A stretch of DNA of 64,000 bases from Methanospirillum sp. (lineage in GTDB: Archaea > Halobacteriota > Methanomicrobia > Methanomicrobiales > Methanospirillaceae), in the NCBI RefSeq assembly GCF_041859935.1, contig NZ_JBFLGE010000002.1; one strand, written 5' to 3'. Shown here piece by piece: positions 1-64,000 of this stretch. The position numbers were made by a program, and so were the translations under genes. Within the stretch, counting starts at the first letter, position 1, and every line of letters begins with the position of its first letter. The notes beneath the pieces were generated by a model. That model worked only from the letters and a program-made list of their open reading frames with translations. It ran no database searches and was not told the origin of the DNA.

Positions 1-1
1 T

Positions 2-31
2 GGCGGTGAACTGCTCGGATACGTATACTGA
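2..31 (+). CDS. rps8: 3' end of ribosomal protein uS8 gene (partial, enters from window start)
   Basis: Open frame GGELLGYVY* ending at TGA 29-31, directly upstream of uL6 as in the archaeal S8-L6-L32e-L19e-L18-S5-L30-L15-SecY order. Confidence 0.5.
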   Translation, partial: GGELLGYVY

Positions 32-39
32 GGGAAAGA

Positions 40-570
40 ATGGCTGTTGAAAAAGTAGTACCCATCCCCTCGGGAGTATCTGTCACGATGGAAGGGACCG
101 TCCTGAATGTAAAAGGATCAAAAGGAGAACTTCAGCGTGACATGTGGTTTCCGGGCATTAACATCACTATAGGCTCCGAAGACGTCAGATTTTTCACTAA
201 ATCAGAGAAAAAAGCCGTCACTTCAATGGTAGGAACCCTTGCAAGCCACTGCTCTAACATGTGCACTGGTGTTACCTTAGGATACCTGTACAGCATGAAA
301 GTGGTATACAGTCACTTTCCTATCCAGATCAAAGTGGTTGGAGATACCCTTGAAATTGTGAATTTCCTTGGAGAAAAGCACCCAAGATATGCACGTATAC
401 TCCCTGGAACATCAGTCAAAGTCGGAAGTGATGAGGTAACTGTAACTGGTATCAACAAAGAATTTGTAGGTTCCACTGCAGCAAATATAGAGCGTGCAAC
501 CCGTATCCGGAAACGTGACCCACGTGTATTCCAGGATGGTATATATATTGTCGCACGGGGTGAGCAGTAA
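40..570 (+). CDS. rpl6: 50S ribosomal protein uL6
   Basis: 176 aa; typical archaeal L6 sequence (two repeated L6 domains, ...RKRDPRVFQDGIYIV end) and cluster position. Confidence 0.95.
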   Translation: MAVEKVVPIPSGVSVTMEGTVLNVKGSKGELQRDMWFPGINITIGSEDVRFFTKSEKKAVTSMVGTLASHCSNMCTGVTLGYLYSMKVVYSHFPIQIKVVGDTLEIVNFLGEKHPRYARILPGTSVKVGSDEVTVTGINKEFVGSTAANIERATRIRKRDPRVFQDGIYIVARGEQ

Positions 571-1019
571 TGGCAGATGAAATCCGCCGGCTTTTAAAGG
601 TACGGAAATCAAAAGATGCACGTTTTAAACGCGAGGGCGTTGACAAGAAGGACAGGATCAAGGATTCCTGGAGACGTCCCCGCGGTCTTCACAGCAAACA
701 ACGCAGGCAGAAAAAGGCAAAAGGTCCGCTTCCAACCCCTGGTTACGGAAGTCCGCTTGCTGTAAGAGGAATGCACCCGTGTGGTCTCAGGGAAGTCCGT
801 GTGTTTAACCTGAATGACCTTGAAGGAGTTAATCCATCTACGCATGCCATCAGGATCGCTGCAACTGTAGGTCGCAAAAAGCGCGAACTGGTGCAGAATA
901 AAGCAGCAGAGCTGAACATTCGTATTCTGAACTGGAAAGATGCAACTCATCCGGGTAAAAAGAGGGTTGCAACTGATACTGTTGCAATCGAAGAGGATCA
1001 TAACGAGGAGGAAGAGTAA
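570..1019 (+). CDS. rpl32e: 50S ribosomal protein eL32
   Basis: 149 aa; WRRPRGLHSKQR and GYGSP..VRG motifs typical of L32e; ATGA-type overlap with rpl6. Confidence 0.93.
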   Translation: MADEIRRLLKVRKSKDARFKREGVDKKDRIKDSWRRPRGLHSKQRRQKKAKGPLPTPGYGSPLAVRGMHPCGLREVRVFNLNDLEGVNPSTHAIRIAATVGRKKRELVQNKAAELNIRILNWKDATHPGKKRVATDTVAIEEDHNEEEE

Positions 1020-1466
1020 ATGAGTCAGATTTCTGGTCAGAGACACCTCGCTGCAAATGTTCTTGGATGTGGAGTGAACCGGGTATGGTTCAACCCTGAA
1101 AAGATAACAGAAATTGAGCAGGCTATCTCAAGGGAAGACATCAGAAACCTGATCCAGGATGGTGCTATTGCAGCCCACCAGAAGCGGGGAAACTCCCGTG
1201 GCAGAGCCCGTGTAAAAATGGCCAAACGCAGTTATGGTCATTGTAAGGGTCCCGGTCGCAGGAAAGGAGCCGCCGGATCACGTACAAATAGTAAAGATCG
1301 CTGGATTCAGCGTATCCGTGCCCAGCGTCGTGTTCTCCGTGAACTTCGTGAGTCAGGAGAGATAGATCGCTCGGTTTACAGGAAATTTTACCGCCGTGCA
1401 GCAGGAGGACAGTTCAGAACTATCTCCCACATGAAAGCACAGATTGAGATAGGGAGGGAACAGTAA
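1020..1466 (+). CDS. rpl19e: 50S ribosomal protein eL19
   Basis: 148 aa; [22 protein letters not shown]-terminus and basic RGxxRG repeats typical of L19e. Confidence 0.93.
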
Positions 1467-1993
1467 TGGCAACAGGTCCACGTTACTTCGTAGCATTTCG
1501 CCGCCGGCGTGAAGGAAGAACCAATTATCATACCAGGACGAGGCTTGTTGTAGCTACAAAGCCACGCATGGTTGTACGGAAGACTAACAGGCACATCATA
1601 TGCCAGGTAATTACTGCACACATGGATGGGGACAGAACCCATGTTGCAGCAAATTCTTCAGAACTCCGGAAATTCGGGTATGAAGGATCACTAAACAACA
1701 CTCCTGCAGCATATCTCACCGGGATGCTTCTTGCAGTCAGGGCTTTAAAAGCCGGTCAGGAAGGAGTCATCCTGGACATTGGTCTTCACCGTGCAACCCG
1801 GGGTGCCCGGGTATTTGCTGCCCTGAAAGGTGCAGTGGAAGCTGGTTTTGATATCCCTCACAATGAGGAGATTCTTCCGGCAGATGAGCGGTGTAAAGGA
1901 GAACACATTGCGAACTATGCTCCGGACCGGGCTGGCAGCCTTCCTGCGAATGTTGCAGCGACGGTTGACGCTATCATGGGGGAGCTGAACTGA
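1466..1993 (+). CDS. rpl18: 50S ribosomal protein uL18
   Basis: 175 aa; [19 protein letters not shown]-terminus typical of archaeal L18. Confidence 0.93.
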
Positions 1994-1994
1994 T

Positions 1995-2612
1995 ATGGCA
2001 TTTGACAAGTCAGAATGGGTGCCCCTGACCGGCCTTGGACGTATGGTCCAGGCAGGGGAGATAAAGAGTATTGACGAGATACTCGGCAGCGGGAAACCCA
2101 TCAAGGAACCTGAGATCGTTGATGCATTCCTCCCTGATCTCGTCGATGAGGTGCTCGACATCAATATGGTACAGCGGATGACCGACTCTGGTCGTCGGGT
2201 AAAATTCAGAGCTGTTGTAGTTGTTGGAAATCGTGACGGGTATGTCGGATTCGGACAGGGAAAAGACTCTCAGGTAGGCGATGCAATCAAGAAAGCTATC
2301 ATAAACGCCAAGATTAACCTGATAAAAGTCCGCCGTGGATGCGGCTCCTGGGAATGTGGATGTAATAACCCGCACTCAATCCCGATGCTTGTCACCGGTA
2401 ATGGAGGAAGTGTCAGAGTAACACTTCGTCCGGCACCCCAGGGAATCGGTCTTGTAACTGGAGATATCGGAAAGAAAGTTCTTGAACTTGCAGGCATCAG
2501 CGATGTCTGGGCACAGACTCAGGGACAGACCCGGACCACCATCAACTACGCAAAAGCAACCTTCAATGCATTAAAAGCAACGAACATGATTCGCTTTGGA
2601 GGAGTGGAGTGA
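1995..2612 (+). CDS. rps5: 30S ribosomal protein uS5
   Basis: 205 aa; S5 dsRBD and C-terminal domain motifs ([23 protein letters not shown]). Confidence 0.93.
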
Positions 2613-3073
2613 TGTATGCGGTTGTACAGGTCCGCGGAACGGTAAAAACCCGTCGTGAGATCAAAGACACCTTAAAGATGCTTCGTTTGCATCACATCAA
2701 CCACTGCGTAATGATTCCTGATACACCGGCATATATTGGTATGATCCGGAAAGTCAAGGATTATATTGCATATGGCGAAGTAAGTGCAAAAACCCTTGAG
2801 GAACTGCTTGTAAACCGTGGGCGTCTTGTCGGAGACATCCGTCTTACCGATGAGTATGTCAGGGAAAACTCCCAGTACAATGGAATTTCCGAATTTGCAG
2901 AAGCAGTTGCCAGTGGACAGGCCAGATTGACAGATGTTCCCGGCCTGAAACCGGTGCTCCGTCTTCACCCGCCACGTAAAGGGCATAAGACTACGAAGAG
3001 GACCGTCCAGCAGGGTGGTTCCCTGGGCTATCACGGGGAGAATATCAACGATCTCCTCTACAAGATGAGGTAA
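2609..3073 (+). CDS. rpl30: 50S ribosomal protein uL30
   Basis: 154 aa; [26 protein letters not shown] typical of archaeal L30; 4-nt overlap with rps5. Confidence 0.92.
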
Positions 3074-3078
3074 TTGCA

Positions 3079-3510
3079 ATGCCAGTAAATAAGCGTTCCA
3101 AGTACCGGGGTTCCAGGACCTGTGGTGGTGGAACCCACAAAAACCGCCGTGGTGCAGGGAACCGTGGTGGTCGTGGAAGAGGAGGAAGCAGGGATCACAA
3201 ATTCATCCGCGGAGTTGTCCATGCAAACTGGACCTATGGAACCTGTGGGTTTAAACACCATCACCGTTCATCCTCAACCAGCAATGTTCTGGATATCGGC
3301 CATATAGATTTGATTCTCCCGTCACTCATTGAACAGGGGACTGCAACCCTTGACGACGATGTAATCGTTCTTAATGCAGCAGATATTGGAATAGATAAGG
3401 TTCTTGGTGGTGGTCGTGTCACCAGTAAGATGAATATCACCGCAGAGGCGTTCTCCCAGTCAGCGATCCAAAAGATCGAGGCAAAGGGTGGTCACGCCCT
3501 GCTCTCCTGA
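3079..3510 (+). CDS. rpl15: 50S ribosomal protein uL15
   Basis: 143 aa; G/R-rich N-terminus (RGSRTCGGGTHKNRRGAGNRGGRG) typical of L15; cluster position. Confidence 0.9.
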   Translation: MPVNKRSKYRGSRTCGGGTHKNRRGAGNRGGRGRGGSRDHKFIRGVVHANWTYGTCGFKHHHRSSSTSNVLDIGHIDLILPSLIEQGTATLDDDVIVLNAADIGIDKVLGGGRVTSKMNITAEAFSQSAIQKIEAKGGHALLS

Positions 3511-3532
3511 TTTACTACCTGGGAGGTTCTGA

Positions 3533-4972
3533 ATGGGTGAGATACTCGACCGGATGGAGCCAATTCTGGCCAAAATGCCGGCAGTCAAAACGCCAGAAGG
3601 CCATGTTCACTTTAAGAACAAACTTGCCTGGACAGCAGCAATCTTAATTCTATATTTTGCGCTCACGAATATTCCTGTATTCGGACTTTCTCCTGAATCA
3701 CAGGATATGTTCCAGTACTTCCGTGCTCTTCTTGCAGGTTCAAGCGGGTCGATTGTCCACTTGGGTATCGGTCCTATTGTAACTGCTTCAATCGTTTTAC
3801 AGCTCCTCAAAGGTGCTGACCTTATACATATTGATACCTCTGAAATCAGGGGTCAGATCCAGTACATGGGCCTTCAGAAACTCATGATCTTCATCATGAT
3901 TGCTGTAGAAGCCCTGCCCATGATTATCGGAGGATTTTTAAAGCCTGATCCTGCAGTTGCAACTGCATTATTCGGAGGTAACAGCGGAGTCCTGGCGATT
4001 CTTATCTTCATCCAGATATGTTTGGGAGGTGTTCTCATCTTCCTGATGGATGAAGTTGTAACCAAATGGGGTATTGGTTCCGGCGTCGGTCTCTTTATTA
4101 TTGCCGGTATATCTGAAGCACTCATCAATGGTTTCATAAACTGGGCTCCTGTCAACGACATGTACCCGGTCGGCTTCTTCCCCCGTCTCTTTGCTGTAGT
4201 GTTGGATGGGGCGAATATCATCCAGTACTTTGGAACAGATCTCATTGCATTCATTACAACTATAGCAATATTCCTGCTCATCGTGTATGTTGAATCCTGC
4301 AGGGTTGAGATTCCACTGGCACATACCCAGGTTCGTGGTGCCAGGGCACGATTCCCGGTCAAACTCATCTATGCCAGTGTGCTGCCGATGATTCTTGTCC
4401 GTGTTCTGCAGGCAAATGTCCAAATGATAGGATTATTCCTGAATAATGTTGGTATCACAATCTTTGGAACCTTTGAAGGCCAGACCCCGACCGGCGGTCT
4501 GATGTGGTATCTTGCTCCTGTCAATCATCCATCTGACTGGATGTGGTGGATGTCGAACTTTGTCGGGGGACATGCACCATGGGAGGTTCTTACCAGGCTT
4601 GGTATTGATGCACTCATCATGGTCGTGGGAGGTGCAGTATTTGCACTGTTCTGGGTAAAGACTGCAGGTCTTGATTCAAAGGCAGTTGCCCGTCAGATTC
4701 AGCTCTCCGGGATGTCAATCCCCGGGTACCGTAGAAACCCGGCTGTCCTTGAAAAGGTTCTTGACCGTTATATCCCCCGTGTAACTGTAATTGGCGGAGT
4801 GTTCATTGGTTTAATGTCGGTAGTGGCAAACCTCTTTGGTGTGATTGGTTCTGTATCAGGAACTGGTCTTTTGCTTACCGTTTCAATTACTTACCGGTTA
4901 TATGAACAGATAGCCAGTGAACAGATCATGGAAATGTATCCGTTCATGCGAACATTCTTTGGTAAGGAATAA
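3533..4972 (+). CDS. secY: Preprotein translocase subunit SecY
   Basis: 479 aa polytopic membrane protein with SecY-like TM pattern, follows rpl15 as in all archaea. Confidence 0.95.
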   Translation: MGEILDRMEPILAKMPAVKTPEGHVHFKNKLAWTAAILILYFALTNIPVFGLSPESQDMFQYFRALLAGSSGSIVHLGIGPIVTASIVLQLLKGADLIHIDTSEIRGQIQYMGLQKLMIFIMIAVEALPMIIGGFLKPDPAVATALFGGNSGVLAILIFIQICLGGVLIFLMDEVVTKWGIGSGVGLFIIAGISEALINGFINWAPVNDMYPVGFFPRLFAVVLDGANIIQYFGTDLIAFITTIAIFLLIVYVESCRVEIPLAHTQVRGARARFPVKLIYASVLPMILVRVLQANVQMIGLFLNNVGITIFGTFEGQTPTGGLMWYLAPVNHPSDWMWWMSNFVGGHAPWEVLTRLGIDALIMVVGGAVFALFWVKTAGLDSKAVARQIQLSGMSIPGYRRNPAVLEKVLDRYIPRVTVIGGVFIGLMSVVANLFGVIGSVSGTGLLLTVSITYRLYEQIASEQIMEMYPFMRTFFGKE

Positions 4973-4985
4973 GAGAGAAACCAGT

Positions 4986-5558
4986 ATGACCGGGAAGAAA
5001 GTCATCATTACCGGAGTGCCCGGGGTCGGCAAGACCTCGGTCATTATCGAGTCAATAAGACTGCTTGAAGAAGGAGGGGTGTCATATCAAAGCATTAATT
5101 TTGGCACCTTCATGTTTGAAGTAGCACAAAAGGAGAACATCGTCAAAGATCGCGACGAAATGCGAAAACTTGACAAAAATGCCCAAAAAAGACTTCAACA
5201 GCTTGCTTCACAGGCGATCGCCCGGATCGATGGTAATGTTATCATCGATACTCATGCTTCAGTAAAAACTCCGGTAGGATTCCTTGCAGGTCTTCCTGAA
5301 TGGGTTCTTAAAGAGTTAAAACCTGATCTGATTATCCTGGTTGAGACTGATTCAGACCAGATCCTAAAGCGCAGATTGTCTGATGAGACTCGTGTCAGGG
5401 ATATCGAGGGGTACAGGGATATCCAGGATCATCAGGATTTCAACCGTGCAGTTGCAGCATCATATGCGATGCTTACCGGCTGCACAATTCGATATATTAA
5501 AAATTCTGACTTCCTGCTCGAAAAAGCAGTTGAAGATATGGTTCAGGTTCTTAGGTAA
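4986..5558 (+). CDS. adkA: Adenylate kinase, archaeal type
   Basis: P-loop GVPGVGKTS at the N-terminus from ATG 4986. The longer ORF from 4917 overlaps secY and adds non-homologous residues. Confidence 0.88.
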   Translation: MTGKKVIITGVPGVGKTSVIIESIRLLEEGGVSYQSINFGTFMFEVAQKENIVKDRDEMRKLDKNAQKRLQQLASQAIARIDGNVIIDTHASVKTPVGFLAGLPEWVLKELKPDLIILVETDSDQILKRRLSDETRVRDIEGYRDIQDHQDFNRAVAASYAMLTGCTIRYIKNSDFLLEKAVEDMVQVLR

Positions 5559-5563
5559 ACTTC

Positions 5564-6169
5564 ATGGCAGGATCGAAATCATCAACTTCGAGTATGATGC
5601 CCCTTATTCTGGCCATGGGGCTTTTATTTATTGCCAGTATTGAGAACGTCCGTACCACAATTGGCACTTCACTCAATCTTGTTCTTGGGCCACTTGTGGA
5701 CACGTTTCAAATTCCTTTTTATATTGTGATCATTATTCTCTCCACAATGACTGGTTTTTACTCCTCTATCATTCAAAAATATACTATCGATTATAAAAGG
5801 ATGAAAGAGACGCAAAACCGGATGAAGGTATTTCAAAAAGAATACCGGGAAGCAATGCTCTCACAAGATGAGAAGACGATAAAAAAACTTGAAGCAAAAC
5901 GCTCAAAAATGATGCAGGAACAGATGGAGATGAGCCAGTCCCAGTTCAAGCCTATGGGATATATCATGGTCATCACTCTTCCGATATTCTTCTGGCTTAT
6001 ATTCCGTCTCAACAATTTTGAAGCAATGATTAACATGCCTTTCTTTGGTCATGTTCTTCTTACTGATCAAATCCTTGGTCCTGCTCCTGCATGGATTATC
6101 TGGTACATGCTCTGTTCCCTCACCCTGTCACAGGTAATCAGGAAGGCACTTGATATCGGGGGCCTTTAA
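5564..6169 (+). CDS. DUF106 (EMC3/TMCO1/YidC-like) membrane protein
   Basis: 201 aa; TM - charged coiled-coil (KRMKETQNRMKVFQKEYREA) - TM layout typical of archaeal DUF106; conserved position between adk and cmk. Confidence 0.8.
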   Translation: MAGSKSSTSSMMPLILAMGLLFIASIENVRTTIGTSLNLVLGPLVDTFQIPFYIVIIILSTMTGFYSSIIQKYTIDYKRMKETQNRMKVFQKEYREAMLSQDEKTIKKLEAKRSKMMQEQMEMSQSQFKPMGYIMVITLPIFFWLIFRLNNFEAMINMPFFGHVLLTDQILGPAPAWIIWYMLCSLTLSQVIRKALDIGGL

Positions 6170-6705
6170 TGCGTATTACGGTCAGTGGTCTTCCAGGGAG
6201 TGGAACAACCTCACTCACCTATCATCTTGCAGAAATCCACCGGTTTGATGTTATTTCTGCTGGAGAAGTCTTCAGGCAGATGGCAAAGGAGCGTGAACTT
6301 TCACTTGCAGACTTTGGGATATTCTGCAAAGAAGATCCATCGGTAGACAAACTGATCGATGAACGTCAGCATGAGATAGTCCTTTCAAATTCTCATATTA
6401 TCGCTGAAGGAAGACTTTCCGGCTGGATGATTCCTGAAGCAGACTTGAAAATATGGCTTAAAGCTTCGCTTGAATGCAGAGTCATGCGCATTTTTGATAG
6501 GGATAAATTCTCTGATCCCCAGGCAGCCATGCAGGAGACAAAAGACCGGGAAGAATGTGAAGCTCTTCGCTATAAACAATACTACGATATTGATATCAGT
6601 TCACTAAGTCCATATCACCTGGTTTTAGATTCTGAGATGTGGACTGTGGAACAATTGGGGAATATCGTATCTTCAGCAATTGAAACATTGCAAAAAAATG
6701 AATAA
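6169..6705 (+). CDS. cmk: Cytidylate (CMP) kinase, archaeal type
   Basis: 178 aa; MRITVSGLPGSGTTS P-loop; conserved neighbourhood. Confidence 0.88.
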   Translation: MRITVSGLPGSGTTSLTYHLAEIHRFDVISAGEVFRQMAKERELSLADFGIFCKEDPSVDKLIDERQHEIVLSNSHIIAEGRLSGWMIPEADLKIWLKASLECRVMRIFDRDKFSDPQAAMQETKDREECEALRYKQYYDIDISSLSPYHLVLDSEMWTVEQLGNIVSSAIETLQKNE

Positions 6706-6785
6706 TTTTCATTAATTTATTTACTTCACTCATCTCTAAGGATAGTATATACATTTCCCGCACACTTGCACGGAGTATCTTATAC

Positions 6786-8831
6786 ATGGCTGGAATTGAA
6801 AAAAGCCTGATAAAAAGAGTAATGGTAGCAGTCATCAGCCTTTTTTTTCTGGTTCATGCTGTTTCTATAGTATGCGGAGCAGATGATATCTTCTCTTCAG
6901 GCGGAACAACCATTGTCGGTTATTATAAGGGTGATCACGTATCAGACACGATTCCCTCGTCAATGGAGGCTGGTACATCTTACCCTGTTGTCATCACATT
7001 TCAAAATAACGGGATGGTCTCCTGGGAATGGGGTGTTGAAAAGTTTGGCCTTTTATACCAGGGATTACAGTCATCAATCACCGTTGACCCGGTTTTTTCA
7101 CCAATTCCTCTGGGTGTGAAGGTTGGTACACAGGAGACCATCTCCTTCCCCTTCGTTCTTGTCCCTCCTGAAAAGCCAGGTGAATATGAGCTCAGTTTTT
7201 CAATGTCAACCAGGAAGGGCGAAGATAAGTATACGCCTTTTTCAAACGGGTTTACTAAAAGGATCATGGTAATCCCAAAAGAAGGGGTATCTTCCGGAAA
7301 TGTAGGTTCAATAATCATCAATTCAAACCCTTCAGGTGCAATGGTCAGAATGGGCAGTGAGGAAAAAGGGAATACTCCGCTCACCCTGCCTGACCTGAAT
7401 CCTGCAAAATACGAAATTACAATTCTTCACCCTGATTATGACAATAAATGGACACAGGTTCAGGTTCAGCCAGGTTCAGTCAGCAGGGTAACTGTTGATC
7501 TGACTTCTTCAGAAAAACCAACTGTATCAACAGAACAGCTCATGAGGTTCACACCGCTTGGCTGGCTGATGGATAATTTTTCTCTCATCATCATCAGTAT
7601 TATCATCCTTTTTTTTGGGTTCCAGGTCATCATGATGGACACGAAAAGAATCCCGGAGCATCACCCGTTACGACAGTATACCCGTCCATTCATTCTTCTT
7701 ACTCCTTCATCTGATGGAAAAAGCAGGTTTCATCGCGGAGACAGGAAAACCAGTAAAGGAGGTATTGCCTCTGGTGGTTCTGATACTTCCGGGATTGCTG
7801 ACGGGACTGAAGGAAGAAAACAGGGGAAAACAGCCGGTTCAGATTCTGGTGCAAGGAAAAATATCCGTGACAGGACAACAAGGCGGGAAGGAGAAGTTTT
7901 AGATAAAAAATCTATTGAAATTGAAGAAGAAGATATCGCGCCTGAAGTTCGGGATGTAGACCAGAAAACAAAAGAGATGGAAGGAATGTGGGGATTTCCC
8001 CATTCTCTTCGTGACCGGTACGAACCACTTGGTGTTGCCGGGGATGATTCATATGCCCGTATCTACAAGGTTCGAAAAAAAGAAGGAGGTGCTGTCCGTG
8101 CCCTCAAGGTTGGCCATTTAAAAGAGCTGGGGAGTGAAATTTTACAGAAAGAATCAGCAGTCTGGAGATCACTCAGACATCCAAATATTGTGCCTCTTTT
8201 CAGATATGAATTCCTGGACGACATGACTTATCTTGAAAATGAGTATCTGAACGGAATATCATACAAAGGCGTTGTTTACACCTCATTATCCGGACTTCCA
8301 AAACCTTTAAGGGAGCAGTATGCAGTGTCCCTTGTCCGTGATATCGCTGAAGGGTTGAGATATGTCCATGAGATTGGCGTCCGCCATTATCATCTGCAGA
8401 CTGGTAATATTCTTCTTACTCCCAAGCTCCGTGCCAGGGTATCAGGGTTTGCAAGAGGGAAAAATGAAATCGGATTCTCCATCAAGGATTCGGATGTCAA
8501 AGATGCAACTGCTGCGTACATTACCCCTGAACAGAAAGATGGGGAAGAATATGGTAATCCCGGGCGACGGACAGATATCTACCAGTTGGGTGTTATCTTT
8601 TATGAACTGCTAACAGGTTGTCTTCCATATAGTCCTGAGGCATTTCAAAAATCAGGTCATGAAGGAATATACGAGGATCATGCAGAAGAACTGATCCTGC
8701 CATCTGTTTTCAGAAAAAGTCTTGAAAAATATGATCCTGTCCTGATACATATGTTATCGAGAAAAAAGTCTGGTCGTTATTACCTCATTGATGAACTAAT
8801 TGTTGATCTTGATAATATCGGGAAGACCTGA
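6786..8831 (+). CDS. Receptor-like membrane protein 1: signal peptide, Ig-like module, PEGA domain, TM helix, disordered linker, kinase-like (predicted pseudokinase) domain
   Basis: 681 aa. Hydrophobic N-terminus. PEGA-like GSIIINSNPSGAMVRM..GNTPLTLPDLNPAKYEITI. TM FSLIIISIIILFFGFQVIMM. C-terminus has kinase-like landmarks VRALKV, RHPNIV, TPE, TDIYQLGVIFYELLTG, but HYH replaces HRD and SGF replaces DFG. Confidence 0.75.
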   Translation: MAGIEKSLIKRVMVAVISLFFLVHAVSIVCGADDIFSSGGTTIVGYYKGDHVSDTIPSSMEAGTSYPVVITFQNNGMVSWEWGVEKFGLLYQGLQSSITVDPVFSPIPLGVKVGTQETISFPFVLVPPEKPGEYELSFSMSTRKGEDKYTPFSNGFTKRIMVIPKEGVSSGNVGSIIINSNPSGAMVRMGSEEKGNTPLTLPDLNPAKYEITILHPDYDNKWTQVQVQPGSVSRVTVDLTSSEKPTVSTEQLMRFTPLGWLMDNFSLIIISIIILFFGFQVIMMDTKRIPEHHPLRQYTRPFILLTPSSDGKSRFHRGDRKTSKGGIASGGSDTSGIADGTEGRKQGKTAGSDSGARKNIRDRTTRREGEVLDKKSIEIEEEDIAPEVRDVDQKTKEMEGMWGFPHSLRDRYEPLGVAGDDSYARIYKVRKKEGGAVRALKVGHLKELGSEILQKESAVWRSLRHPNIVPLFRYEFLDDMTYLENEYLNGISYKGVVYTSLSGLPKPLREQYAVSLVRDIAEGLRYVHEIGVRHYHLQTGNILLTPKLRARVSGFARGKNEIGFSIKDSDVKDATAAYITPEQKDGEEYGNPGRRTDIYQLGVIFYELLTGCLPYSPEAFQKSGHEGIYEDHAEELILPSVFRKSLEKYDPVLIHMLSRKKSGRYYLIDELIVDLDNIGKT

Positions 8832-8869
8832 ACCGGTAGTATAAATAGGCTGTACACATACCTGATTCT

Positions 8870-11356
8870 TTGAGCCCTGGTCAGATGATCCCTGTCATAC
8901 TCTTGATTTTTTTAATTGTTCCGGTTGCAATGTCTCCGGTTTGTGCCCAAGAGCAGTGGATAACATATTCCGGTTTTGGTCCTTCGTACACTGGTGACAC
9001 CATCCCTGATACCCTGCTGCCAGGCCAGTCATACCCGGTTACAGTAACTTTTCGAAATACCGGTCTTGTCAGCTGGCAGGACGAGATGAGACGTATAGGT
9101 CTTCTTTATGAAGGGGATATGACAAAAGTCGTTGCCATCCCTGCTTTTGTTGAAGTAACACGCAATTTAAACATTACTCCCGGGAAACTGGCCCATTTTG
9201 GTTTTACCTTGTTGCCGGTAGGAATTCCAGGCACTTACAATCTTTCCTTTTCAGTAGTCATGCGGTCAGCAACCGGTGACCAGAAGATAACTGAAGTATT
9301 TGTAAAACGTGTCACGATTGTTCCGACTGATGGAATATCATCACCAGTGAATGGTTCAATCTTTGTTGAAAGCCAATTGCCAGACCTGAATGTATACCTT
9401 GACTCTGCTTTTAAAGGGAACGTTCCAGCAATAATTGCCGATTTAAAACCCGGTCATTACATTATTCGGGTAATTAATAATTCTTTTGAGCAAAACTGGC
9501 CAGTTGACGTGGAACGAGGCGTTATGACACGTCTTTTTATAACCGGAGAAAAAACTTCACCAGTAATCACAAAGAAAAAGGCCGGCATTATATCTGACGG
9601 GACACTTATTGGATATATTGAAGTGAATATTCCCCTGATTGCAATAATTTCTTTTATCTTCCTCTTATGTACTGGTGTTGTTATTTATGTGGTAAGAAAA
9701 CGTAAGCGTGTAATGGAAGAAAGAAAAATAGAGGCAGAAAAAGAAAGATCAAAAGATCCCGAATCTGATAAAGCAAAAAAAGAGAAAGAACTTCTTGATA
9801 AAATTCATAGTAAAAAACCATTATTTTCAGGCCTTTCCCCTTCATCCGCACCACGTCAAAATGCTGGAGGTAAAAAATTTTTAGACAAACTTACCGGTGT
9901 TCGTGCTACTGGCAGGAGATCTTCACAGGTACCAGGGGTAAAAAAGGATAAAAAACCTTTAAAAGAATCTTCCATACCCGGTTCAAAGACAGATATTCCA
10001 GAACTGGATTTAAAAGTCCGTGACCTGGACACCAGGCCCGGGTCTGCAACTGCAAGTATCGGGGTATCAAATTTATCACCTGTTCCTGTTACAATGGAAG
10101 ATAATACCATCTCTCCTGGCGGATTTGGGATTGTCCAGGTAGAACTTGATGAGCCCGCAAATGATGAACCGGAAATCATATTTTCGCTACGTTTTCTTGC
10201 GGAAGGTTCAGAGTTTTTAAAAAATATTGCAATACCATATAACCTGGGGATTGCTTTACTCGCCCGCGGAGTTATTGAAAAAGCATATGAATATTTCAGG
10301 GTATTACTGGCTGCACATCCTGACAATATCAGCGGGTTATTAAACCAGGCACATATTCTTCTTAACTGGGGCCTTGAAGAAGAAGCAATATCTTTTCTGA
10401 ATGAAGTCCTTGTTTTGGATCCTGGTAACGAAGATGCCTTAAACCTCCTTAACCATATTCAGGACAAAAGAAACCAAAAAAAGAGTAAACAGGAACCTGA
10501 ACCAGGATCAAAAATTCCTGACTATCCTGATGAATTATCTGACCGGTATACTCCAATACGCCTTTTAGGAGATGATCCTTTTGCAATTGTTGTTCTGGTC
10601 CGCAAAAATGACACCGGGGAATTACGTGCCCTGAAAATTCCCCGTACATCAGAAAAAATTAGTTCATCCCTTTATACAGAGATATCATTACTGTATCAAC
10701 TCCGTCATCCTTATGTGCTCAGGATGTTCAGGGCAGAATTTTCTCCGGTTGTCATGCTTGAACTTGAATTTGTATCAGGAGGGTGGCATGACGGAAAACA
10801 GTACACGACATTATCTGATTTACCTGTACCCCTGCCCTTTGATACCTGGTTCCCGCTGATTGAAAAAATAACAGAAGGCCTTGCCTATTTACATCGCCAG
10901 GGAGTTCGCCATTATCATCTTTCACCAAAACATATCCTGCTTGATGAACCAATGAACCCAAAAATATCAGGTCTTGTTCGCGAATCCCTTCGTGAAGCCG
11001 GGGTGAGTGGTAAAGAAGAGTTTTTTATCATGGCTCCGGAGCAGGCAGATTCAAAAAAGTATGGTAAACCTGGAAAAAAGACAGACATCTACCAGCTTGG
11101 GGCAATATGGCTCTGGCTGGTTACCGGCCAGGTTATGGACCAGGAAATAACTGACAGGGAAGACATTACTATTACAAGGGTGAATGGTGTTATTGATGAC
11201 AGTCTTGAATTGTATGCACCAATTTTTTATAAACTGACGGCCTGTTATAAAAAAGACAGATATCCATCTGCTGAGTCATTTTTGAATGATTTGAAAAGAG
11301 TCAGTCCTGGTATCTCTAAAATAAAAAGGAAAATTACTGATGGAGACGTCACATGA
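8870..11356 (+). CDS. Receptor-like membrane protein 2 (paralog): Ig-like + PEGA ectodomain, TM, K/E/S-rich linker, beta-rich and TPR-like segment, kinase-like domain
   Basis: 828 aa from TTG 8870 (ATG at 8885 is an alternative start). Same domain order as 6786..8831. Kinase-like motifs are LRALKI, HYH, SGL, APE, TDIYQLG. Confidence 0.72.
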   Translation: MSPGQMIPVILLIFLIVPVAMSPVCAQEQWITYSGFGPSYTGDTIPDTLLPGQSYPVTVTFRNTGLVSWQDEMRRIGLLYEGDMTKVVAIPAFVEVTRNLNITPGKLAHFGFTLLPVGIPGTYNLSFSVVMRSATGDQKITEVFVKRVTIVPTDGISSPVNGSIFVESQLPDLNVYLDSAFKGNVPAIIADLKPGHYIIRVINNSFEQNWPVDVERGVMTRLFITGEKTSPVITKKKAGIISDGTLIGYIEVNIPLIAIISFIFLLCTGVVIYVVRKRKRVMEERKIEAEKERSKDPESDKAKKEKELLDKIHSKKPLFSGLSPSSAPRQNAGGKKFLDKLTGVRATGRRSSQVPGVKKDKKPLKESSIPGSKTDIPELDLKVRDLDTRPGSATASIGVSNLSPVPVTMEDNTISPGGFGIVQVELDEPANDEPEIIFSLRFLAEGSEFLKNIAIPYNLGIALLARGVIEKAYEYFRVLLAAHPDNISGLLNQAHILLNWGLEEEAISFLNEVLVLDPGNEDALNLLNHIQDKRNQKKSKQEPEPGSKIPDYPDELSDRYTPIRLLGDDPFAIVVLVRKNDTGELRALKIPRTSEKISSSLYTEISLLYQLRHPYVLRMFRAEFSPVVMLELEFVSGGWHDGKQYTTLSDLPVPLPFDTWFPLIEKITEGLAYLHRQGVRHYHLSPKHILLDEPMNPKISGLVRESLREAGVSGKEEFFIMAPEQADSKKYGKPGKKTDIYQLGAIWLWLVTGQVMDQEITDREDITITRVNGVIDDSLELYAPIFYKLTACYKKDRYPSAESFLNDLKRVSPGISKIKRKITDGDVT

Positions 11357-13848
11357 ATGCCTCATTTATGATATCACTTTTCGTTCCTTTTTTCATCTTA
11401 CTTTTGGTAATTTCACCCGCATGCTGTGCTGATCTTGACATATTTTCAGGAATTTCTTTTTTAGGAGGTAAATACTCCACAAATAGTTTCCCAGATGAGA
11501 TGTATCCTGGTCAGAGTGGCCAGTACATGGTAGAATTTCTCAATACCGGAATGACAGCCTGGGAAAATGATGTTGAAAAGGTAGGGGTTGAATGTTTTGG
11601 TGATTCATCAATAATATCGGTTGAACAGAACATACAGCTGTTACCACAAGGGTCCAGGGTTCACTCCGGGAAGAGCTATCATTTTCCATTTTTCATTACT
11701 GCACATAACATTGGCCAGGCTTACCTGACTTTTGCGGTTGTCCAATTACATCCATCAGGAAAAACCACGATAATTTCCGATCCTAAAACAGTTTCAATCA
11801 ATGTAATGTCCGGTATTCAGGGTAATGAGAAAAATACCGGCAGCATCCAGGTGTCCGCAGGCCCTCTTCACCTGCCTGTTGAACTTGACGGCATACCTGT
11901 TGGCCTGACGCCACTCACCCTTCCTGACATCCCTGTCGGAGATCACCTCATTACCATCGAAGGAAAGGAAGGTGTTGTGGATAAAATGGTTGTAGTTGAA
12001 CCAGGTTCATTAAGCTCAATCACCTACAGCCCTGATAAATCAGTAGTAGTGATTGAAACCGGAGAATCACTCTTACTTGACAATTCAAACCCTCTCCTAA
12101 GACTGATATTATCAAACTTTTTTATAGCCCTTGGGCTGGTTTTTGCCTTGACAATTATAGCTGTTATCTCTATTGTTATTATCACAATAAAGATGCGAAA
12201 AGTAAAATTTACCATTTCAGAAGTTCTCCCCTGCTCGCTGCATAAAAAAAGTACCAGAGACTTTGCGATTGAAACAAGAAGAAAATCTGCTTTTGATGAA
12301 GTTATTTTTGAACCAGTTGCCGGATTATTCAATCAGGGGGAAAAGAAATTAATAAAAATACAGGTAACAAACCTGGGGATAAAAGCGATTGTTGTTCAAA
12401 AAATCCGCATTGATCCTGGAAAAAGCTGGATTATTTTAAAAGAAATTATGGATGATGATCCTGGTGACAATGAAGATATCCAGGAGATTTCCTATATCGA
12501 CAGTAATGGAAAAGAAAAATCACAAATTGTTCATCTTCAGTACCGTATAAAACCGGGACATGCTGATATCTCGTGGTTTTTCAAACGTTTTATTCTTAAA
12601 AAAGGAAAGATTGTTGCGATTGTTAATATAAAAAATAATGGTTTTTTACCCCTTAATGTCGATTCAACAGCTATACCCTCCGGAGAGGAAAAAGAGATGG
12701 AACTGGAACTTGACGTTCCTGACAATGATGCTGCATCGGTTTATAAAAAATTAGAGATTTTTGCAGGCAGTCTTAACCCTTTCACATTATCTGTGAAAAT
12801 ACCCTACAACATGGGAATTTTTTTATTTTTTTCAAAAAAGTATGCAAAATCACTGAAATGGTTTAACCAGCAGATAACCCGGGACAATGGAGATCCCACT
12901 ATAAACCGGTACCGTGACCTTATTGTAAAAAAGTTAAATCTTTCTTCAAAATCACAAAAACCGGATTTGACAAGTTTGGATGAAGAGTTACCTGGTTTTG
13001 TGGAAAAAAGAGATCAGATGGCGGATGTTTCAACCCGGGTTTCATCCTCTCCCCAGGTACCCGGGTTTCCTGATTCTTTATTGCCTGTATATAAACCGTC
13101 TGAACTGATATCATCAGACCGGCTTGGACTCATGTTCAGTGCTGTAAGAGCTTCAGATAATGAAGAAGTTGCAATCCGGGTTCTTGATTTAGGGTTGATG
13201 CCTCCATCCCAGATAGAATTGCAGATACATACCTGGAGGGCGTTAAAACACCCGAATATTCTGCAAATTAAGTTTTGGGAACGTGATCCTGTCTACTATA
13301 TTGAATTTGATCTCCCGTCCGGTGCAGTGCAATATAAAAGAAAAATTTTTACACTTGCAGATCTTAAAGTGCCCATACCTTCCCGTGCTGCATTGTATAT
13401 TACCAGGGGACTTGCAAAAGGCATTTATTATATCCATCAGCAGGGAGTCAGGCATTATCTGCTTGAACCATCTACTATTTTTCTGGACAAAGAGTTACAT
13501 CCAAAAATTTCAGGGTTTGACATGTCTGCTCTTATCCTGTCTAAAATCCCCGCGGATTGTTGGATTATTGCTCCAGAGCAGCGAAACCCTGAGAAATATG
13601 GAAATCCCGGGAAAAAGACTGACATCTACCAGGCAGGGGCAATTTTTAATTATCTTCTTTCCGGGCAGGTGCCTGGAAGTACTGAAAAAAAAAGTATACT
13701 TCCTTCTCACTTTCGTGATGAGTATTCCATTTATGATCCAGTAGTTCAAAAGTCCCTGCATATTGATAAAAACGAACGTTACGGAGATATTAGTGAAATG
13801 ATCCAGGAACTGGACAGTCTGCTGTCTTCTTCCTCAAAAAAAGGATAA
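11353..13848 (+). CDS. Receptor-like membrane protein 3 (paralog): Ig-like + PEGA ectodomain, TM, beta-rich repeats, TPR-like segment, kinase-like domain
   Basis: 831 aa; ATGA overlap with the previous gene. Motifs are VAIRVL, HYL, SGF, APE, TDIYQAG. Confidence 0.72.
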   Translation: MNASFMISLFVPFFILLLVISPACCADLDIFSGISFLGGKYSTNSFPDEMYPGQSGQYMVEFLNTGMTAWENDVEKVGVECFGDSSIISVEQNIQLLPQGSRVHSGKSYHFPFFITAHNIGQAYLTFAVVQLHPSGKTTIISDPKTVSINVMSGIQGNEKNTGSIQVSAGPLHLPVELDGIPVGLTPLTLPDIPVGDHLITIEGKEGVVDKMVVVEPGSLSSITYSPDKSVVVIETGESLLLDNSNPLLRLILSNFFIALGLVFALTIIAVISIVIITIKMRKVKFTISEVLPCSLHKKSTRDFAIETRRKSAFDEVIFEPVAGLFNQGEKKLIKIQVTNLGIKAIVVQKIRIDPGKSWIILKEIMDDDPGDNEDIQEISYIDSNGKEKSQIVHLQYRIKPGHADISWFFKRFILKKGKIVAIVNIKNNGFLPLNVDSTAIPSGEEKEMELELDVPDNDAASVYKKLEIFAGSLNPFTLSVKIPYNMGIFLFFSKKYAKSLKWFNQQITRDNGDPTINRYRDLIVKKLNLSSKSQKPDLTSLDEELPGFVEKRDQMADVSTRVSSSPQVPGFPDSLLPVYKPSELISSDRLGLMFSAVRASDNEEVAIRVLDLGLMPPSQIELQIHTWRALKHPNILQIKFWERDPVYYIEFDLPSGAVQYKRKIFTLADLKVPIPSRAALYITRGLAKGIYYIHQQGVRHYLLEPSTIFLDKELHPKISGFDMSALILSKIPADCWIIAPEQRNPEKYGNPGKKTDIYQAGAIFNYLLSGQVPGSTEKKSILPSHFRDEYSIYDPVVQKSLHIDKNERYGDISEMIQELDSLLSSSSKKG

Positions 13849-13849
13849 C

Positions 13850-15037
13850 ATGCCAGATAAACCCGTTTTATTAACAAGTTATTTCCTGTTTATGATGGTC
13901 CTGTCTCTTTTTTCTCCCCTGGTAAATGCAGTACCTGCTGAATCTGAAAAACTTCTTGCTGAGGGTGTTGATGCATATAATTCAGGTGACATGGAAAATG
14001 CACTCCGGTTATTTGAAACGCTCATAAATATGGATCCATCCTGGCCATATGGATGGCTCTGGAAAGGGACGGTATTAGCCGACCTGGGTAAACAAAAAAA
14101 GGCTGAAGACGCTTTTAGAACTGGAAGATGTCTTATCAGTCCGGATACCTGTGACGACTTAACCGAAGATGATGTTTCAGATTCTTATGATAAAACCAGG
14201 ACAAATTCTCATTCTGGTCTGGTTATCCCGCCTGTAATTGTCAACAGGGCAGTGGATCTGACGGAAGACACCATTAATCATCAACGAGTCTTTTCTCATT
14301 TTGATAGTCCTCCAAAAGACAATTTTGGATATGTTTTACAGCCACAGTCTGATTCATACCAGAAATCATTTGAACAGGAAGGAGATAAGCACATGAAAGC
14401 AGGAATGTATGATAAGGCGCTTCATTCATACCTGTTGGCCGAAGAAATTAATCCGGAAAATCCGGATATCTCCAGAAAAGTCGGGGACACATTTAAGGAA
14501 CTTGGCGATCTCAACTCCGCACTGGACGCCTGGAATCGTTCTGTTCAAAATGAATCAAATCAGAAAATATCTGATAATCTTAGGAAAAAAAGGTCTGATG
14601 CTTTTTCAGCCCAGAACATGCCAGAGCAAGCCATCCAGGAGTTTGAAAAGATAAAAACATCTGATTTTGATCCTGATATAGAATTTCAAAAAGGAGAGTT
14701 ATATTCCCGGTTACAGGATTATTCACTTGCAGAACAATCTTTTCAGGACTTCCTTTTATTAAATCCCGGAAATATTGATGCATCCCTAGGTCTTGCAAAT
14801 GCCAGGCTATGCCAGGGGAAGATTATTAGTACAGAAGAAATCCTTGATTCCCTCCCTCTCTTCTCTCTAAATCCTGATCAGGCAGACCTTCTGGAGAAAT
14901 TAAAAAAAGAGATAAAAAACCATCCTTCAGGTAAGACAGATGATATATCTGTCATTTTCAGCCATCCCGAATTATATATTCTGATTGGTATCGGTGTCTT
15001 TGGAATATTTTATTTCAGGGATAAAATTTTCAGGTAA
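13850..15037 (+). CDS. TPR-repeat protein with N-terminal signal sequence and C-terminal TM anchor
   Basis: 395 aa; starts 2 nt after the previous stop. Hydrophobic N-terminus ending ..VNAVPAE; several TPR-like A/L/Y/G/P patterns; C-terminal ELYILIGIGVFGIFYF helix. Confidence 0.65.
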   Translation: MPDKPVLLTSYFLFMMVLSLFSPLVNAVPAESEKLLAEGVDAYNSGDMENALRLFETLINMDPSWPYGWLWKGTVLADLGKQKKAEDAFRTGRCLISPDTCDDLTEDDVSDSYDKTRTNSHSGLVIPPVIVNRAVDLTEDTINHQRVFSHFDSPPKDNFGYVLQPQSDSYQKSFEQEGDKHMKAGMYDKALHSYLLAEEINPENPDISRKVGDTFKELGDLNSALDAWNRSVQNESNQKISDNLRKKRSDAFSAQNMPEQAIQEFEKIKTSDFDPDIEFQKGELYSRLQDYSLAEQSFQDFLLLNPGNIDASLGLANARLCQGKIISTEEILDSLPLFSLNPDQADLLEKLKKEIKNHPSGKTDDISVIFSHPELYILIGIGVFGIFYFRDKIFR

Positions 15038-15069
15038 TTCTATTTATAATGCCTGAATTACCCATGTTT

Positions 15070-16461
15070 TCATTTATTCCTTTCTTTTCTGGCAAGAGTG
15101 AAATCATCATTAATAAGAACTCCCATGTTCCTGCATAATTCACGCATTTTTGGAGGAAGCGTCTGCCACCTCCACAATCCCCAGCTGATGTATTCATCAG
15201 GCATCTGCTTTTTTTCCGCCCATTTTCTAAGAAATGCATCCCATCGTGTAGTAATGCCTGGATGTGTCTTTCGTATGGAATCATATTCGCTCTCAAGCAT
15301 GGCAGGACAGAGATAACATCCGACCCGTTCGACCCCCTGTTCGTACATTGGATTCGTTGGAATTTTTCTCCACCAGAGATAAAGAAACACTTCAAATGCC
15401 CGCCAGTTCCTTATTGGAGAGACATTCAGCTGGAGTGGATTGGCCGGGTTCTGACTTGTTACATTAAGGCCTGCACGGTTCCATGACTCGTACCATCTGT
15501 TGCCCTGTATTGTTACGCACGGACCGATACCGTCAAGATACATCTTCAATGGATCTAATTTGAGGAGGGTGCAACACCACCGGTTATCCTTTCCAGGAGG
15601 CCCGCTTTTTTCCACCATCTGCCAGAAATTATTCTCTCCTTTCCTGATTATCTCAACCCCCTGTTCTTTGATAAACTGGATAGTTTCAGGAAATTCAAGT
15701 CCTGTGTCGATGAAAAACGCCTTTTCTACCCCGGCTTTTCTTGCCAGGTGCAAAACTACTGTACTGTCTTTTCCGCCTGAAAAGGAGACGTTTACTAAAG
15801 GCCGGTCTTTCATGTGGCGTTTAATGGTCCGGACAGCATTTCGCTCAAGGTTTTTCAGATGGTATGCATTTTTGGCAATGACTGTCTCCCAGTCAGGATT
15901 AGGATAAACCTTTGGTAAAACCGGGAGAAGTTCCTTTATCCTTATATATCCATCCTTAACGGTTGCTGTCCCATACTTTCCATTAGCAGTGACAATGACC
16001 TGGCCATCAGGGACCGGCTCTTTTAGTGGAAAGCGTTTTCCCCCGATTCTTCCCTTTTCAGCCTTTAGATCGATATGAGTACCAAGGTCGATGACCCCTT
16101 TTGATATATGCTGGACAAGAAATGGCAGGGCCTCAGGTGCAATTTCAAGAGAATAAGTTTTTTTCACCGGATCAAAAGTGAACCAGCCAAATCGCTGACC
16201 ATTGATGATAATGAGTTCTGCTCTATCGTATCCACCGGTCTTATTTAACAGCATTACTTTCGGAACAGGAATATCGCCGTATTGGGATGTTAATATCTGT
16301 ATGATACGTTCCCTGTCCAAAGAGAGAGCAGGCCTGATATCATAAGGTTGAAGCAGGGCGATGGTTTTTGCCTCATTGCCGCAGCTGCATGTCTGTCCTA
16401 TAAGGGGAACATTGCAGTGTTCACACCAGTAAAGTATTTTTTTCACAGCCGGCTCACGCAT
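15070..16461 (-). CDS. PAPS-reductase/PP-loop ATPase family protein with N-terminal Zn ribbon and PUA-like region
   Basis: 463 aa; CEHCNVPL..CSCG ribbon; SFSGGKDSTVVLHL PP-loop; C-terminal GCYLCP motif. Confidence 0.65.
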   Translation of the reverse strand: MREPAVKKILYWCEHCNVPLIGQTCSCGNEAKTIALLQPYDIRPALSLDRERIIQILTSQYGDIPVPKVMLLNKTGGYDRAELIIINGQRFGWFTFDPVKKTYSLEIAPEALPFLVQHISKGVIDLGTHIDLKAEKGRIGGKRFPLKEPVPDGQVIVTANGKYGTATVKDGYIRIKELLPVLPKVYPNPDWETVIAKNAYHLKNLERNAVRTIKRHMKDRPLVNVSFSGGKDSTVVLHLARKAGVEKAFFIDTGLEFPETIQFIKEQGVEIIRKGENNFWQMVEKSGPPGKDNRWCCTLLKLDPLKMYLDGIGPCVTIQGNRWYESWNRAGLNVTSQNPANPLQLNVSPIRNWRAFEVFLYLWWRKIPTNPMYEQGVERVGCYLCPAMLESEYDSIRKTHPGITTRWDAFLRKWAEKKQMPDEYISWGLWRWQTLPPKMRELCRNMGVLINDDFTLARKERNK

Positions 16462-16624
16462 TTCACTGAATAATAGGGGCTGAAAGGATATAGATACCTG
16501 TCAGTGGCACAGCAAATATGTCACGATACTTATTGGTGTAACTCTCGATATTTCAATATCATTCGAACTACACTAAAATAATTTATCATAATATGCCAGA
16601 TTATTCTGCAATACTGATATATTT

Positions 16625-17419
16625 ATGACACTTTTTGGATCAATCTTTTCAGATATCAGGGAAAAAACGCCCCTTGTTCACCATATTACAAACTATGTCA
16701 CGGTTAATGACTGTGCTAATATCACCCTCTCCATAGGCGCTTCACCAGTGATGGCCCATGCAGAGGAAGAAGTCAGAGAGATGGTTGCCATAGCATCTGC
16801 TCTTGTCCTGAATATAGGGACTCCTGATACTTTGCAGGTTGAACGTATGTTTATTGCAGCTAATGCGGCAGAAAAACATGGCATTCCAATAATTCTTGAT
16901 CCTGTCGGTGCAGGGGCAACCACCTTTAGGACAAAAACTGCCCAAAAAATGATACAGAAGCTGTCCATTTCTGTTCTTAAAGGTAATACCGGGGAGATTG
17001 GAACTCTTGCCGGCAAACAGGCTCATGTCCGCGGGGTTGATTCCGGAGGTGTTACCGGGGACAGGGCAGAGATCACCTGCAATCTTGCAGAAAAACTTGG
17101 TTGCACAGTTATCATGAGTGGTGGTACTGATATAATCAGCGATGGGTCCAGGACTATTCTTTGTGAGAACGGACACCCGTACATGGGAAGGATATCAGGA
17201 ACTGGTTGTATGGCTGCATCGGTTATCGGTTCTTGTGCAGCAGTCTGCCCTGATTATTTTTCCGCGTCTGTTACCGGGACCATAGCTTTTGGTATAGCAG
17301 GAGAGAGGGCTGCCATCAATGCTGCTGGTCCAGGCTCCTTTAAATATCACCTCATCGATTGTATGGCCTTGGTAACTCCGGGCGATGTTAAGCAGTATGC
17401 CAGGATTTTGTCTGTATAA
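16625..17419 (+). CDS. thiM: Hydroxyethylthiazole kinase
   Basis: 264 aa; [26 protein letters not shown] and GTGCM motifs typical of ThiM. Confidence 0.88.
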
Positions 17420-17452
17420 CTTTCTGATGTAATTTCACAAACTTCATAGTTA

Positions 17453-18853
17453 ATGGGGGAGTATCTTCACTCCTTCATGAAGCTACCCGGCATCTCTCTT
17501 ACCCCGTTAATAATTGCAATTTGTTGTGGATTTTTAACGCCCTTTGATTCATCTGTAGTAAATATTATCCTTCCATATATTGCCAGTGATTTTTCACTCA
17601 ACGCCGTTGCATTAACATGGATTAATAGTATTTATCTTCTGGCTGCAGCGGCATTTTTGGTTCCTTTTGGAAGAATAGGGGATATTTATGGTAGAAAAAA
17701 GATCCTGACCGGAGGAATTGCACTTTTTACACTGGCTTCTATCGGAACGATAATAGCAGGTTCAACTGAGGCATTGATATTTTCCAGGGCAATTCTGGGT
17801 ATTGGTGCCTCAATGATCTTCGGGACTGCGATGGCAATTCTGACTTCAACTACCCATCCTTCAAAACGGGGTCAGGCTCTTGGAATTTACACAACATCAG
17901 TCTACCTGGGTCTTTCTGCAGGGCCTTTTCTGGGAGGGATTCTCACTAAGACGTTTGGATGGAGAAGTGTTTTTTTTGTTAATATTCCTATTGGAATTCT
18001 CATCTTATCCTTGATCTTCCTGTTTTTAAAAGGAGAATGGGCTGATGCAGCTGGTGAAGAGTTTGATAAAAAAGGTTCTCTCCTTTATGGATGCAGCCTT
18101 ACAGCGATTATGATAGGTTTTTCAGAGCTCCCCCAGCTCATCGGATTCATTGCTCTTGGAGTGGGAACCATCGTTTTTATTGTCTTTATCTGGCATGAAC
18201 TTCGTGAACAGTATCCACTCATAAGCATCTCAATTTTCAAAGAAAACCGGGTGTTTGCCTGTTCAAACTTTGCAGCTCTCATAAATTATGGTTCAACTTT
18301 TGCAATAACATTCTTCCTCAGCCTGTATCTGCAATATATAAGAGGCTTTGATTCGCAGGAAGCTGGTTTCATCCTTGTCACACAACCGATTGTCCAGGCA
18401 GCCTTTTCATCATATGCAGGCAGCCTTTCAGATACAATTGAACCTGCAAAAATATCTTCCCTGGGCATGGGAATTATCGTTATAGGACTGATTACACTAA
18501 GTTTTCTCTCACCTGACACTCCCATTTTTCTGCTCATGCTTATTCTGGCAGTCCTTGGGTTTGGATTTGCCCTTTTTTCATCTCCGAATACCAATGCAGT
18601 CATGAGTTCGGTTGAAAAAAGGTATTATGGCATAGCATCAGGAACACTTGGGACCATGCGACTTTTAGGTCAGATGTTCTCCATGGGAATTGCCATGATG
18701 ATAATCGCGGTGATAATTGGAAAAGTTGAGATAACTCTGGAGGTATCAGACAAGCTAATGAGTGCAATGAGTACAGGGTTTGTTATCTTCTCAGTTATGT
18801 GTGCAATTGGAATTCTCTTTTCAATGGTCAGGGGAGATATCCGTCCTGAATAA
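17453..18853 (+). CDS. MFS transporter (DHA2/EmrB-like, about 14 TM)
   Basis: 466 aa polytopic; GRIGDIYGRKK MFS loop motif. Confidence 0.8.
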   Translation: MGEYLHSFMKLPGISLTPLIIAICCGFLTPFDSSVVNIILPYIASDFSLNAVALTWINSIYLLAAAAFLVPFGRIGDIYGRKKILTGGIALFTLASIGTIIAGSTEALIFSRAILGIGASMIFGTAMAILTSTTHPSKRGQALGIYTTSVYLGLSAGPFLGGILTKTFGWRSVFFVNIPIGILILSLIFLFLKGEWADAAGEEFDKKGSLLYGCSLTAIMIGFSELPQLIGFIALGVGTIVFIVFIWHELREQYPLISISIFKENRVFACSNFAALINYGSTFAITFFLSLYLQYIRGFDSQEAGFILVTQPIVQAAFSSYAGSLSDTIEPAKISSLGMGIIVIGLITLSFLSPDTPIFLLMLILAVLGFGFALFSSPNTNAVMSSVEKRYYGIASGTLGTMRLLGQMFSMGIAMMIIAVIIGKVEITLEVSDKLMSAMSTGFVIFSVMCAIGILFSMVRGDIRPE

Positions 18854-18869
18854 CTTTTTTAGCTGATCA

Positions 18870-19259
18870 TCACTTTTCTTCCCATGGTTCCAGTCCGTTT
18901 TTTATTCGGTAATCATTTATGGCCTTGTGGATCCCATCCTCGGCAAGGACAGAGCAGTGAACTTTCGCAGGTGGCAGCCCTTCAAGAGCTTCAACCACAG
19001 CCTTGTTTGACATATCCCATGCTTCTTTCAGGGTTTTACCCCTGATTAGTTCGGTTGCCATGCTGCTTGACGCAATTGCAGCACCACATCCAAAGGTCTG
19101 GAATTTTACATCAGTGATGACATCATTCGAGACCTTAATAAATATCCGCATTATATCCCCGCAGGAAGGATTTCCTACCTCTCCGATACCATCAGCATCA
19201 GGTATCTCCCCCTGGTTTCGGGGGTTCATAAAATGGTCCATTACTTTTTCGCTATACAT
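18870..19259 (-). CDS. iscU: Fe-S cluster scaffold protein IscU/NifU-like
   Basis: 129 aa; three scaffold Cys contexts (NPSCGD, FGCGAAIASS, HCSVLA). Confidence 0.9.
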   Translation of the reverse strand: MYSEKVMDHFMNPRNQGEIPDADGIGEVGNPSCGDIMRIFIKVSNDVITDVKFQTFGCGAAIASSSMATELIRGKTLKEAWDMSNKAVVEALEGLPPAKVHCSVLAEDGIHKAINDYRIKNGLEPWEEK

Positions 19260-20447
19260 TTATTGACCTCTTTTCAGGTGATCGGCATACAGGGGTGACA
19301 TTGTACGCAGCCGCTTAACCGCTTTTTTAATCTCTGCAAGAACATATTCCACATCCTTTTCAGTGTTTTCCTGACCAAGGGTAAGTCTGAGTGATCCATG
19401 TGCAATTTCGGCAGGAACCCCGATTGCAAGAAGCACATGAGACGGTTCAAGCGATCCTGATGAACATGCACTTCCAGTTGATGCGGCAATTCCTGCATTA
19501 TCAAGTAGCAGCAATAGGGATTCCCCTTCAATAAACTCGAAACAAACATTGATATTTCCTGGCAATCTTCCTTTGCGGTCTCCGTTAAGTCTTGTATATG
19601 GGATTTCAGTCAGAATTCTGTCAAGCAGATTATCCCTGAGTTTTTGTATCCGGGGAATAAAAATGTCAATGTTCTGATATGCTTTCTCTATTGCAGTCCC
19701 AAGACCTACAATACCAGGAACATTCTCCGTTCCTGCTCTTTTTCTTCGTTCCTGTGCTCCTCCATGTAAATATCCGTCTATCCTGATTCCTTTTTTGACA
19801 TAGAGGGCTCCAACCCCTTTTGGTCCGTAGAATTTGTGTGCAGACAGGGACATGAGATCGATATTCATCTCTGTAACATCAATATGGACATTGCCAATCG
19901 CCTGTACGGCATCGGTATGAAATATCACTCCGTTTTCCCTGCATATTGCTCCTATCTCTTTGATCGGCTGAATTGTCCCTATTTCGTTGTTGGCAAACAT
20001 AATCGAGACAAGGATGGTCTTGTCGGTTATGGCATTTCTGAGGTCTTCGACTTGAACCTGTCCTGCATTATCGACCGGAAGATAGGTAACCCTGAACCCC
20101 TGTTTTTCAAGGTACTCACAGGTGTGGATAACAGCATGGTGCTCGATTGCAGAGGTGATGATATGATCACCTTTTTTCCGGTTGGAAAATGCAATCCCTT
20201 TAAGCGCCCAGTTATCTGATTCTGTCCCTCCGGAAGTAAAGTAGATCTCCTCAGACTGTGCTTCCAGGGCAGATGCAACCTTCTTCCTGGCATCATCAAT
20301 TGCAGATTTTGATTCACGTGCAAGTTGATACAGGGAAGACGGGTTGCCATACTGCTTTGAATACCAGGGAAGCATGGTTTTTACCACGTCAGGATCAGTT
20401 GCGGTTGTGGCACTATGATCCATGTACACCATTTTTTGATTGACCAT
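19260..20447 (-). CDS. iscS: Cysteine desulfurase (IscS/NifS class I)
   Basis: 395 aa; PLP lysine context SAHKFYGPKG; active-site loop STGSACSSG; abuts iscU. Confidence 0.9.
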   Translation of the reverse strand: MVNQKMVYMDHSATTATDPDVVKTMLPWYSKQYGNPSSLYQLARESKSAIDDARKKVASALEAQSEEIYFTSGGTESDNWALKGIAFSNRKKGDHIITSAIEHHAVIHTCEYLEKQGFRVTYLPVDNAGQVQVEDLRNAITDKTILVSIMFANNEIGTIQPIKEIGAICRENGVIFHTDAVQAIGNVHIDVTEMNIDLMSLSAHKFYGPKGVGALYVKKGIRIDGYLHGGAQERRKRAGTENVPGIVGLGTAIEKAYQNIDIFIPRIQKLRDNLLDRILTEIPYTRLNGDRKGRLPGNINVCFEFIEGESLLLLLDNAGIAASTGSACSSGSLEPSHVLLAIGVPAEIAHGSLRLTLGQENTEKDVEYVLAEIKKAVKRLRTMSPLYADHLKRGQ

Positions 20448-20534
20448 ATTATGTCTGTAATAATTTGGATCTGTTAACTGATGAGCAGTTCGCCATCAGA
20501 TGACCGGGGTTTTGTTCACCGTCTGTTTTCATCT

Positions 20535-21443
20535 TTATGTGATGCGTTTTTCCTGAAGGACAGCACAGACCTGGCATACTCTGCCGGAACCAGGCCACCC
20601 GCAGTGTATACAGGCCTGATATGAGTCCCTGATAAATAAATCACCAAGCCGTTCTCTTATTTCTTCTTCAAAGCGGGCAGCATTCCTCATGGAACCCGGA
20701 TGATCCCGCTCATACCTGTAAAGGAGTGTCCGCACTTCTCCCCTGAGAGAAGATACTGCATAAGGGCACTCAGGCAGATTGCGAAATAATCCGTTAAGCA
20801 TTGCATAAAGGGTAACTTCACGTTCACTCACCTCTGAAAAGGGTTTAATCCTGCGTGTATACCAGGAGGATTCAGCAAGTCCTGTAAAGGTTTTTTTCAC
20901 ATCTGCGGATATTGCATTCATAAGAGCGGTCTGTGCATGGTCATCCTGGTTGTGTCCTGTAGCAATAACCCGGATTTTTTGTTCCTTAGCCAGCATCTCC
21001 AGGGCACGACGGCGCAAAATTCCGCAGATAGTACAGGCATTTCGCTCTGAACCGGCAACTAACTGGTCAAGTGAGTGCCCGAACACATCATGGAACCGGA
21101 TTATTTGATGAGGTACATCAAGTGTTTTGCAGATCTCTTCTGCTGCCTGAATGGTGTCCTGTCGGTATCCTTCAATACCTTCATCCACGGTAAGTGCTAA
21201 AAAACTGCAAGGAAGTTCACTGCGTATCCTGCAGAATGCTTTTAGCAGGGCGGTGCTGTCCTTTCCTCCGGAAAAAGCAATACCTATCACCGGAGGAAGA
21301 CGGATTTTTTTCAGATATGAAAGCACCTGTCCCTCTACAAATGCCATGAGATGATCCCGGCAAAGATGAATCTTCCTGACCCGGTCAAAGTAGACTGCAG
21401 GTCTTTGACAATGAACGCAGATTTTCTGATAGTTATCCGCCAT
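20535..21443 (-). CDS. tRNA 2-thiolation PP-loop ATPase, TtuA/Ncs6 family
   Basis: 302 aa; N- and C-terminal CxxC Zn fingers; AFSGGKDSTALL PP-loop; CTICG and ECPY cluster-ligand contexts. Confidence 0.78.
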   Translation of the reverse strand: MADNYQKICVHCQRPAVYFDRVRKIHLCRDHLMAFVEGQVLSYLKKIRLPPVIGIAFSGGKDSTALLKAFCRIRSELPCSFLALTVDEGIEGYRQDTIQAAEEICKTLDVPHQIIRFHDVFGHSLDQLVAGSERNACTICGILRRRALEMLAKEQKIRVIATGHNQDDHAQTALMNAISADVKKTFTGLAESSWYTRRIKPFSEVSEREVTLYAMLNGLFRNLPECPYAVSSLRGEVRTLLYRYERDHPGSMRNAARFEEEIRERLGDLFIRDSYQACIHCGWPGSGRVCQVCAVLQEKRIT

Positions 21444-21627
21444 GGGAGATCTGAATTACCCTGATTAAGTCCTCTTCTTTTGGAATCGTATCTTCCGGTA
21501 TTATCTCATCATCCCTGGAAAGCATGGTCGTGAGGGGATCAATGTTCATTTCTATCAGGATCTCTTCGATAGTCCTCCCATTCACATTAAGTTTTAATTC
21601 TGATTGATCAGGCAGGAAGAGTATCAT
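21433..21627 (-). CDS. ThiS/MoaD-fold ubiquitin-like sulfur carrier (C-terminal Gly-Gly)
   Basis: 64 aa ending ..ISHGG; overlaps the start of the TtuA-like gene by 11 nt. Confidence 0.65.
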   Translation of the reverse strand: MILFLPDQSELKLNVNGRTIEEILIEMNIDPLTTMLSRDDEIIPEDTIPKEEDLIRVIQISHGG

Positions 21628-21999
21628 TGGTACAATAGTTTTGGTGTTTATTCAGATATGTCTGATGATGGCAACATAAGAAGAGAAAGGAGATTTGTTC
21701 TCTTATGTATATCATCATACGATTTATAAATCAAATGGCATCATTTTTGTATTTTATTTTAAATCTCTGTCAAAAGAAATAAATCAGGATGAATCTTATT
21801 AATTCAGGACCAAACTCTGCAATATCGCCTTTTCATTCTATTGTAAATATGCAATATGTAGGATATGCAGGATGTCCACTGGTTTTTTATCGTGCGAATA
21901 TACGCTATGTATCTCTATTCTGCTTTGAGTTTCACAGATTTAACAGTGAAATATCAGCAGTCAGTTAGATAATTACAGGTAACCTATACACGTCCGGTT

Positions 22000-22026
22000 A
22001 AAAAAAAGAGCTGGTTTATACCAGCT
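22000..22026 (-). terminator. mtr operon terminator: 7-bp hairpin enclosing the mtrH stop codon, followed by a T8 tract
   Basis: Minus strand reads AGCTGGT-ATAA-ACCAGCT then CTTTTTTTT; the TAA stop lies in the loop. Confidence 0.6.
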
Positions 22027-23044
22027 TGTTGATTGGGTGGATGTCGGTCTGTACATCGCCACCGAGTTCACGGAGTGTCTCGGCAAGAACGATATCAGTG
22101 AATGCCATTGCGGTTGCAGTTGCTTCACAGTTCTCGATTGGACCGAACATGATAAGGTCAGCACCAAGGGTTGCAGCCAGAATGTTACAGCCGATATCTG
22201 CAGAGGACCAGGCAGCCTGACGGATACCCTCAACACCGCCAAAGTGGTGGTGGCTCATCTGTTCAAGAAGGATTTCTGCTCCATCTTGTTTGTACCGGTC
22301 AAGGATGCCGCTCTTTCTCCAGCGTTTGAGCCAGGTCCAAGCAACAGTCATATTGTGATATGCACCACCGGTTGGCAGACCATGGATTGCTTTACAGGCA
22401 AGAATTTCACGGAATGAACCTCCGGAACCAAGACCGAGCGGGGTTGCGGCAGTATCAAGAAGTGGACGTGTAATTCCACATTCCTCAGCGATTCCCAGCA
22501 TAGATTTCTCCTGGCCGGCAACACCACCCTCCGTCAGTACTTTCTCACGACCACGGACACTTGGGTCTCCAGGGTTGAATGCGAGTACAATGGCTGAGTC
22601 TACGTCACTGTTCTTCAGTGCTTCTATGTTTTCCGGTCCGATGGAGCCGTTGATAGAGTTGTAGACTGCACGGTCTGCAATCCCTGCATCGGTAACATAC
22701 TTACATGCATGTGCAAGTGCTGGAGGAGCTGAAGAGTCCATCAGGAACGGGAACTGATCATCAATCTCACAGAACCAGTCGATGTAACTCTCAAAAGCTT
22801 CACCGAACTCGGCCATTATCTGGATAATATACCAGTTACCGGTTATATCATAAAGTTCAAGACATCGGTTCCAGAGCGCCTCTGCTTTTGCTTTATCGAT
22901 CTTTCCGGTATGGTCATCGAGCACGGTCTCGTGTTTATTATAGAATATCGATGCACCGAGGACACGGGGGTATTCTCCCGGCTGTCCTCCGATTTTGTAA
23001 CCATTGAAGTCAAGGACTGTCTGTTCCTTTTCAAACATGAACAT
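22016..23044 (-). CDS. mtrH: Tetrahydromethanopterin S-methyltransferase subunit H
   Basis: 342 aa; MFMFEKEQTV..GGQPGEYP N-terminus typical of MtrH; operon position. Confidence 0.93.
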   Translation of the reverse strand: MFMFEKEQTVLDFNGYKIGGQPGEYPRVLGASIFYNKHETVLDDHTGKIDKAKAEALWNRCLELYDITGNWYIIQIMAEFGEAFESYIDWFCEIDDQFPFLMDSSAPPALAHACKYVTDAGIADRAVYNSINGSIGPENIEALKNSDVDSAIVLAFNPGDPSVRGREKVLTEGGVAGQEKSMLGIAEECGITRPLLDTAATPLGLGSGGSFREILACKAIHGLPTGGAYHNMTVAWTWLKRWRKSGILDRYKQDGAEILLEQMSHHHFGGVEGIRQAAWSSADIGCNILAATLGADLIMFGPIENCEATATAMAFTDIVLAETLRELGGDVQTDIHPINKLV

Positions 23045-23055
23045 GGCTTATCACC

Positions 23056-23802
23056 TTAATGTGCGAGTATTTCGAGCAATTTTGGTAGTAATTCAATTAC
23101 GATTATGTAGGTCATGAGTCCGGCCACGATACCGTATAATATACCAATATCGCGTCCGACTTTCCGGCCGACACGTTGGGCAATCTCACCCTCGACAAAC
23201 TCGAGTTGTTCTTCGATTTTATCCAGTTTTGTTTCGATTTCAAGGAACTGTGGGTTTGCAGTTGCAGTTGCAGCAGCGCCTCCGGCACCGCCCTCATCCT
23301 TGATTTCAACAACCATTGGACCATCAGGGAACACGCCTGGGTCACGGGCTACCAGCTCATTTATCTTGGCTGTAATAGCGCCGACATCCTCGGATTCCAT
23401 GATGTCAACAACTTCGACCTGTTCCTGGAACCTCTTGATATGATCATCAGAAAGATTCTCGATGAACGGAATTGCTCCTTTGGATCCTACGATTTTACCG
23501 CCTTCAACACCATTCTGATGAAGTGCGATAAAGCTCTGGCCGGAAAGGTGTCCCTTGACTTCAGTACCACAGGTAATAATAAACCGGATATTCGGGTTGG
23601 AGATAACATTTGCAATTACTTTCTCCAGACCGAGGTTCTCAGTTTTACAAGATCCTGTGATAGCTGCACCTGCACTACAGATTGCAGCTTCGTCAAGATG
23701 GGAACCCATGGTGACTACTGCTACCGGGCTTTTTGGATCGCCGGTGTGAAAGTCTCCCTGGACAATTGGCCAGCCTGATGCAGTCTCTCCTTTATCTGCC
23801 AT
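23056..23802 (-). CDS. mtrG: MtrA-like corrinoid domain fused to an MtrG-like C-terminus
   Basis: 248 aa. Residues 1-170 match the upstream MtrA at 148/170 positions (hand alignment). Residues 186-248 carry the MtrG-type motif [19 protein letters not shown] plus a TM helix. There is no separate mtrG ORF. Confidence 0.75.
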
Positions 23803-24005
23803 TAGAATCCTCCGAGCAGAATTACTGGTACAACCAGAATCAGGGCAAAGACAAGACCGATTGCAAATCCGACAATACCCGAGCCCATGATACCGGATTC
23901 AAGTTTGTTGGTACGTGCAAGGATCTGTCCCTTGTATTTCATGTCAACCATCATGGCATCAATTGCTGCCATTCGTATCGGTCCTGACTTCTTCTCATCT
24001 GACAC
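23802..24005 (-). CDS. mtrF: Tetrahydromethanopterin S-methyltransferase subunit F
   Basis: 67 aa; MtrF-like pattern (..[18 protein letters not shown].. then a TM helix); position after mtrA. Confidence 0.7.
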
Positions 24006-24740
24006 TTAGCTCACCCCGTGTCCCATAAGCAGGAGTCCCACGATCACGAATGAAACTATAAGGCCTATCATTAGACCTTCAACTTTGCCACCATATACGC
24101 CGGCAGCATACTTGTCATAAAAGCCAATATCGGTTATCATCCGCTGGACAGTTTTCATCCGTGCATGAATCAGGGCAACTTCTGCAGACATTGGTCTTAC
24201 TTCGCCGCCTTCTTCAGCAGCTCCTCCGCTTTCATCCTTGATCTCAACGATCATGGCGTCAGCATCGAATGCACCTGGATCTTTGGCAGTTAATTCGTTT
24301 ATCTTCGCTGTTATTGCTCCGACATCCTCAGATTCCATGATGTCAACGAACTCGACCTGTTCCTGGAATCTTTTGAGATGGTCTTCGGAGAGGTTCTCAA
24401 TAAACGGAATTGCTCCTTTTGATCCTACGATCTTACCACCGTCAACACCATTTTGATGAAGTGCAATAAGACTCTGGCCGGAAAGGTGTCCTTTAACCTC
24501 TGTACCACAGGTTATTACAAACCTGATATTAGGGTTGGAGATAACGTTTGCAATTACTTTCTCCAGACCGAGGTTTTCGGTTTTACAGGATCCGGCGATG
24601 GCTGCTCCTGCATTGCAGATTGCACTCTCATCAAGGTGGGATCCCATGGTAACAACTGCCACCGGGCTGTTTGGATCACCCGTATGGAAGTCACCCTGAA
24701 CGATAGGCCATCCACTGGCCGGTGATTTCTTGTTTGCCAT
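24006..24740 (-). CDS. mtrA: Tetrahydromethanopterin S-methyltransferase subunit A
   Basis: 244 aa; [27 protein letters not shown] (His ligand context), C-terminal TM helix. Confidence 0.92.
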
Positions 24741-24749
24741 TTCTCTCCC

Positions 24750-25034
24750 TCACATTAATGCCAGAACGATAATTCCGGCGACCAGGAGTCCTACAGCAAG
24801 TCCATAGAACATGGCGGTAATTCCACCGGCGTACATCAGGGATTTCTCACGATTCGGGAATGTTTCCAGGAAACTACCTTCTCCGGAGAGCATGCCGACA
24901 ATGTCGTCAGTGATCTTTTCAAGCTTGTTTACCTGTTCCACGACCGGTGCTAATGATTCGCCCTGCTGGGTAACGAATCCTGCAAATACATCACATCCAA
25001 GACCGAAGTCTGGAAGGACCGGAATCCAGGTCAT
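24750..25034 (-). CDS. mtrB: Tetrahydromethanopterin S-methyltransferase subunit B
   Basis: 94 aa with a C-terminal TM helix; position between mtrC and mtrA. Confidence 0.8.
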   Translation of the reverse strand: MTWIPVLPDFGLGCDVFAGFVTQQGESLAPVVEQVNKLEKITDDIVGMLSGEGSFLETFPNREKSLMYAGGITAMFYGLAVGLLVAGIIVLALM

Positions 25035-25933
25035 TACTCGTTCCCTCCAACTTCGATGATTGGTTTGGCATCAAGCCATGCATATGCATCACGCTTTGAA
25101 AGCTCGATGTACTGCTTGTACGAGTAAATCCAGCCTATCAATGAGATGATAACCCCCACGGTTGCCGACATCATGTCAAGGAATGCATAGGACATGATTG
25201 CAACAACAAACATGGAAAGGAATCCTACTTCGATGGCCAGCATTAAAGTTCTGTCCTGTGTTTCATTTGGACCAAGACAGGCGTTAAACGGGTGCTGCAA
25301 TGCAATTGCTCCAAGGAAAAATATCACAATTAATGCTGCACCACCAATCAGTGAACCAGAAAATTCAGGTAATACCGTCACCATGAACGTCTGAACTCCC
25401 CCGGCTGCTGCTTCTGCTGCAGGTTCCATGGAGAGTGTCATGCCACCGATGACAAGATCATTGAACATGAAGCTTCCTCTGCACATTGCAGCAAATCCAA
25501 GCATGGTCAGTGCTCCGACAATTGATAATTTCATGAGTGAAATGATCATCACCGGAATGTTCATGTTTATGATGTTGTTTGCACAGTAACCGATGACTGC
25601 TCCAAGGATTGCTGCAATAATCAGAGTTACAATTGGGGCGGCGAGACCGAATTTTGTTCCTGCTATCATAGCGATTGCACCGGCTCCGAATGCCACCATT
25701 CCGGCAGACGGAACTCCAGTACCAAGACCATAACTACACAGGTGTTTGATTGTATCTGAACCCCACCAAATTGCTGCAATGGCACCAATTCCACCAAAGA
25801 ATGAGAAAACTGCAATGCCTGTTACAACATTAAGATATGTGAGGTACGTGCCGACTAAGGCAACAACAATCCCATAGATCATCAAGGTGTTTTCAGATAA
25901 CTTCCCTGCTGATGCTTCCATTTTTACTGCCAT
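25034..25933 (-). CDS. mtrC: Tetrahydromethanopterin S-methyltransferase subunit C
   Basis: 299 aa polytopic; operon position. Confidence 0.85.
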   Translation of the reverse strand: MAVKMEASAGKLSENTLMIYGIVVALVGTYLTYLNVVTGIAVFSFFGGIGAIAAIWWGSDTIKHLCSYGLGTGVPSAGMVAFGAGAIAMIAGTKFGLAAPIVTLIIAAILGAVIGYCANNIINMNIPVMIISLMKLSIVGALTMLGFAAMCRGSFMFNDLVIGGMTLSMEPAAEAAAGGVQTFMVTVLPEFSGSLIGGAALIVIFFLGAIALQHPFNACLGPNETQDRTLMLAIEVGFLSMFVVAIMSYAFLDMMSATVGVIISLIGWIYSYKQYIELSKRDAYAWLDAKPIIEVGGNE

Positions 25934-25943
25934 TGTTTTCTCC

Positions 25944-26786
25944 TCACATTCCGGTGTTTAATACAATCACCATCGATATTAAGCCACAGAAGGCTGATGC
26001 GACTGCACAACCAATTATAGCTCGTGGAACGCGTTTGAATTTAGGATCATGCGGTCCCTCGATAGTTCCGGTGATGTTATATGCTGCCAGTACTGCGTTT
26101 ACCAGGAAAAACCCGATAGCAAAGATACCGGCAAGTGATACTGCCAAAGGCTGGATTGCATCTGGACTGGCCTGCATGATGACCGGAAGACCCGCTTGAT
26201 AGATCCCTAATAATGCAAGATAGATCAGTGTTCCTCCAAGACCTGTGACAATTCCACCAATAACTCCTCCGAAGAAGGAGATGAAAGGCAGACCATGTCC
26301 TTCAGTTCCCTGTGATTTATATTCAGGGAATGTGTCTCCGGTGATCGGATCCTTGGCAACTTTACCTGATGCAGCAGGGATACCCATCGCGAAGACATAG
26401 GTGGCATTGACCATCATACAGGTGATGGACATCATCAGACCTCCACCTACAGCACCTCCGGCAATTGCTACTGCCAGGTCACCGGTTGCGTCATATGCCC
26501 AGGCCCCGCCAAACAGACCTGCAAGACCGGCACCGGCGGCAAGCATGGCTACACCGGTAGCAATACCCGGTGCCTGTCCCATAGCTGCCGGAGCACCACC
26601 GACTGGCACAAAGTGAACGCCAAAGCCGACGAATGCTCCACCGATTATTATTCCGATTAGAGGAATTATTGAGAAACCAAGTGCGTATGTTGCAGCGATC
26701 GAGACGAGGAGAATAACAATACCTACGATAGTTCCGGCTGGGTTAATTCCTTCCCCACCGGCTGCCGCACCCCCGAGTGCACTCAT
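25944..26786 (-). CDS. mtrD: Tetrahydromethanopterin S-methyltransferase subunit D
   Basis: 280 aa polytopic; VHFVPVGGAPAAMGQ motif; 4-nt overlap with mtrE. Confidence 0.88.
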   Translation of the reverse strand: MSALGGAAAGGEGINPAGTIVGIVILLVSIAATYALGFSIIPLIGIIIGGAFVGFGVHFVPVGGAPAAMGQAPGIATGVAMLAAGAGLAGLFGGAWAYDATGDLAVAIAGGAVGGGLMMSITCMMVNATYVFAMGIPAASGKVAKDPITGDTFPEYKSQGTEGHGLPFISFFGGVIGGIVTGLGGTLIYLALLGIYQAGLPVIMQASPDAIQPLAVSLAGIFAIGFFLVNAVLAAYNITGTIEGPHDPKFKRVPRAIIGCAVASAFCGLISMVIVLNTGM

Positions 26787-27682
26787 GACGAGGCCTCCTC
26801 AGCAGCAACGTATGGTCCGTAGGTCTTCCGGCCCCACACTTCGATCCAGCGATCGATGAATGTGAAGATAAGAATCAGAACAACTCCCATGATAATTGCT
26901 CCCCAGCCGGCCACCATCTTCTCAAAGATGACGGTACGCCAGAGTTCAAGGAAAACAATCAGTCCAAAACAGATACCTGAAGCCGGACCGGCAAACTTGG
27001 TAGTAAACCAGCCATTGTCAAGGGATGAACGTTGTCCTGCTTCTGCATACCGGACGATGTTTCCGGATGCGGAAATCGGAACACCTGCACCAAACTTCTG
27101 GTTCTGGTACTGACGCTCCTTTCCGTAGAAAGGATTTCCTGTTGCAGACCCTGCAGCACCAAGTGCAATACCCCATACCAGTCCGAGCAGGGGGAGTGCA
27201 AACGGATGATGGAGTACTGATGCCATCAGGTAACACATCGCAACCGTACAAAAGATCGCGACGAACGCATGTGCCATAGTGACCGATAACAGTGACTTTA
27301 TGATGTCAATGTATACCGGTTGCTGAAACTTTGCCAGACTTGCTGTTCGGCCAAGATAACCGGATGTACAGTAGACTCCCTGCACAAATACCGCGATAAC
27401 TGAACCGAGAATAATAGCAAGTGCCGGATTGAAGTTAATATGCATCAGTGCCCAGGCAACACCTGCTCCAATGACACACCAGGCTCCATATGCTGGTGGC
27501 TCACCGGAAATTGCCTTGTTAAAGATGCGGTGAATATAACCCATCTGCGGAGCGAGCTGAACCTGTGAGTTCGGGTCACCCTGTGAACCGATATCAGATT
27601 CAGTATCTTCCGCAGCACCGGCAACTGTGGCAAAAGCTCCTGCTAATGCAGTAATACCAATGCCTAATACAATCTCTTCCAT
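26783..27682 (-). CDS. mtrE: Tetrahydromethanopterin S-methyltransferase subunit E
   Basis: 299 aa polytopic; AEDTESDIGSQGDPNSQVQLAPQMG loop typical of MtrE; AGGAGAT RBS upstream. Confidence 0.92.
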   Translation of the reverse strand: MEEIVLGIGITALAGAFATVAGAAEDTESDIGSQGDPNSQVQLAPQMGYIHRIFNKAISGEPPAYGAWCVIGAGVAWALMHINFNPALAIILGSVIAVFVQGVYCTSGYLGRTASLAKFQQPVYIDIIKSLLSVTMAHAFVAIFCTVAMCYLMASVLHHPFALPLLGLVWGIALGAAGSATGNPFYGKERQYQNQKFGAGVPISASGNIVRYAEAGQRSSLDNGWFTTKFAGPASGICFGLIVFLELWRTVIFEKMVAGWGAIIMGVVLILIFTFIDRWIEVWGRKTYGPYVAAEEASS

Positions 27683-27820
27683 GTAAACCTATCTCCTGCG
27701 TAGCTCAAGATCAAACACAAGAGTGCTCGCGTTGCAATACCACACACATGGCATATCAGACCTGTTGTGGTAATTGATTTGTTCGGTCAGTATTGAATTA
27801 AAGGTTTCGAAATAACGTTG

Positions 27821-27830
27821 ATTTATAAGG
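27821..27830 (-). promoter_or_regulatory. Candidate TATA box for the mtr operon
   Basis: Minus strand CCTTATAAAT about 140 nt upstream of the mtrE ATG, downstream of two T-tract terminator signals. Confidence 0.35.
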
Positions 27831-27899
27831 ATATGACCCTTCACCTGAAAAAAAGAAGGCAAATTGAAGGATTTCACTAAGGCGATTCTGACATAACTC

Positions 27900-27923
27900 A
27901 AAAAAACTTGTTTTCAAAACAAG
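27900..27923 (-). terminator. Hairpin plus T7 terminator-like element
   Basis: Minus strand CTTGTTTTGAAAACAAG followed by TTTTTTT; about 180 nt downstream of the radical SAM gene stop. Confidence 0.5.
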
Positions 27924-28099
27924 AGAGTCTGAGTGGATCAGAGAGAGAAAGTATTTCTTCTTCACTTGAAGGAAAGATTATATATATAGGGTTCGGGTGT
28001 GAAAAACGCGGAATCGATGATTATGCGCGTGAAGTTCGTTTATCGTCGATTTAACCCTTATTGACATAAAATTGTTCCAAATCTCATGTATCATTGTAT

Positions 28100-29422
28100 T
28101 TATCGTGGATAATACTGCCTGAGAAGTCTGGTCACGTTTCTGATGTCAGATCCCTGTTTTCTTGCTTCATTAAGGTAGTTCTTATACTGATCATCCTGTG
28201 TTATCCTGGGAACCGGCCTGCACATGTCTGCATGAAGCATCAGATCAAAAGCCCTTGCCTCAGCCTCGGTCAGGTGCAAACCTTTGTACTCACCGGTATG
28301 AGGAATCGAAACAAGATCTGTCTCTGGACTTTGTTTACATATCAATTCCGCAAGCGGTGTACTTGGAATGGGTTCAGCAATAGAGACAAACACATCATCA
28401 AGGCTGAGTTCCTCCATGAGATCCTTTGTTGCCTGAAAATCCTCTTCATCTTCGCCTGGATATCCGGTTATGAAACTTCCTGCAGGTCTTACTCCAAACT
28501 GCCTGCACTGGTCAATTGCATCACGGACTTTGTCAATAGGAATGCCTTTCTGCATCAGGCCGATGACTTTTTCGCTCCCTGATTCAATGCCAAAAAAAAT
28601 CCATCCTATAGTATTAGCCTGAACAGCTTCAAGGACCTCATCAGTAAGACAATCAGCACGGATATCCGGGCAGGATACATTTTTTTGTCCCATGATTGAA
28701 GAAATGCCTTCCAGCAGGCTGATAAATGCACCCGAATTAACCTCACCATCCTTTGACCGGTACAATGAACCGGTTCCTCCGATAAGTGCAATCTTTCTGA
28801 CACCTTTCTTCTGAAATGCCCTGACTTCCCTGAGGATCTCATCCAGGTCTCTGCTTCTAATCCTTCTTCCAAAAACACGTGGAACCTGGCAGAATCCACA
28901 TCTGCCAAAGCAGCCGCGATGGGTTTCAATATAGGTCTGTGCCCCTCTGATGTCCTGCGTTCCAATATCATCAGGAATCAGAGGTGGGGGAAATGAGAGA
29001 TCTTGCATCCGTTTCTGTTCTGTCTTTACGATCCTGTCATCAGCCAGGTACGCACAATTCGGGCAATTAGCATATTCCTCCCCGTTCATGATATGCCGTA
29101 CTGCTTCTTCCCCTTCACCGCAGACCACAAGATTTGGGTGCAGTTCCCCAAGCACCATCTCCGGTCCTGAAGAAACCGGGCCACCGATGATGCATTCCCC
29201 TCCTTCATGCTGTATTCTTCTGACGGTCTCTTTTATGAAAGGATCAAGCAGGTGGAGGGTACTGTATAAACTTAAAAAAACCCGTTCTCCATGCAGTTGA
29301 GAAAGGTCACGTGTAATCTTTGGATGAAATCCGGCATCCCGGATTATCCCCCCGATTCGCATGGCCCCATATGTATACAGGCCTGGAGCTCCGACCATCA
29401 CGCCCGGTTTCCGGTATTTCAT
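28100..29422 (-). CDS. Radical SAM protein with N-terminal B12-binding-like domain (class B type)
   Basis: 440 aa; CxxxCxxC motif (CFGRCGFC) around residue 170, preceded by a Rossmann-like N-terminal domain. Confidence 0.7.
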   Translation of the reverse strand: MKYRKPGVMVGAPGLYTYGAMRIGGIIRDAGFHPKITRDLSQLHGERVFLSLYSTLHLLDPFIKETVRRIQHEGGECIIGGPVSSGPEMVLGELHPNLVVCGEGEEAVRHIMNGEEYANCPNCAYLADDRIVKTEQKRMQDLSFPPPLIPDDIGTQDIRGAQTYIETHRGCFGRCGFCQVPRVFGRRIRSRDLDEILREVRAFQKKGVRKIALIGGTGSLYRSKDGEVNSGAFISLLEGISSIMGQKNVSCPDIRADCLTDEVLEAVQANTIGWIFFGIESGSEKVIGLMQKGIPIDKVRDAIDQCRQFGVRPAGSFITGYPGEDEEDFQATKDLMEELSLDDVFVSIAEPIPSTPLAELICKQSPETDLVSIPHTGEYKGLHLTEAEARAFDLMLHADMCRPVPRITQDDQYKNYLNEARKQGSDIRNVTRLLRQYYPR

Positions 29423-29505
29423 GTTATTAATTGTTTGACACTTCCATTGATAAAATCCAGTCTGATATCTCTTCCAATAATCCCATTCCTGTATGTGATA
29501 TTATT

Positions 29506-29529
29506 ACTCACACGCGAAGAAATATATTA
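29506..29529 (-). promoter_or_regulatory. Candidate promoter module (TATA + degenerate half-palindrome + TAATAAT) of the radical SAM gene
   Basis: Minus strand TAATATATTT-CT-TCGCGTGTGAGT-AATAAT; same spacing as the module at 33571-33601. Confidence 0.35.
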
Positions 29530-29593
29530 GAATAACTATGATGCCATATATATAAAGTATCAATGTCTGAAAAGGCAGTGATGAGGTAATGTT

Positions 29594-30076
29594 ATGGGAC
29601 AGACAACATTTCAAGGGGTCCCTGGAATCTTAAGGCCCTTTAAAGAATATATTGAAAAACGGTCACTTCCTACAGGTTCCGAGGTTGTTTTCTATGGTGT
29701 TCCCGGTACCTGCACACCCTTTGTGGAATTATTATGTTTTGCCATCAGGTCACTTTCCCTGACCTGCATCTTTGTACCATATACAAAAGAGGAAAAAGCT
29801 CAGAAGCTGACGATGATACCTGATGTCGGATTTCAGGCAACTGAGGCCTGCCCGCCAAAAAATCCTGCAGTCCTTGTTATCATGGGCGGACTGGCCATGC
29901 CAAATATGCCGGTCGGCGCAGATGATGTTACATCAGTGATAAACAGATGGAAAGGTTCAGGAACGATCGGTGTATGCTTCATGCACATGTTTCAAAAGGC
30001 CAAATGGCTTGAAAAAATGCAATTTGATCTCCTGATTGATGCTGACATCTCTGTTGATGTGACCACCGGACAGTAA
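29594..30076 (+). CDS. Conserved hypothetical protein (possibly the methanogen DUF2124-type family)
   Basis: 160 aa ORF with a good coding look, immediately upstream of mrp; the family assignment is from memory only. Confidence 0.45.
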   Translation: MGQTTFQGVPGILRPFKEYIEKRSLPTGSEVVFYGVPGTCTPFVELLCFAIRSLSLTCIFVPYTKEEKAQKLTMIPDVGFQATEACPPKNPAVLVIMGGLAMPNMPVGADDVTSVINRWKGSGTIGVCFMHMFQKAKWLEKMQFDLLIDADISVDVTTGQ

Positions 30077-30107
30077 AACCTGTCCATTGTTTTTTAAGGA
30101 AAATAAA

Positions 30108-30917
30108 ATGCAATCCGAACCAGGAAAAAAATTACCGGATCGGGCAAAAATTGATGTTCGTCATGTCATTCTTGTCCTCTCTGGAAAAGGCGGAGTAGGA
30201 AAATCTACAGTCTCGGTAAACATTGCAAAAGCCCTTGCAATGAAAGGAAAGCAGGTGGGGTTATTGGATCTTGATATTCATGGTCCAAATGTCCCTAAGA
30301 TGCTTGGACTGGAAGAGCACCAGCTGCTGTCGGAAAATAATAAAATCGTGCCTGTAAGGGTATCAGAAAAGCTTCAGGTTGTATCCATGGCATTTCTTCT
30401 TCCTCACCGAAATTCTCCAGTAGTCTGGAGAGGGCCAATGAAGTCAAATGCCATAAGGCAGTTTTTGGAAGATACATCATGGGAGCCACTTGACTTTCTC
30501 ATCGTGGATCTTCCTCCCGGAACAGGCGACGAAGCACTTACCATTGCCCAGGCAGCGCCAAATATTTCAGGAGCAATTATTGTCACCTCTCCTCAGTCAG
30601 TCTCAACCCTTGATTCATCAAAAGCCATTACTTTTAGCAGGGATTTAGGGATGGAGGTGCTTGGTGTTATTGAAAACATGAGCGGATATATCTGTCCCTC
30701 CTGCGGAGAAGAGGTTGATATCTTTGGAAAAGGAGGTGGAGAACAGATCGCCTCCGAGATGAATATCCCATATCTTGGCAGAATTCCTCTTGATATTGAT
30801 ATCCGTCGTTCTGGAGATGAAGGCTGGCCATTCGTCGGTAAAGTCGCAGACAGTCCTGCCTGGAAATCTATAAACGATATAATTGACAGATTACTTGCAG
30901 AGATCGAGTCTGCATAA
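30108..30917 (+). CDS. mrp: Mrp/NBP35/ApbC-family Fe-S cluster carrier ATPase
   Basis: Deviant Walker A SGKGGVGKST and CPxCG motif (CPSCGE). ATG 30108 is preferred over TTG 30087. Confidence 0.88.
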   Translation: MQSEPGKKLPDRAKIDVRHVILVLSGKGGVGKSTVSVNIAKALAMKGKQVGLLDLDIHGPNVPKMLGLEEHQLLSENNKIVPVRVSEKLQVVSMAFLLPHRNSPVVWRGPMKSNAIRQFLEDTSWEPLDFLIVDLPPGTGDEALTIAQAAPNISGAIIVTSPQSVSTLDSSKAITFSRDLGMEVLGVIENMSGYICPSCGEEVDIFGKGGGEQIASEMNIPYLGRIPLDIDIRRSGDEGWPFVGKVADSPAWKSINDIIDRLLAEIESA

Positions 30918-31024
30918 TTTTTTTGCGGGGAATGTGGCCTATTTCTCATGCCATCCCTTCTGGTCATGCAGGCTCCTTGTATGAGTTTTTCATGAAATCT
31001 TATCTGCCAATAAATACAGGGAAG

Positions 31025-31049
31025 ATTTATTGCACATATGTGTAATAAT
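31025..31049 (+). promoter_or_regulatory. Promoter module: TATA-like ATTTATT, palindrome CACATATGTG, TAATAAT
   Basis: Seen directly. The ATG of the NifX-like gene lies 27 nt after the TATA end, implying a leaderless or near-leaderless mRNA. Confidence 0.55.
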
Positions 31050-31057
31050 TATCTGGT

Positions 31058-31390
31058 ATGATTGTATGTATACCTTCACGGGGATCAACAACAGATTCCC
31101 AGATGGATGATCGGTTTGGCCGTGCGCCGTATTTCGCTTTTTTTGACACTGAAACAAACTCTGCCAGGGTTGAGCAGAATCCTCATGCAGGTGGATCCGG
31201 GGGCGTAGGTCCTATGGCTGTTCAGTTCCTTATAAAAAACGGTGTTCATGTTCTCATTGCACCTCGTCTTGGTGGAAATGCTGATGAAGCTCTGAAAGCA
31301 TCAGGAATTAAAGTCATCATGCAAAATCCTGACGTTACTGTTCAGTCAGCATATAATGCATGGAAAGAGAACCCAGAGAACACTTCATGA
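31058..31390 (+). CDS. NifX/NifB-C-terminal-like (dinitrogenase FeMo-cofactor-binding fold) protein
   Basis: 110 aa; DDRFGRAPYFAFFD and GGNADEALKASGIKV motifs typical of this family. Confidence 0.8.
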   Translation: MIVCIPSRGSTTDSQMDDRFGRAPYFAFFDTETNSARVEQNPHAGGSGGVGPMAVQFLIKNGVHVLIAPRLGGNADEALKASGIKVIMQNPDVTVQSAYNAWKENPENTS

Positions 31391-31415
31391 GCATGAGTAA
31401 TCTGCGAAGAGTATC

Positions 31416-32267
31416 ATGCAGATTGTAATTGCCAGTGGAAAAGGCGGGACCGGAAAAACCACGGTCTCTTCAAACCTTGGGTACGTTCTGTCCCAGGAAC
31501 GAAAAGTTACTCTTGCTGACTGTGATGTTGAAGAACCCAATCTTGGAATTTTTTTCCCATGTGATCCTGATATACAGGACGTCCATGTGATTATTCCAGC
31601 CATAAATGAAAGTCAGTGCATGCATTGCGGGGCATGTGGTGAATTCTGCAGATTTGGTGCATTGACTGTGCTCAAGGATCGGATTCTGTTTTTCCCCCAG
31701 CTCTGTCACTCCTGTGGAGGATGTTTTCGTGTATGTCCTCATGATGCACTGGAGGAAAATCCCACATATGTTGGTGAAGTGCAGACCTGCCAACTATCAG
31801 ACTCACTCAGGCTGGTCACAGGAAGACTAAAAGAGGGTGATGTGAGAACAACTGCGGTTATTCGAAAGGTCCGTGAGATGATCGGGGATGAACCGCTGGT
31901 ATTACTGGATTCTCCACCTGGAACTGCCTGCCCGTTTATTGAAACGGTTGATGATGCAACATTATGCGTGCTTGTGACAGAGCCCACACCTTTCGGACTT
32001 CACGATCTCTCTGTGGCGATAAATGTACTAAAAGTGCTTGATATACCCTCTGCAGTTGTGATAAACCGGAGTGAAGGATGTGATGAACTTATCGAAGAGT
32101 ATTGTTCCAGCAATAACCTTCCGGTTTTGATGAAAATTCCTCTGGATTTCCCCCTGCTGACAGCCCAGAATAACGGAGAACTGATATCCCGTAATGATCC
32201 TGCCTGGTTTGAACGGTTCAAAGAACTTGGTGATAAAATTCTTGAATATGCAGGAGGGGTTTCATGA
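31416..32267 (+). CDS. MinD/ParA-superfamily P-loop ATPase with 2x[4Fe-4S] ferredoxin insert
   Basis: 283 aa; SGKGGTGKTT P-loop; CMHCGACGEFC and CHSCGGCFRVCP motifs. Confidence 0.85.
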   Translation: MQIVIASGKGGTGKTTVSSNLGYVLSQERKVTLADCDVEEPNLGIFFPCDPDIQDVHVIIPAINESQCMHCGACGEFCRFGALTVLKDRILFFPQLCHSCGGCFRVCPHDALEENPTYVGEVQTCQLSDSLRLVTGRLKEGDVRTTAVIRKVREMIGDEPLVLLDSPPGTACPFIETVDDATLCVLVTEPTPFGLHDLSVAINVLKVLDIPSAVVINRSEGCDELIEEYCSSNNLPVLMKIPLDFPLLTAQNNGELISRNDPAWFERFKELGDKILEYAGGVS

Positions 32268-33133
32268 TTCAGGTTGCTGTCGTCAGTGGAAAAGGGGGCA
32301 CTGGAAAGACTGTGCTGACTGCTTCTCTTGCAAGCCTTCTTCCCGAAGATAAAGTCCTCATCGATGCAGATGTTGATGCTGCAAACCTTTCCCTGCTTTT
32401 AAATCCGACTGACCGTGAAAGCCAGGAGTTCAGGGGAATGGATGGGGCTGTAATTGCAGATGACCTGTGTACTGGATGTGGTATCTGTGCAGAAGCATGT
32501 GTTTTTGATGCTATACAAAAGGTTGGAGATATCTATGAGGTAGTCCCCTACCGGTGTGAGGGATGTGGAACCTGCACTATTGTCTGCCCGGAAGATGCTG
32601 TAAGCATGAAGTCCCGTATCACCGGGATGATTCACTATGCAGATACTTATGCAGGACCTCTCTTTTATGGTTCACTTACTCCTGGTGCTGGAAATTCAGG
32701 GTTACTTGTCCATAAACTAAGACAGGAGGCAGGGCTGCGGCATCCTGATGTATCACTTGTTCTGATTGACGGGCCTCCCGGGATAGGCTGTCCTCTCATT
32801 TCCGCGATAACCGGAATCCAGGTAGCAATCCTTGTTACAGAACCAAGTAAATCGGCCCATTCTGATCTTCTCAGACTTATCACTCTCTGTCGGTCATTCC
32901 GTGTCAGGATGTTTCTGGTAATAAACAGGTCAGATGTTAACCAGGATATTACCAATGACATTATCCAGGTTGCGGCAGAAAACAGCATACAGGTTCTTGG
33001 CACCATTCCATATGATCGCACCGTTCTGAATGCAACAAGGCAGGGTATTCCGGTTACCCGTTTGACCGGGCCTGCATCGGAAGCGATACATCAGATAGCA
33101 CTAAACCTGTCAAAAGAGATAGATGCATCATGA
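32264..33133 (+). CDS. MinD/ParA-superfamily P-loop ATPase with ferredoxin insert (second copy)
   Basis: 289 aa; SGKGGTGKTV; CTGCGICAEAC and CEGCGTCTIVCP motifs; 4-nt overlap with the previous gene. Confidence 0.85.
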   Translation: MIQVAVVSGKGGTGKTVLTASLASLLPEDKVLIDADVDAANLSLLLNPTDRESQEFRGMDGAVIADDLCTGCGICAEACVFDAIQKVGDIYEVVPYRCEGCGTCTIVCPEDAVSMKSRITGMIHYADTYAGPLFYGSLTPGAGNSGLLVHKLRQEAGLRHPDVSLVLIDGPPGIGCPLISAITGIQVAILVTEPSKSAHSDLLRLITLCRSFRVRMFLVINRSDVNQDITNDIIQVAAENSIQVLGTIPYDRTVLNATRQGIPVTRLTGPASEAIHQIALNLSKEIDAS

Positions 33134-33483
33134 TGCCGGCTGATGGTGATAACATGCCTCAAAGAAGGCGTGGCAGGCCGAGAATCAGAAGGCGGCTCTC
33201 TGAAAATGGTTTATTTCGTTGTTATGGACCAAGGTGCAGGATACCAGTTGAATTAGAGGCTGTCATCCTGCTTCCGGAAGAGATAGAAGTAATCAGGCTT
33301 ATTGATCTTGAAGGTTTAGAACAGGAAGAGGCAGCTACCTTTCTTGGTGTGTCACGAAGAACGGTCTGGAAAGATCTTCATGATGCCAGACGGAAAATTG
33401 CCGATGCCCTTGTTAATGGCAAAATTATTAATATAGCCGGCTGTGTACGGGAAGGTGGCAATGAATGTCCCAAAAACGATTAA
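33130..33483 (+). CDS. DUF134 (UPF0251) putative DNA-binding protein
   Basis: 117 aa; basic N-terminus RRRGRPRIRRR; sigma-70 region-4-like HTH (EEAATFLGVSRRTVWKDL). An alternative start is at 33154. Confidence 0.8.
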   Translation: MMPADGDNMPQRRRGRPRIRRRLSENGLFRCYGPRCRIPVELEAVILLPEEIEVIRLIDLEGLEQEEAATFLGVSRRTVWKDLHDARRKIADALVNGKIINIAGCVREGGNECPKND

Positions 33484-33570
33484 TTGCTCCCCCCATTCCC
33501 ATAGACCTTTTTTTGCCCGGGAAATACCTGGAGTTCTCTCATGACTGAAACCACGACTGCATAGATAGAT

Positions 33571-33601
33571 TTTTTATATTTTGACTCATATGAGTAATAA
33601 T
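33571..33601 (+). promoter_or_regulatory. Promoter module: TATA TTTTTATATTTT, palindrome ACTCATATGAGT, AATAAT
   Basis: Seen directly. The 17-mer ACTCATATGAGTAATAA recurs on the minus strand at 35900-35916. Confidence 0.6.
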
Positions 33602-33607
33602 GGTGCA

Positions 33608-33853
33608 ATGCACCAGGAGGTGACAAAAATACCTGATATGGATGGTACCGGCCCCAGATGGCTTGGAGAAAGAAGATTCTCGCGCAGGGGCAGGTGGTAT
33701 TCTGATGGCCGTCCAAGTGATATGCCTGTTCTTTCTATGTCAGATGTTCAGCAAAGTACTCAGTCGTCAAAAGGATCGGTATATGGAATTGGCCGTGGCG
33801 GGCTCCCCAGGGGAGGCTCACGGAAAATGCGTATAAGGCGGAATATTAAATAA
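33608..33853 (+). CDS. Small Gly/Arg-rich protein, divergent DUF5320-like
   Basis: DGTGPRW..RRG..GRGG pattern resembles the DUF5320 N-terminus. The start was chosen at ATG 33608, about 25 nt after the TATA; the TTG 33581 of the ORF track lies inside the promoter module. Confidence 0.4.
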   Translation: MHQEVTKIPDMDGTGPRWLGERRFSRRGRWYSDGRPSDMPVLSMSDVQQSTQSSKGSVYGIGRGGLPRGGSRKMRIRRNIK

Positions 33854-33957
33854 TACCCGGATTTTCGCAAAAATTATAAAAATCCTGGTAGATAATGAAG
33901 TTCATTCAAAGTGTAGGTTTTAGAATATTTCCTGTTCCTTTGCGATTATTCTAAATC

Positions 33958-33976
33958 CTTATAAATGCATAATAAT
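33958..33976 (+). promoter_or_regulatory. Candidate promoter: TATA CTTATAAAT + GCA + TAATAAT (no palindrome)
   Basis: Seen directly; ATG 33995 lies 29 nt after the TATA end. Confidence 0.4.
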
Positions 33977-33994
33977 TCATTCAGGTCATTATTC

Positions 33995-34348
33995 ATGAAA
34001 ATTGCAATTGCATGTGATGGAAAAGACGTATCGGCACATTTCGGACATTGTGAAGGATATGCAATATATGATGCTACAAATTCAGTAATTGCATATTCAG
34101 AAACTCTGCAAAGTCCTGGGCATGAGCCAGGTCGTCTCCCGGTATTTTTAGCTGAACATGGAATAAATCTTATTATTGCCGGAGGAATGGGTGCACGGGC
34201 TGTTCAGATCTTCAATGACAATAACATTGAGGTAATTCTTGGTGTGAAAGGCCCGGTTGATTCAGCAGCCCAGGATTTTATTGCAGGTAAACTAAAATCG
34301 ACTGGTAGTGTCTGTACTCATCATGATCACGAATGTGCCGGGCATTAA
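33995..34348 (+). CDS. NifX/NifB-C-terminal-like protein (second copy)
   Basis: MKIAIACDGKDVSAHFGHCEGYAIYD and GGMGARAVQIF motifs. ATG 33995 is preferred because ATG 33965 lies within the TATA box. Confidence 0.8.
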   Translation: MKIAIACDGKDVSAHFGHCEGYAIYDATNSVIAYSETLQSPGHEPGRLPVFLAEHGINLIIAGGMGARAVQIFNDNNIEVILGVKGPVDSAAQDFIAGKLKSTGSVCTHHDHECAGH

Positions 34349-34534
34349 TCCGTTCTTGTTAGTCATAGATTGATTGTAGAATAGTTTTAAAAGGAATGTC
34401 AGCATTGACATGCTATAAATGAATCCCCTGTAAGTTAACCGGAAAAAATCTGGCAGAATTGGATTTTCAGCCAATTCCGGTTTTTACTGATGAGGATTGT
34501 ATTGTTTATATTACCTAAATCCTGTTTTTGAAAT

Positions 34535-35479
34535 CTATCTTTTATCCGCAGCAATCCAGTAAAAAATTCCCCGCTCACCACTTTTAGCCTTTACAATCCC
34601 CTGCTGAACCATCAGGGCCAGTTTTTTCCTGACCTCTGGCGCACTAATACCTGTCATCTGTGCGATATCTTCCGCAGTGCAGGGACGGCGGCGAAGTGTT
34701 TCATCTATCTGTGTTGTACTCTTATCCTGGCTGATAAAAGGGATCATTTTATCAAAACCGATGATTTCTACTGGAATTCCTCCTTCAGCAAAATATTTCT
34801 GGATTTTACCTGATAACATTGGTTCAGGAGGAGATACCCATGATTCAGTCCCTGGCCGGTCAAGATAATTAAGCTGGATAAGGTCGGGTCTGATGCTGTA
34901 TATAGCATTCCGAAGCATCTTAAGTTCATTTTCTAAGGTGTTTAATCCTGGAACCAGGAATACCTCAAGCCAGATCTGTCCTTTATATTCATTCCTCAGG
35001 GACCGGATACCCTGGATGATATCTGTTACCAGCAAACCTGGAACCGGGCGATGTATCTTCTCAAATATCTCCTGCGTGGTTGTGGTTAGTGTCGGACTCA
35101 CAAGATCTGCAGAAATAAGATCCTGCCTTATGTCCGGGTCAGTGCAGAGGCTTCCATTTGTAAGAACCGCTACCTTGTATTGTCCATAGTTTTTTTTCAG
35201 GTGGGCAAGGACAGGGCCGAGTGAGAGAGAAAGAGTGGGTTCACCAGAACCTGCAAATGTGATATAATCAAGTTTCGGAGAAGAGGCAAGGACATTATCC
35301 AACTGGTTCAGGATATTTCCGGTTGGAAAAAATTCTTTTCTTATGGATGTCAGGTCTGTTGTTTTGCCGCATTCGCAATAGACACAGTTATATGAACACG
35401 TTTTGTAAGGAATTAAATCAATTCCAAGGGATCGGCCAAGTCGTCTTGAGATGACCGGTCCGAAAATATGGTGGTTCAT
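34535..35479 (-). CDS. Radical SAM protein with C-terminal winged-helix-like domain
   Basis: 314 aa; CSYNCVYC CxxxCxxC motif near the N-terminus; C-terminal AEDIAQMTGISAPEVRKKLALMVQQGIV HTH-like segment. Confidence 0.75.
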   Translation of the reverse strand: MNHHIFGPVISRRLGRSLGIDLIPYKTCSYNCVYCECGKTTDLTSIRKEFFPTGNILNQLDNVLASSPKLDYITFAGSGEPTLSLSLGPVLAHLKKNYGQYKVAVLTNGSLCTDPDIRQDLISADLVSPTLTTTTQEIFEKIHRPVPGLLVTDIIQGIRSLRNEYKGQIWLEVFLVPGLNTLENELKMLRNAIYSIRPDLIQLNYLDRPGTESWVSPPEPMLSGKIQKYFAEGGIPVEIIGFDKMIPFISQDKSTTQIDETLRRRPCTAEDIAQMTGISAPEVRKKLALMVQQGIVKAKSGERGIFYWIAADKR

Positions 35480-35588
35480 AACTTTAATTGTTAATTGAAT
35501 ATATCATATTTCTAAATAATAGGTTTCCTTGAAAAAAGTGTTTGTTTGTGTTTTTAGGTAAAATAAGAGTTTTCTTTGGTAAAATGAT

Positions 35589-35867
35589 TTACCAGAAGCA
35601 TCGTCCTCGTCTTCCACCACGTCCTCCGCATCCAAATCCTCTTCCCTGGCCATAAGGCATTCTACCACGTCCTGCACCGTACATTGGTGCCTGACCCTGA
35701 ACAGGTGGCTGGTATACTGGAATGGTTTCGTTGGTTACTTCAGTCCGGACTTCTTCGGAAGATGTGACTGGTTGCCGTGCAGGCTGGTACCCGGTGCGGC
35801 AGTATCCAAATCCTCTTCCTGTCATAGGGCCCCGTCCAAAGGGCCCGGTTCTATCAAATCCTGGCAT
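35589..35867 (-). CDS. DUF5320-family Gly/Arg-rich small protein
   Basis: 92 aa; MPGFDRTGPFGRGPMTGRGFGYC N-terminus is the family signature; GRG-rich tail. Confidence 0.7.
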   Translation of the reverse strand: MPGFDRTGPFGRGPMTGRGFGYCRTGYQPARQPVTSSEEVRTEVTNETIPVYQPPVQGQAPMYGAGRGRMPYGQGRGFGCGGRGGRRGRCFW

Positions 35868-35898
35868 TAATTATATTCCTGGCACGAGCCTTCGTACC

Positions 35899-35929
35899 CT
35901 TATTACTCATATGAGTATAAATATATAAA
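35899..35929 (-). promoter_or_regulatory. Promoter module: TATA TTTATATATTTAT, palindrome ACTCATATGAGT, AATAAG
   Basis: Seen directly on the minus strand, about 38 nt upstream of the DUF5320 ATG. Confidence 0.6.
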
Positions 35930-35970
35930 GGTATCTTATGTGATCTCATTGCTGCTAACTACATGTTGAT

Positions 35971-36693
35971 TTATACTCCGGTAATGATCGGAGAAATATA
36001 TGCTGAAAATGTCACAGGGCTTTGAACCATATTTCTCTGGTTAATCTCTTCAAGTAACCGGTAAATCTCTTCCAGCTTGTCAGGCTGCGATATCCTTTCA
36101 TTTTCATACCTGGCAACTGCTGTTTCAAGGGCTCCTTTTGCTTCGGGGAATCGGTTCAAATTAAAAAGGACTCTTCCTTTTCCTGCATAAAAAGCCCAGC
36201 TGGACGATGTCTCTTTTGCAAATGAGATGGATTTCATATAGGCATCAAGAGCAGACAGGTACTTTTTCTGAGTTTCCAGAACAATTCCAAGTCCGTACCA
36301 TGCATCTGATGATTCAGGTTTAAGCTCGATTGCAGCCTGGAATGCTTTGTATGCAGCATGGTAATTTCCCCCTTCAAAGGCAGCAAATCCATTTGCAAGA
36401 TTATTTTCAAAATCTTCTGAAGGAATTACAGGTGTCGGGGTTGGAGTGACTCCACGGTCAAGAACAGTGCTCATGAGATTTTGATCTATCTGGGCAAGTA
36501 ACCATTCCGGTGCGGAAAAGAGAGAACCATGAGACCACCCGCCTTCATAAGGGATCATTCCTGATGGAACAAGTTCAGGATCAAATGCATAACCATTGTA
36601 AAAAATTTTTTCTGCGGTGTCAGCAACTGTAGGCGTTCCAGGAATAATTACAATTATTGCAAGGATGCAGAGCAATGATGTTAGACGAGACAT
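35971..36693 (-). CDS. Secreted/anchored TPR-repeat protein
   Basis: 240 aa; signal-like N-terminus LLCILAIIVIIPG; TPR-like repeats (YHAAYKAFQAAIELKPESSDAWYGLG..). Confidence 0.6.
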   Translation of the reverse strand: MSRLTSLLCILAIIVIIPGTPTVADTAEKIFYNGYAFDPELVPSGMIPYEGGWSHGSLFSAPEWLLAQIDQNLMSTVLDRGVTPTPTPVIPSEDFENNLANGFAAFEGGNYHAAYKAFQAAIELKPESSDAWYGLGIVLETQKKYLSALDAYMKSISFAKETSSSWAFYAGKGRVLFNLNRFPEAKGALETAVARYENERISQPDKLEEIYRLLEEINQRNMVQSPVTFSAYISPIITGV

Positions 36694-36704
36694 AGTTAAT
36701 TGAT

Positions 36705-36723
36705 CTCATATGTGAAATAAATA
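36705..36723 (-). promoter_or_regulatory. Promoter module: TATA TATTTATTT directly followed by palindrome-like CACATATGAG
   Basis: Seen directly on the minus strand; the ATG of the TPR gene is 11 nt after the motif (leaderless geometry). Confidence 0.5.
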
Positions 36724-36888
36724 CTTTGTTACTGATAATTCATCATATCCTTTTGATGAAAATAGGACTTAAAGGAATGAATAATGTCTGACTTCTAATT
36801 TTAACAAAAACCAGGAAATAGCACATAAAAAACAGATAGCCTGACTTTAATGATGGATCATAAAGGGATCTGCCAAAAACCTGAAGTT

Positions 36889-36922
36889 AAAAAAAGAAAA
36901 GTAATTTTTCCCGGTTACCGGG
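36889..36922 (-). terminator. mcr operon terminator: hairpin enclosing the mcrA stop codon, then a T-rich tract
   Basis: Minus strand CCCGG-TAA-CCGGG followed by AAAAATTACTTTTCTTTTTTT. Confidence 0.55.
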
Positions 36923-38618
36923 CTGGCATGAGGAGTGTTCTCTCTCCACATGCAGCGAACTCGCGGATTGCACCCTTTGCAAACTCTTTCCTTGGCTCTG
37001 CAAAGTCGAAGGGCAGGGATGGGTCTGCGAAAGTGATCTTGATCATCGGGGACAGACAGAAACCATCGTTCCTGGTGTAGTGAGATGAACCGACAATAGC
37101 GGCGTATTCTCCCTGGTGTCCCACGTTCATTGCGTAGTTCGGGTAGTTTGGACCACGGTATTCACCGATACAACCCTCGTCAGGTCTGACAGAGAGTGAG
37201 TTGGTTGAACCACACTGATCCTGCAGGTCGTATCCGAAGAATCCGAGACGTGACCAGCCTTCCTTGTGCATGAGCATTGAGAGATACCATCCGTTCAGAC
37301 CAGCATTGGAGTTGGCGGTTGCAATACCGACTGAAAGACCGGATGCTGCTGCGATAACTCCTGCACGCTGTGAACCACCAAAGTGGTCTTCCATAAGGGT
37401 TGGGAACTGCTCGTACTGCTCCATTGCATTGAGGGTGACCTCTCCGGCGATGTCGTTGACAACATCCTGGGTTGGTTTGACCTTGTCTGCCGGGTTACAT
37501 GCCTTCCAGTCAACTTTGTACTTGTCCTTGATGTAGTCCATACCGTAGTAGGTGTACTCATCAAGGATGTTGTCGGTATATGCTGCGGTTGCATACTGGG
37601 TAAATCCGACACCACCAGACATGTATGAACCAAGCCAGATCTGGTCAAAGAGCATACAACCAGCACCTACAACCTCAAGGGATGCCTTTGCCGGGTCGTT
37701 TGGATACTTACGGTTTGCCTGGATCATGTCAGAGAAGTGTCCGAACATGATACCACCAGGTTCATTCGGACCACGTGCACGACGGGCCGGGAGGTGGTTT
37801 GCCATCTGGATGACACCAGCATGCTTTGCTGCAAAGGACAGGTCTGCTACTGCTGCTTCACCGGCACACATGCGGTATGCAGTGATGAAGGACATTCCTA
37901 TCTGCATGGCTGACCACCGGGAGGTAGTTCCACCATCACAAGTACGGGAGACGATGGTTGGGATGTGGATTGCCTGCCAGAGTGACTTGCCTACAGCTGC
38001 GTTCAGCTGTTCTGCCTGCTTTGCCGGGAAGAGCTTGTTGACATCAAGGACAAACTGCTTCTCAAGCTGGTCTGCAAGTTCAGAGTCTCCGGTAAAGACC
38101 TTTACATAACAGTCATCTACAACACTTGGGTGGGTCTCAACCATGTGTTCCTGAACAACTGCACCACCTGGCATTGCGTGGTTTAAGATGTGCAGGTATT
38201 CGTTGATGGTTTCAGGGGTGATTTCCTTGCCAAGACGCTTCTGAAGAGTGCTGTGAGCTAAGTCCATGTTGACGATGATTGTACGACGGATATCATCCCA
38301 CATCTGCTGCATTGCAGGGTTGTTGACAAAGTGCAGGTCGTCACCCTCTACAAAAGTTCCGGTTCCGGAGACTTCGTAGGTCATGAGCTGACGCTGACCC
38401 ATTGGCAGACCACCAAGGTGGCAGCGGTTTGGATCGTACATGGAAATTCCACGGCGGAGCTCTACCTTCTTGGATGCCTCCATGAACTCTTTCTTTCTTG
38501 CAGACTGGTTAAGACCACCAAATTTGTAAAATTCAGTCTTGGTTTCTGCAACATCACCCTCAAATTTAGTCTTCAGTGCTTTGAGGAAAAGTTTCTGGGC
38601 TCTCTCGATTTTTGCCAT
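36915..38618 (-). CDS. mcrA: Methyl-coenzyme M reductase alpha subunit
   Basis: 567 aa; hallmark segments [40 protein letters not shown]-type, [15 protein letters not shown]. Confidence 0.98.
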
Positions 38619-38631
38619 TTTTGTAACCTCC

Positions 38632-39390
38632 TTACTCCACCGGCATGAATCCGTATTTTGTTCTCAGAGAGTGGATCCGCTGGATGTATTCAATGTATTC
38701 TCCGTCACTGCGGTAGGCAGTGCCAACAAGGGAGTGGAACATTGTAGTGTTTGCTTTCAGCCAGGCATCATCCATTGGTTTGCCGACATCGACTTTCTTG
38801 TCAAGTGGAGTTCCAATCTGATTCTTTACGTACTTAACTGTGCCACCTTCGAGGATACACCGCTGAAGCATGTCAAACATCATTCCATCTTCTGCAAGAC
38901 GGAGTGAGTGACCATGCACGGTTGCTCCACGGATACCGACACGTGCCGGGTCGAAGAGGTTGGTGTTGATAAGGTCTGCGGATATTTTTTCAAGGTCACG
39001 CTCACGGCATTCAACAATCTGACGGCCGGACAGAGTTCCCGGGTCAATTCCACGGTACCTGTACATTTCTGTATATGTTCTCTGGTATGGCTGGGATGGT
39101 GCGTTATATACCGAGTCTGCGAACTGGACGTACCTGACACGGTCTCCAGCTTTTGCTCCATCGGTAGGGGTGACGATCTTTCTTATTGGACAGTCCGGTT
39201 CACCCTGTTCTGCGAGTGGCGGGTGTGCAGTCGGGTATGCCTGACCTGGTGCACGGTGTCCAAGAATAAGGACAATGTCTTCATCGGTGACATTGCGAAT
39301 TTTTTCAAGCTTTACGTTTGGGTTCATCTGTTTGCGCCGGTTTTCGGCGACAGCAGACTGGCCCGGACCATATTGTGGAGTGTATGCCAT
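38632..39390 (-). CDS. mcrG: Methyl-coenzyme M reductase gamma subunit
   Basis: 252 aa; [11 protein letters not shown]-terminus and operon position. Confidence 0.96.
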
Positions 39391-39393
39391 TCT

Positions 39394-40029
39394 TTATCTC
39401 TCCAAATCTGAAGTTTTCATAAGTCTCATGACTTCGTGAATGACCTCGCTGATCTTTTCGCGAGATGGGGTCTGACCCCTGGTGATGCCACTAATAATCG
39501 CCATTACTGTCCCTTTTGTCCGGACATTCTCTTCAGTTGGCATCACAAGCGCTGTCTTTATTCCTTCTTTTGCAAAATCCTCGTAATCTACTGGAGCCTG
39601 GCAGACCACAATCGCAGGTATGTCACAGTCTTTTAAGATGGATCTGACTTTGTGAACGATATGTGATCTGACATTTCCATGATGTAGTACCGCAATTTTA
39701 TGGCGGTTAATTTGGATTATTTCCTTCTCGTTCAGGCCAAAATATGCTCCCAGCACATGACCGGCACTCTTGGGGGCATCAGGAGGAATCCCGGAGCCCG
39801 CATTGAGAATCATGGTGCTGATACTATATTCGACCCCCTGTGCCCTCAGGGCAGACGTGATATCACAGACTGGTTTTGTGACATGCCGGCGACCGGGGGA
39901 CATCCCGACTATAATGACATCAGGATATCGGCATTCGGAGATAGTCCCCCTTTGGGCAAGGGCCCCTCCTTTTCCCATACCCGCACTTTCGCGGCAGTCT
40001 ACTATCTGTGTTACCCGTCCGATTGGCAT
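39394..40029 (-). CDS. mcrC: Methyl-coenzyme M reductase operon protein C
   Basis: 211 aa; position between mcrD and mcrG; McrC-like sequence. Confidence 0.9.
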   Translation of the reverse strand: MPIGRVTQIVDCRESAGMGKGGALAQRGTISECRYPDVIIVGMSPGRRHVTKPVCDITSALRAQGVEYSISTMILNAGSGIPPDAPKSAGHVLGAYFGLNEKEIIQINRHKIAVLHHGNVRSHIVHKVRSILKDCDIPAIVVCQAPVDYEDFAKEGIKTALVMPTEENVRTKGTVMAIISGITRGQTPSREKISEVIHEVMRLMKTSDLER

Positions 40030-40499
40030 TATTTATGTCCCTGGATGAGTGTCGGTCCGGTTTTATTCTTGGGATCAACCAGACCCAGCATGATTTCGTT
40101 TGCATTCGGGCCGTACTTTGCATAATCAACCTGTGTTGGTGTTGCTCTCATAAACTTTCCTTCCTTTACGGAATATGAAAAGTTCGTGAAAATTTCTTTA
40201 CAGGCTTCTTCGATCTGCTGTACAATATCCCGTGTTTCCAGTTCAAGAAGGATTGTTCCTACCTGCACCCTGAGCTCCACATCAGTTTCCCCTACCTGAA
40301 TAATTGCTCTCCCTGTATGGGGGTTGGGCAGGCCCCGGGCAGGGCCATAGGGGACGGTCTGGGGTATACTCGGGCCATTTATGACGATTCTTCGGACACC
40401 GGGTATGACCGCCAGTTTATTGAGGATTTTCTCAACAGTTTCTGGTTTTAAGAGACGCTCGGTGACGATCCTGCATTGCGGAAATTCAGCTTCAGTCAT
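40029..40499 (-). CDS. mcrD: Methyl-coenzyme M reductase operon protein D
   Basis: 156 aa; position after mcrB; McrD-like sequence. Confidence 0.9.
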   Translation of the reverse strand: MTEAEFPQCRIVTERLLKPETVEKILNKLAVIPGVRRIVINGPSIPQTVPYGPARGLPNPHTGRAIIQVGETDVELRVQVGTILLELETRDIVQQIEEACKEIFTNFSYSVKEGKFMRATPTQVDYAKYGPNANEIMLGLVDPKNKTGPTLIQGHK

Positions 40500-40516
40500 T
40501 GCGTGAAACCTTTGGA

Positions 40517-41824
40517 CTATACTCCCTGTGCGATGTGCTGGATCGGCTGGGCGAACTCTGGGATCTTACCAAAGGTGTCTTGGTAAACCTTGGATGTATT
40601 CTCTGGTGAGAACATCTGGGTTCCTGCGTCAAGAGCACAGGCTGCTACTATACAGGGCAGTCCAACACCGGCTGCGTGACGGGTAACGACGTGGTTACCG
40701 TTGAACACACCGGGACCTCCGCCACCGTAGATAGAGTGGCTGAAGAATGAGAATCCGACTGCGACACCCATTACACGACCATAGTCACAACCTGGAAGAC
40801 CTGTCTCGTGCTCAAGAAGGTCGTTGAAGTAGAGCAGGGTTGAGGATACTGCCTGTGCAAACCGGCCTGCACCACAGTTTACCATGGTTGCTGCCAATGT
40901 TCCGGCTGCTGTGTAAGCATTCCAGAGCATTGGGTCCTTGGTCTCGTAGAAGGTGTATCCGGATGGTCCCTTCTTGCCTGCGGTGATGATCTTGTCCTCA
41001 ATTGCTTTCTCGACAAGGGACTGGACGACGGTTCCTACAGTTCCGGTTGTACCGTTCTTTTTAACAAGGTCGTATACAAGGTTATTTGCATTCAGACCCT
41101 GGTAGGCGTAAAGGAGCAGCTGTGCACGCTCGAATGGTCCGATTGCCATTCCCATTTCAAACTCTCCAGCCTGTTCAAAGGTTGCGGAGAGTGCAGCACC
41201 TTGCATTGCATTCCTGTTGGTGATCATCACAGCATGGTTTGCAGGAATGTTACGAAGTGCATATCCAAGACCTTCGTTGTTCTGTGGAATGGAAAGGATA
41301 GATGCACATGCAGAACCTCCCATGTCCATGGTCTGTGGGTAAGTACCCCAGAATGCTGCCTTTACAGTTGAACCGTCAAACATGCCGACGTTGAACTGGT
41401 CGATGACAGAGTAGGTTGCTGCTGCAGCAACTGATGTAAGTGCTGCATCGTAGGTTGCTGCTGCCTCTATACGTGCAGTTGGCACGGTACAAAGCAGAAG
41501 CTTGCCGCCACCGAATTCCTTGATTTCGGTGTCGTCACCTTCGGTAACCTGGAGCATCTTGAACATCTTTTCCTTGATTGCACCTGCGTTTCCAACAAGG
41601 TCAAGGTTAAGTTCACGTCCTGGGATCTGGTTCTTTCCAGCCTTACCTGTCTTGAGGAATTCCTGTGCTCCTCCAAGGTTGACTGCTACGGTTCTCTTTG
41701 TAAGCCCGATCATCTTCTTGATGCCGGGGTTAGTAAGCGGGCTGATTTTTTCTAAGGCAACACCACTTTTCAGCAGCTTGCCCTGGTCGTCATAGAGATC
41801 AATTGTGTCGGAAAATTTTGCCAT
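40517..41824 (-). CDS. mcrB: Methyl-coenzyme M reductase beta subunit
   Basis: 435 aa; MAKFSDTIDLYDD N-terminus typical of McrB; GGAGG RBS upstream. Confidence 0.97.
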   Translation of the reverse strand: MAKFSDTIDLYDDQGKLLKSGVALEKISPLTNPGIKKMIGLTKRTVAVNLGGAQEFLKTGKAGKNQIPGRELNLDLVGNAGAIKEKMFKMLQVTEGDDTEIKEFGGGKLLLCTVPTARIEAAATYDAALTSVAAAATYSVIDQFNVGMFDGSTVKAAFWGTYPQTMDMGGSACASILSIPQNNEGLGYALRNIPANHAVMITNRNAMQGAALSATFEQAGEFEMGMAIGPFERAQLLLYAYQGLNANNLVYDLVKKNGTTGTVGTVVQSLVEKAIEDKIITAGKKGPSGYTFYETKDPMLWNAYTAAGTLAATMVNCGAGRFAQAVSSTLLYFNDLLEHETGLPGCDYGRVMGVAVGFSFFSHSIYGGGGPGVFNGNHVVTRHAAGVGLPCIVAACALDAGTQMFSPENTSKVYQDTFGKIPEFAQPIQHIAQGV

Positions 41825-42517
41825 ATGGTTCCTCCGATGTTCCTTAAAACCTGTACGATTTTGTCACTGTATACTGGTAATAAAATCACTGAAAGACTGT
41901 TGTCACTCGTACACGTCCCCTATACGGGACTGATGATATGTCTGAAGATGGAAATAAAAAGGTAACGATTTGATTCTCAGGGAATCTTTATATCCTATGT
42001 TGGATTTTCCTTAATTAATTGAATAATTTTTATAAGCAGATCAGTTTTTATGATGATCAATATTACAAAACAATCTTTTTACAACGATCTAATTGTACTT
42101 AATAAATTATTTGTAACATTGATTTGGGCGCTTTGGATTATAGTGTGATTTGAAGGGATTATTGTATTGATTAAATGCAGTTTAATTTTGGAATACACAT
42201 ATAAATAGTGTCATCTCAACACGCTCTCCATCATTGATATAGTTCCCTCAATTAAATCTCTCACTTATTTGTCTCAATCGAAAGAACTATCTTTTAATAA
42301 AAAAATTCTACTGCTTGGGGTAATTGGGAATATCTCTCTCAAAATTAACGTTCTGATTGTTATAAAAACGTTCCTCATTTTGATGATATGCTGCCGCGTT
42401 TAATCGAAATACCATCGATACATCTGATGTTCAGGACTGGGATGAGTTCACAAGCACAATTCTGAATGAAGTTTCATTATAAGCTAGAATATATGGTTAT
42501 AAGGAATTCAGATAATA
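41825..42517. promoter_or_regulatory. 693-bp AT-rich divergent intergenic region (mcr promoter/5'UTR and glycan-cluster promoter)
   Basis: No ORF of 60 aa or more in any frame. Several TATA-like boxes on both strands, e.g. minus-strand GGATATAAAGA and CCTTTTTATTTCC about 120-170 nt upstream of the mcrB ATG. Confidence 0.5.
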
Positions 42518-43114
42518 ATGACGCAATATGGAAAAAATGTTATCGGGAAGGGTACCCGCATTTTTGATCCAGTAATACTTGGTTTTCCTCCACGGTATCA
42601 TTTGAACAAAGAATATTATGATGGTTGTTCAGTTGGCAGTAATGGAGTACTCAGACCTGGGACAACAATCTATGCTGATGTAAAGATTGGAGATTTTTTC
42701 TCATCAGGGCATAATGTGATGATCAGGGAAAAAACCACAATAGGAGATCATGTATCTCTTGGTACGAATGTGATCATTGAAGGGAACAGTACTCTTGGTG
42801 ATCATGTAAATCTTCAGAGCCTGGTATATATTCCGACAAACACAGTTTTGGGTTCTCATGTATTTATCGGTCCGAATTCTGTACTGACAAATGACAAATA
42901 TCCACCAAACGGGGGTGCAGATCTGCATGGGCCAATTCTCGAAGATTACGTCTCTATTGGGGCAAATGCCACGATTCTGCCAGGTGTTATCATTGGAATC
43001 GGCTCCCTTGTGGCAGCTGGTTCTGTGGTTACGAAAGATGTTCCTCCTGGGACTCTTGCCATTGGATCTCCGGCACGAATGAAGACACTTCCCGTGGGAG
43101 CGAAACGAAAATGA
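42518..43114 (+). CDS. Hexapeptide-repeat (left-handed beta-helix) N-acetyltransferase, WbpD-like
   Basis: 198 aa; repeated [LIV]G-x4 hexapeptides; NDKYPP motif; gene context. Confidence 0.8.
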
Positions 43115-44187
43115 TACCAGTTGCACATCCTGTTTTTGGCGATCAGGAAATTGAAGCTGTCTCCAGAATCATGCGATCAGGTATGATAGCCAGCGGGGAA
43201 GAAGTCTCTTTGTTTGAAAAGGAATTTGCAGATTATTGTGGCACAAAAGAGGCAATAGCGACAAACAACGGAACAACTGCCCTTCATGCCGGACTGATGG
43301 CATGCGGGATTCTCCCCGGTGATGAAGTAATCGTACCTTCGTTTACCTTTTTTGCCACTGCTTCCTCGGTCAGCATGTGCGGTGCAAAACCTGTGATGGT
43401 TGATGTATGTGAAGGTTCTTTTGGTATATCTCCGAGTGCCATTCTTGAATCAATAACTCCCAGAACGAAAGCAGTAATCGGTGTTCATCTCTTTGGTCAA
43501 CCCTGTGATATCTCTGCAATTATGGAGATATGTGAAGATCACCATCTGATGTTTATTGAGGATTGTGCCCAGGCACATGGTGCACTCTATAATGGAAAAA
43601 AGGTGGGATCATTTGGATCAATTGGATGTTTTTCTTTTTACCCAACGAAAAACATGACAACCGGAGAAGGAGGAATGATAACAACCAATGATCCGGGTAT
43701 TGCTGATCATGCCCGAAGGCTTATCAACCATGGTCAGGGAAAAAAATATCTCCATACAGAAATCGGGTTTAACTATCGACTTACTAATATTGGAGCGGCA
43801 ATAGGTAGAGTACAGCTCCGGAAAATCGATGCGATGAATGAAGCACGTAATAAAAATGCGATGTATTTTTCTGAGCATATACGAAACACGAAAATTTCAC
43901 TTCCTGTAACTCCCGATGGGTGTAGTCATGTTTATCATCAGTATGTCATACGAGTAAAAGATGGGAAACGGGATCAATTGACAACCTGGCTTTCAGAACA
44001 GGGTATCGGAACTGCGATTCATTACCCTATTCCGGTAAATGAACAACCGGTTTATTCAACCGTTCCAAACCCTCCCTGTCCAGTATCTGCAAGACTTGCC
44101 CAGGAAGTGCTGAGTCTGCCAGTCTATCCGGGTTTGACAGATAAGGAATTGGAGTATATTTGTAATACTCTGAATAGGTGGTCCTGA
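43111..44187 (+). CDS. DegT/DnrJ/EryC1/StrS-family PLP aminotransferase, WbpE-like
   Basis: 358 aa; [14 protein letters not shown] lysine context typical of the family. Confidence 0.88.
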
Positions 44188-45092
44188 TGGATGTTGGCGT
44201 AATCGGGACCGGAATGATGGGACAGAACCACGTCCGTGTTTATTCTGAGCTGAAAGAAGTCGATTCTGTTGTAATATATGATGTGAATGCAGATCAGGCC
44301 AAAAAAGTTGCCTCAAATAATAATGCAGAAGTTGCAGATTCTTATGAATCCCTCTTTCACAGTGTTGATGCTGTAAGTCTTTGTGTCCCGACACCATTCC
44401 ATTACGAGGTTGCTCTGAAAATCATTCATGCAGGCATGCATATGCTTATTGAAAAGCCAATCTGCCTTTCTTCAATAGAAGGTAAAAAACTGGCAGAGCA
44501 GATACCTGAAGATCTCATTGTAGGAGTAGGTCATATTGAGCGTTTCAACCCAATAGTTTCAGAAATATCGCAAATGATCTCAAACCCTTTGTATATTGAA
44601 TTTAAACGTCATAACCCGACGTCTTCAAGGGTCACAGGAAGTTCTGTTGTAGAGGATTTGATGATTCATGATATCGATATCATGCTTCATTCACTTGGTT
44701 GTTCTGGAGCGTCTGTTCAGGCAAAGGGAAATGATGATGTTGCAGCAGCATTGTTTACCAAAGGATATTCATTGATTTATTTATCTGCAAGCAGAAAAGC
44801 TTCTAAAAAAATCCGGATGATTCACATAGAACAGGAAGACATGACGATCCAGGGAGATTTCATGACCCAGGAGATTTATGTCTATCGAAAACCCGGTCAG
44901 TATAAAGTTGAACGAGATCGATATGTCCAGGAGAATATTGTTGAAAAAGTACTTGTTGCTAAACAGGAACCACTTCGTACTGAGCTCTCTTCATTTCTGA
45001 ATTCAGTAAAAACGAATAAACCCTTTCCAATCACTCCCTTGGAAGCAATACAAAACCTTGAGTTATGTGAGCAGATTAAAGGATTGTTTTAG
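44187..45092 (+). CDS. Gfo/Idh/MocA-family NAD oxidoreductase, WbpB-like
   Basis: [15 protein letters not shown] Rossmann N-terminus and EKP motif. ATG 44187 overlaps the previous TGA; the ORF track starts at GTG 44178. Confidence 0.85.
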   Translation: MDVGVIGTGMMGQNHVRVYSELKEVDSVVIYDVNADQAKKVASNNNAEVADSYESLFHSVDAVSLCVPTPFHYEVALKIIHAGMHMLIEKPICLSSIEGKKLAEQIPEDLIVGVGHIERFNPIVSEISQMISNPLYIEFKRHNPTSSRVTGSSVVEDLMIHDIDIMLHSLGCSGASVQAKGNDDVAAALFTKGYSLIYLSASRKASKKIRMIHIEQEDMTIQGDFMTQEIYVYRKPGQYKVERDRYVQENIVEKVLVAKQEPLRTELSSFLNSVKTNKPFPITPLEAIQNLELCEQIKGLF

Positions 45093-45094
45093 TA

Positions 45095-46531
45095 ATGAAT
45101 AAAATATTAACGGATTACTTCGAGAAGAGAGGTCCGATTAAAACAATTGGAGTTATTGGGATGGGATATGTTGGTATCCCGGCAGCGGCTTTATTTGCGA
45201 AATCTTTTGACAGAGTATATGGATTTCAACGGAATTCTCCGAGTTCCGGATACAAAATCTCATTATTGAATTCTGGTAATAATCCGTTAAAAGGTGAAGA
45301 ACCTGGTCTGGATGAACTAATAAAGGATATAGTTCTTAAAAAAAAGTTTGAATGTACTTCTGATTTTTCAAAGATATCCTCTTGTGATGCAGTTACTATT
45401 GCAATTCAGACACCCTTTTTAGATCCAAAAGATTTGATTCCTGACTTTTCAGCTCTTGAGGAAGGTATCAGACAGGCAGGAAAATATCTTAAAAAAGGGA
45501 CATTGGTTGTTCTGGAATCAACAATAACACCCGGGACAACAGAAACATGGGCAAAAAAAATTTTAGAAGAAGAATCTGGTTTTATAGCGGGTCAGGATTT
45601 TGGACTTGCACATGCTCCTGAAAGAGTGATGGTCGGAAGACTTCTGCAGAATATTCAGGAACATGATCGCGTTGTTGGTGGCATTGATGATGCAAGTACT
45701 AAACGAGCGATGGAATTGTATGGCCCAGTTCTGACGAAAGGAAAACTTATTCCTATGACTGCAACTGCTGCAGAAGTTACGAAAACTGCGGAAAATACAT
45801 TCAGGGATTTGCAGATTGCTGCAGCAAACCAGCTTGCTCTTTATTGCGAGGCCATGGGTATCAACTTTTATGATGTGAGAACGGGGATCGATTCCCTTAA
45901 GGGTGATGGGATTAGCCGTGCTATTCTATGGCCTGGAGCCGGTGTTGGAGGACATTGTCTAACCAAGGATACCTATCACCTGGAAAGGGGGATAGATGTG
46001 GCGGGTATTTCTTTTCTTGATTTCCCGGAAGATCATGAGTCTTTATTCACCCTTGCAAGGCATGTGAATGATTTTATGCCCAGCCATATGTTTCATCTGG
46101 TCAGACAGGGTCTTTCTTGTGTTGGGAAGGCTGTATCCGGGTCCAGGATTGCTATACTGGGTTTTTCATTTCTTCCGAATACTGATGATGCACGAAACAC
46201 TCCAACAGAACAGTTCAATAATATCTGTTTGAAACATGGAGCAGTGACACAAATTCATGATCCATGGGTTCGCGAATATCCTGGGATCAGTTTGTCATCT
46301 GACATTGAACCGGTGCTGAAGGATGCAGATGTCCTTGTATTTATGACTGCTCACCAGATGTATTATTCATTGGATTATGAATGGGTAAAGAGAATAATGC
46401 GACCATATCCTGTTTTAGTGGACGGAAGAAATATTGTTGATCCTGATATTATCATCCAGGCAGGATTTGTTTATGAAGGGATAGGGCGAGGGGATAAAAA
46501 CATTGGTAGTGGCCTTTACAAAAGCTGGTAA
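45095..46531 (+). CDS. UDP-N-acetyl-hexosamine 6-dehydrogenase (WbpA/WecC family); last 9 codons supplied by an inserted IS element
   Basis: 478 aa; GMGYVGIPAAALFA Rossmann motif; GGHCLTKD catalytic Cys. The reading frame crosses the IS boundary at 46505. Confidence 0.85.
   Translation: MNKILTDYFEKRGPIKTIGVIGMGYVGIPAAALFAKSFDRVYGFQRNSPSSGYKISLLNSGNNPLKGEEPGLDELIKDIVLKKKFECTSDFSKISSCDAVTIAIQTPFLDPKDLIPDFSALEEGIRQAGKYLKKGTLVVLESTITPGTTETWAKKILEEESGFIAGQDFGLAHAPERVMVGRLLQNIQEHDRVVGGIDDASTKRAMELYGPVLTKGKLIPMTATAAEVTKTAENTFRDLQIAAANQLALYCEAMGINFYDVRTGIDSLKGDGISRAILWPGAGVGGHCLTKDTYHLERGIDVAGISFLDFPEDHESLFTLARHVNDFMPSHMFHLVRQGLSCVGKAVSGSRIAILGFSFLPNTDDARNTPTEQFNNICLKHGAVTQIHDPWVREYPGISLSSDIEPVLKDADVLVFMTAHQMYYSLDYEWVKRIMRPYPVLVDGRNIVDPDIIIQAGFVYEGIGRGDKNIGSGLYKSW
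46497..46504. repeat. Target-site duplication AAAACATT (left copy)
   Basis: Identical 8-mer at 47602-47609, immediately flanking the inverted-repeat ends. Confidence 0.7.
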
Positions 46532-46602
46532 TACGTAATTAAAAAATTGTATTAATTATTATGTACTAAATCTTGATATATTATTAGTTATAAAATTTAA
46601 TA

Positions 46603-47025
46603 ATGGTCGGTAAACGTGGTCCAATTCTGATAACCTGTCAAAATCCAGATTGCGCCTATTTTCTTATTGAAGAAGGAAAAAATATTACAAAAAATGGCCA
46701 CAACCCTGCTGGCAATCAACAATATTTTTGTCATCATTGCCGCCGGTACTTTATTGAAACTAAAAATACTCCCTTATATCACTCACGTCTCCCTCGCTCA
46801 GAAGTGTTATTAATCGCGAAACACAGTATGGAGAAAACTTCCATTCGCGGAGTTTCTCGAGTTTTAAATCATCACCGGGATACGATATCAAAGTACTATC
46901 ATCTCATTGGAAAACATGCAGAAATTCTAAATGATCATTATATCAACGGTATTTCACCTGGGGATTGTGAGTTTGATGAAATATGGTCGTTTATCCAAAA
47001 AAAACAAAAACCTCCTTCCTCATGA
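46603..47025 (+). CDS. insA: IS1 transposase N-terminal part (InsA-like Zn finger + HTH)
   Basis: 140 aa; CxxxxC..CxxC (CQNPDC..CHHC), KNG..G.Q.Y.C pattern; ends shortly after the DEIWSF motif. Confidence 0.8.
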   Translation: MVGKRGPILITCQNPDCAYFLIEEGKNITKNGHNPAGNQQYFCHHCRRYFIETKNTPLYHSRLPRSEVLLIAKHSMEKTSIRGVSRVLNHHRDTISKYYHLIGKHAEILNDHYINGISPGDCEFDEIWSFIQKKQKPPSS

Positions 47026-47587
47026 TCCTTCTGAATATGGAGATTTTTGGACATATACTGGTTTTAAGCGAGAATCAGGTTTAATGATTTCCTTCAGTTC
47101 AGGAAAAAGGGTGGAAGAAACGTGTGAAATAATGCTCAATAGTTTTTTTGAACGCATGGAACTTCCGCTTCCGGATAATAAAATATCAATTTACACTGAT
47201 GGAAACTACCAATACTCCTCCATTATTCCAGATTTATATTGTGAATCTTGTATTGAATATGGGCAGGTAATTAAATTGAAGGAACAAAACAGGTTGATAT
47301 CTGTGATTAGAGCCAAAATTTTCGGAAATCCGAAAATTAAATCGATATCAACATCGGTGGTTGAAGGATATAATAATAAAATACGTCAAAGATTAAGTAG
47401 ATTTACACGAAAAACTGCCTCTTTTTCTAAAAGTGTATTCGGTTATGAGACCTCGTTGAATATCTTTCAATTTGTACACAATTTTATTGATCTGAAATAT
47501 GATCACCAGACTCCAGCTATGCTTGAAAGTATTACTGAACATCGATGGAATTGGTACGAGTTTTTAAGTCATCATATTCAGTTATAA
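46931..47587 (+). CDS. insB: IS1 transposase catalytic part (InsB-like), in the +1 frame relative to the InsA-like ORF
   Basis: TDGNYQY and VEGYNNKIRQRLSRFTRKTASFSKS motifs typical of IS1 transposases. The functional part probably begins at the A8 tract near 47000. Confidence 0.75.
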   Translation: MIIISTVFHLGIVSLMKYGRLSKKNKNLLPHDPSEYGDFWTYTGFKRESGLMISFSSGKRVEETCEIMLNSFFERMELPLPDNKISIYTDGNYQYSSIIPDLYCESCIEYGQVIKLKEQNRLISVIRAKIFGNPKIKSISTSVVEGYNNKIRQRLSRFTRKTASFSKSVFGYETSLNIFQFVHNFIDLKYDHQTPAMLESITEHRWNWYEFLSHHIQL

Positions 47588-47601
47588 TTTGGGCCATGAC
47601 C

Positions 47602-47609
47602 AAAACATT
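47602..47609. repeat. Target-site duplication AAAACATT (right copy)
   Basis: See 46497-46504. Confidence 0.7.
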
Positions 47610-47627
47610 CTGCCGAGAGATCTGTAA

Positions 47628-47852
47628 TTATCCATCCCGATCCTCTCTTATTATTGATACTGCATCGGGTCCTGAACTCATTTGGTTGCATATTTCTGTT
47701 GCTTTTTGTAGAATCTGTTCTTTTCTCTTTCTTTTCACATAGAGTTCAATTAGAAATCGGATATCTGCCTGTACATCTTCGTCTTTCATCTCTTCCATAA
47801 GTGAACGTATACGAGGATCAATTCGTATGCTGTATACAGTAGACTCCGCCAT
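47628..47852 (-). CDS. Ribbon-helix-helix (CopG/antitoxin-like) protein, no adjacent toxin gene
   Basis: 74 aa; N-terminal YSIRIDPRIRSLMEE beta-strand/helix pattern typical of RHH proteins. Confidence 0.5.
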   Translation of the reverse strand: MAESTVYSIRIDPRIRSLMEEMKDEDVQADIRFLIELYVKRKRKEQILQKATEICNQMSSGPDAVSIIREDRDG

Positions 47853-48010
47853 AATTGTATATTGATAAAAATATTTTAAATACTTAACGGATCTCCTGAA
47901 AGTTGTAGGAGAATCTGTAATTAATTTATGGTAAACTACTTGTCAGACTTAAATGTGTTCAAATCTGAATAATATTACAATCAGTACTGGATTGCAATTT
48001 GGGTACAGGC

Positions 48011-48619
48011 ATGAGTAAGCGTTATCTTATCACAGGTGGTTCTGAAAATATGTGTAATATCTCTGATATTCTTAATCATAAAGAGACATTCTCTTCGGTA
48101 CCTCTTTCTCCATACGCAGTCGGGAAATGCCTTACGGAATTATATGCTGCTGTGTATACTGATTTATATGGTGTTCAATCGGTCTGCTTACGGTTTTTTA
48201 ATGTATATGGTCCGAAGCAGGATCCATCTTCTCCCTATTCCGGAGTAATATCCAAATTTATGGATGTAATCACCGGGAATGATGAGTTCATAATATTTGG
48301 GGATGGAGAACAGACACGGGATTTTGTGTATGTTCTGGATGTCGTCCAGGCTTTGATTCTGTCAATGGAAAAGAGTGTATCTGGTGTTTTCAATGTAGGT
48401 ACAGGCTCGAGTGTATCGATTAATCAGCTTGCCGAAACAATTATGGAGATTTCAGGTAAAAATGTGGGGATACGATATTTGGATGCCCGTGAAGGTGAGG
48501 TCAGGCATTCATGTGCAGATATCTCGAAGATATCGGAGGAACTTGGGTATAAACCGAAATACTCTCTGAAAGAAGGGATCAGTAATACATATTCGTGGTT
48601 GATAAAAAAACAGGGCTAA
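48011..48619 (+). pseudogene. Remnant of an NAD-dependent sugar epimerase/dehydratase (SDR) with an internal deletion
   Basis: Begins KRYLITGGS (start of the Rossmann motif), then jumps directly to the SPYAVGK (YxxxK) region; roughly 110-130 residues of a normal enzyme are absent. Confidence 0.65.
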
Positions 48620-48660
48620 TCCCTGATTTTTCTTGTGAATAATGATATGAAATTCTGTCA

Positions 48661-48840
48661 TTATAGATCATTCAATGTTACATATTCACCAGAAGCAACT
48701 TCATCCCCTAATTTTTGTATCTCTTCTCTTTCTTCTGTAGAAATATCTTCCATTCCAAAATAATTGTCAATTTTATCATTGAGTTGGATAATTAAAGTCT
48801 CCAGATTATCAATTTTTTGAAGGAGTAATTTTTCGCTCAT
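48661..48840 (-). CDS. Small acidic hypothetical protein
   Basis: 59 aa from ATG 48840 (the ORF track starts at TTG 48852); coiled-coil-like; no family recognised. Confidence 0.3.
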   Translation of the reverse strand: MSEKLLLQKIDNLETLIIQLNDKIDNYFGMEDISTEEREEIQKLGDEVASGEYVTLNDL

Positions 48841-48922
48841 ATTGATATCCAATTATCTATACCATTGGTAGTCTTAATTGTGTATTTGGGAGTCTCTTTA
48901 TAATAGGTTATTCATATCAAGT

Positions 48923-49342
48923 TCATCGGTTTTGAACAGGATTTATTACCTCAATGGATTTTACATGCTGAAAGGCATTATCGTTTGTCATGAGGTATTT
49001 AATCTGGAATATCTCCATTGATGCGATAATTGTCGCATCTCTCCCTCCGATTCCAAATGATGAATATTGGTGCAATATTTGAATGGCATGATGAACCGTT
49101 TTTATGTCTAATTCAAAAAAGTGGAATGGATATGACAAAAATGTATCAAGAAGAACCTCTGCCTGTAAAGGTTTTTGTCTAAACAGGTAATGAGCAACTT
49201 CCATAACAACAACAGAGTTAATCGCAATCTCTCCTGTTGATAAAATCTGATCAACAGCTAGACAAACATCTTTATGTTCCCATGATGATTTGTTGAAGTA
49301 ATAACACCAGATATTACTATCGATAAAAATTACATCTTCCAT
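48923..49342 (-). CDS. vapC: PIN-domain toxin (VapC family)
   Basis: 139 aa; acidic quartet contexts IDSN, MEV, GGRDA, TNDN; overlaps the upstream antitoxin gene. Confidence 0.8.
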   Translation of the reverse strand: MEDVIFIDSNIWCYYFNKSSWEHKDVCLAVDQILSTGEIAINSVVVMEVAHYLFRQKPLQAEVLLDTFLSYPFHFFELDIKTVHHAIQILHQYSSFGIGGRDATIIASMEIFQIKYLMTNDNAFQHVKSIEVINPVQNR

Positions 49343-49554
49343 ATGGACTTCAAGGTAAGAGGGTCTGTTTTATCATCCTGAATACAGCCTTTCAATGAAA
49401 GTATTGAATTATGTGAATTTTTCCTTAATCGGATTAATAAGGAGTTTCCAATAATCTCAATGTCCACTTCATCACCTTTCGCAACTCCCAATTTTTCTAT
49501 GATATTTGGAGGTATTGTGATTTTTCCATCCTGTTCAATCACCGAAGATGACAT
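49330..49554 (-). CDS. vapB: AbrB/SpoVT-type antitoxin (VapB family)
   Basis: 74 aa; KITIPPNIIEKLGVAKGDEV swapped-hairpin motif; 13-nt overlap with vapC. Confidence 0.75.
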   Translation of the reverse strand: MSSSVIEQDGKITIPPNIIEKLGVAKGDEVDIEIIGNSLLIRLRKNSHNSILSLKGCIQDDKTDPLTLKSIWKM

Positions 49555-49677
49555 ATGAATACTATTTGAATCCGGTGTATAATGAGTTATCTGTAATTTT
49601 GCTATTCACTGTTTGCAAGAGGGCTTTCTAATTTTAATAGTTGTGGAAATAATAGGAAAAATAGATGAAGAAAAGCT

Positions 49678-50724
49678 TTAATCTCTGGCCCACCATCTGC
49701 CAGGGAATTTCTTATCAAGAATAGAATATCCTTCCCCAACCGGATTAAGCCCGGCTGCCTTCATATCCGCATCAACCATGATCTTCACCAGTTCGGAGAA
49801 TTTGATCTTTGCCTTCCACCCAAGTTTCTTTTCTGCCCGTGATGGGTCAGCATGCAGTGCCTCTACTTCAGTCGGTCTGAAATATTTCTGATCAATCTTG
49901 ACATGTTTCTCCGGGTCCAGACCTGCATACGCAAATGCAGCATCAACGAACTCCTGCACGGTGTGCGTCTCACCGGTTCCGATGACATAGTCATCCGGAG
50001 AATCCTGCTGCAGGATCTGCCACATGCATTCCACATATTCGGGGGTGAATCCCCAGTCACGCTTCGCCTCAAGGTTTCCAAGGTAGAGGTATTTCTCTTT
50101 TCCAGCAAGGATAGCTGCAATGCCCCGGGTAATCTTTCGGGTGACAAATATCTCTCCTCTCCGGGGTGATTCATGGTTATAGAGGATGCCATTGCAGGTG
50201 AACATGTTATACCCGTCCCGGTAGTTCCGGGTCATCCAGTATGCGTAGAGTTTTGCACAGGCGTAGGGGCTCCTTGGCCAGAAACAGCTCTCTTCGTTCT
50301 GTGGTGGAGCGATGTGACCAAACATCTCACTGGATGATGCCTGATAGAACCGGATATCTGGGTTACTTCTCCGGATGGCTTCAAGAATTCGGGTTGTACC
50401 AAGGGCGGTTACATTTCCGGTGTACTCTGGGGTTTCAAAACTGACCCGAACATGGCTTTGTGCACCGAGGTGATAGATTTCATCGGGTTTGATATTATAG
50501 AGGACATTTGAGATCATCTCAGAGTCAGAGAGATCGCCATAGTGAAAGAAGATTTTTGCATCAGGGTCATGGGCATCGACGTATATGTGGTCAATCCGGT
50601 GGGTATTGAAGGTTGAGGCCCGGCGGACAAGCCCGTGGACCTCATAGCCTTTTGATAGGAGTAATTCGGCAAGATAGGAACCATCCTGCCCGGTGATTCC
50701 GGTGATGAATGCGGTTTTTGTCAT
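49678..50724 (-). CDS. gmd: GDP-mannose 4,6-dehydratase
   Basis: 348 aa; [27 protein letters not shown] and HESPRRG motifs. Confidence 0.92.
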
Positions 50725-50836
50725 TGATTATTTAATAATTTGATGTAATTTTACTTATTTTGTCTTATTATCTACAACCAGATAACCGCTCTGATTGTGG
50801 GTATTATTTTCCCGTTTCAGACTAATATATCTTGAA

Positions 50837-51955
50837 ATGCAAAAGACGGTAGTATTAATTTCTTTTCATCATTATCTCTCTAAAAGGAAAGCCGGATTTC
50901 ATTGGATCGCTCATTCCTTTGAGAACCTGGGATGGGATGTTATTTTTGTCACAGCCCCCTTATCACCTTTCTCTCGATTAATTCATGATCACCGGTGGGA
51001 ATATGTTAATCATAAGAATCTTAATAGAGCAGAAAAAATTGATGAACATGTAATAATCTATACTCACTCACCGTTTTACTCTCCAATTTCGACAACCGGG
51101 CATGTATGTATTGATTTGCTCTCCCCAATATTTATTCCAATTTATAAATCTCGGATTCCTGTGAGACTTAAAAAATTACTGATACGTGCTGATATTGTCA
51201 TATTTGAAAGTACTGCAGCGATTTTGTTATTTGACCTGGTAAAAAAATGTAATACGAAAGCAAAATATATCTATCGAGTATCAGATTCTCTAGAAATTTT
51301 AAGAGTTCACCAATCGGTAATTGAATTCGAAAAAAAAATTACTCCATATTTTGATTTAGTGAGTGTTCCGTCACAAAAATTACTCTCACGGTTTCCTGTC
51401 GAAAAAACCTGCTTGCAACATCATGGCATCAATAAAAGTGCTTTTTCTCAAAAACTTAAAAAGCCTGCACAATATGGTCGATTTGAAAAAAACATCATTT
51501 TTGTCGGAAACTCATATTTTGATCTGAATTTTATCACAATCGCTTCAGGATTATTCCCCCATATCGGCTTTCATTTAATCGGGCCGATTGATCATGAATT
51601 TTCAGGAGATAATGTATTAATATACGGGGAGATGCCCTTTATAGAAACTACCCCCTATATTTTTTATGCAGATGTCGGGTTACAAATAAGAAGAATGGAG
51701 GTTGGGCTGGATACATTATCTGACAGTTTAAAAATTCTTCAGTATACCTGGTGTCAACTGCCTATTATCGCTCCATTTGGTTTAGAATCATTACGAAAGC
51801 ACATTATTTATTATCAATACGATGTTGCTGAATCTATCGGTGATGCAATTACCCAGGCTCTGAATTATGATCGCTCACATATTGATCGTTCTGATATTAT
51901 GGATTGGGAAGAACTGACGATTGAAATGTTGAGGAAGATAGATACGCCAGTATAA
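50837..51955 (+). CDS. Putative glycosyltransferase (GT-B-like; N-terminus reminiscent of GumK-type)
   Basis: About 372 aa from ATG 50837; weak family recognition only; context. Confidence 0.4.
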   Translation: MQKTVVLISFHHYLSKRKAGFHWIAHSFENLGWDVIFVTAPLSPFSRLIHDHRWEYVNHKNLNRAEKIDEHVIIYTHSPFYSPISTTGHVCIDLLSPIFIPIYKSRIPVRLKKLLIRADIVIFESTAAILLFDLVKKCNTKAKYIYRVSDSLEILRVHQSVIEFEKKITPYFDLVSVPSQKLLSRFPVEKTCLQHHGINKSAFSQKLKKPAQYGRFEKNIIFVGNSYFDLNFITIASGLFPHIGFHLIGPIDHEFSGDNVLIYGEMPFIETTPYIFYADVGLQIRRMEVGLDTLSDSLKILQYTWCQLPIIAPFGLESLRKHIIYYQYDVAESIGDAITQALNYDRSHIDRSDIMDWEELTIEMLRKIDTPV

Positions 51956-51978
51956 CGAAATAGTAACGGAATTTTTAA

Positions 51979-52716
51979 ATGATCGAATATGGAATAAACA
52001 CGATCGGTGAGAATGCTGTAATATTTGATCCAGTAACCATTGGTTTCCCTTCCCGACAAAATATTGGGAAAAGAGATTTTAATGGGGTTATTATTGGCAA
52101 TAATGCAGTTATTCGTTCCGGAACTATTTTATATTGTGATGTGTTAGCAGGAAATTCGTTTTCAACGGGTCATAATGTCATGGTTCGCGAAAAAACCGTG
52201 ATTGGGGATAATGTCTCACTTGGAACTGGAGTAATAATAGAAGGAAATTGTGAGATTGGCAGTAATTCAAATCTGCAAAGTCTGGTTTACATACCCACAA
52301 ATAGTACGGGTCATAATGTCATGGTTCGCGAAAAAACCGTGATTGGGGATAATGTCTCACTTGGAACTGGAGTAATAATAGAAGGAAATTGTGAGATTGG
52401 CAGTAATTCAAATCTGCAAAGTCTGGTTTACATACCCACAAATAGTAAAATCGGAAATCATGTTTTCATTGGGCCCAATGCTGTTCTAACGAATGATAAA
52501 TATCCCCCGCATGGTGGTCAAAATTTATCTGGCCCGACAATCTCTGACTATGCAGCAATTGGGGCTAATGTTACGATACTCCCTGGTGTTCATATAGGGA
52601 AGGGTTCACTTGTTGCTGCCGGTTCAGTAGTTACCCGTGATGTCCCTGAAAAAACTCTGGCAATTGGTTCTCCCGCACGAATGAAAGAGTTACCTGGGGG
52701 AGTAGTTTATTCATGA
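51979..52716 (+). CDS. Hexapeptide-repeat N-acetyltransferase (WbpD-like paralog) carrying a 47-aa internal tandem duplication
   Basis: 245 aa versus 198 aa for the paralog at 42518..43114; the extra 47 aa are an exact repeat. Confidence 0.8.
   Translation: MIEYGINTIGENAVIFDPVTIGFPSRQNIGKRDFNGVIIGNNAVIRSGTILYCDVLAGNSFSTGHNVMVREKTVIGDNVSLGTGVIIEGNCEIGSNSNLQSLVYIPTNSTGHNVMVREKTVIGDNVSLGTGVIIEGNCEIGSNSNLQSLVYIPTNSKIGNHVFIGPNAVLTNDKYPPHGGQNLSGPTISDYAAIGANVTILPGVHIGKGSLVAAGSVVTRDVPEKTLAIGSPARMKELPGGVVYS
52165..52446 (+). repeat. Perfect 2 x 141-bp direct tandem duplication inside the acetyltransferase gene
   Basis: 52165-52305 and 52306-52446 are identical base for base (checked by eye). Confidence 0.95.
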
Positions 52717-53795
52717 TTCCTATCGCAAAGCCATGTGTTGGAGATGAGGAAGCTGAAGCTGCTGGCACAGTAATCCGGTCTGGGATGCTTGCAAGTGGGA
52801 AGGAAGTCAGGATGTTTGAAGAGGAATTTGCTTCTTACATAGGGGTTCCAGAAGGTATTGCTACAAGTAATGGCACAACAGCGTTGCATGTAGCACTTCT
52901 CGCTCATGACATCGGTCCAGGTGACGAAGTTATTGTTCCCTCATTTACCTTTATCGCAACTGCAACATCCGTAAGCATGACCGGAGCAACGCCGGTTTTG
53001 GCAGATGTTGATAAAAAAACCTATTGCATTGATCCAAATTCTGTGATGGATATCCTCACTCCAAAAACGAAGGCAGTAATTGGTGTCCATTTATTCGGAC
53101 ACGCCTGTGAGGTTCGTTCAATACACGATATTTGTGTAGATCATAAACTCGAGTTTATTGAAGACTGTGCCCAGGCTCATGGTACAGAATATAATGGTAA
53201 AAAGGTGGGTAGCTTTGGGGCATGTGGGTGTTACTCATTTTATCCAACAAAAAATATGACCTCTGGAGAGGGAGGTATGATTACTTGCCAGGATGATTCA
53301 CTTTCAGAGCGAATACGGCGACTAATAAATCATGGTCAAAAGGAAAAATACCTGCATACAGAGTTAGGTTATAATTTCAGGCTTACGGACATCGCTGCCG
53401 CTATCGGGAGGGTACAGCTTAAAAAACTACCTGAAATGAATAAAAAAAGACAAGATAATGCAGCATTTTATAACTCCTTTATAAATAACGACGGTATTAT
53501 TCTTCCTTTTACTGATCCAAAATCAAATCATGTTTTTCACCAATATGCGATTTGTATTCGCCGCAATGACATGGATCGGGACTCTTTTGCAAAAGTCTTA
53601 CTTGATAATGGTATAGGTACTGCTGTCCACTACCCAATTCCAATCCATAAGCAGCCTCTCTATGGGAACACATCTGGTTCACAATGCCCTGTTTCTGAAT
53701 CATTATCCAAAGAAATACTTAGTTTACCTGTTTATCCTGATTTAAAAACTGATGAACGCAAATTCGTTGTTGAAACAATAAACGGAGTTAATTAA
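52713..53795 (+). CDS. DegT/DnrJ/EryC1/StrS-family aminotransferase (WbpE-like paralog)
   Basis: 360 aa; colinear with 43111..44187; [14 protein letters not shown]. Confidence 0.88.
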   Translation: MIPIAKPCVGDEEAEAAGTVIRSGMLASGKEVRMFEEEFASYIGVPEGIATSNGTTALHVALLAHDIGPGDEVIVPSFTFIATATSVSMTGATPVLADVDKKTYCIDPNSVMDILTPKTKAVIGVHLFGHACEVRSIHDICVDHKLEFIEDCAQAHGTEYNGKKVGSFGACGCYSFYPTKNMTSGEGGMITCQDDSLSERIRRLINHGQKEKYLHTELGYNFRLTDIAAAIGRVQLKKLPEMNKKRQDNAAFYNSFINNDGIILPFTDPKSNHVFHQYAICIRRNDMDRDSFAKVLLDNGIGTAVHYPIPIHKQPLYGNTSGSQCPVSESLSKEILSLPVYPDLKTDERKFVVETINGVN

Positions 53796-53796
53796 G

Positions 53797-54711
53797 ATGG
53801 ATGTAGGAGTTATTGGGACTGGCCAGATGGGGAGAAATCATGTCCGGGTTTATTCAGAATTAAAACCCGTTTCTTCAGTTCATATTTTTGATTTAAATGA
53901 AAAACAGACTGAAGAAGTCGCAAAACAATATGGGGTTGATTGCGCCAGCTCAATGGAGGATTTACTCAGTAAAGTAGATGCAGTCAGCCTTTGCATACCC
54001 ACTCCGTATCATTACAAAACAGCAATGGATATTCTGTCTCATGGCATGAATGTTCTTATTGAAAAACCGATATGCCTCACAGCACAGGAAGGATCAGATC
54101 TTATTCAAAAGATTTCTTCTGATATTGTGGTTGGAGTGGGTCACATTGAACGGTTTAATCCCATTGTGCCAGAAATTGCTCGTATGATCTCAAATCCGTT
54201 GTATGTCGAATTAAAAAGACATAATCCTACCTCATCGAGAATTTCAGGAAGTTCAGTAGTTGAAGATTTAATGATTCATGATATTGATATTGTCCGTCAT
54301 TGTCTTCTTGGTGATACGTATGATATTTTTTCACGTGGAACAACAGATGTGGCCACAGCGCTCTGTCAATTTGGCTCTACTCCCGTTTATTTTTCAGCGA
54401 GCAGAAAATCATCGAAAAAAATCCGCATGATACATATTGAACAGGAAGATATGACCATTGAGGGTGATTTTATGACACAGGAGATATATGTTCATAAAAA
54501 ACCAGAGCAATATTCTGTTGATGATGAAAGGTATATTCAGGAAAATATCGTGGAAAAGGTCCAGGTAGCAAAAAAGGAACCGCTCCGTTCTGAGTTGGTT
54601 CAATTTCTTGATGCTGTTTCAAAGGGTCACGGATTTCCGGTTACTCCGGAACAAGGTGTTGAAAATTTAAAGATCTGTGAAAAAATTATGAGAGGCCTAT
54701 CCAATGTCTGA
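53797..54711 (+). CDS. Gfo/Idh/MocA oxidoreductase (WbpB-like paralog)
   Basis: 304 aa; colinear with 44187..45092. Confidence 0.85.
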   Translation: MDVGVIGTGQMGRNHVRVYSELKPVSSVHIFDLNEKQTEEVAKQYGVDCASSMEDLLSKVDAVSLCIPTPYHYKTAMDILSHGMNVLIEKPICLTAQEGSDLIQKISSDIVVGVGHIERFNPIVPEIARMISNPLYVELKRHNPTSSRISGSSVVEDLMIHDIDIVRHCLLGDTYDIFSRGTTDVATALCQFGSTPVYFSASRKSSKKIRMIHIEQEDMTIEGDFMTQEIYVHKKPEQYSVDDERYIQENIVEKVQVAKKEPLRSELVQFLDAVSKGHGFPVTPEQGVENLKICEKIMRGLSNV

Positions 54712-56140
54712 AAAATTAAAAGAAATAATCCGCAACCGCGGTCCTATTAAAAAAATTGGGGTTATCGGGATGGGCTATGTGGGTATTCCTGCTGCTGCTC
54801 TCTTTGCAAATATTCCCCATATCGAAAAAGTTTTTGGTTTTCAGCGTAACTCCCCTTCATCCGGGTATAAAATTGCATATCTAAATCAGGGTAATAATCC
54901 CTTAAAAGGTGAAGAGCCTGGCCTTGATGATCTCATTGCAAAGATGGTCCAGGAAAAGAAATTTGAATGCACTGATGATTTTTCAAAAATTGTGGAATGC
55001 GATGCAGTTACCATCGCAATTCAAACCCCATTTAAAGACCCGAAAGACCTAATCCCTGACTTTTCTGCCTTAGAAGAAGGGATTCGGCTTGCGGGTAAAT
55101 ATATCACTCCTGGTTCTCTCGTTGTATTAGAGTCGACAATAACTCCTGGCACTACGGTTGGATTAGGTCGTAATCTACTTGAGGAAGAATCCGGTCTTGT
55201 AGCAGGGGAGGATTTTGCACTTGCTCATGCACCAGAACGAGTCATGGTGGGACGACTTCTTCAGAATATCCAGGAACATGATCGGATCGTCGGAGGTATT
55301 GATCATATGAGTACTTCCCGTGCAGTTGAATTATATTCGCCTGTTCTGACGAAAGGGAAAATAATTCCAATGACTGCAACAGCTGCAGAAGTAACGAAAA
55401 CAGCGGAAAATACGTTCCGTGATCTTCAGATATCTGCAGCGAATCAACTTGCTTTGTATTGTGAAGCGATGGGGATTAATTTTTATGATGTACGGGCCGG
55501 TATCGACTCTCTCAAGGGTGATGGGATTACCCGGGCGATTTTATGGCCTGGAGCTGGTGTTGGCGGGCATTGCCTTACAAAAGATACGTACCATCTTGAA
55601 CGGGGAATTAAGATTACCAATGTTGAGCCCCTTGACTATCCCGAAGGAAATGATTCATTGTTTGTTCTGGCAAGAAAGATAAATGACTTCATGCCTGAAC
55701 ATATGTTTAATTTACTGACCCATGGTTTTGAGCGAATTGGAAAAGATGTGAAGGGTTCCAAAGTCGCTCTTCTTGGCTGGTCTTTTCTTCCAAATACTGA
55801 TGATTCAAGAAACACACCTGCAGAACCATTTAAGGACCGCTGTGTTCACGCCGGTGTTGATATCCGTGTTCATGATCCCTGGGTAAAGGAATACCCCGGA
55901 ATTAGTATTCTCTCGGATTTGAATGAAGTGCTTGCGAATGCTGATGCTGTTGTCATATTTTCCGGACATAGGGAGTATTGTGATCTAAATCCCCGGTTCA
56001 TCAGCTCCTTGACAAATGCTGTTCACCCTGTGATCGTTGATGGGAGAAATGTTATTAATCCAGATCTTTTCATCTCGTCAGGTTTTATTTACAAGGGTAT
56101 TGGCAGGGGAGATAAAAACCAACACCCTCTCCATGAGTAA
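54704..56140 (+). CDS. UDP-N-acetyl-hexosamine 6-dehydrogenase (WbpA/WecC-family paralog)
   Basis: 478 aa; colinear with 45095..46531 up to ..GIGRGDKN. Confidence 0.88.
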   Translation: MSEKLKEIIRNRGPIKKIGVIGMGYVGIPAAALFANIPHIEKVFGFQRNSPSSGYKIAYLNQGNNPLKGEEPGLDDLIAKMVQEKKFECTDDFSKIVECDAVTIAIQTPFKDPKDLIPDFSALEEGIRLAGKYITPGSLVVLESTITPGTTVGLGRNLLEEESGLVAGEDFALAHAPERVMVGRLLQNIQEHDRIVGGIDHMSTSRAVELYSPVLTKGKIIPMTATAAEVTKTAENTFRDLQISAANQLALYCEAMGINFYDVRAGIDSLKGDGITRAILWPGAGVGGHCLTKDTYHLERGIKITNVEPLDYPEGNDSLFVLARKINDFMPEHMFNLLTHGFERIGKDVKGSKVALLGWSFLPNTDDSRNTPAEPFKDRCVHAGVDIRVHDPWVKEYPGISILSDLNEVLANADAVVIFSGHREYCDLNPRFISSLTNAVHPVIVDGRNVINPDLFISSGFIYKGIGRGDKNQHPLHE

Positions 56141-56142
56141 TT

Positions 56143-57225
56143 ATGGTTGATATCGTAACGGTTGTGGGAGCCCGTCCTCAGTTTATCAAGTGTGCTCCTG
56201 TTTCGAGGGTATTGAGAGAAAAATTTTATGAGTATATTATCCATACCGGACAGCATTATGATCAGGATATGTCCTCAGTTTTTTTTCAGGAACTCGGGAT
56301 TCCTGAGCCTGACATTAATCTTCAGGTAGGATCAGGAGGTCATGGGGAGCAGACAGGGAAGATGCTGATGGGGATTGAGGAGATCCTTCTAAAACAAAAT
56401 CCGCAACTCGTTCTTGTCTACGGAGACACCAACTCCACTCTTGCCGGTGCCTTGGCAGCGGCTAAACTGCATATCCCGGTGGCGCATGTCGAGGCAGGGC
56501 TAAGAAGTTATGACCGTTCTATGCCTGAAGAGATTAATCGGGTGATGACCGATCACCTCTCAACTCTTCTCTTTTGTCCTACAAATCAGGCTGTTGAAAA
56601 CCTGGCAAAAGAAGGTATCTCTCAAAATGTGATGAATACTGGCGATGTGATGGTGGATGCTTTATTGATGATTCGTTCAGGTATTTCTTTTGAAGATCCC
56701 CTCTTAAAGAATCATGGAGTAAAACCGGGCAAATATTTCCTCGCGACAATTCATCGCCCGGTAAATACTGATTCGATAGAACGACTAGGTAATATTTTTT
56801 CAGGACTTGATACTCTCCCCTTCCCGGTCGTCCTTCCCCTTCATCCAAGAACTAAAAATTTGATGAAAGTATCGGGGATTGATGGGAAAAAATTTCAGAA
56901 TATCAGATTTATTTCCCCCCAGTCTTATAGATCAATGGTTTGTTTTATGTCAGAGGCGAAGGCAATAATCACTGATTCTGGAGGTATTCAGAAAGAAGCA
57001 TATATTTTAAAAGTCCCATGTGTTACCCTTCGCAATACAACCGAATGGATTGAAACTGTTCAGGATGGATGGAATATTCTTGTAGATGCTGATATTGAAG
57101 CCCTTCATGCGGCGGTTGATTACTTTTCCACAACAGTTCAAGATGTTCATTATATGCGGTATGGAGATGGTTCAGCATCGCAAAATATCGTTCAACAGAT
57201 TGTAAAATTAATGAAAAATACCTGA
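56143..57225 (+). CDS. wecB: UDP-N-acetylglucosamine 2-epimerase (non-hydrolysing; WecB/WbpI family)
   Basis: 360 aa; VGARPQFIK, YGDTNSTLAGALAA, HVEAGLRS motifs. Confidence 0.9.
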   Translation: MVDIVTVVGARPQFIKCAPVSRVLREKFYEYIIHTGQHYDQDMSSVFFQELGIPEPDINLQVGSGGHGEQTGKMLMGIEEILLKQNPQLVLVYGDTNSTLAGALAAAKLHIPVAHVEAGLRSYDRSMPEEINRVMTDHLSTLLFCPTNQAVENLAKEGISQNVMNTGDVMVDALLMIRSGISFEDPLLKNHGVKPGKYFLATIHRPVNTDSIERLGNIFSGLDTLPFPVVLPLHPRTKNLMKVSGIDGKKFQNIRFISPQSYRSMVCFMSEAKAIITDSGGIQKEAYILKVPCVTLRNTTEWIETVQDGWNILVDADIEALHAAVDYFSTTVQDVHYMRYGDGSASQNIVQQIVKLMKNT

Positions 57226-57232
57226 CTTTTTT

Positions 57233-58444
57233 ATGAAAAAGATTCTCATAATGTCTGAAGGTGATCCAACACGGGATCCAAGGCCGAATCGATTCATTCA
57301 GCATTTCTCTCAAAATAACTCCGTTCATGTCCTTTCAGATTATCCTGTTGTAATGCCCGGAGTAGTATCGTATTCTTTTAAACAATATTTGTCCACTGAT
57401 AATAAAATAAAGAATAAGAAGAATAAGAGAATTAATATTGAGTTTATTATAAAACCCGTTCGCCTTGCACTCGGCATTATGAAAGTTTGGTGGTTTATTT
57501 TTTGTTATTTTATTGGTAGTCTTTCTTTTCTTTATCCGGAGAAAACTCTTCTGGTCAGAAAAGTTGCAAAAAATGATTATGATCTTATCATCTCACATGA
57601 TTTAACATTATTACCCCTCGCTTTCGAGATAAAAGCGCAAAAAACTCGGATAATTCTGGATGCCCGAGAATATCATCCTCTGAATTATCAGGACCAGTGG
57701 TTCTGGAGGCTTGAGAAAAAACCTTTCCTTCTTATGTTGTGCAGAAAATACCTGCATCAATGTGATATGATCCTAACAGTAAGCAGGGGTATTGCAGATA
57801 CGTATCATCAACGCTGGGGAGTTAGACCAGAAGTTTTTATGAGTCTGCCCGACTCATTTGCGATTATTCCTCAAATGCCTAAAGGGAAGATACATTTGAT
57901 TCATCATGGATGGCCAAGCAGGTCCCGCCAGATTGAGCTTATGATTTACATGATGGATTACGTTGATGAGCGGTTTTCTCTTGACCTCATGCTTCTACCT
58001 GGCACTGATTCATACTGGGATCAGTTGGTGAATCTGGTAAGCACCAGAAAAAATGTTAGAATCATCCCTCCCGTAAAGATGCAAGATATTATTCCTACCA
58101 TAAAGAAATATGATATTGGAGTTTTTATTGTTCCACCAGTCAATTTAAATTTGAAATATTCACTTCCAAATAAATTATTTGAGTTTATCCAGGCAAGATT
58201 AGCGGTCGCTATTGGCCCCAGTCCTGAAATGCAGGAGATCGTGAAAAAATTTCATTGTGGTCTGATATCAGAAGATTTTTCACCAAAAACAATGGCTGAA
58301 CTTTTGAATCGTCAAACAAATGAATCAATATTTCTATTAAAAATGAATGCGGATATTGCAGCAAATGAACTAAATAATGGTAAGAGTTTTAATGCTTTGG
58401 AGTCGCTTTTGAAAGACCTCTGGAAACCGGATATGAGAACCTAA
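57233..58444 (+). CDS. Glycosyltransferase, GT-B fold (GT4-like)
   Basis: 403 aa; C-terminal half has the GT4-like sugar-donor motif region (..PNKLFEFIQARLAV..). Confidence 0.55.
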   Translation: MKKILIMSEGDPTRDPRPNRFIQHFSQNNSVHVLSDYPVVMPGVVSYSFKQYLSTDNKIKNKKNKRINIEFIIKPVRLALGIMKVWWFIFCYFIGSLSFLYPEKTLLVRKVAKNDYDLIISHDLTLLPLAFEIKAQKTRIILDAREYHPLNYQDQWFWRLEKKPFLLMLCRKYLHQCDMILTVSRGIADTYHQRWGVRPEVFMSLPDSFAIIPQMPKGKIHLIHHGWPSRSRQIELMIYMMDYVDERFSLDLMLLPGTDSYWDQLVNLVSTRKNVRIIPPVKMQDIIPTIKKYDIGVFIVPPVNLNLKYSLPNKLFEFIQARLAVAIGPSPEMQEIVKKFHCGLISEDFSPKTMAELLNRQTNESIFLLKMNADIAANELNNGKSFNALESLLKDLWKPDMRT

Positions 58445-59242
58445 ATGATGGCGTCAAAAAGGAAAAATAAACCTGATAATATCTCTCTTGTTTTTCAGAG
58501 GATTATTAACACCTATAAGGAAAGCAAACAGGAAATTCATGATTATAAAGGGAGTGAAATATCGGTATCTTATATAGAGAATTATTACTTCATCAGCTAT
58601 CCAAGATTTTATCTGGTATATAGTCTTGTTTCCTCATATTTGTCACAAGGCTCTTCAATATTGGAGGTTGGCCCGGGTTATGGTTTCATTCTCCTTTCTC
58701 TAAAAGATGCAGGGTACACAGTAAAAGGTGCTGAATTGGATGTTAATATTCCTGCCTATTCTCGAACTCTCATCCATGAGGGTGTACCGCTTTATCCATT
58801 GAACATTGAACAGGATGTAATCAGCGATGAAATCCAGGGAAATGATTTAATAATTGCATCAGAGGTTCTGGAGCATCTTCACACAAGTCTCATAGTTTCA
58901 GTAGGAAGAATTGCAACAATGTGCAAAAATGGAGGGCTGATTCTCATCACAGTGCCAAATATTTATCGGTTAGAGAATTATCTGAAAATTTTCTTTCGGG
59001 AAAATATCTGTGAGGATTTCCCCTCCAATAGTCATTCCGATATTGCTCAACAAGTTGATCTTCGGACTCATCCAAGAGAACCCACGATGAAAGACTTGGT
59101 TCGGGCAGTAGAAGGTAATCACCTTGAAATTGTTCGAAAAGGATATTTTTCTTCCTCTCTGATGGCTAAATATCCGATTTTAGCGAAATTAATTCCGCCC
59201 CCCTTGAGAGAACACCTGTTTGTCCTTGCAAAAAAGCCTTAA
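58445..59242 (+). CDS. Class I SAM-dependent methyltransferase
   Basis: 265 aa; motif I ILEVGPGYGF and an acidic loop after beta-2. Confidence 0.7.
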   Translation: MMASKRKNKPDNISLVFQRIINTYKESKQEIHDYKGSEISVSYIENYYFISYPRFYLVYSLVSSYLSQGSSILEVGPGYGFILLSLKDAGYTVKGAELDVNIPAYSRTLIHEGVPLYPLNIEQDVISDEIQGNDLIIASEVLEHLHTSLIVSVGRIATMCKNGGLILITVPNIYRLENYLKIFFRENICEDFPSNSHSDIAQQVDLRTHPREPTMKDLVRAVEGNHLEIVRKGYFSSSLMAKYPILAKLIPPPLREHLFVLAKKP

Positions 59243-59293
59243 AATTAATTTTTATGAAAAATCCTTATAAATACAGCATCTTATTGGTGATTT

Positions 59294-60385
59294 ATGAAAC
59301 AGACATGTAACCGATGTATTCTTGATGACAGTTTTCCAGGTATATTTTTTGATAATCATGGTATCTGTAATTATTGTAGGAGTTACGAAAAAACTGAAGC
59401 AAGATTTCATGATAAAGAGAAAAACCTTAAGCGATTTGAAGAAATCGTAAAAATTGTTAAAAGGGAGGGAAAAGGTAAAGAGTATGACTGCATCCAGGGA
59501 GTGAGTGGTGGAAGAGATAGTACTTACTGTCTGTATCTGCTAAAGGAATATGGTCTTAATCCGGTTGCAGTCCATTTTGACAACAATATGGACTCCAAAA
59601 TAGCGGCAGAAAATATTAAAAAAGTCTGTAAAAAACTGGATGTTGACCTCCATACCTTTGTGGTGGATTGGGACGAATATAAGGATTTACAAATATCCTT
59701 TTTTAAAGCATCAGTCCCTTCAATTGATATTCCAATGGATCATGCCTTTGTCACAGTTTTGTATAACTATGCCATTGAAAATAACATAAAGAATATTTTT
59801 TCAGGATTTAATTTTCGAGGTGAGGGGCCAATCCCTCCCCAATGGACATGTTTTGATGAATCTTTTATAAATGACATTTACAAGCAATTCGGAACAATGC
59901 AACTAAAAAATTACCCTTCAAGGGGTATTTGGGATCTTTTCAGATACCGCTTACACGGTTTACGAATAATCGGACCCCTAAACTATCTGAATGTCAGTTA
60001 TGAAGAAATGATGCCTTTCATGGAGAGTGAATTGGGCTGGAAGTGGTATGGAGGTCATCATTTTGAGTCAATTTTCTCACGGTGGGCGTTTGCATATTAC
60101 CTTCCGATAAAATTTGGCATAGATAAAAGGATTGCGGATTATTCTGTCATGGTCCGTTCCGGTCAAATTAATAGAGATCAGGCTTTAGTATTGATGAATG
60201 AGGATATTTACTCCGCTGAACAGGAAAGAGACGATAGGAGATATATTATGAATAAACTTGGGATCAGTGAAATGGAAATGGAAGAGTATTTATCCGCACC
60301 ACCAAGAAAAAATTCAGAATTCAGGCATCATCCATGGTGGTATAGAAAGTTTTGTAATGGTCTTCTTGGTCCCCGGCATCTCTGA
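59294..60385 (+). CDS. N-acetyl sugar amidotransferase (PP-loop; WbuX/WbpG/PseA-like)
   Basis: 363 aa; N-terminal Cys cluster C..C...C..C; GVSGGRDSTYCLYLL PP-loop; followed by HisH/HisF-like genes. Confidence 0.8.
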   Translation: MKQTCNRCILDDSFPGIFFDNHGICNYCRSYEKTEARFHDKEKNLKRFEEIVKIVKREGKGKEYDCIQGVSGGRDSTYCLYLLKEYGLNPVAVHFDNNMDSKIAAENIKKVCKKLDVDLHTFVVDWDEYKDLQISFFKASVPSIDIPMDHAFVTVLYNYAIENNIKNIFSGFNFRGEGPIPPQWTCFDESFINDIYKQFGTMQLKNYPSRGIWDLFRYRLHGLRIIGPLNYLNVSYEEMMPFMESELGWKWYGGHHFESIFSRWAFAYYLPIKFGIDKRIADYSVMVRSGQINRDQALVLMNEDIYSAEQERDDRRYIMNKLGISEMEMEEYLSAPPRKNSEFRHHPWWYRKFCNGLLGPRHL

Positions 60386-60392
60386 ATAAATC

Positions 60393-61001
60393 ATGATTGC
60401 AATTATTGATTATGGGCTCGGTAATGTTCGTTCCATTTATGCCAAGTTTGATCAAATGGGCTTTCCAGTCAGGACAATTTCCAATCCTTCAGAACTTGCA
60501 TTGGCTGAAAAACTCGTTCTTCCTGGAGTTGGTTACTTCTCTCAAGGTATGAAAAATCTCGAAGATCTTGGTTTTGTGCCTGTGATAAGAAGTATGGTAG
60601 ATGGGGGCATTCCAATTTTGGGGATCTGCCTTGGAATGCAGTTATTAACCGATTGGAGTGAAGAGGGAGATTATCCTGGGTTTTCATTCATCGAAGGGAA
60701 AACGGTGAAGATTTCATCCCCTTCTGATGACACCCTGATTCTTCCTCATATGGGGTGGAATACTATCTCATTTACACAAGAATCTCCTCTATTGAAGGGA
60801 ATTGAAGATAACTCCCGGTTTTATCATGTCCATTCATACATAGTACGGTGTAAAAATGAGGAGAACATCGTTGCGTGTTCCCATTATGGGGTGACGTTTC
60901 CTACAATAATTCAGAAAGGGAACATCTTTGGTGTCCAGTTTCACCCGGAAAAGAGCCACAAACAGGGACTTAAAATCCTGAAAAATTTTGCGGAGTATTA
61001 A
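60393..61001 (+). CDS. Glutamine amidotransferase, HisH-like (WbuY-like)
   Basis: 202 aa; GICLGMQ nucleophile elbow; HPEKS C-terminal motif. Confidence 0.85.
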   Translation: MIAIIDYGLGNVRSIYAKFDQMGFPVRTISNPSELALAEKLVLPGVGYFSQGMKNLEDLGFVPVIRSMVDGGIPILGICLGMQLLTDWSEEGDYPGFSFIEGKTVKISSPSDDTLILPHMGWNTISFTQESPLLKGIEDNSRFYHVHSYIVRCKNEENIVACSHYGVTFPTIIQKGNIFGVQFHPEKSHKQGLKILKNFAEY

Positions 61002-61002
61002 C

Positions 61003-61794
61003 ATGCTTAACAAAAGGATAATCCCCTGTCTTCTTTTGAGTGGTGGAATGATTGTTAAGACGATCCAGTTTGTGAATCCCCGCCATATCGGAGAACCGAT
61101 ATATGCCATCAAGATCTTCAACGATTACGAGGTCGATGAACTTTTCATTGTAAATATTGACTCGTCAAGAAAGTTACTGGATACCCCAGATCAGGTACTC
61201 GATCCCCCTTTTGATCTGATCTCCATGATCTCTGATGAGAGTTGTATGCCGGTCTGTTATGGGGGAGGAATCAAAACGATCGACCAGATTCGCCTACTCT
61301 TCAGGTCAGGGATAGAAAAGGTCTGTATCTGCACGGAAGCAGTCAGAAGGCCTGAGTTCATTCGTGAGGCTTCTTCCACCTTTGGCTCGCAGAGTATCGT
61401 TGTAGCCATTGATGTTAAGAAAAATAATGCCGGTGAGTATGAATTATGGTCGCATGGTGGAGGTTTGAAATCCGGGTATGACCCGTTTTCGTTTGTCCAG
61501 CTCATGAAGGAGATGGGGGTTGGGGAAATTTTGGTTAATTCGATCGATAGAGACGGATTAATGGGGGGTTATGATATCGAGCTAATCTCTGCAATATCAA
61601 AATGTGTGAATGTCCCCGTTATTGCTCTTGGGGGGGCCGGATCAAACAATGACTTTGTTTCTGTCCTGCGAGATGGAGGTGCTCAGGCTGCTGCAGCTGG
61701 AAGTATCTTTGTCTATTTTGGGAAAAAGAAAGCTGTACTTATAAATTACCCTGAAAAGGATGAAATTGCTGCTATTCTTAAAGAATCATCATGA
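61003..61794 (+). CDS. HisF-like cyclase/synthase subunit (WbuZ-like)
   Basis: RIIPCLLL N-terminus and GAGS..D motifs of HisF-fold proteins. ATG 61003 follows the hisH-like stop; the ORF track starts at TTG 60988. Confidence 0.85.
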   Translation: MLNKRIIPCLLLSGGMIVKTIQFVNPRHIGEPIYAIKIFNDYEVDELFIVNIDSSRKLLDTPDQVLDPPFDLISMISDESCMPVCYGGGIKTIDQIRLLFRSGIEKVCICTEAVRRPEFIREASSTFGSQSIVVAIDVKKNNAGEYELWSHGGGLKSGYDPFSFVQLMKEMGVGEILVNSIDRDGLMGGYDIELISAISKCVNVPVIALGGAGSNNDFVSVLRDGGAQAAAAGSIFVYFGKKKAVLINYPEKDEIAAILKESS

Positions 61795-63849
61795 AATTAT
61801 AGGTTCATTGAAGGAGTATTCTCTCGTGATATCTGTATCAATATTGACATGAAATATGTCCATCCATAAACCGAATACTAAAATTCTCCAAATCATATGA
61901 TCAAAAATGATCTCATTCGATGTCATTTTATCAAATAATTGAATTGCCTTATCATTTATAATTCCGTGCGATGAATTGACAGCCTTCATGAGTAAATCTC
62001 GAAATTCAACCTTTTTTTCATTTTTCATCCATAGTTCTTCTGATGTCGCAAATCCGATCTTGTCTTTTCTTAACCGAATTTTTTCAGGTAATACTTCTTT
62101 CATGGATTTGCGTAGGATGCATTTGGTCCACCCGTCTCTTAATTTGTATTCTGGAGGGATACTTAGTAAAAACTCCACAAGGCGGTAATCCAGGAAAGGG
62201 ACTCTGGATTCAATAGAATGTGCCATTGAATTTCTGTCTTCATAATGGAGTAAGGCTGGCAGATTTGCTACATATGTAGAGAAATGACAATATGCGGTTA
62301 CATAATCAGGATTATCACCAAGGGTTGTTTGTGGTGGGAGTGAAGGATTATCTACTATTATTTTATTGTTCAGCCAAAGCGGTTCGATTATTTTTTTTCT
62401 TTTTACCTGTAACACCCGACGCCCCAATTCACTATTAAGAAGTAAAAAATAGAGGACATCCCTCATTTGAACTGCCATTGGTAGACCATATAAATGATGT
62501 GATTTGATAAATTCGCGGATAAATCTGGGGAATTTCCCCTTTAATAGTAAATCTCCCTGATATATGCATAAAAATGGGTGATACCCTCCAAGTATCTCAT
62601 CAGCACCCTGACCATCGAGTAAGACTTTTACGCCATGTTTTTTTGCAAGAAGGAAAACACTCCATTGAGCAAAGATACTCGTTGATCCGAATGGTTCATC
62701 TTGATGCCAGATGATATTTGGTAAGTCCTTAAATAAATCATTCACATCTGGGAATACGAATTTACCTTCAATGCCAAGGTAATGATTTACTTCAGTTATA
62801 TAACCACTTTCATCAACTCTCTTATCGATCGAATATGCTGAAAAATTTTCCTGTTTCCCTTTCGATTCACTTGTAGAAAGGATATCTCTGATAATGCATA
62901 CAATTGTCGATGAGTCAAGACCTCCGGAGAGGCATGAGCCAACTGCTACATCTGATCTAAGGTGGATTTTTACTGCATCATGTAGGGATCGCTTTAAATC
63001 TCTGGTACTAGTGTTGAAATCCTTTTTATACCTGATTTTTGGTTTTATGTACCAGTTATATTTCTGTATAACCTTATTGTGGTTGGAAATATCCATGAGG
63101 AATGCTTCACCCCCGCGAAGTTTTCTGACGTTGGTGAAAAATGTTTCATCAGTATGATCTAAAATGCCATGGATTAGAAAATCATAAGCAATTTTATTAT
63201 TTAAGATTGGATTCCAATCCGGAAGATCTGTGAATGCCTTTATCTCCGATGCGAAAGCGATGTAATTCTTTTCATTAATCCAATAATATAATGGTTTGAT
63301 ACCAAATCGATCACAAGAACCAAATAATATGCTCTTTTCAGAATCAAAGAGCAGAAAACTCCACATCCCGTTAAAATAATCTAAGCATGCTCTTCCCCAT
63401 TCTGCATACGATGCCAGAATTACTTCGGTATCTGAGTGGGAGAGAAAAGAATGCCCTTTTTTCTCTAGTTCTTCACGAATTTCCAGGTAATTGTATAATT
63501 CTCCATTATATACAATCCAGTATCTTCCCCTATATGACATTGGTTGATGTCCGGTAGGAGAGAGATCGATAATTGAAAGGCGGCGGTGGCCCAAAGCAAG
63601 TGTGTAATTGTTATTTTCATCACCTGACATGGTCACCTTTGGGCAATATGGGAGATTTGATTGGAAAATATCATCCGGAGTATCTGCTCCTCCATATATA
63701 TTCGGCTTATTTTGCTGCTCTTTTGAATAAAAAAAGGCATATCCCTCATCGTCCGGACCACGATGCCTTATGGTATCACCCATCTTTTTCAGGATGGAAG
63801 GAAGTGGATTTTTCTGATCAATAGGGAGAATTGCAATAATGCCACACAT
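61789..63849 (-). CDS. Asparagine synthase-like glutamine-dependent amidotransferase (AsnB family)
   Basis: 686 aa; MCGI Ntn nucleophile; SGGLDSS PP-loop. Confidence 0.85.
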   Translation of the reverse strand: MCGIIAILPIDQKNPLPSILKKMGDTIRHRGPDDEGYAFFYSKEQQNKPNIYGGADTPDDIFQSNLPYCPKVTMSGDENNNYTLALGHRRLSIIDLSPTGHQPMSYRGRYWIVYNGELYNYLEIREELEKKGHSFLSHSDTEVILASYAEWGRACLDYFNGMWSFLLFDSEKSILFGSCDRFGIKPLYYWINEKNYIAFASEIKAFTDLPDWNPILNNKIAYDFLIHGILDHTDETFFTNVRKLRGGEAFLMDISNHNKVIQKYNWYIKPKIRYKKDFNTSTRDLKRSLHDAVKIHLRSDVAVGSCLSGGLDSSTIVCIIRDILSTSESKGKQENFSAYSIDKRVDESGYITEVNHYLGIEGKFVFPDVNDLFKDLPNIIWHQDEPFGSTSIFAQWSVFLLAKKHGVKVLLDGQGADEILGGYHPFLCIYQGDLLLKGKFPRFIREFIKSHHLYGLPMAVQMRDVLYFLLLNSELGRRVLQVKRKKIIEPLWLNNKIIVDNPSLPPQTTLGDNPDYVTAYCHFSTYVANLPALLHYEDRNSMAHSIESRVPFLDYRLVEFLLSIPPEYKLRDGWTKCILRKSMKEVLPEKIRLRKDKIGFATSEELWMKNEKKVEFRDLLMKAVNSSHGIINDKAIQLFDKMTSNEIIFDHMIWRILVFGLWMDIFHVNIDTDITREYSFNEPIIS

Positions 63850-63858
63850 AGATAGATC

Positions 63859-64000
63859 TCAGTTGTTGATTAATTCAGCAACCATTCCTAAAATAATATC
63901 TTTGTTTTTTTCAGCGGAATAATCATACGCAACTTTATCTGAATTTGATTTGAACTCCTGAATTTTTTCTGGTGTAAGATCCATAATTTTTTCTGCGAGA
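63859..64000 (-). CDS. Open frame ending at 63859; either a 41-aa ORF from ATG 63984 or the 3' end of a gene continuing beyond the window
   Basis: Frame is open to the window edge (..LAEKIMDLTPEKIQEF..LINN*); no family recognised. Confidence 0.25.
   Translation of the reverse strand, partial: LAEKIMDLTPEKIQEFKSNSDKVAYDYSAEKNKDIILGMVAELINN

Follow-up and report, generated by a model that had tools for sequence, protein, structure and literature searches.

Three paralogous genes (g1, g2 and g3) followed by a gene for a TPR protein (g4) lie on the same strand at 6786-15037 (+) of the window, i.e. the whole 64-kb stretch of Methanospirillum DNA analysed here. In the reading that we favour, at a rough probability of 0.55, g1-g3 are type I receptors with an Ig/PEGA ectodomain and a dead kinase domain, which would work as a non-catalytic transmembrane scaffold or sensor. 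Since the catalytic residues are lost, these proteins are probably non-enzymatic connectors from the envelope to the cytoplasm. The RefSeq label of the genes is just ‘protein kinase’. Our literature search found no published characterisation of this cluster and, in line with the earlier note, no characterised archaeal system of such composition.

Table 1. Features of the g1-g4 locus (positions within the window)
Feature	Position (nt)	Strand	Description
Putative g1 promoter region	6744..6774	+	TATA-like box TATATACATTTCCC and GGAG Shine-Dalgarno-like motif
g1	6786..8831	+	Short receptor-like pseudokinase, 681 aa
g1 ectodomain	6918..7511	+	NBR1-type Ig-like beta-sandwich (6918-7280), then PEGA beta-sandwich (7299-7511)
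g1 transmembrane helix	7572..7640	+	FSLIIISIIILFFGFQVIM; hydropathy 2.68
g1 pseudokinase domain	7986..8828	+	PknB alignment; column mapping against 33 canonical kinases
g1 HYH motif	8385-8393	+	Residues 534-536
g1 GFA motif	8445-8453	+	Residues 554-556
Conserved g1-g2 intergenic element	8832..8869	+	Begins ACCGGTAGTATAAATAGGCTGTAC
g2	8870..11356	+	Long receptor-like pseudokinase, 828 aa counted from TTG 8870
g2 PEGA	about 9353-9559	+	
g2 transmembrane helix	9638-9700	+	
g2 beta-sandwich	10022-10234	+	Cytoplasmic
g2 TPR-like helices	10244-10486	+	Cytoplasmic
g2 pseudokinase	10529-11353	+	HYH, GLV
g3	11353..13848	+	Third paralog, 831 aa
g3 transmembrane helix	12124-12192	+	
g3 pseudokinase	13075-13845	+	
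g4	13850..15037	+	Membrane-anchored TPR protein, predicted extracytoplasmic, 395 aa
g4 signal peptide	13850-13930	+	Cleavage site of the VNA-V type
g4 transmembrane helix	14951-15016	+	C-terminal, followed by the basic tail YFRDKIFR

All four ORFs are present in the sequence just as first described. For g2, the true start is more likely the conserved ATG at 8885, which gives 823 aa, the length of database protein P0076. The relationship between g1, g2 and g3 is far beyond chance (pairwise phmmer E-values 1e-55 to 8e-81), with full-length pairwise identity of 29-33%.

These proteins share the order signal peptide, NBR1-type Ig-like domain, PEGA domain, one TM helix, disordered linker and C-terminal Hanks-type kinase fold, an architecture already read from the sequence by the earlier note and upheld by Pfam profiles, hydropathy and AlphaFold2 models. 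In g1, they correspond to residues 1-31, about 45-165, 172-242, 263-285, 286-400 (the linker, rich in S/G/K/R/E/D) and 401-681, respectively. Signal peptides and TM helices were called by a simple hydropathy/positive-inside script, not by a dedicated predictor. In each paralog a hydrophobic signal is found at the N-terminus and a single TM helix further in, with K/R after it; hydropathy and flanking charge predict the ectodomain and the kinase-like half on opposite membrane sides, as had been supposed. The g1 TM segment, 65% conserved across orthologs, has a basic C-terminal flank (K/R), from which an N-out/C-in orientation is predicted. Linkers are long, disordered and S/T/G/K/R-rich, and g3 is nearly without one.

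AlphaFold2 models the g1 ectodomain as two beta-sandwiches (pLDDT 90.8), for which Foldseek matches are generic Ig-like folds only. The assignment of PEGA and NBR1-type Ig modules, which was first made by eye, is supported by profiles. PEGA (PF08308) reaches 46-49 bits in g1, above threshold, and 19.7 and 19.2 bits in g2 and g3, slightly under the threshold of 20.8; it is matched at E<0.01 by 43 of the 46 family members. N_BRCA1_IG matches in g1-g3 are sub-threshold (17.5-21.8 bits vs 28; E-values of 0.006 to 0.0003 for the g1 ectodomain), and a profile search with the ectodomain retrieves tandem N_BRCA1_IG-repeat proteins with E-values down to 1e-118.

The C-terminal domains do adopt the Hanks-type kinase fold suspected at the outset. 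Pkinase (PF00069) matches g1, g2 and g3 with 79, 61 and 56 bits, all above the gathering score of 31.7; PknB is matched by sequence (E 5.6e-20), BRI1 being also among the PDB sequence matches (E 3e-16); and Foldseek relates the cytoplasmic model to Stk1/PknB (TM 0.72-0.76). The motif FP(D/H)SL..RY.P, noted earlier as leading into the domain, is real and turned out to be the ordinary beginning of PknB-type kinase domains, aligning to PknB PSHLSDRYEL.

Judged from sequence, all three domains are pseudokinases. They have lost the catalytic Asp, HRD becoming HYH in g1 and g2 or HYL in g3, and the metal-binding Asp, DFG becoming GFA, GLV and GFD in g1, g2 and g3, and their Gly-rich loop is degraded throughout. 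The HRD-Asp and DFG-Asp columns contain D in 33/33 canonical kinases, against H/L/K and G in 13/13 family members sampled, and in an exhaustive search of 1.8 billion proteins HRD was missing from every full-architecture representative. In g1, where the Gly-loop reads GDDSYA, the pseudokinase keeps K441, E456, the APE Glu 582 and the subdomain-IX Asp 597. Its motifs are conserved in 35 or more orthologs, RHYH(L/I)Q and SG(F/Y)ARG over about 35. The g3 domain is the most degraded (VAIK to VAIR, alphaC Glu to Gln, HYL, GFD), and VA(I/V)R, HYL and GFD are conserved among its orthologs. Across the family both Asp are lost while structural residues of the kinase fold stay in place. Since g1-g3 are pseudokinases, the unit by itself is no phospho-signalling receptor. 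Averaged over g1 orthologs, identity is 0.68 in the pseudokinase, 0.69 in Ig, 0.65 in PEGA and 0.38 in the linker, and the motif at the pseudokinase start is 0.77 conserved. These values show the pseudokinase to be under purifying selection, conserved as strongly as the ectodomain.

The extra beta-rich and TPR-like segments described in g2 and g3 are real. In g2, the K/E/S-rich linker is followed by a beta-sandwich, TPR-like helices and the pseudokinase, and AlphaFold2 gives for this cytoplasmic part one compact model (pLDDT 85.4, pTM 0.81) with a beta-sandwich, five TPR-like helices and the kinase fold. In g3, a cytoplasmic beta-rich and helical region separates the TM from the pseudokinase. 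Pfam TPR matches are sub-threshold in g2 and strong in g4, where TPR blocks occupy about aa 30-95 and 170-350. Pfam and hydropathy agree with the description of g4 as a signal-peptide TPR protein with a C-terminal TM anchor, and hydropathy and the positive-inside rule delimit its TM and basic tail, both strongly conserved. Because the signal peptide is combined with a C-terminal anchor bearing a basic cytoplasmic tail, the TPR domain is predicted on the outer membrane face, extracytoplasmic. This location does not fit the cytoplasmic scaffold once proposed for g4; the cytoplasmic TPR-like module is instead within g2.

About 40 g1 orthologs (50-99% identity) were found, every one of Methanospirillum or Methanomicrobiales origin, and the searches detected the family in no group but Methanospirillum and a single deeper related lineage. 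In relatives, the cluster is always downstream of secY-adk-EMC3-cmk, a fixed syntenic position beside the ribosomal/secY operon. g1 is followed by g2 in 13/13 loci where both sides are visible, among them a lineage whose SecY is only 75% identical (g1 36%, g2 28%). g3 is missing from loci L010 and L017, and g4 from L010, L015 and L017, M. lacunae being among the sources without it; orthologs of g4 are restricted to Methanospirillum, and it comes after g3 in 7/7 hungatei-clade loci. The idea of a four-gene unit conserved together is thus not sustained: by gene content, only g1+g2 form the conserved core, with g3 and g4 as lineage-specific additions, and across these loci the short (g1) and long (g2) forms are shown to co-occur obligately. 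A single Ig and a single PEGA fused via a TM to a pseudokinase were encountered in only about 14 representative clusters, each of them family-sized.

By sequence and structure, the g1-g3 cytoplasmic domain is closest to the bacterial Hanks-type receptor Ser/Thr kinases PknB/Stk1/StkP. Both groups are single-pass membrane proteins in which a beta-rich sensor outside the cell is joined to a kinase fold in the cytoplasm, and they share the domain start ‘(L/S)xDRYE(L/P)’. However, PknB-type proteins are active, with an N-terminal kinase followed by the TM and a PASTA ectodomain, whereas g1-g3 have the Ig/PEGA ectodomain first, the kinase last and both Asp gone. Among the nearest database kinases, the TM follows the kinase domain in 22/34 and the reverse order is seen in 0/34. 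The best functional analogy is with bacterial transmembrane pseudokinases, EssB/YukC (type VIIb secretion), MviN/ActPs3, ActPs2 and GLW, which like g1-g3 are membrane-anchored with degraded catalytic motifs and Gly-loop, and which serve, without catalysis, as scaffolds or for dimerisation (PMC12599244). Yet their TM is C-terminal to the pseudokinase in all families (PMC12599244), the reverse of g1-g3; they carry no Ig/PEGA ectodomain, and belong to T7SS or peptidoglycan contexts absent at the g1-g4 locus. No specific sequence relationship of g1-g3 to these families was detected, and the RHYH(L/I)Q / SG(F/Y)ARG signature is absent from those listed in PMC12599244.

Eukaryotic receptor kinases and pseudokinases, such as plant RLKs (BRI1) and animal HER3/ROR/PTK7-type receptors, exhibit a type I layout identical to that of g1-g3 and also form paralogous sets including dead members, which in eukaryotes are co-receptors. 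Here all three are dead and the set thus supplies no active partner, unlike eukaryotic receptor sets, and NBR1-type Ig and PEGA are prokaryotic surface-protein modules, unlike eukaryotic receptor ectodomains. The likeness in layout is most simply convergent, since the kinase domain resembles bacterial PknB more than it does RLKs. The same two module families build PEGA/N_BRCA1_IG-repeat surface proteins, widespread in archaea and bacteria, PEGA having been first defined in cell-surface proteins of both (PMC2447325); these proteins string the modules into long tandem arrays and lack any signalling fold in the cytoplasm, whereas g1-g3 have one copy of each.

As non-catalytic type I receptors, g1-g3 would cross the membrane once, the Ig-like/PEGA ectodomain facing the pseudo-periplasm and the pseudokinase the cytoplasm, preceded in g2 and g3 by the beta-sandwich and the helical or TPR-like module. 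Receptor pseudokinases and PknB-type kinases assemble via their TM and kinase-fold domains; by analogy, the paralogs may form a hetero-oligomer through the same parts. The ectodomains would bind an envelope component: two tandem beta-sandwiches and a stalk could extend close to the S-layer over the 12 nm reported between it and the membrane in M. hungatei (PMC11641113). The pseudokinase and TPR modules would offer cytoplasmic partners a docking or allosteric platform instead of acting as phosphotransferases, with a precedent in the non-catalytic scaffolds EssB/YukC and MviN (PMC12599244), and the S/T-rich linkers may serve as phosphorylation sites for a kinase whose gene lies elsewhere. Where present, g4 could be an accessory factor at the outer face, its TM and tail probably contacting the receptors inside the membrane. 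The M. hungatei envelope proteomics supplements list no kinase or TPR protein, and the literature search found no transcript, proteome or interaction evidence on the g1-g4 proteins.

Alternatively, g1-g3 could be MviN-like adaptors or substrates in a phospho-relay run by a separate active kinase, which we consider unlikely. In this scheme, a Hanks kinase acting in trans would target the activation loop or the S/T-rich juxtamembrane linker, and this phosphorylation would recruit a cytoplasmic effector, the pseudokinase only giving a docking surface. The long disordered linkers and the retained activation-loop length and APE motif are consistent with this, and the M. tuberculosis MviN pseudokinase belongs to a PknB-dependent module (PMC12599244). 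However, the operon is devoid of active kinase, FHA protein and PP2C phosphatase, no kinase-like paralog lies elsewhere in the window, and the linker is poorly conserved and nearly missing from g3.

It is more doubtful that g1-g3 are purely structural tethers, in which Ig/PEGA would anchor the S-layer, plug or sheath or set its distance from the membrane and the pseudokinase would be an inert relic. These modules do occur mostly as repeats in large surface proteins, and the family is confined to a genus whose multilayer envelope is unusual (PMC11641113). Against this, the pseudokinase and its start motif are conserved at or above the level of the ectodomain, which is unexpected for a relic, further folded modules have been added to the cytoplasmic part of g2 and g3, and the envelope proteomics supplements do not report these proteins.

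Even less credit is given to unorthodox but active kinases or nucleotide-dependent enzymes, in which the His at the HRD position would take over as catalytic base and nucleotide would be bound by the Lys-Glu pair with no need of the DFG Asp, as in Mg-independent CASK or in repurposed pseudokinases such as SelO. As g1 and g2 keep the beta3 Lys, the alphaC Glu and a His strictly conserved in their orthologs, they may bind nucleotide or have an unorthodox activity; the HRDxxxxN position is also still Asn or Asp in most g1 orthologs. But both catalytic-site Asp are gone from all members, the two acidic residues of the Gly-rich loop (G-D-D-S) would repel phosphates, the catalytic-loop Lys is changed to Q, S or E, and g3, conserved as it is, has lost the Lys, Glu and His as well. 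An anti-virus defence or virus-receptor module comparable to PD-T4-6, MADS Mad6 or BREX PglW is hardly credible: the PADLOC PD-T4-6 and mad6 models and NCBIfam MADS6 match the kinase domain (E 1e-14 to 1e-29), yet these matches span the generic kinase domain only and stay well short of the family cut-offs (MADS6 92 bits vs 460 bits), such kinases require catalytic activity, PADLOC gives no match for g4, the locus is a fixed core-genome site in every relative and not a variable island, and the ectodomain is not hypervariable.

The putative expression signals divide the locus. The GGAG motif is located 11 nt ahead of the g1 ATG and is found, together with TTTATACATTTCC, upstream of g1 orthologs in L003, L004, L007 and L008 as well, suggesting that this segment is the g1 promoter region. 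The g1-g2 intergenic element displays 90% identity over 6 loci vs 76% in flanking coding DNA and no RNA structure signal (z = +0.93); it is probably a BRE/TATA promoter driving g2-g3-g4. Further downstream, both junctions are as the earlier note described them: g2 and g3 overlap by ATGA, an overlap kept in L003, L004, L005, L007, L011 and L012, and one base lies between the g3 stop codon and the g4 ATG. Given the conserved promoter-like spacer between g1 and g2, only g2-g3-g4 look translationally coupled, and the single co-translated unit of four genes first envisaged appears to hold for these three and not for g1.

The cytoplasmic domain of the three receptor-like proteins g1, g2 and g3 has the fold of a Hanks-type kinase, as an earlier note made from the sequence had supposed, but its catalytic residues are lost and, because of this loss, it is better regarded as a predicted pseudokinase of the kinase superfamily. 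The Pfam profile Pkinase (PF00069) matches all three proteins (g1 79.3, g2 61.1 and g3 56.2 bits) above its curated threshold of 31.7 bits. In Foldseek searches with the AlphaFold2 model of g2 residues 385-828 (pLDDT 85.4, pTM 0.81), the kinase part is closest in the PDB to Stk1 of S. aureus and PknB of M. tuberculosis (TM scores 0.72-0.76). The motif FP(D/H)SL..RY.P, noticed earlier ahead of this domain, does precede it and aligns to PSHLSDRYEL of PknB; it is identified as the ordinary start of a PknB-like kinase domain.

When 13 kinase domains of the family were aligned with 33 canonical kinases taken from the search results, the HRD aspartate, present in 33/33 canonical sequences, was found replaced by H in 11 of the 13 and by L and K in one each. 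The catalytic-loop lysine (canonical 33/33) is Q, S or E in the family and the DFG aspartate (33/33) is G throughout (13/13), leaving none of the aligned members with the HRD and DFG aspartates of a catalytic kinase. The APE glutamate, the subdomain-IX aspartate and the histidine before HRD, all conserved in canonical kinases, are retained in 13/13. In the phmmer alignment to PknB, HYH stands opposite HRD and no Asp occupies the DFG position. The Gly-rich loop GxGxxG is missing, PknB GFGGMS being aligned to GDDSYA of g1; g1 orthologs keep G(D/S)D there, and g2 and g3 read LGDDPF and SSDRLG. Both the g1 and the g2 clade keep the beta3 Lys and alphaC Glu (in g1, K441 and E456), a retention that, taken alone, is no demonstration of nucleotide binding. 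They are R and Q in g3 of the window, the Arg being conserved in g3 orthologs of the hungatei clade.

These replacements are fixed across the sampled family. HYH or HYL is conserved at the HRD position in the orthologs examined, RHYH(L/I)Q and SG(F/Y)ARG were found in about 35 g1 orthologs, SGLV is conserved at the DFG region, g3 orthologs share VA(I/V)R, HYL and GFD (SGFD), and HRD is missing from every full-architecture representative in the exhaustive search. Taking a pseudokinase as a kinase fold without at least one residue of the Lys/Asp/Asp catalytic triad, the degraded triad kept across orthologs and the structural residues retained in 13/13 mark the kinase domains of g1, g2 and g3 as dead, judged by sequence. 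The domain is nevertheless under purifying selection and not decaying: it is as conserved among g1 orthologs as the Ig and PEGA domains (mean identity 0.68 for the pseudokinase, 0.69 for Ig, 0.65 for PEGA and 0.38 for the linker). The RefSeq title of the window proteins, "protein kinase [Methanospirillum sp.]", is by these motifs a mis-annotation, and misleads any census of archaeal phospho-signalling.

All four open reading frames of the cluster were recovered exactly where they had first been placed (see table). By sequence, g1, g2 and g3 are true paralogs, with pairwise phmmer E-values of 1e-55 to 8e-81, 29-33% mutual identity over the full length and collinear domains. The TTG at 8870 is not kept in six orthologous loci, the ATG matching window position 8885 is, and P0076, a database match of g2 with 823 aa, starts at the equivalent of that ATG; genuine g2 is therefore probably 823 aa long, counted from 8885.

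Coordinates of the cluster and of other features (window positions unless a homologous locus, L003 to L017, is named)
Feature	Position	Strand	Remark
cmk-g1 gap	6706-6785		80 bp
g1	6786-8831	+	681 aa
g1 signal-end Cys30	6873-6875		
g1-g2 spacer	8832-8869		38 nt
g2	8870-11356	+	828 aa counted from TTG start
g2 signal-end Cys25	about 8942-8944		
g2 cytoplasmic beta-sandwich	10022-10234	+	residues 385-455; AlphaFold2 model
g2 five TPR-like paired helices		+	residues 459-539; AlphaFold2 model
g3	11353-13848	+	831 aa; ATGA shared with end of g2
g3 signal-end Cys24-Cys25	about 11422-11427		
g3 beta-rich segments	about 12310-12717	+	residues about 320-365 and 410-455; strand motif
g4	13850-15037	+	395 aa; 1 base between g3 stop codon and g4 ATG
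PAPS-reductase-domain gene	15070-16461	-	463 aa
mcr operon	35971-41824	-	
mcrA	36915-38618	-	
mcrB	40517-41824	-	
Low-GC block	about 42500-64000		36-41% GC, 42-49% elsewhere
DegT/DnrJ aminotransferase	43111-44187		low-GC block
UDP-glucose/GDP-mannose-dehydrogenase-family gene	45095-46531		low-GC block
GumK-like glucuronosyltransferase	50795-51955		low-GC block
UDP-glucose/GDP-mannose-dehydrogenase-family gene	54704-56140		low-GC block
Asn-synthase-like amidotransferase	61789-63849	-	low-GC block
cmk-g1 intervening segment, L003	3443-4875		
cmk-g1 intervening segment, L007	8484-9865		
cmk-g1 intervening segment, L015	8601-10000		
cmk-g1 intervening segment, L017	6310-10000		
PAPS-reductase counterpart frame, L003	14368-17025		about 880 aa
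PAPS-reductase counterpart frame, L007	19616-22246		about 880 aa

Topology was assessed by a simple script of hydropathy maxima and positive-inside charge, not a dedicated predictor. Each of g1, g2 and g3 begins with a hydrophobic signal whose end is AxA-like and has a single strong internal TM helix that is K/R-rich on its C-terminal flank, and from these features the Ig and PEGA domains are predicted outside and the kinase fold inside. The predicted layout is that of a type I single-pass receptor (N-terminal signal, ectodomain, one TM, C-terminal kinase fold), in agreement with the initial view that the two halves lie on opposite sides of the membrane. In all three window paralogs a Cys closes the hydrophobic region of the signal peptide (S-x-x-C-x-A), at position -3 or -2 of the AxA-like site. 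It is not universal in g3 orthologs, being absent for example from the one at L007, and could either belong to a cleavage site of AxA type or serve for lipid attachment in the manner of a lipobox.

The ectodomain of g1 is modeled by AlphaFold2 as two beta-sandwiches (pLDDT 90.8). PEGA was defined by a score above 20.8 bits to PF08308 plus a beta-sandwich of ~70 aa; g1 exceeds this Pfam cut-off with 46.2 bits, its second modeled domain is such a sandwich, and g2 and g3 lie slightly under the cut-off (19.7 and 19.2 bits). As 43/46 family members match the profile at E<0.01 (best 6.8e-14), the PEGA domain claimed at first sight holds. For the N-terminal module, the NBR1-type guess proves reasonable at the level of the clan, although the direct score stays below the cut-off: N_BRCA1_IG (PF16158) covers the module in the window proteins with weak scores of 17.5-21.8 bits against a 28-bit cut-off. 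It is matched at E<0.01 by 15/46 family members, and a precomputed match is present on two orthologs. Run exhaustively against 1.84 billion representative proteins, the ectodomain profile recovered thousands of tandem PEGA arrays, and it matches eight stretches of the database protein P0113 (E 8e-71), repeats called N_BRCA1_IG by Pfam. The family N-domain profile matches proteins of 6-8 N_BRCA1_IG repeats (E about 1e-118 to 1e-62). The module is thus probably a divergent member of the N_BRCA1_IG Ig-like clan. Foldseek of the g1 ectodomain against the PDB returned only generic Ig-like sandwiches (complement MG domains, Caf1M/FaeE chaperones, Fsx1), and was uninformative as to a specific ligand-binding fold.

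On the cytoplasmic side, the beta-sandwich and TPR-like helices of the g2 model are accompanied by sub-threshold TPR matches only (about 21 bits); many g2 orthologs match TPR_19, and g3 has no TPR profile match in Pfam. The cytoplasmic beta-rich segments repeat the 'x-V-x-V-x-N-x-G' strand motif of the extracellular Ig-like domain, seemingly as two units in g3 and one in g2. It is unusual for a receptor to carry Ig-like sandwiches in its cytoplasmic part.

TPR proteins were recognised by TPR profile matches to helix-turn-helix repeats of 34 aa in tandem, and with TPR_2 at 68, TPR_1 at 54 and TPR_16 at 51 bits, all over the Pfam cut-offs, g4 is by its profile matches a bona fide TPR protein. 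Its N-terminal signal bears a VxA site that is conserved, and its C-terminal TM leads into the basic tail YFRDKIFR. Pfam and hydropathy therefore support the signal-peptide TPR protein with a C-terminal TM that had been described, but not its role as a cytoplasmic scaffold, since signal and anchor place the TPR domain, by prediction, on the outer membrane face.

By sequence and fold, the nearest relatives of the cytoplasmic domain are the bacterial kinases PknB/Stk1. Their domain order is nevertheless the reverse: among the best 34 database matches, TM follows the kinase domain in 22, the PEGA-bearing P0042 included, and the order ectodomain-TM-kinase occurs in none. In the bacterial transmembrane pseudokinases EssB/YukC and MviN, the pseudokinase is N-terminal and cytoplasmic, TM comes after it, and the setting is that of T7SSb or a peptidoglycan flippase (PMC12599244). 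The present family is not of their type, differing both in its inverted domain order and in its neighbours, secY-adk-EMC3-cmk and a PAPS-reductase-like gene. Its order is reversed with respect to all TM pseudokinase families of a 2025 review (PMC12599244). Eukaryotic receptor kinases and pseudokinases have the same layout as the family, a likeness most simply explained by convergence.

When 185,579 species genomes were scanned with family-specific patterns, 14 loci were returned, all in Methanospirillum-type genomes, and no homologs of g1, g2 and g4 were obtained outside Methanospirillum and unclassified Methanomicrobiales sources; the family thus appears restricted at genus level. A ribosomal-protein/secY-adk-EMC3-cmk block precedes the cluster in every locus. 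Hungatei/purgamenti-like genomes carry g1-g2-g3-g4, M. lacunae (L015) has g1, g2 and a third paralog of 741 aa and lacks g4, and L010 has g1 and g2 and nothing further of the cluster. L017 and L018, whose SecY is 75% identical, contain only a g1-like and a g2-like gene (36% and 28% identical). All these lineages, including the last two, retain degraded kinase motifs. Because the short (g1) and long (g2) pair is present in 13/13 loci and g3 and g4 are patchy, the pair emerges from this lineage table as the ancestral, obligate unit, to which g3 and g4 would have been added later; the four-gene unit initially proposed is thereby reduced to a g1+g2 core. Compared with hungatei-clade loci such as L003 and L004, g1 is 77%, g2 66-70%, g3 about 63% and g4 53-56% identical, against 85-96% for the neighbouring genes; on these identities, g1-g4 evolve much faster than their housekeeping neighbours.

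In the window, cmk and g1 lie very close together. In relatives they are parted by one or two minus-strand genes: one, coding for about 450-476 aa, is of the PaaK-like AMP-binding/phenylacetate-CoA-ligase type, and the other, an AI-2E transporter, occurs in M. lacunae and L017. This segment was apparently lost or never gained in the window organism. Since these minus-strand genes part cmk from g1, proximity to secY does not reflect an operon, and a functional link to it was ruled out.

The g1-g2 spacer is 90% identical over six loci, against about 76% for flanking coding DNA. It holds a TATAAATA box and an invariant AACCGGTAG.ATAAATAGGCTGTAC core with a TATA-like box about 40 nt 5' of the conserved g2 ATG, and is probably an internal archaeal promoter for g2-g4. 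A conserved TATA-like box and a GGAG motif also stand upstream of g1 itself. Structured RNA was rejected as a reading of the spacer, its fold being no better than shuffles (z = +0.93); over the whole 64 kb, Rfam gave no family at gathering score and ARAGORN no tRNA or tmRNA genes. A scan for bacterial sigma-70 promoters and terminators, which does not apply to an archaeon, showed no enrichment over shuffles. Six loci keep the ATGA overlap of g2 and g3, and in most loci of the hungatei clade 1-6 nt separate g3 from g4 (short overlaps are called in L011 and L014), for which reasons g2, g3 and g4 look translationally coupled. The single co-translated unit of the earlier note is thus likely for these three genes, whereas g1 is set apart by the promoter-like spacer.

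What could such a cluster do? The Methanospirillum envelope (S-layer, end plugs and amyloid sheath) has recently been resolved by cryo-ET, and its biogenesis, in M. hungatei that of S-layer, plug and sheath, and its coordination with division lack explanation (PMC11641113). The boldest reading, to which we give a probability of only about 15%, is a eukaryote-like type I receptor made of pseudokinases only, which would have evolved independently in Methanospirillaceae. A g1/g2(/g3) hetero-complex, assisted outside by g4, would span the 12-nm pseudo-periplasm and report or organise the state of S-layer, end-plug or sheath to the cytoplasmic growth or division machinery by allostery or scaffolding, not phosphorylation. 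The reading that we favor goes less far: the paralogs would assemble into hetero-oligomers and serve, without catalysis, as a transmembrane scaffold or allosteric sensor. In it the ectodomains of g1-g3 would contact an envelope component and the pseudokinase/TPR parts would dock cytoplasmic partners. The proposal draws on the precedent of EssB/YukC and MviN, which are non-catalytic scaffolds (PMC12599244), and on the uniform 12-nm spacing from membrane to S-layer in M. hungatei (PMC11641113). By our estimate, a stalk of 20 residues and two beta-sandwiches in tandem would be about long enough to near the S-layer. The envelope proteomics supplements of PMC11641113 hold no kinase, TPR or PEGA entries.

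Alternatively, g1-g3 could be an adaptor for a kinase acting in trans; a phmmer search of all window ORFs with g1-g4 for an active kinase partner gave only the three paralogs. They could also form an unorthodox active enzyme using a conserved His, with both catalytic aspartates replaced, or an inert structural tether whose pseudokinase domain is conserved to the same degree as its ectodomain. Least likely is a defence module (PD-T4-6, MADS Mad6, BREX PglW), since the PADLOC and NCBIfam matches reflect generic kinase-domain similarity far under the cut-offs (MADS6 91.7 against 460 bits, PglW 34.9 against 990), are limited to the kinase domain with none for g4, and lack the partner genes.

Literature searches for pseudokinases of archaea, for PEGA combined with kinase and for PEGA in Methanospirillum turned up no work on the g1-g4 system and no description of an archaeal pseudokinase family, in line with the earlier remark that no archaeal system of such composition has been characterised. 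Each component module (kinase fold, PEGA, Ig, TPR) is known; it is their combination that is uncharacterised, and its mechanism and function that we infer. Hardly any work exists on Ser/Thr-kinase-type signalling in methanogens, and here the locus provides an example that is compact, conserved and sharply bounded. As a rare archaeal receptor-pseudokinase family with a candidate envelope link, g1-g4 are concrete candidates for tests of envelope biogenesis and coordination in Methanospirillum.

Elsewhere in the window, a methyl-coenzyme M reductase operon, with smaller ORFs between mcrB and mcrA, identifies the organism as a methanogen. The low-GC block, rich in genes for sugar and surface-glycan biosynthesis, is possibly an island for envelope glycosylation, either variable or acquired horizontally. 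Lastly, the open frames that correspond in L003 and L007 to the PAPS-reductase-domain gene after g4 are longer than in the window; the N-terminus may have been fused or extended in these relatives, or the difference may be an artefact of longest-ORF calling.

Follow-up and report, generated by a model that had tools for sequence, protein, structure and literature searches.

A tandem trio of Methanospirillum genes encodes predicted receptor pseudokinases descended from archaeal PEGA-receptor kinases

Three tandem, intact open reading frames on the + strand of a Methanospirillum sp. window (the whole stretch of 64,000 nucleotides analysed here) encode paralogous proteins of 681, 828 and 831 amino acids, denoted g1, g2 and g3, in which a kinase fold has been retained and catalytic residues have been lost. 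A pseudokinase is operationally a kinase fold without at least one of the beta3 Lys, the HRD Asp and the DFG Asp (PMC12599244, PMC10211241). As g1 and g2 miss two of these three residues and g3 misses all three, the domains are pseudokinases by this definition, as an earlier note on this DNA had predicted. The proteins probably act as receptors through protein contacts, most plausibly as hetero-oligomers, and their sequences predict an absence of phosphotransfer. The trio, the parts of g1 and the adjoining gene g4 are as follows.

6786..8831, + strand: g1, a 681-aa receptor-like pseudokinase (ORF, Pfam Pkinase, PEGA)
6876..7571, + strand: g1 ectodomain, an NBR1-FW-like Ig domain and then PEGA (AF2, Foldseek, Pfam)
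7569..7637, + strand: g1 transmembrane helix (Kyte-Doolittle scan)
7986..8828, + strand: g1 kinase-like (pseudokinase) domain (phmmer, AF2, Foldseek)
8870..11356, + strand: g2, an 828-aa paralogue of g1 (ORF, Pfam Pkinase)
11353..13848, + strand: g3, an 831-aa paralogue (ORF, Pfam Pkinase, motif census)
13850..15037, + strand: g4, a 395-aa TPR protein (Pfam TPR_2, E 2e-19)

The three proteins follow a common plan of signal peptide, Ig-like/PEGA ectodomain, one transmembrane helix and C-terminal Pkinase domain. The hydrophobic segments of g1 span aa 7-37 and aa 256-287, and a disordered linker rich in Ser, Thr, Arg and Gly lies between its transmembrane helix and kinase-like domain. Its ectodomain was modelled as two all-beta sandwich modules (AF2 pLDDT 80); the Foldseek matches were generic Ig-like domains only, NBR1 (4ole) among them, and in Pfam PEGA passed its cut-off (E 4e-12) while N_BRCA1_IG was faint and under its own. 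A homologue search with this ectodomain found none outside the orthologues. The ectodomain and transmembrane helix of g2 are as in g1, with an extra cytoplasmic beta-rich segment and TPR repeats preceding the kinase-like domain, the TPR and PEGA matches of g2 all being under the Pfam gathering scores. The start codon of g2 is uncertain (TTG at 8870 or ATG at 8886), the first 4 nt of g3 coincide with the end of g2, and g4 begins 1 nt past the g3 stop. The hydrophobic ends of g4 indicate an N-terminal signal peptide and a C-terminal transmembrane anchor. This gene is co-conserved in Methanospirillum, with orthologues immediately downstream of g3 in L004 and L006, and is a candidate extracellular partner of the trio. 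The other neighbours are housekeeping genes: a ribosomal protein cluster, secY, adk, cmk, a PAPS-reductase-like gene and thiM.

All three domains score above the Pfam PF00069 Pkinase gathering cut-off of 31.7 bits (g1, 79.3 bits, E 4.2e-22; g2, 61.1 bits, E 1.5e-16; g3, 56.2 bits, E 4.5e-15). With g1 alone as the phmmer query, its kinase-like domain matched PknB (6i2p) at E 5.6e-20, and its AF2 model (pLDDT 84, pTM 0.86) had PknB as the best Foldseek matches (TM ~0.7, E 1e-14). The bilobal fold is thus shown, and the APE Glu and the alphaF Asp are present in 46/46 members of the RHY clade, the clade that contains the trio, as is the alphaH-I Arg in the 43/43 domains covering that column. The trio itself retains the APE Glu, the alphaF Asp (within TDIYQxG) and the alphaH-I Arg. 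Among the structural landmarks listed earlier, (A/T)PE, TDIYQxG and the C-lobe Arg are therefore kept throughout, but RHPN(I/V) occurs in g1 only, the corresponding residues being RHPYV in g2 and KHPNI in g3.

Residues were mapped by phmmer against PknB 6i2p, by a clade profile against StkP 9ruk, and by hmmalign together with the closest canonical kinases of archaea. The segments that replace the catalytic motifs are these.

8037..8057, + strand: g1 degenerate Gly-rich loop A-G-D-D-S-Y-A, with Asp421 at the second Gly of GxGxxG
8376..8408, + strand: g1 catalytic-loop equivalent G-V-R-H-Y-H-L-Q-T-G-N (HRD to HYH, Lys to Gln, Asn kept)
8439..8453, + strand: g1 DFG equivalent V-S-G-F-A, with Gly554 at the DFG-Asp position, gapless against the ITDWG relatives and StkP
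10901..10933, + strand: g2 catalytic-loop equivalent G-V-R-H-Y-H-L-S-P-K-H, without Asp, and with the catalytic-loop Asn changed to His
10964..10978, + strand: g2 DFG equivalent I-S-G-L-V (translation, alignments, motif census)
13444..13476, + strand: g3 catalytic-loop equivalent G-V-R-H-Y-L-L-E-P-S-T (translation, alignments, motif census)
13507..13521, + strand: g3 DFG equivalent I-S-G-F-D (translation, alignments, motif census)

Translation places RHYHLQTGN...SGF at 8382-8450, RHYHLSPKH...SGL at 10907-10975 and RHYLLEPST...SGF at 13450-13518, where the earlier note had them. The three alignments agree in setting H-Y-H (g1), H-Y-H (g2) and H-Y-L (g3) under H-R-D, so that the column of the HRD Asp holds His, His and Leu, respectively, and the reported absence of a catalytic-loop Asp stands for all three. 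The column of the DFG Asp holds Gly in each. The earlier note was right that no Asp is found here, although its register was off by one: T-D-W/F-G corresponds to S-G-F/L-A, gapless against both the closest canonical relatives and StkP, and it is the Gly rather than the Ser of SGF that occupies the DFG-Asp position. In the AF2 model of g1, V-S-G-F-A comes after strand E150-152. Alternative registers likewise yield no Asp or Glu at this position in any of the three. The alignment check that the note had proposed, for Asp at the catalytic and Mg-binding sites, thus found none in g1, g2 or g3 against PknB, StkP and the archaeal kinases; at both positions the trio departs from a competent kinase.

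Both g1 (RALKV) and g2 (RALKI) have the beta3 Lys, for which g3 has Arg (VAIRV), as had been read from the sequence by eye. The alphaC Glu, too, persists in g1 and g2 but is displaced or lost in g3, the most degenerate of the trio. The g1 and g2 types also retain the hydrophobic positions of the adenine pocket. No clear GxGxxG loop had been seen, and the alignments agree: the G-loops read G-D-D-S-Y-A in g1, G-D-D-P-F-A in g2 and S-S-D-R-L-G in g3 (GEGGFA in relatives), with Asp in place of the second Gly in all three.

The RHY clade is monophyletic (100/100 NJ bootstraps) and small, comprising about 20 of the 150 best-ranked 50%-identity clusters in a search among 1.84 billion representatives, and it is nested inside the canonical archaeal PEGA-receptor kinases with GEGGFA, H[RL]D and ITDWG motifs. 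All three types, g1, g2 and g3, are represented in it by proteins from outside Methanospirillum. The replacements do not look like chance: Asp stands at both the HRD and the DFG positions in 90/90 domains of the sister clade; in the RHY clade, Gly stands at the DFG-Asp position in 46/46 domains and the HRD Asp is missing in 45/46. At the second Gly of the G-loop, all RHY-clade domains (100%) have Asp, whereas all those of the sister clade (100%) have Gly. Arg at HRD-2 and Tyr at the HRD-Arg position are each found in 93% of the RHY clade. Among the new residues of the clade, Asp in the G-loop and Gly in place of the DFG Asp vary least, and its signature goes beyond GVRHY. Since one small clade shares the losses, they reflect a single loss in a common ancestor and not three independent events. 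Both the architecture and the phylogenetic nesting place the trio among the archaeal PEGA-receptor kinases, demonstrating its descent from canonical receptor kinases.

Orthologues are syntenic and intact in seven Methanospirillum genomes (L001-L007) where they are not cut by a contig end, with identities of 66-80% for g1, 59-70% for g2 and 50-64% for g3. No frameshift or stop codon was found in the window or in orthologues not truncated by a contig end, which also answers the frame-disruption check suggested earlier. By NG86, dN/dS in the kinase-like domains is 0.05-0.15, with saturated dS, and g1 is the most constrained (0.05-0.07). In 11/13 comparisons with usable dS the domain lies below the adjacent linkers; for g2 against L004 the two are about equal. 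These data demonstrate purifying selection on the trio. Other methanogen contigs (L012, L015) likewise carry a tandem pair of divergent paralogues, and the L015 pair adjoins the same secY-adk-cmk cluster (SecY 75% identical).

That the genes are recently inactivated kinases under relaxed selection and turning into pseudogenes, as the missing catalytic residues and the degenerate g3 might suggest, has almost no probability left. The orthologues are intact and syntenic in seven genomes, dN/dS is 0.05-0.15 with saturated dS, identical replacement residues are fixed across genera and the structural core is invariant; these observations effectively refute decay and agree with the earlier proposal of an old, selected loss. 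An anti-phage defence kinase component of the MAD6, PD-T4-6, PglW or MkoA-like kind is scarcely more credible: MAD6 and PD-T4-6 kinase models are the top NCBIfam and PADLOC matches, but the scores are generic (92 bits against the MAD6 cut-off of 460, and 35 against the PglW cut-off of 990), the housekeeping surroundings hold no partner defence genes, the position of the locus is conserved across genera, and the residues required by MAD6/PD-T4-6/PglW-type kinases are missing.

We consider it unlikely, but less so, that the g1 type, and perhaps the g2 type, has an altered but still working active site. Metal would then be bound by the invariant Asp of the G-loop together with the catalytic-loop Asn/Asp, in place of the DFG Asp, and the invariant His at the HRD-Asp position might serve as the base. 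Alternatively, the domain might catalyse some other reaction that depends on a nucleotide, or be a switch that senses nucleotides or metals. The replacements are indeed specific, conserved and non-random, in the G-loop as at HRD-2 and the adjoining Tyr; the g1 type has His at the HRD-Asp position and N/D at the catalytic-loop Asn position in 22/22 domains each; the beta3 Lys and alphaC Glu persist in the g1 and g2 types; and the strongest constraint falls on the g1 kinase-like domain (dN/dS about 0.06). However, the catalytic-base column varies over the clade (g3 type, Leu; elsewhere Tyr, Asn or Phe), neither the g2 nor the g3 type has kept the catalytic-loop Asn, and g3 has no beta3 Lys or alphaC Glu either. 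Asp in place of the second glycine of the G-loop is expected to clash with, and to repel, the phosphates of ATP, and we are aware of no kinase fold in which His is the catalytic base. WNK, CASK, SelO and SidJ are pseudokinase-like proteins that reportedly later proved active. 'Migrated' residues are known in predicted pseudokinases (PMC10211241, PMC12599244), some of which owe their activity to residues that have moved or to another chemistry (PMC12599244). Nucleotide binding or some catalysis by the g1 and g2 types may therefore occur, since neither has lost the beta3 Lys, the alphaC Glu or the hydrophobic adenine-pocket positions, and the g1 type also has the Asn/Asp and His.

The 'ITDWG' group of archaeal PEGA-receptor Ser/Thr kinases, found in Thermococcus, Pyrococcus, Archaeoglobus, Methanococcales and Methanofollis (for example P0090, P0093, P0096 and P0013-P0020), has the same fold and the same order of signal peptide, PEGA ectodomain, one transmembrane helix and kinase domain. 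It shares a juxtamembrane FPxEL..YEPL motif with the RHY clade, and APE, RTDIYQLG and KxxRY motifs with the trio. Whereas this group has GEGGFA, ALK, H[RL]D.KP.N and ITDWG, the trio has G.D, RHY[H/L] and SG[F/L] in place of the canonical motifs and thus has neither the catalytic base nor the Asp that binds metal. A name-based search found no canonical Hanks kinase in Methanospirillum. PknB, StkP and Stk1 (6i2p, 9ruk, 9ymt) are the nearest solved structures by sequence and fold (RHY-clade profile against StkP 9ruk, E 5e-31). As receptors they too cross the membrane once, with the kinase fold on the cytoplasmic side, but identity is ~23%, they are catalytically active with K, HRD and DFG intact, and their order is the opposite, with an N-terminal kinase and a C-terminal PASTA sensor where the trio has its kinase-like domain at the C-terminus.

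Pseudokinases described in prokaryotes comprise ActPs1-3, which include MviN/MurJ-linked members of M. tuberculosis, and GLW, CP1, DLHK and DYD (PMC12599244). These families and YukC/EssB resemble the trio in having a membrane-associated kinase fold with degraded motifs, in being conserved as families and in their presumed scaffold or allosteric role. Compared at the level of published motifs (PMC12599244), the trio falls into none of ActPs1-3, GLW, CP1, DLHK and DYD: ActPs3 has VALT, Lsidhpsr and Y--, and the GLW family has GLW for HRD, against RALK, RHYH and SGF in the trio. The described families are bacterial and none has GxD, RHYH and SGF, while the trio is archaeal with a different canonical parent. 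HER3 and plant RLK pseudokinases such as BIR2 share the receptor plan and the non-catalytic kinase fold. Their signalling by heteromerisation with paralogues may serve as a working model for the trio, although they are kin to it only at the level of the kinase superfamily and their partners are active kinases.

On the reading that we judge most likely, the three proteins descend from active archaeal PEGA-receptor Ser/Thr kinases, with catalysis lost once in a Methanomicrobiales ancestor and subsequent duplication giving three old paralogue types that were maintained side by side. They are single-pass membrane receptors with the Ig-like/PEGA part outside and the kinase-fold domain in the cytoplasm. 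The ectodomains would detect something at the cell envelope, and the signal would cross the transmembrane helix to a pseudokinase domain that may work as a conformational switch or docking scaffold and not as an enzyme. Co-expressed paralogues would probably form hetero-oligomeric receptors, for which g4 and the TPR modules within g2 and g3 could offer additional interaction surfaces; the oligomers, the kind of signal and its output are all inferred here. The trio represents an uncharacterised and hitherto undescribed family of predicted archaeal receptor pseudokinases, set apart from the described families by their published motifs.

Three predicted receptor pseudokinase genes (g1, g2 and g3) are consecutive ORFs, and a gene encoding a TPR protein (g4) follows them:

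6786-8831, plus strand: g1, ORF of 681 amino acids
8870-11356, plus strand: g2, ORF of 828 amino acids
11353-13848, plus strand: g3, ORF of 831 amino acids
13850-15037, plus strand: g4, TPR gene

Upstream of the trio is the tail of an archaeal ribosomal-protein cluster (secY, adk, a gene for an EMC3/DUF106-like membrane protein and cmk), and the genes downstream of g1-g4 are housekeeping. The g2 and g3 ORFs overlap by 4 nucleotides, g4 starts 1 nucleotide past the g3 stop, and g4 is translationally coupled to g3. The start of g2 is ambiguous (TTG 8870 or ATG 8886). We noticed a TATA-like element, GTATAAATAG, ~25 nucleotides upstream of the predicted g2 start (8838-8848, in the region 8838-8890), and hence g2-g4 may have a promoter separate from that of g1. 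A local profile search detected no kinase-like genes in the window beyond g1, g2 and g3, and the ten flanking proteins that were scanned contained neither a phosphatase nor an FHA domain. Elsewhere, positions 42000-64000 hold a low-GC (0.36-0.41) surface-glycan gene island with two paralogous triplets encoding a DegT aminotransferase, a GFO/IDH/MocA oxidoreductase and a UDP-sugar dehydrogenase (43111-46531 and 52713-56140), as well as a UDP-GlcNAc 2-epimerase, GT4 and GumK-like glycosyltransferases and an Asn-synthase-like gene.

All three proteins match Pfam Pkinase above the gathering score (E 4e-22, 1.5e-16 and 4.5e-15 for g1, g2 and g3), and by hydropathy each has a signal peptide, an ectodomain of ~220 amino acids and one TM helix; basic residues come directly after the helix, and the C-terminal half is cytoplasmic. 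The N-terminal PEGA match passes in g1 (46 bits) and lies just below the cut-off of 20.8 in g2 (19.7) and g3 (19.2). In g2 (9700-10490) and g3 (12200-13040), the region that separates the TM helix from the kinase-like domain contains an additional beta-rich cytoplasmic segment and, after it, TPR-like repeats, neither of which g1 has; the Pfam TPR matches of g2 are weak and none reaches the gathering score. By Pfam and hydropathy, g4 has TPR repeats, with a signal peptide at one end and a membrane anchor at the C-terminus. The signal peptide and the anchor place these repeats outside the cell, where TPR is unusual for archaea. The AF2 model of the g1 kinase-like domain (pLDDT 84, pTM 0.86) has PknB kinase domains as its top structural matches and shows the expected strand-loop-strand layout at domain residues ~133-155. 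The ectodomain is built of an NBR1-FW-like and a PEGA beta-sandwich. Its Foldseek matches were all generic Ig-like folds, none of them an informative structural neighbour, a homologue search recovered orthologous fragments and no homologues outside the family, and neither search gave a clue to a ligand.

Translation yields exactly the motif peptides that the earlier note had placed in the three domains. Three independent alignments were compared: phmmer of g1 against PDB (top match PknB 6i2p, E 5.6e-20, with H-Y-H under H-R-D), a profile of the RHY clade, the family sharing the GxD / RHY / SGF replacements, against PDB (top match StkP 9ruk, E 5e-31, without gaps), and hmmalign with the nearest canonical archaeal kinases. 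On StkP, the profile sets GvRHYhLqpgn over GivHrdLkPqn and akvSGfa over akvtDFg. The alignments agree that the catalytic Asp is absent, as the earlier note had proposed, the HRD-Asp position being His in g1, His in g2 and Leu in g3. The replacement of DFG also stands, with no Asp or Glu in any register, but equating SGF with DFG was off by one residue, because in the best-supported register T-D-W-G corresponds to S-G-F-A; all three alignments thus put Gly at the DFG-Asp position in g1, g2 and g3. As had been read by hand, g1 and g2 keep the VAIK/beta3 Lys, for which g3 has Arg. The same two also keep the alphaC Glu, which g3 has lost, and among the three the catalytic-loop Asn is found in g1 only. 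The G-loop reads G-D-D-S-Y-A in g1, G-D-D-P-F-A in g2 and S-S-D-R-L-G in g3, against GEGGFA in relatives. The APE-Glu, the alphaF-Asp and the alphaH-I Arg are kept in g1-g3.

To place these replacements, a family set was collected by homologue search and by searching 1.84 billion representatives, clustered at 50% identity, with a profile, and was aligned by hmmalign. The signature is common to only ~17-20 of the best 150 clusters, clearly in P0072-74, 76, 77, 79, 80, 83-85, 87, 88, 97, 134, 137 and 184 and in more divergent form in P0186, 187, 194 and 208. The rest of the best 150 are canonical archaeal kinases (GEGGFA / ALK / H[RL]D.KP.N / ITDWG / APE / RTDIYQLG) or giant proteins with multiple kinase domains. 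We compared the RHY clade column by column with its sister clade, the canonical archaeal PEGA-receptor kinases of the ITDWG group.

Residues at signature columns in 43-46 RHY-clade domains and 90 sister domains.
Second G-loop Gly: sister Gly 100%; RHY clade Asp 100%
HRD-2: sister Tyr 53%, others mostly Ile/Phe/Val/Trp; RHY clade Arg 93%
HRD Arg: sister Arg 66%; RHY clade Tyr 93%
HRD Asp: sister Asp; RHY clade g1 type 22/22 His, g2 type 9/11 His, g3 type 6/8 Leu; P0187 alone has Asp
DFG Asp: sister Asp 100%; RHY clade Gly 46/46

In a neighbour-joining tree the RHY clade, including P0187, was recovered in 100/100 bootstraps, nested among canonical archaeal kinases. The g1-, g2- and g3-type subclades are separate, and each includes sequences beyond the seven Methanospirillum loci described below. 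By this topology, the loss of the catalytic residues was a single one that preceded the divergence of the paralogues. P0187 (locus L017, 10001-11953) keeps the HRD-Asp (RHFD), has lost the DFG-Asp (ISGF) and has the G-loop Asp; it may preserve an intermediate stage of the loss or represent a reversal. A 338-amino-acid protein without Pfam match is encoded directly after it. Canonical relatives often have a signal peptide, PEGA repeats, a TM helix and a kinase domain, like g1-g3, and share with the RHY clade a juxtamembrane FPxEL..YEPL motif. It follows from the common architecture and motif that an active PEGA-receptor kinase was the ancestor.

Two further features of the set were observed. 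Eight giant proteins from the profile search (P0081, P0082, P0094, P0106, P0116, P0167, P0171 and P0176) have 4-10 kinase-like domains in tandem, with HRD or DFG motifs degenerate in many; one of them, P0116, has 2911 amino acids and 10 domains. Many of the canonical relatives from Thermococcus and Archaeoglobus (sister proteins P0013-P0015, P0017, P0075, P0095, P0100 and P0102) have H-L-D for H-R-D and D-W-G for D-F-G, which makes them non-RD kinases whose DFG motif carries an unusual Trp. A Thermococcus-type kinase-domain search gave named matches in Thermococcales, Archaeoglobales, Methanococcales, Methanofollis and Methanophagales; Methanospirillum was not among the named matches, and most matches carried no name.

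Scanning one genome per species, we found seven orthologous loci from Methanospirillum or Methanomicrobiales (L001-L007), M. purgamenti CP075546 among them. BLAST of all ORFs showed that, on contigs of sufficient length, the genes again stand in the order g1-g2-g3-g4, with g4 kept in L004 and L006, and that all ORFs are intact apart from those truncated by a contig end. Full-length identity to the orthologues is 66-80% for g1, 59-70% for g2, 50-64% for g3 and 42-56% for g4, and the g1 kinase-like domain in L001-L007 is 76-87% identical to its counterpart in the window. Nei-Gojobori dN/dS is 0.05-0.07 for the kinase-like domain of g1, 0.11-0.15 for that of g2 and 0.11-0.16 for that of g3, and 0.10-0.52 for the juxtamembrane linkers, with dS saturated (at least 1) throughout. 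Purifying selection on the kinase-like domains is strong, and therefore the search for decay, of which frame disruption in orthologues had been named as the sign, was negative. The intact ORFs, low dN/dS and fixed replacements rule out simple decay and bear out the view that these domains are selected.

RHY-clade genes also occur in other loci. L012 has a tandem pair of an 827-amino-acid PEGA receptor (RHYHISLSN) and a 464-amino-acid TM-anchored protein (RHYHLQPGN). L015, from a methanogen with 75% SecY identity to the window, has a g1-like gene of 691 amino acids followed by an 849-amino-acid gene laid out like g2 and g3, with PEGA, a beta-rich segment and TPR; the two genes are found 3.7 kb downstream of a secY-adk-EMC3-cmk cluster like that next to the trio. 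Divergent paralogues thus recur side by side. L014 has a soluble member of 390 amino acids, and among the loci examined g4 was seen in Methanospirillum only.

The kinase fold is retained, the catalytic base and metal ligand are lost, the phosphate-binding loop has gained an acidic residue, and the domains descend from active receptor kinases and are under strong constraint. Judged from their sequences, the domains of g1-g3 would not transfer phosphate; in receptors that sense the envelope, they would serve for docking or as conformational modules. The translationally coupled paralogues g1, g2 and g3 probably form hetero-oligomers, with the TPR modules as putative further interaction surfaces. 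The main rival, in which the g1 type would have a re-wired site for catalysis or ligand binding, draws on the Lys, Glu, Asn/Asp and invariant His which that type retains; we consider it unlikely, as the residue at the base position varies across the RHY clade and g2 and g3 lack further residues. In its fuller form, which we likewise regard as unlikely, the invariant G-loop Asp, the His at the base position, the catalytic-loop Asn/Asp and the Lys-Glu pair would make up a rebuilt site binding nucleotide and/or metal non-canonically, for an unconventional reaction or a ligand-gated switch, and the g3 type would be an obligate non-catalytic partner. If true, the rebuilt g1 type and degenerate g3 partner would be an archaeal parallel to HER2/HER3-type pairs. 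A defence-system kinase was rejected, the MAD6 and PD-T4-6 matches being generic and far below cut-off and the gene context housekeeping.

Pseudokinases are well studied in eukaryotes, and their classification is starting in bacteria. NCBIfam has no model at cut-off for g1-g3, PADLOC and MAD6 matches are generic, and one cluster member is annotated merely 'protein kinase domain-containing protein [Methanospirillum sp.]'. Archaeal pseudokinases are on record only as census counts, with ~2% of archaeal proteomes containing them (PMC10211241, citing Kwon 2019). The seven described bacterial families (PMC12599244) differ by their published motif signatures from GxD / RHY / SGF, and genes of the g1-g3 type are not mentioned in the M. 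hungatei genome paper (PMC4704411) or in a review of archaeal phosphorylation (PMC5007285). The RHY clade is therefore an undescribed, lineage-restricted family within a known kind, the receptor pseudokinase, and involves no new principle. No current view is overturned, and the database label 'serine/threonine protein kinase' would be corrected for these proteins. The locus provides a defined, conserved archaeal pseudokinase family with a clear active ancestor in the PEGA-receptor kinases, sharp diagnostic substitutions (GxD, RHY, SGF) and tandem paralogues that suggest hetero-oligomeric receptors, and since the methanogen genus is cultivable, it could become a model for non-catalytic kinase-fold signalling in archaea.
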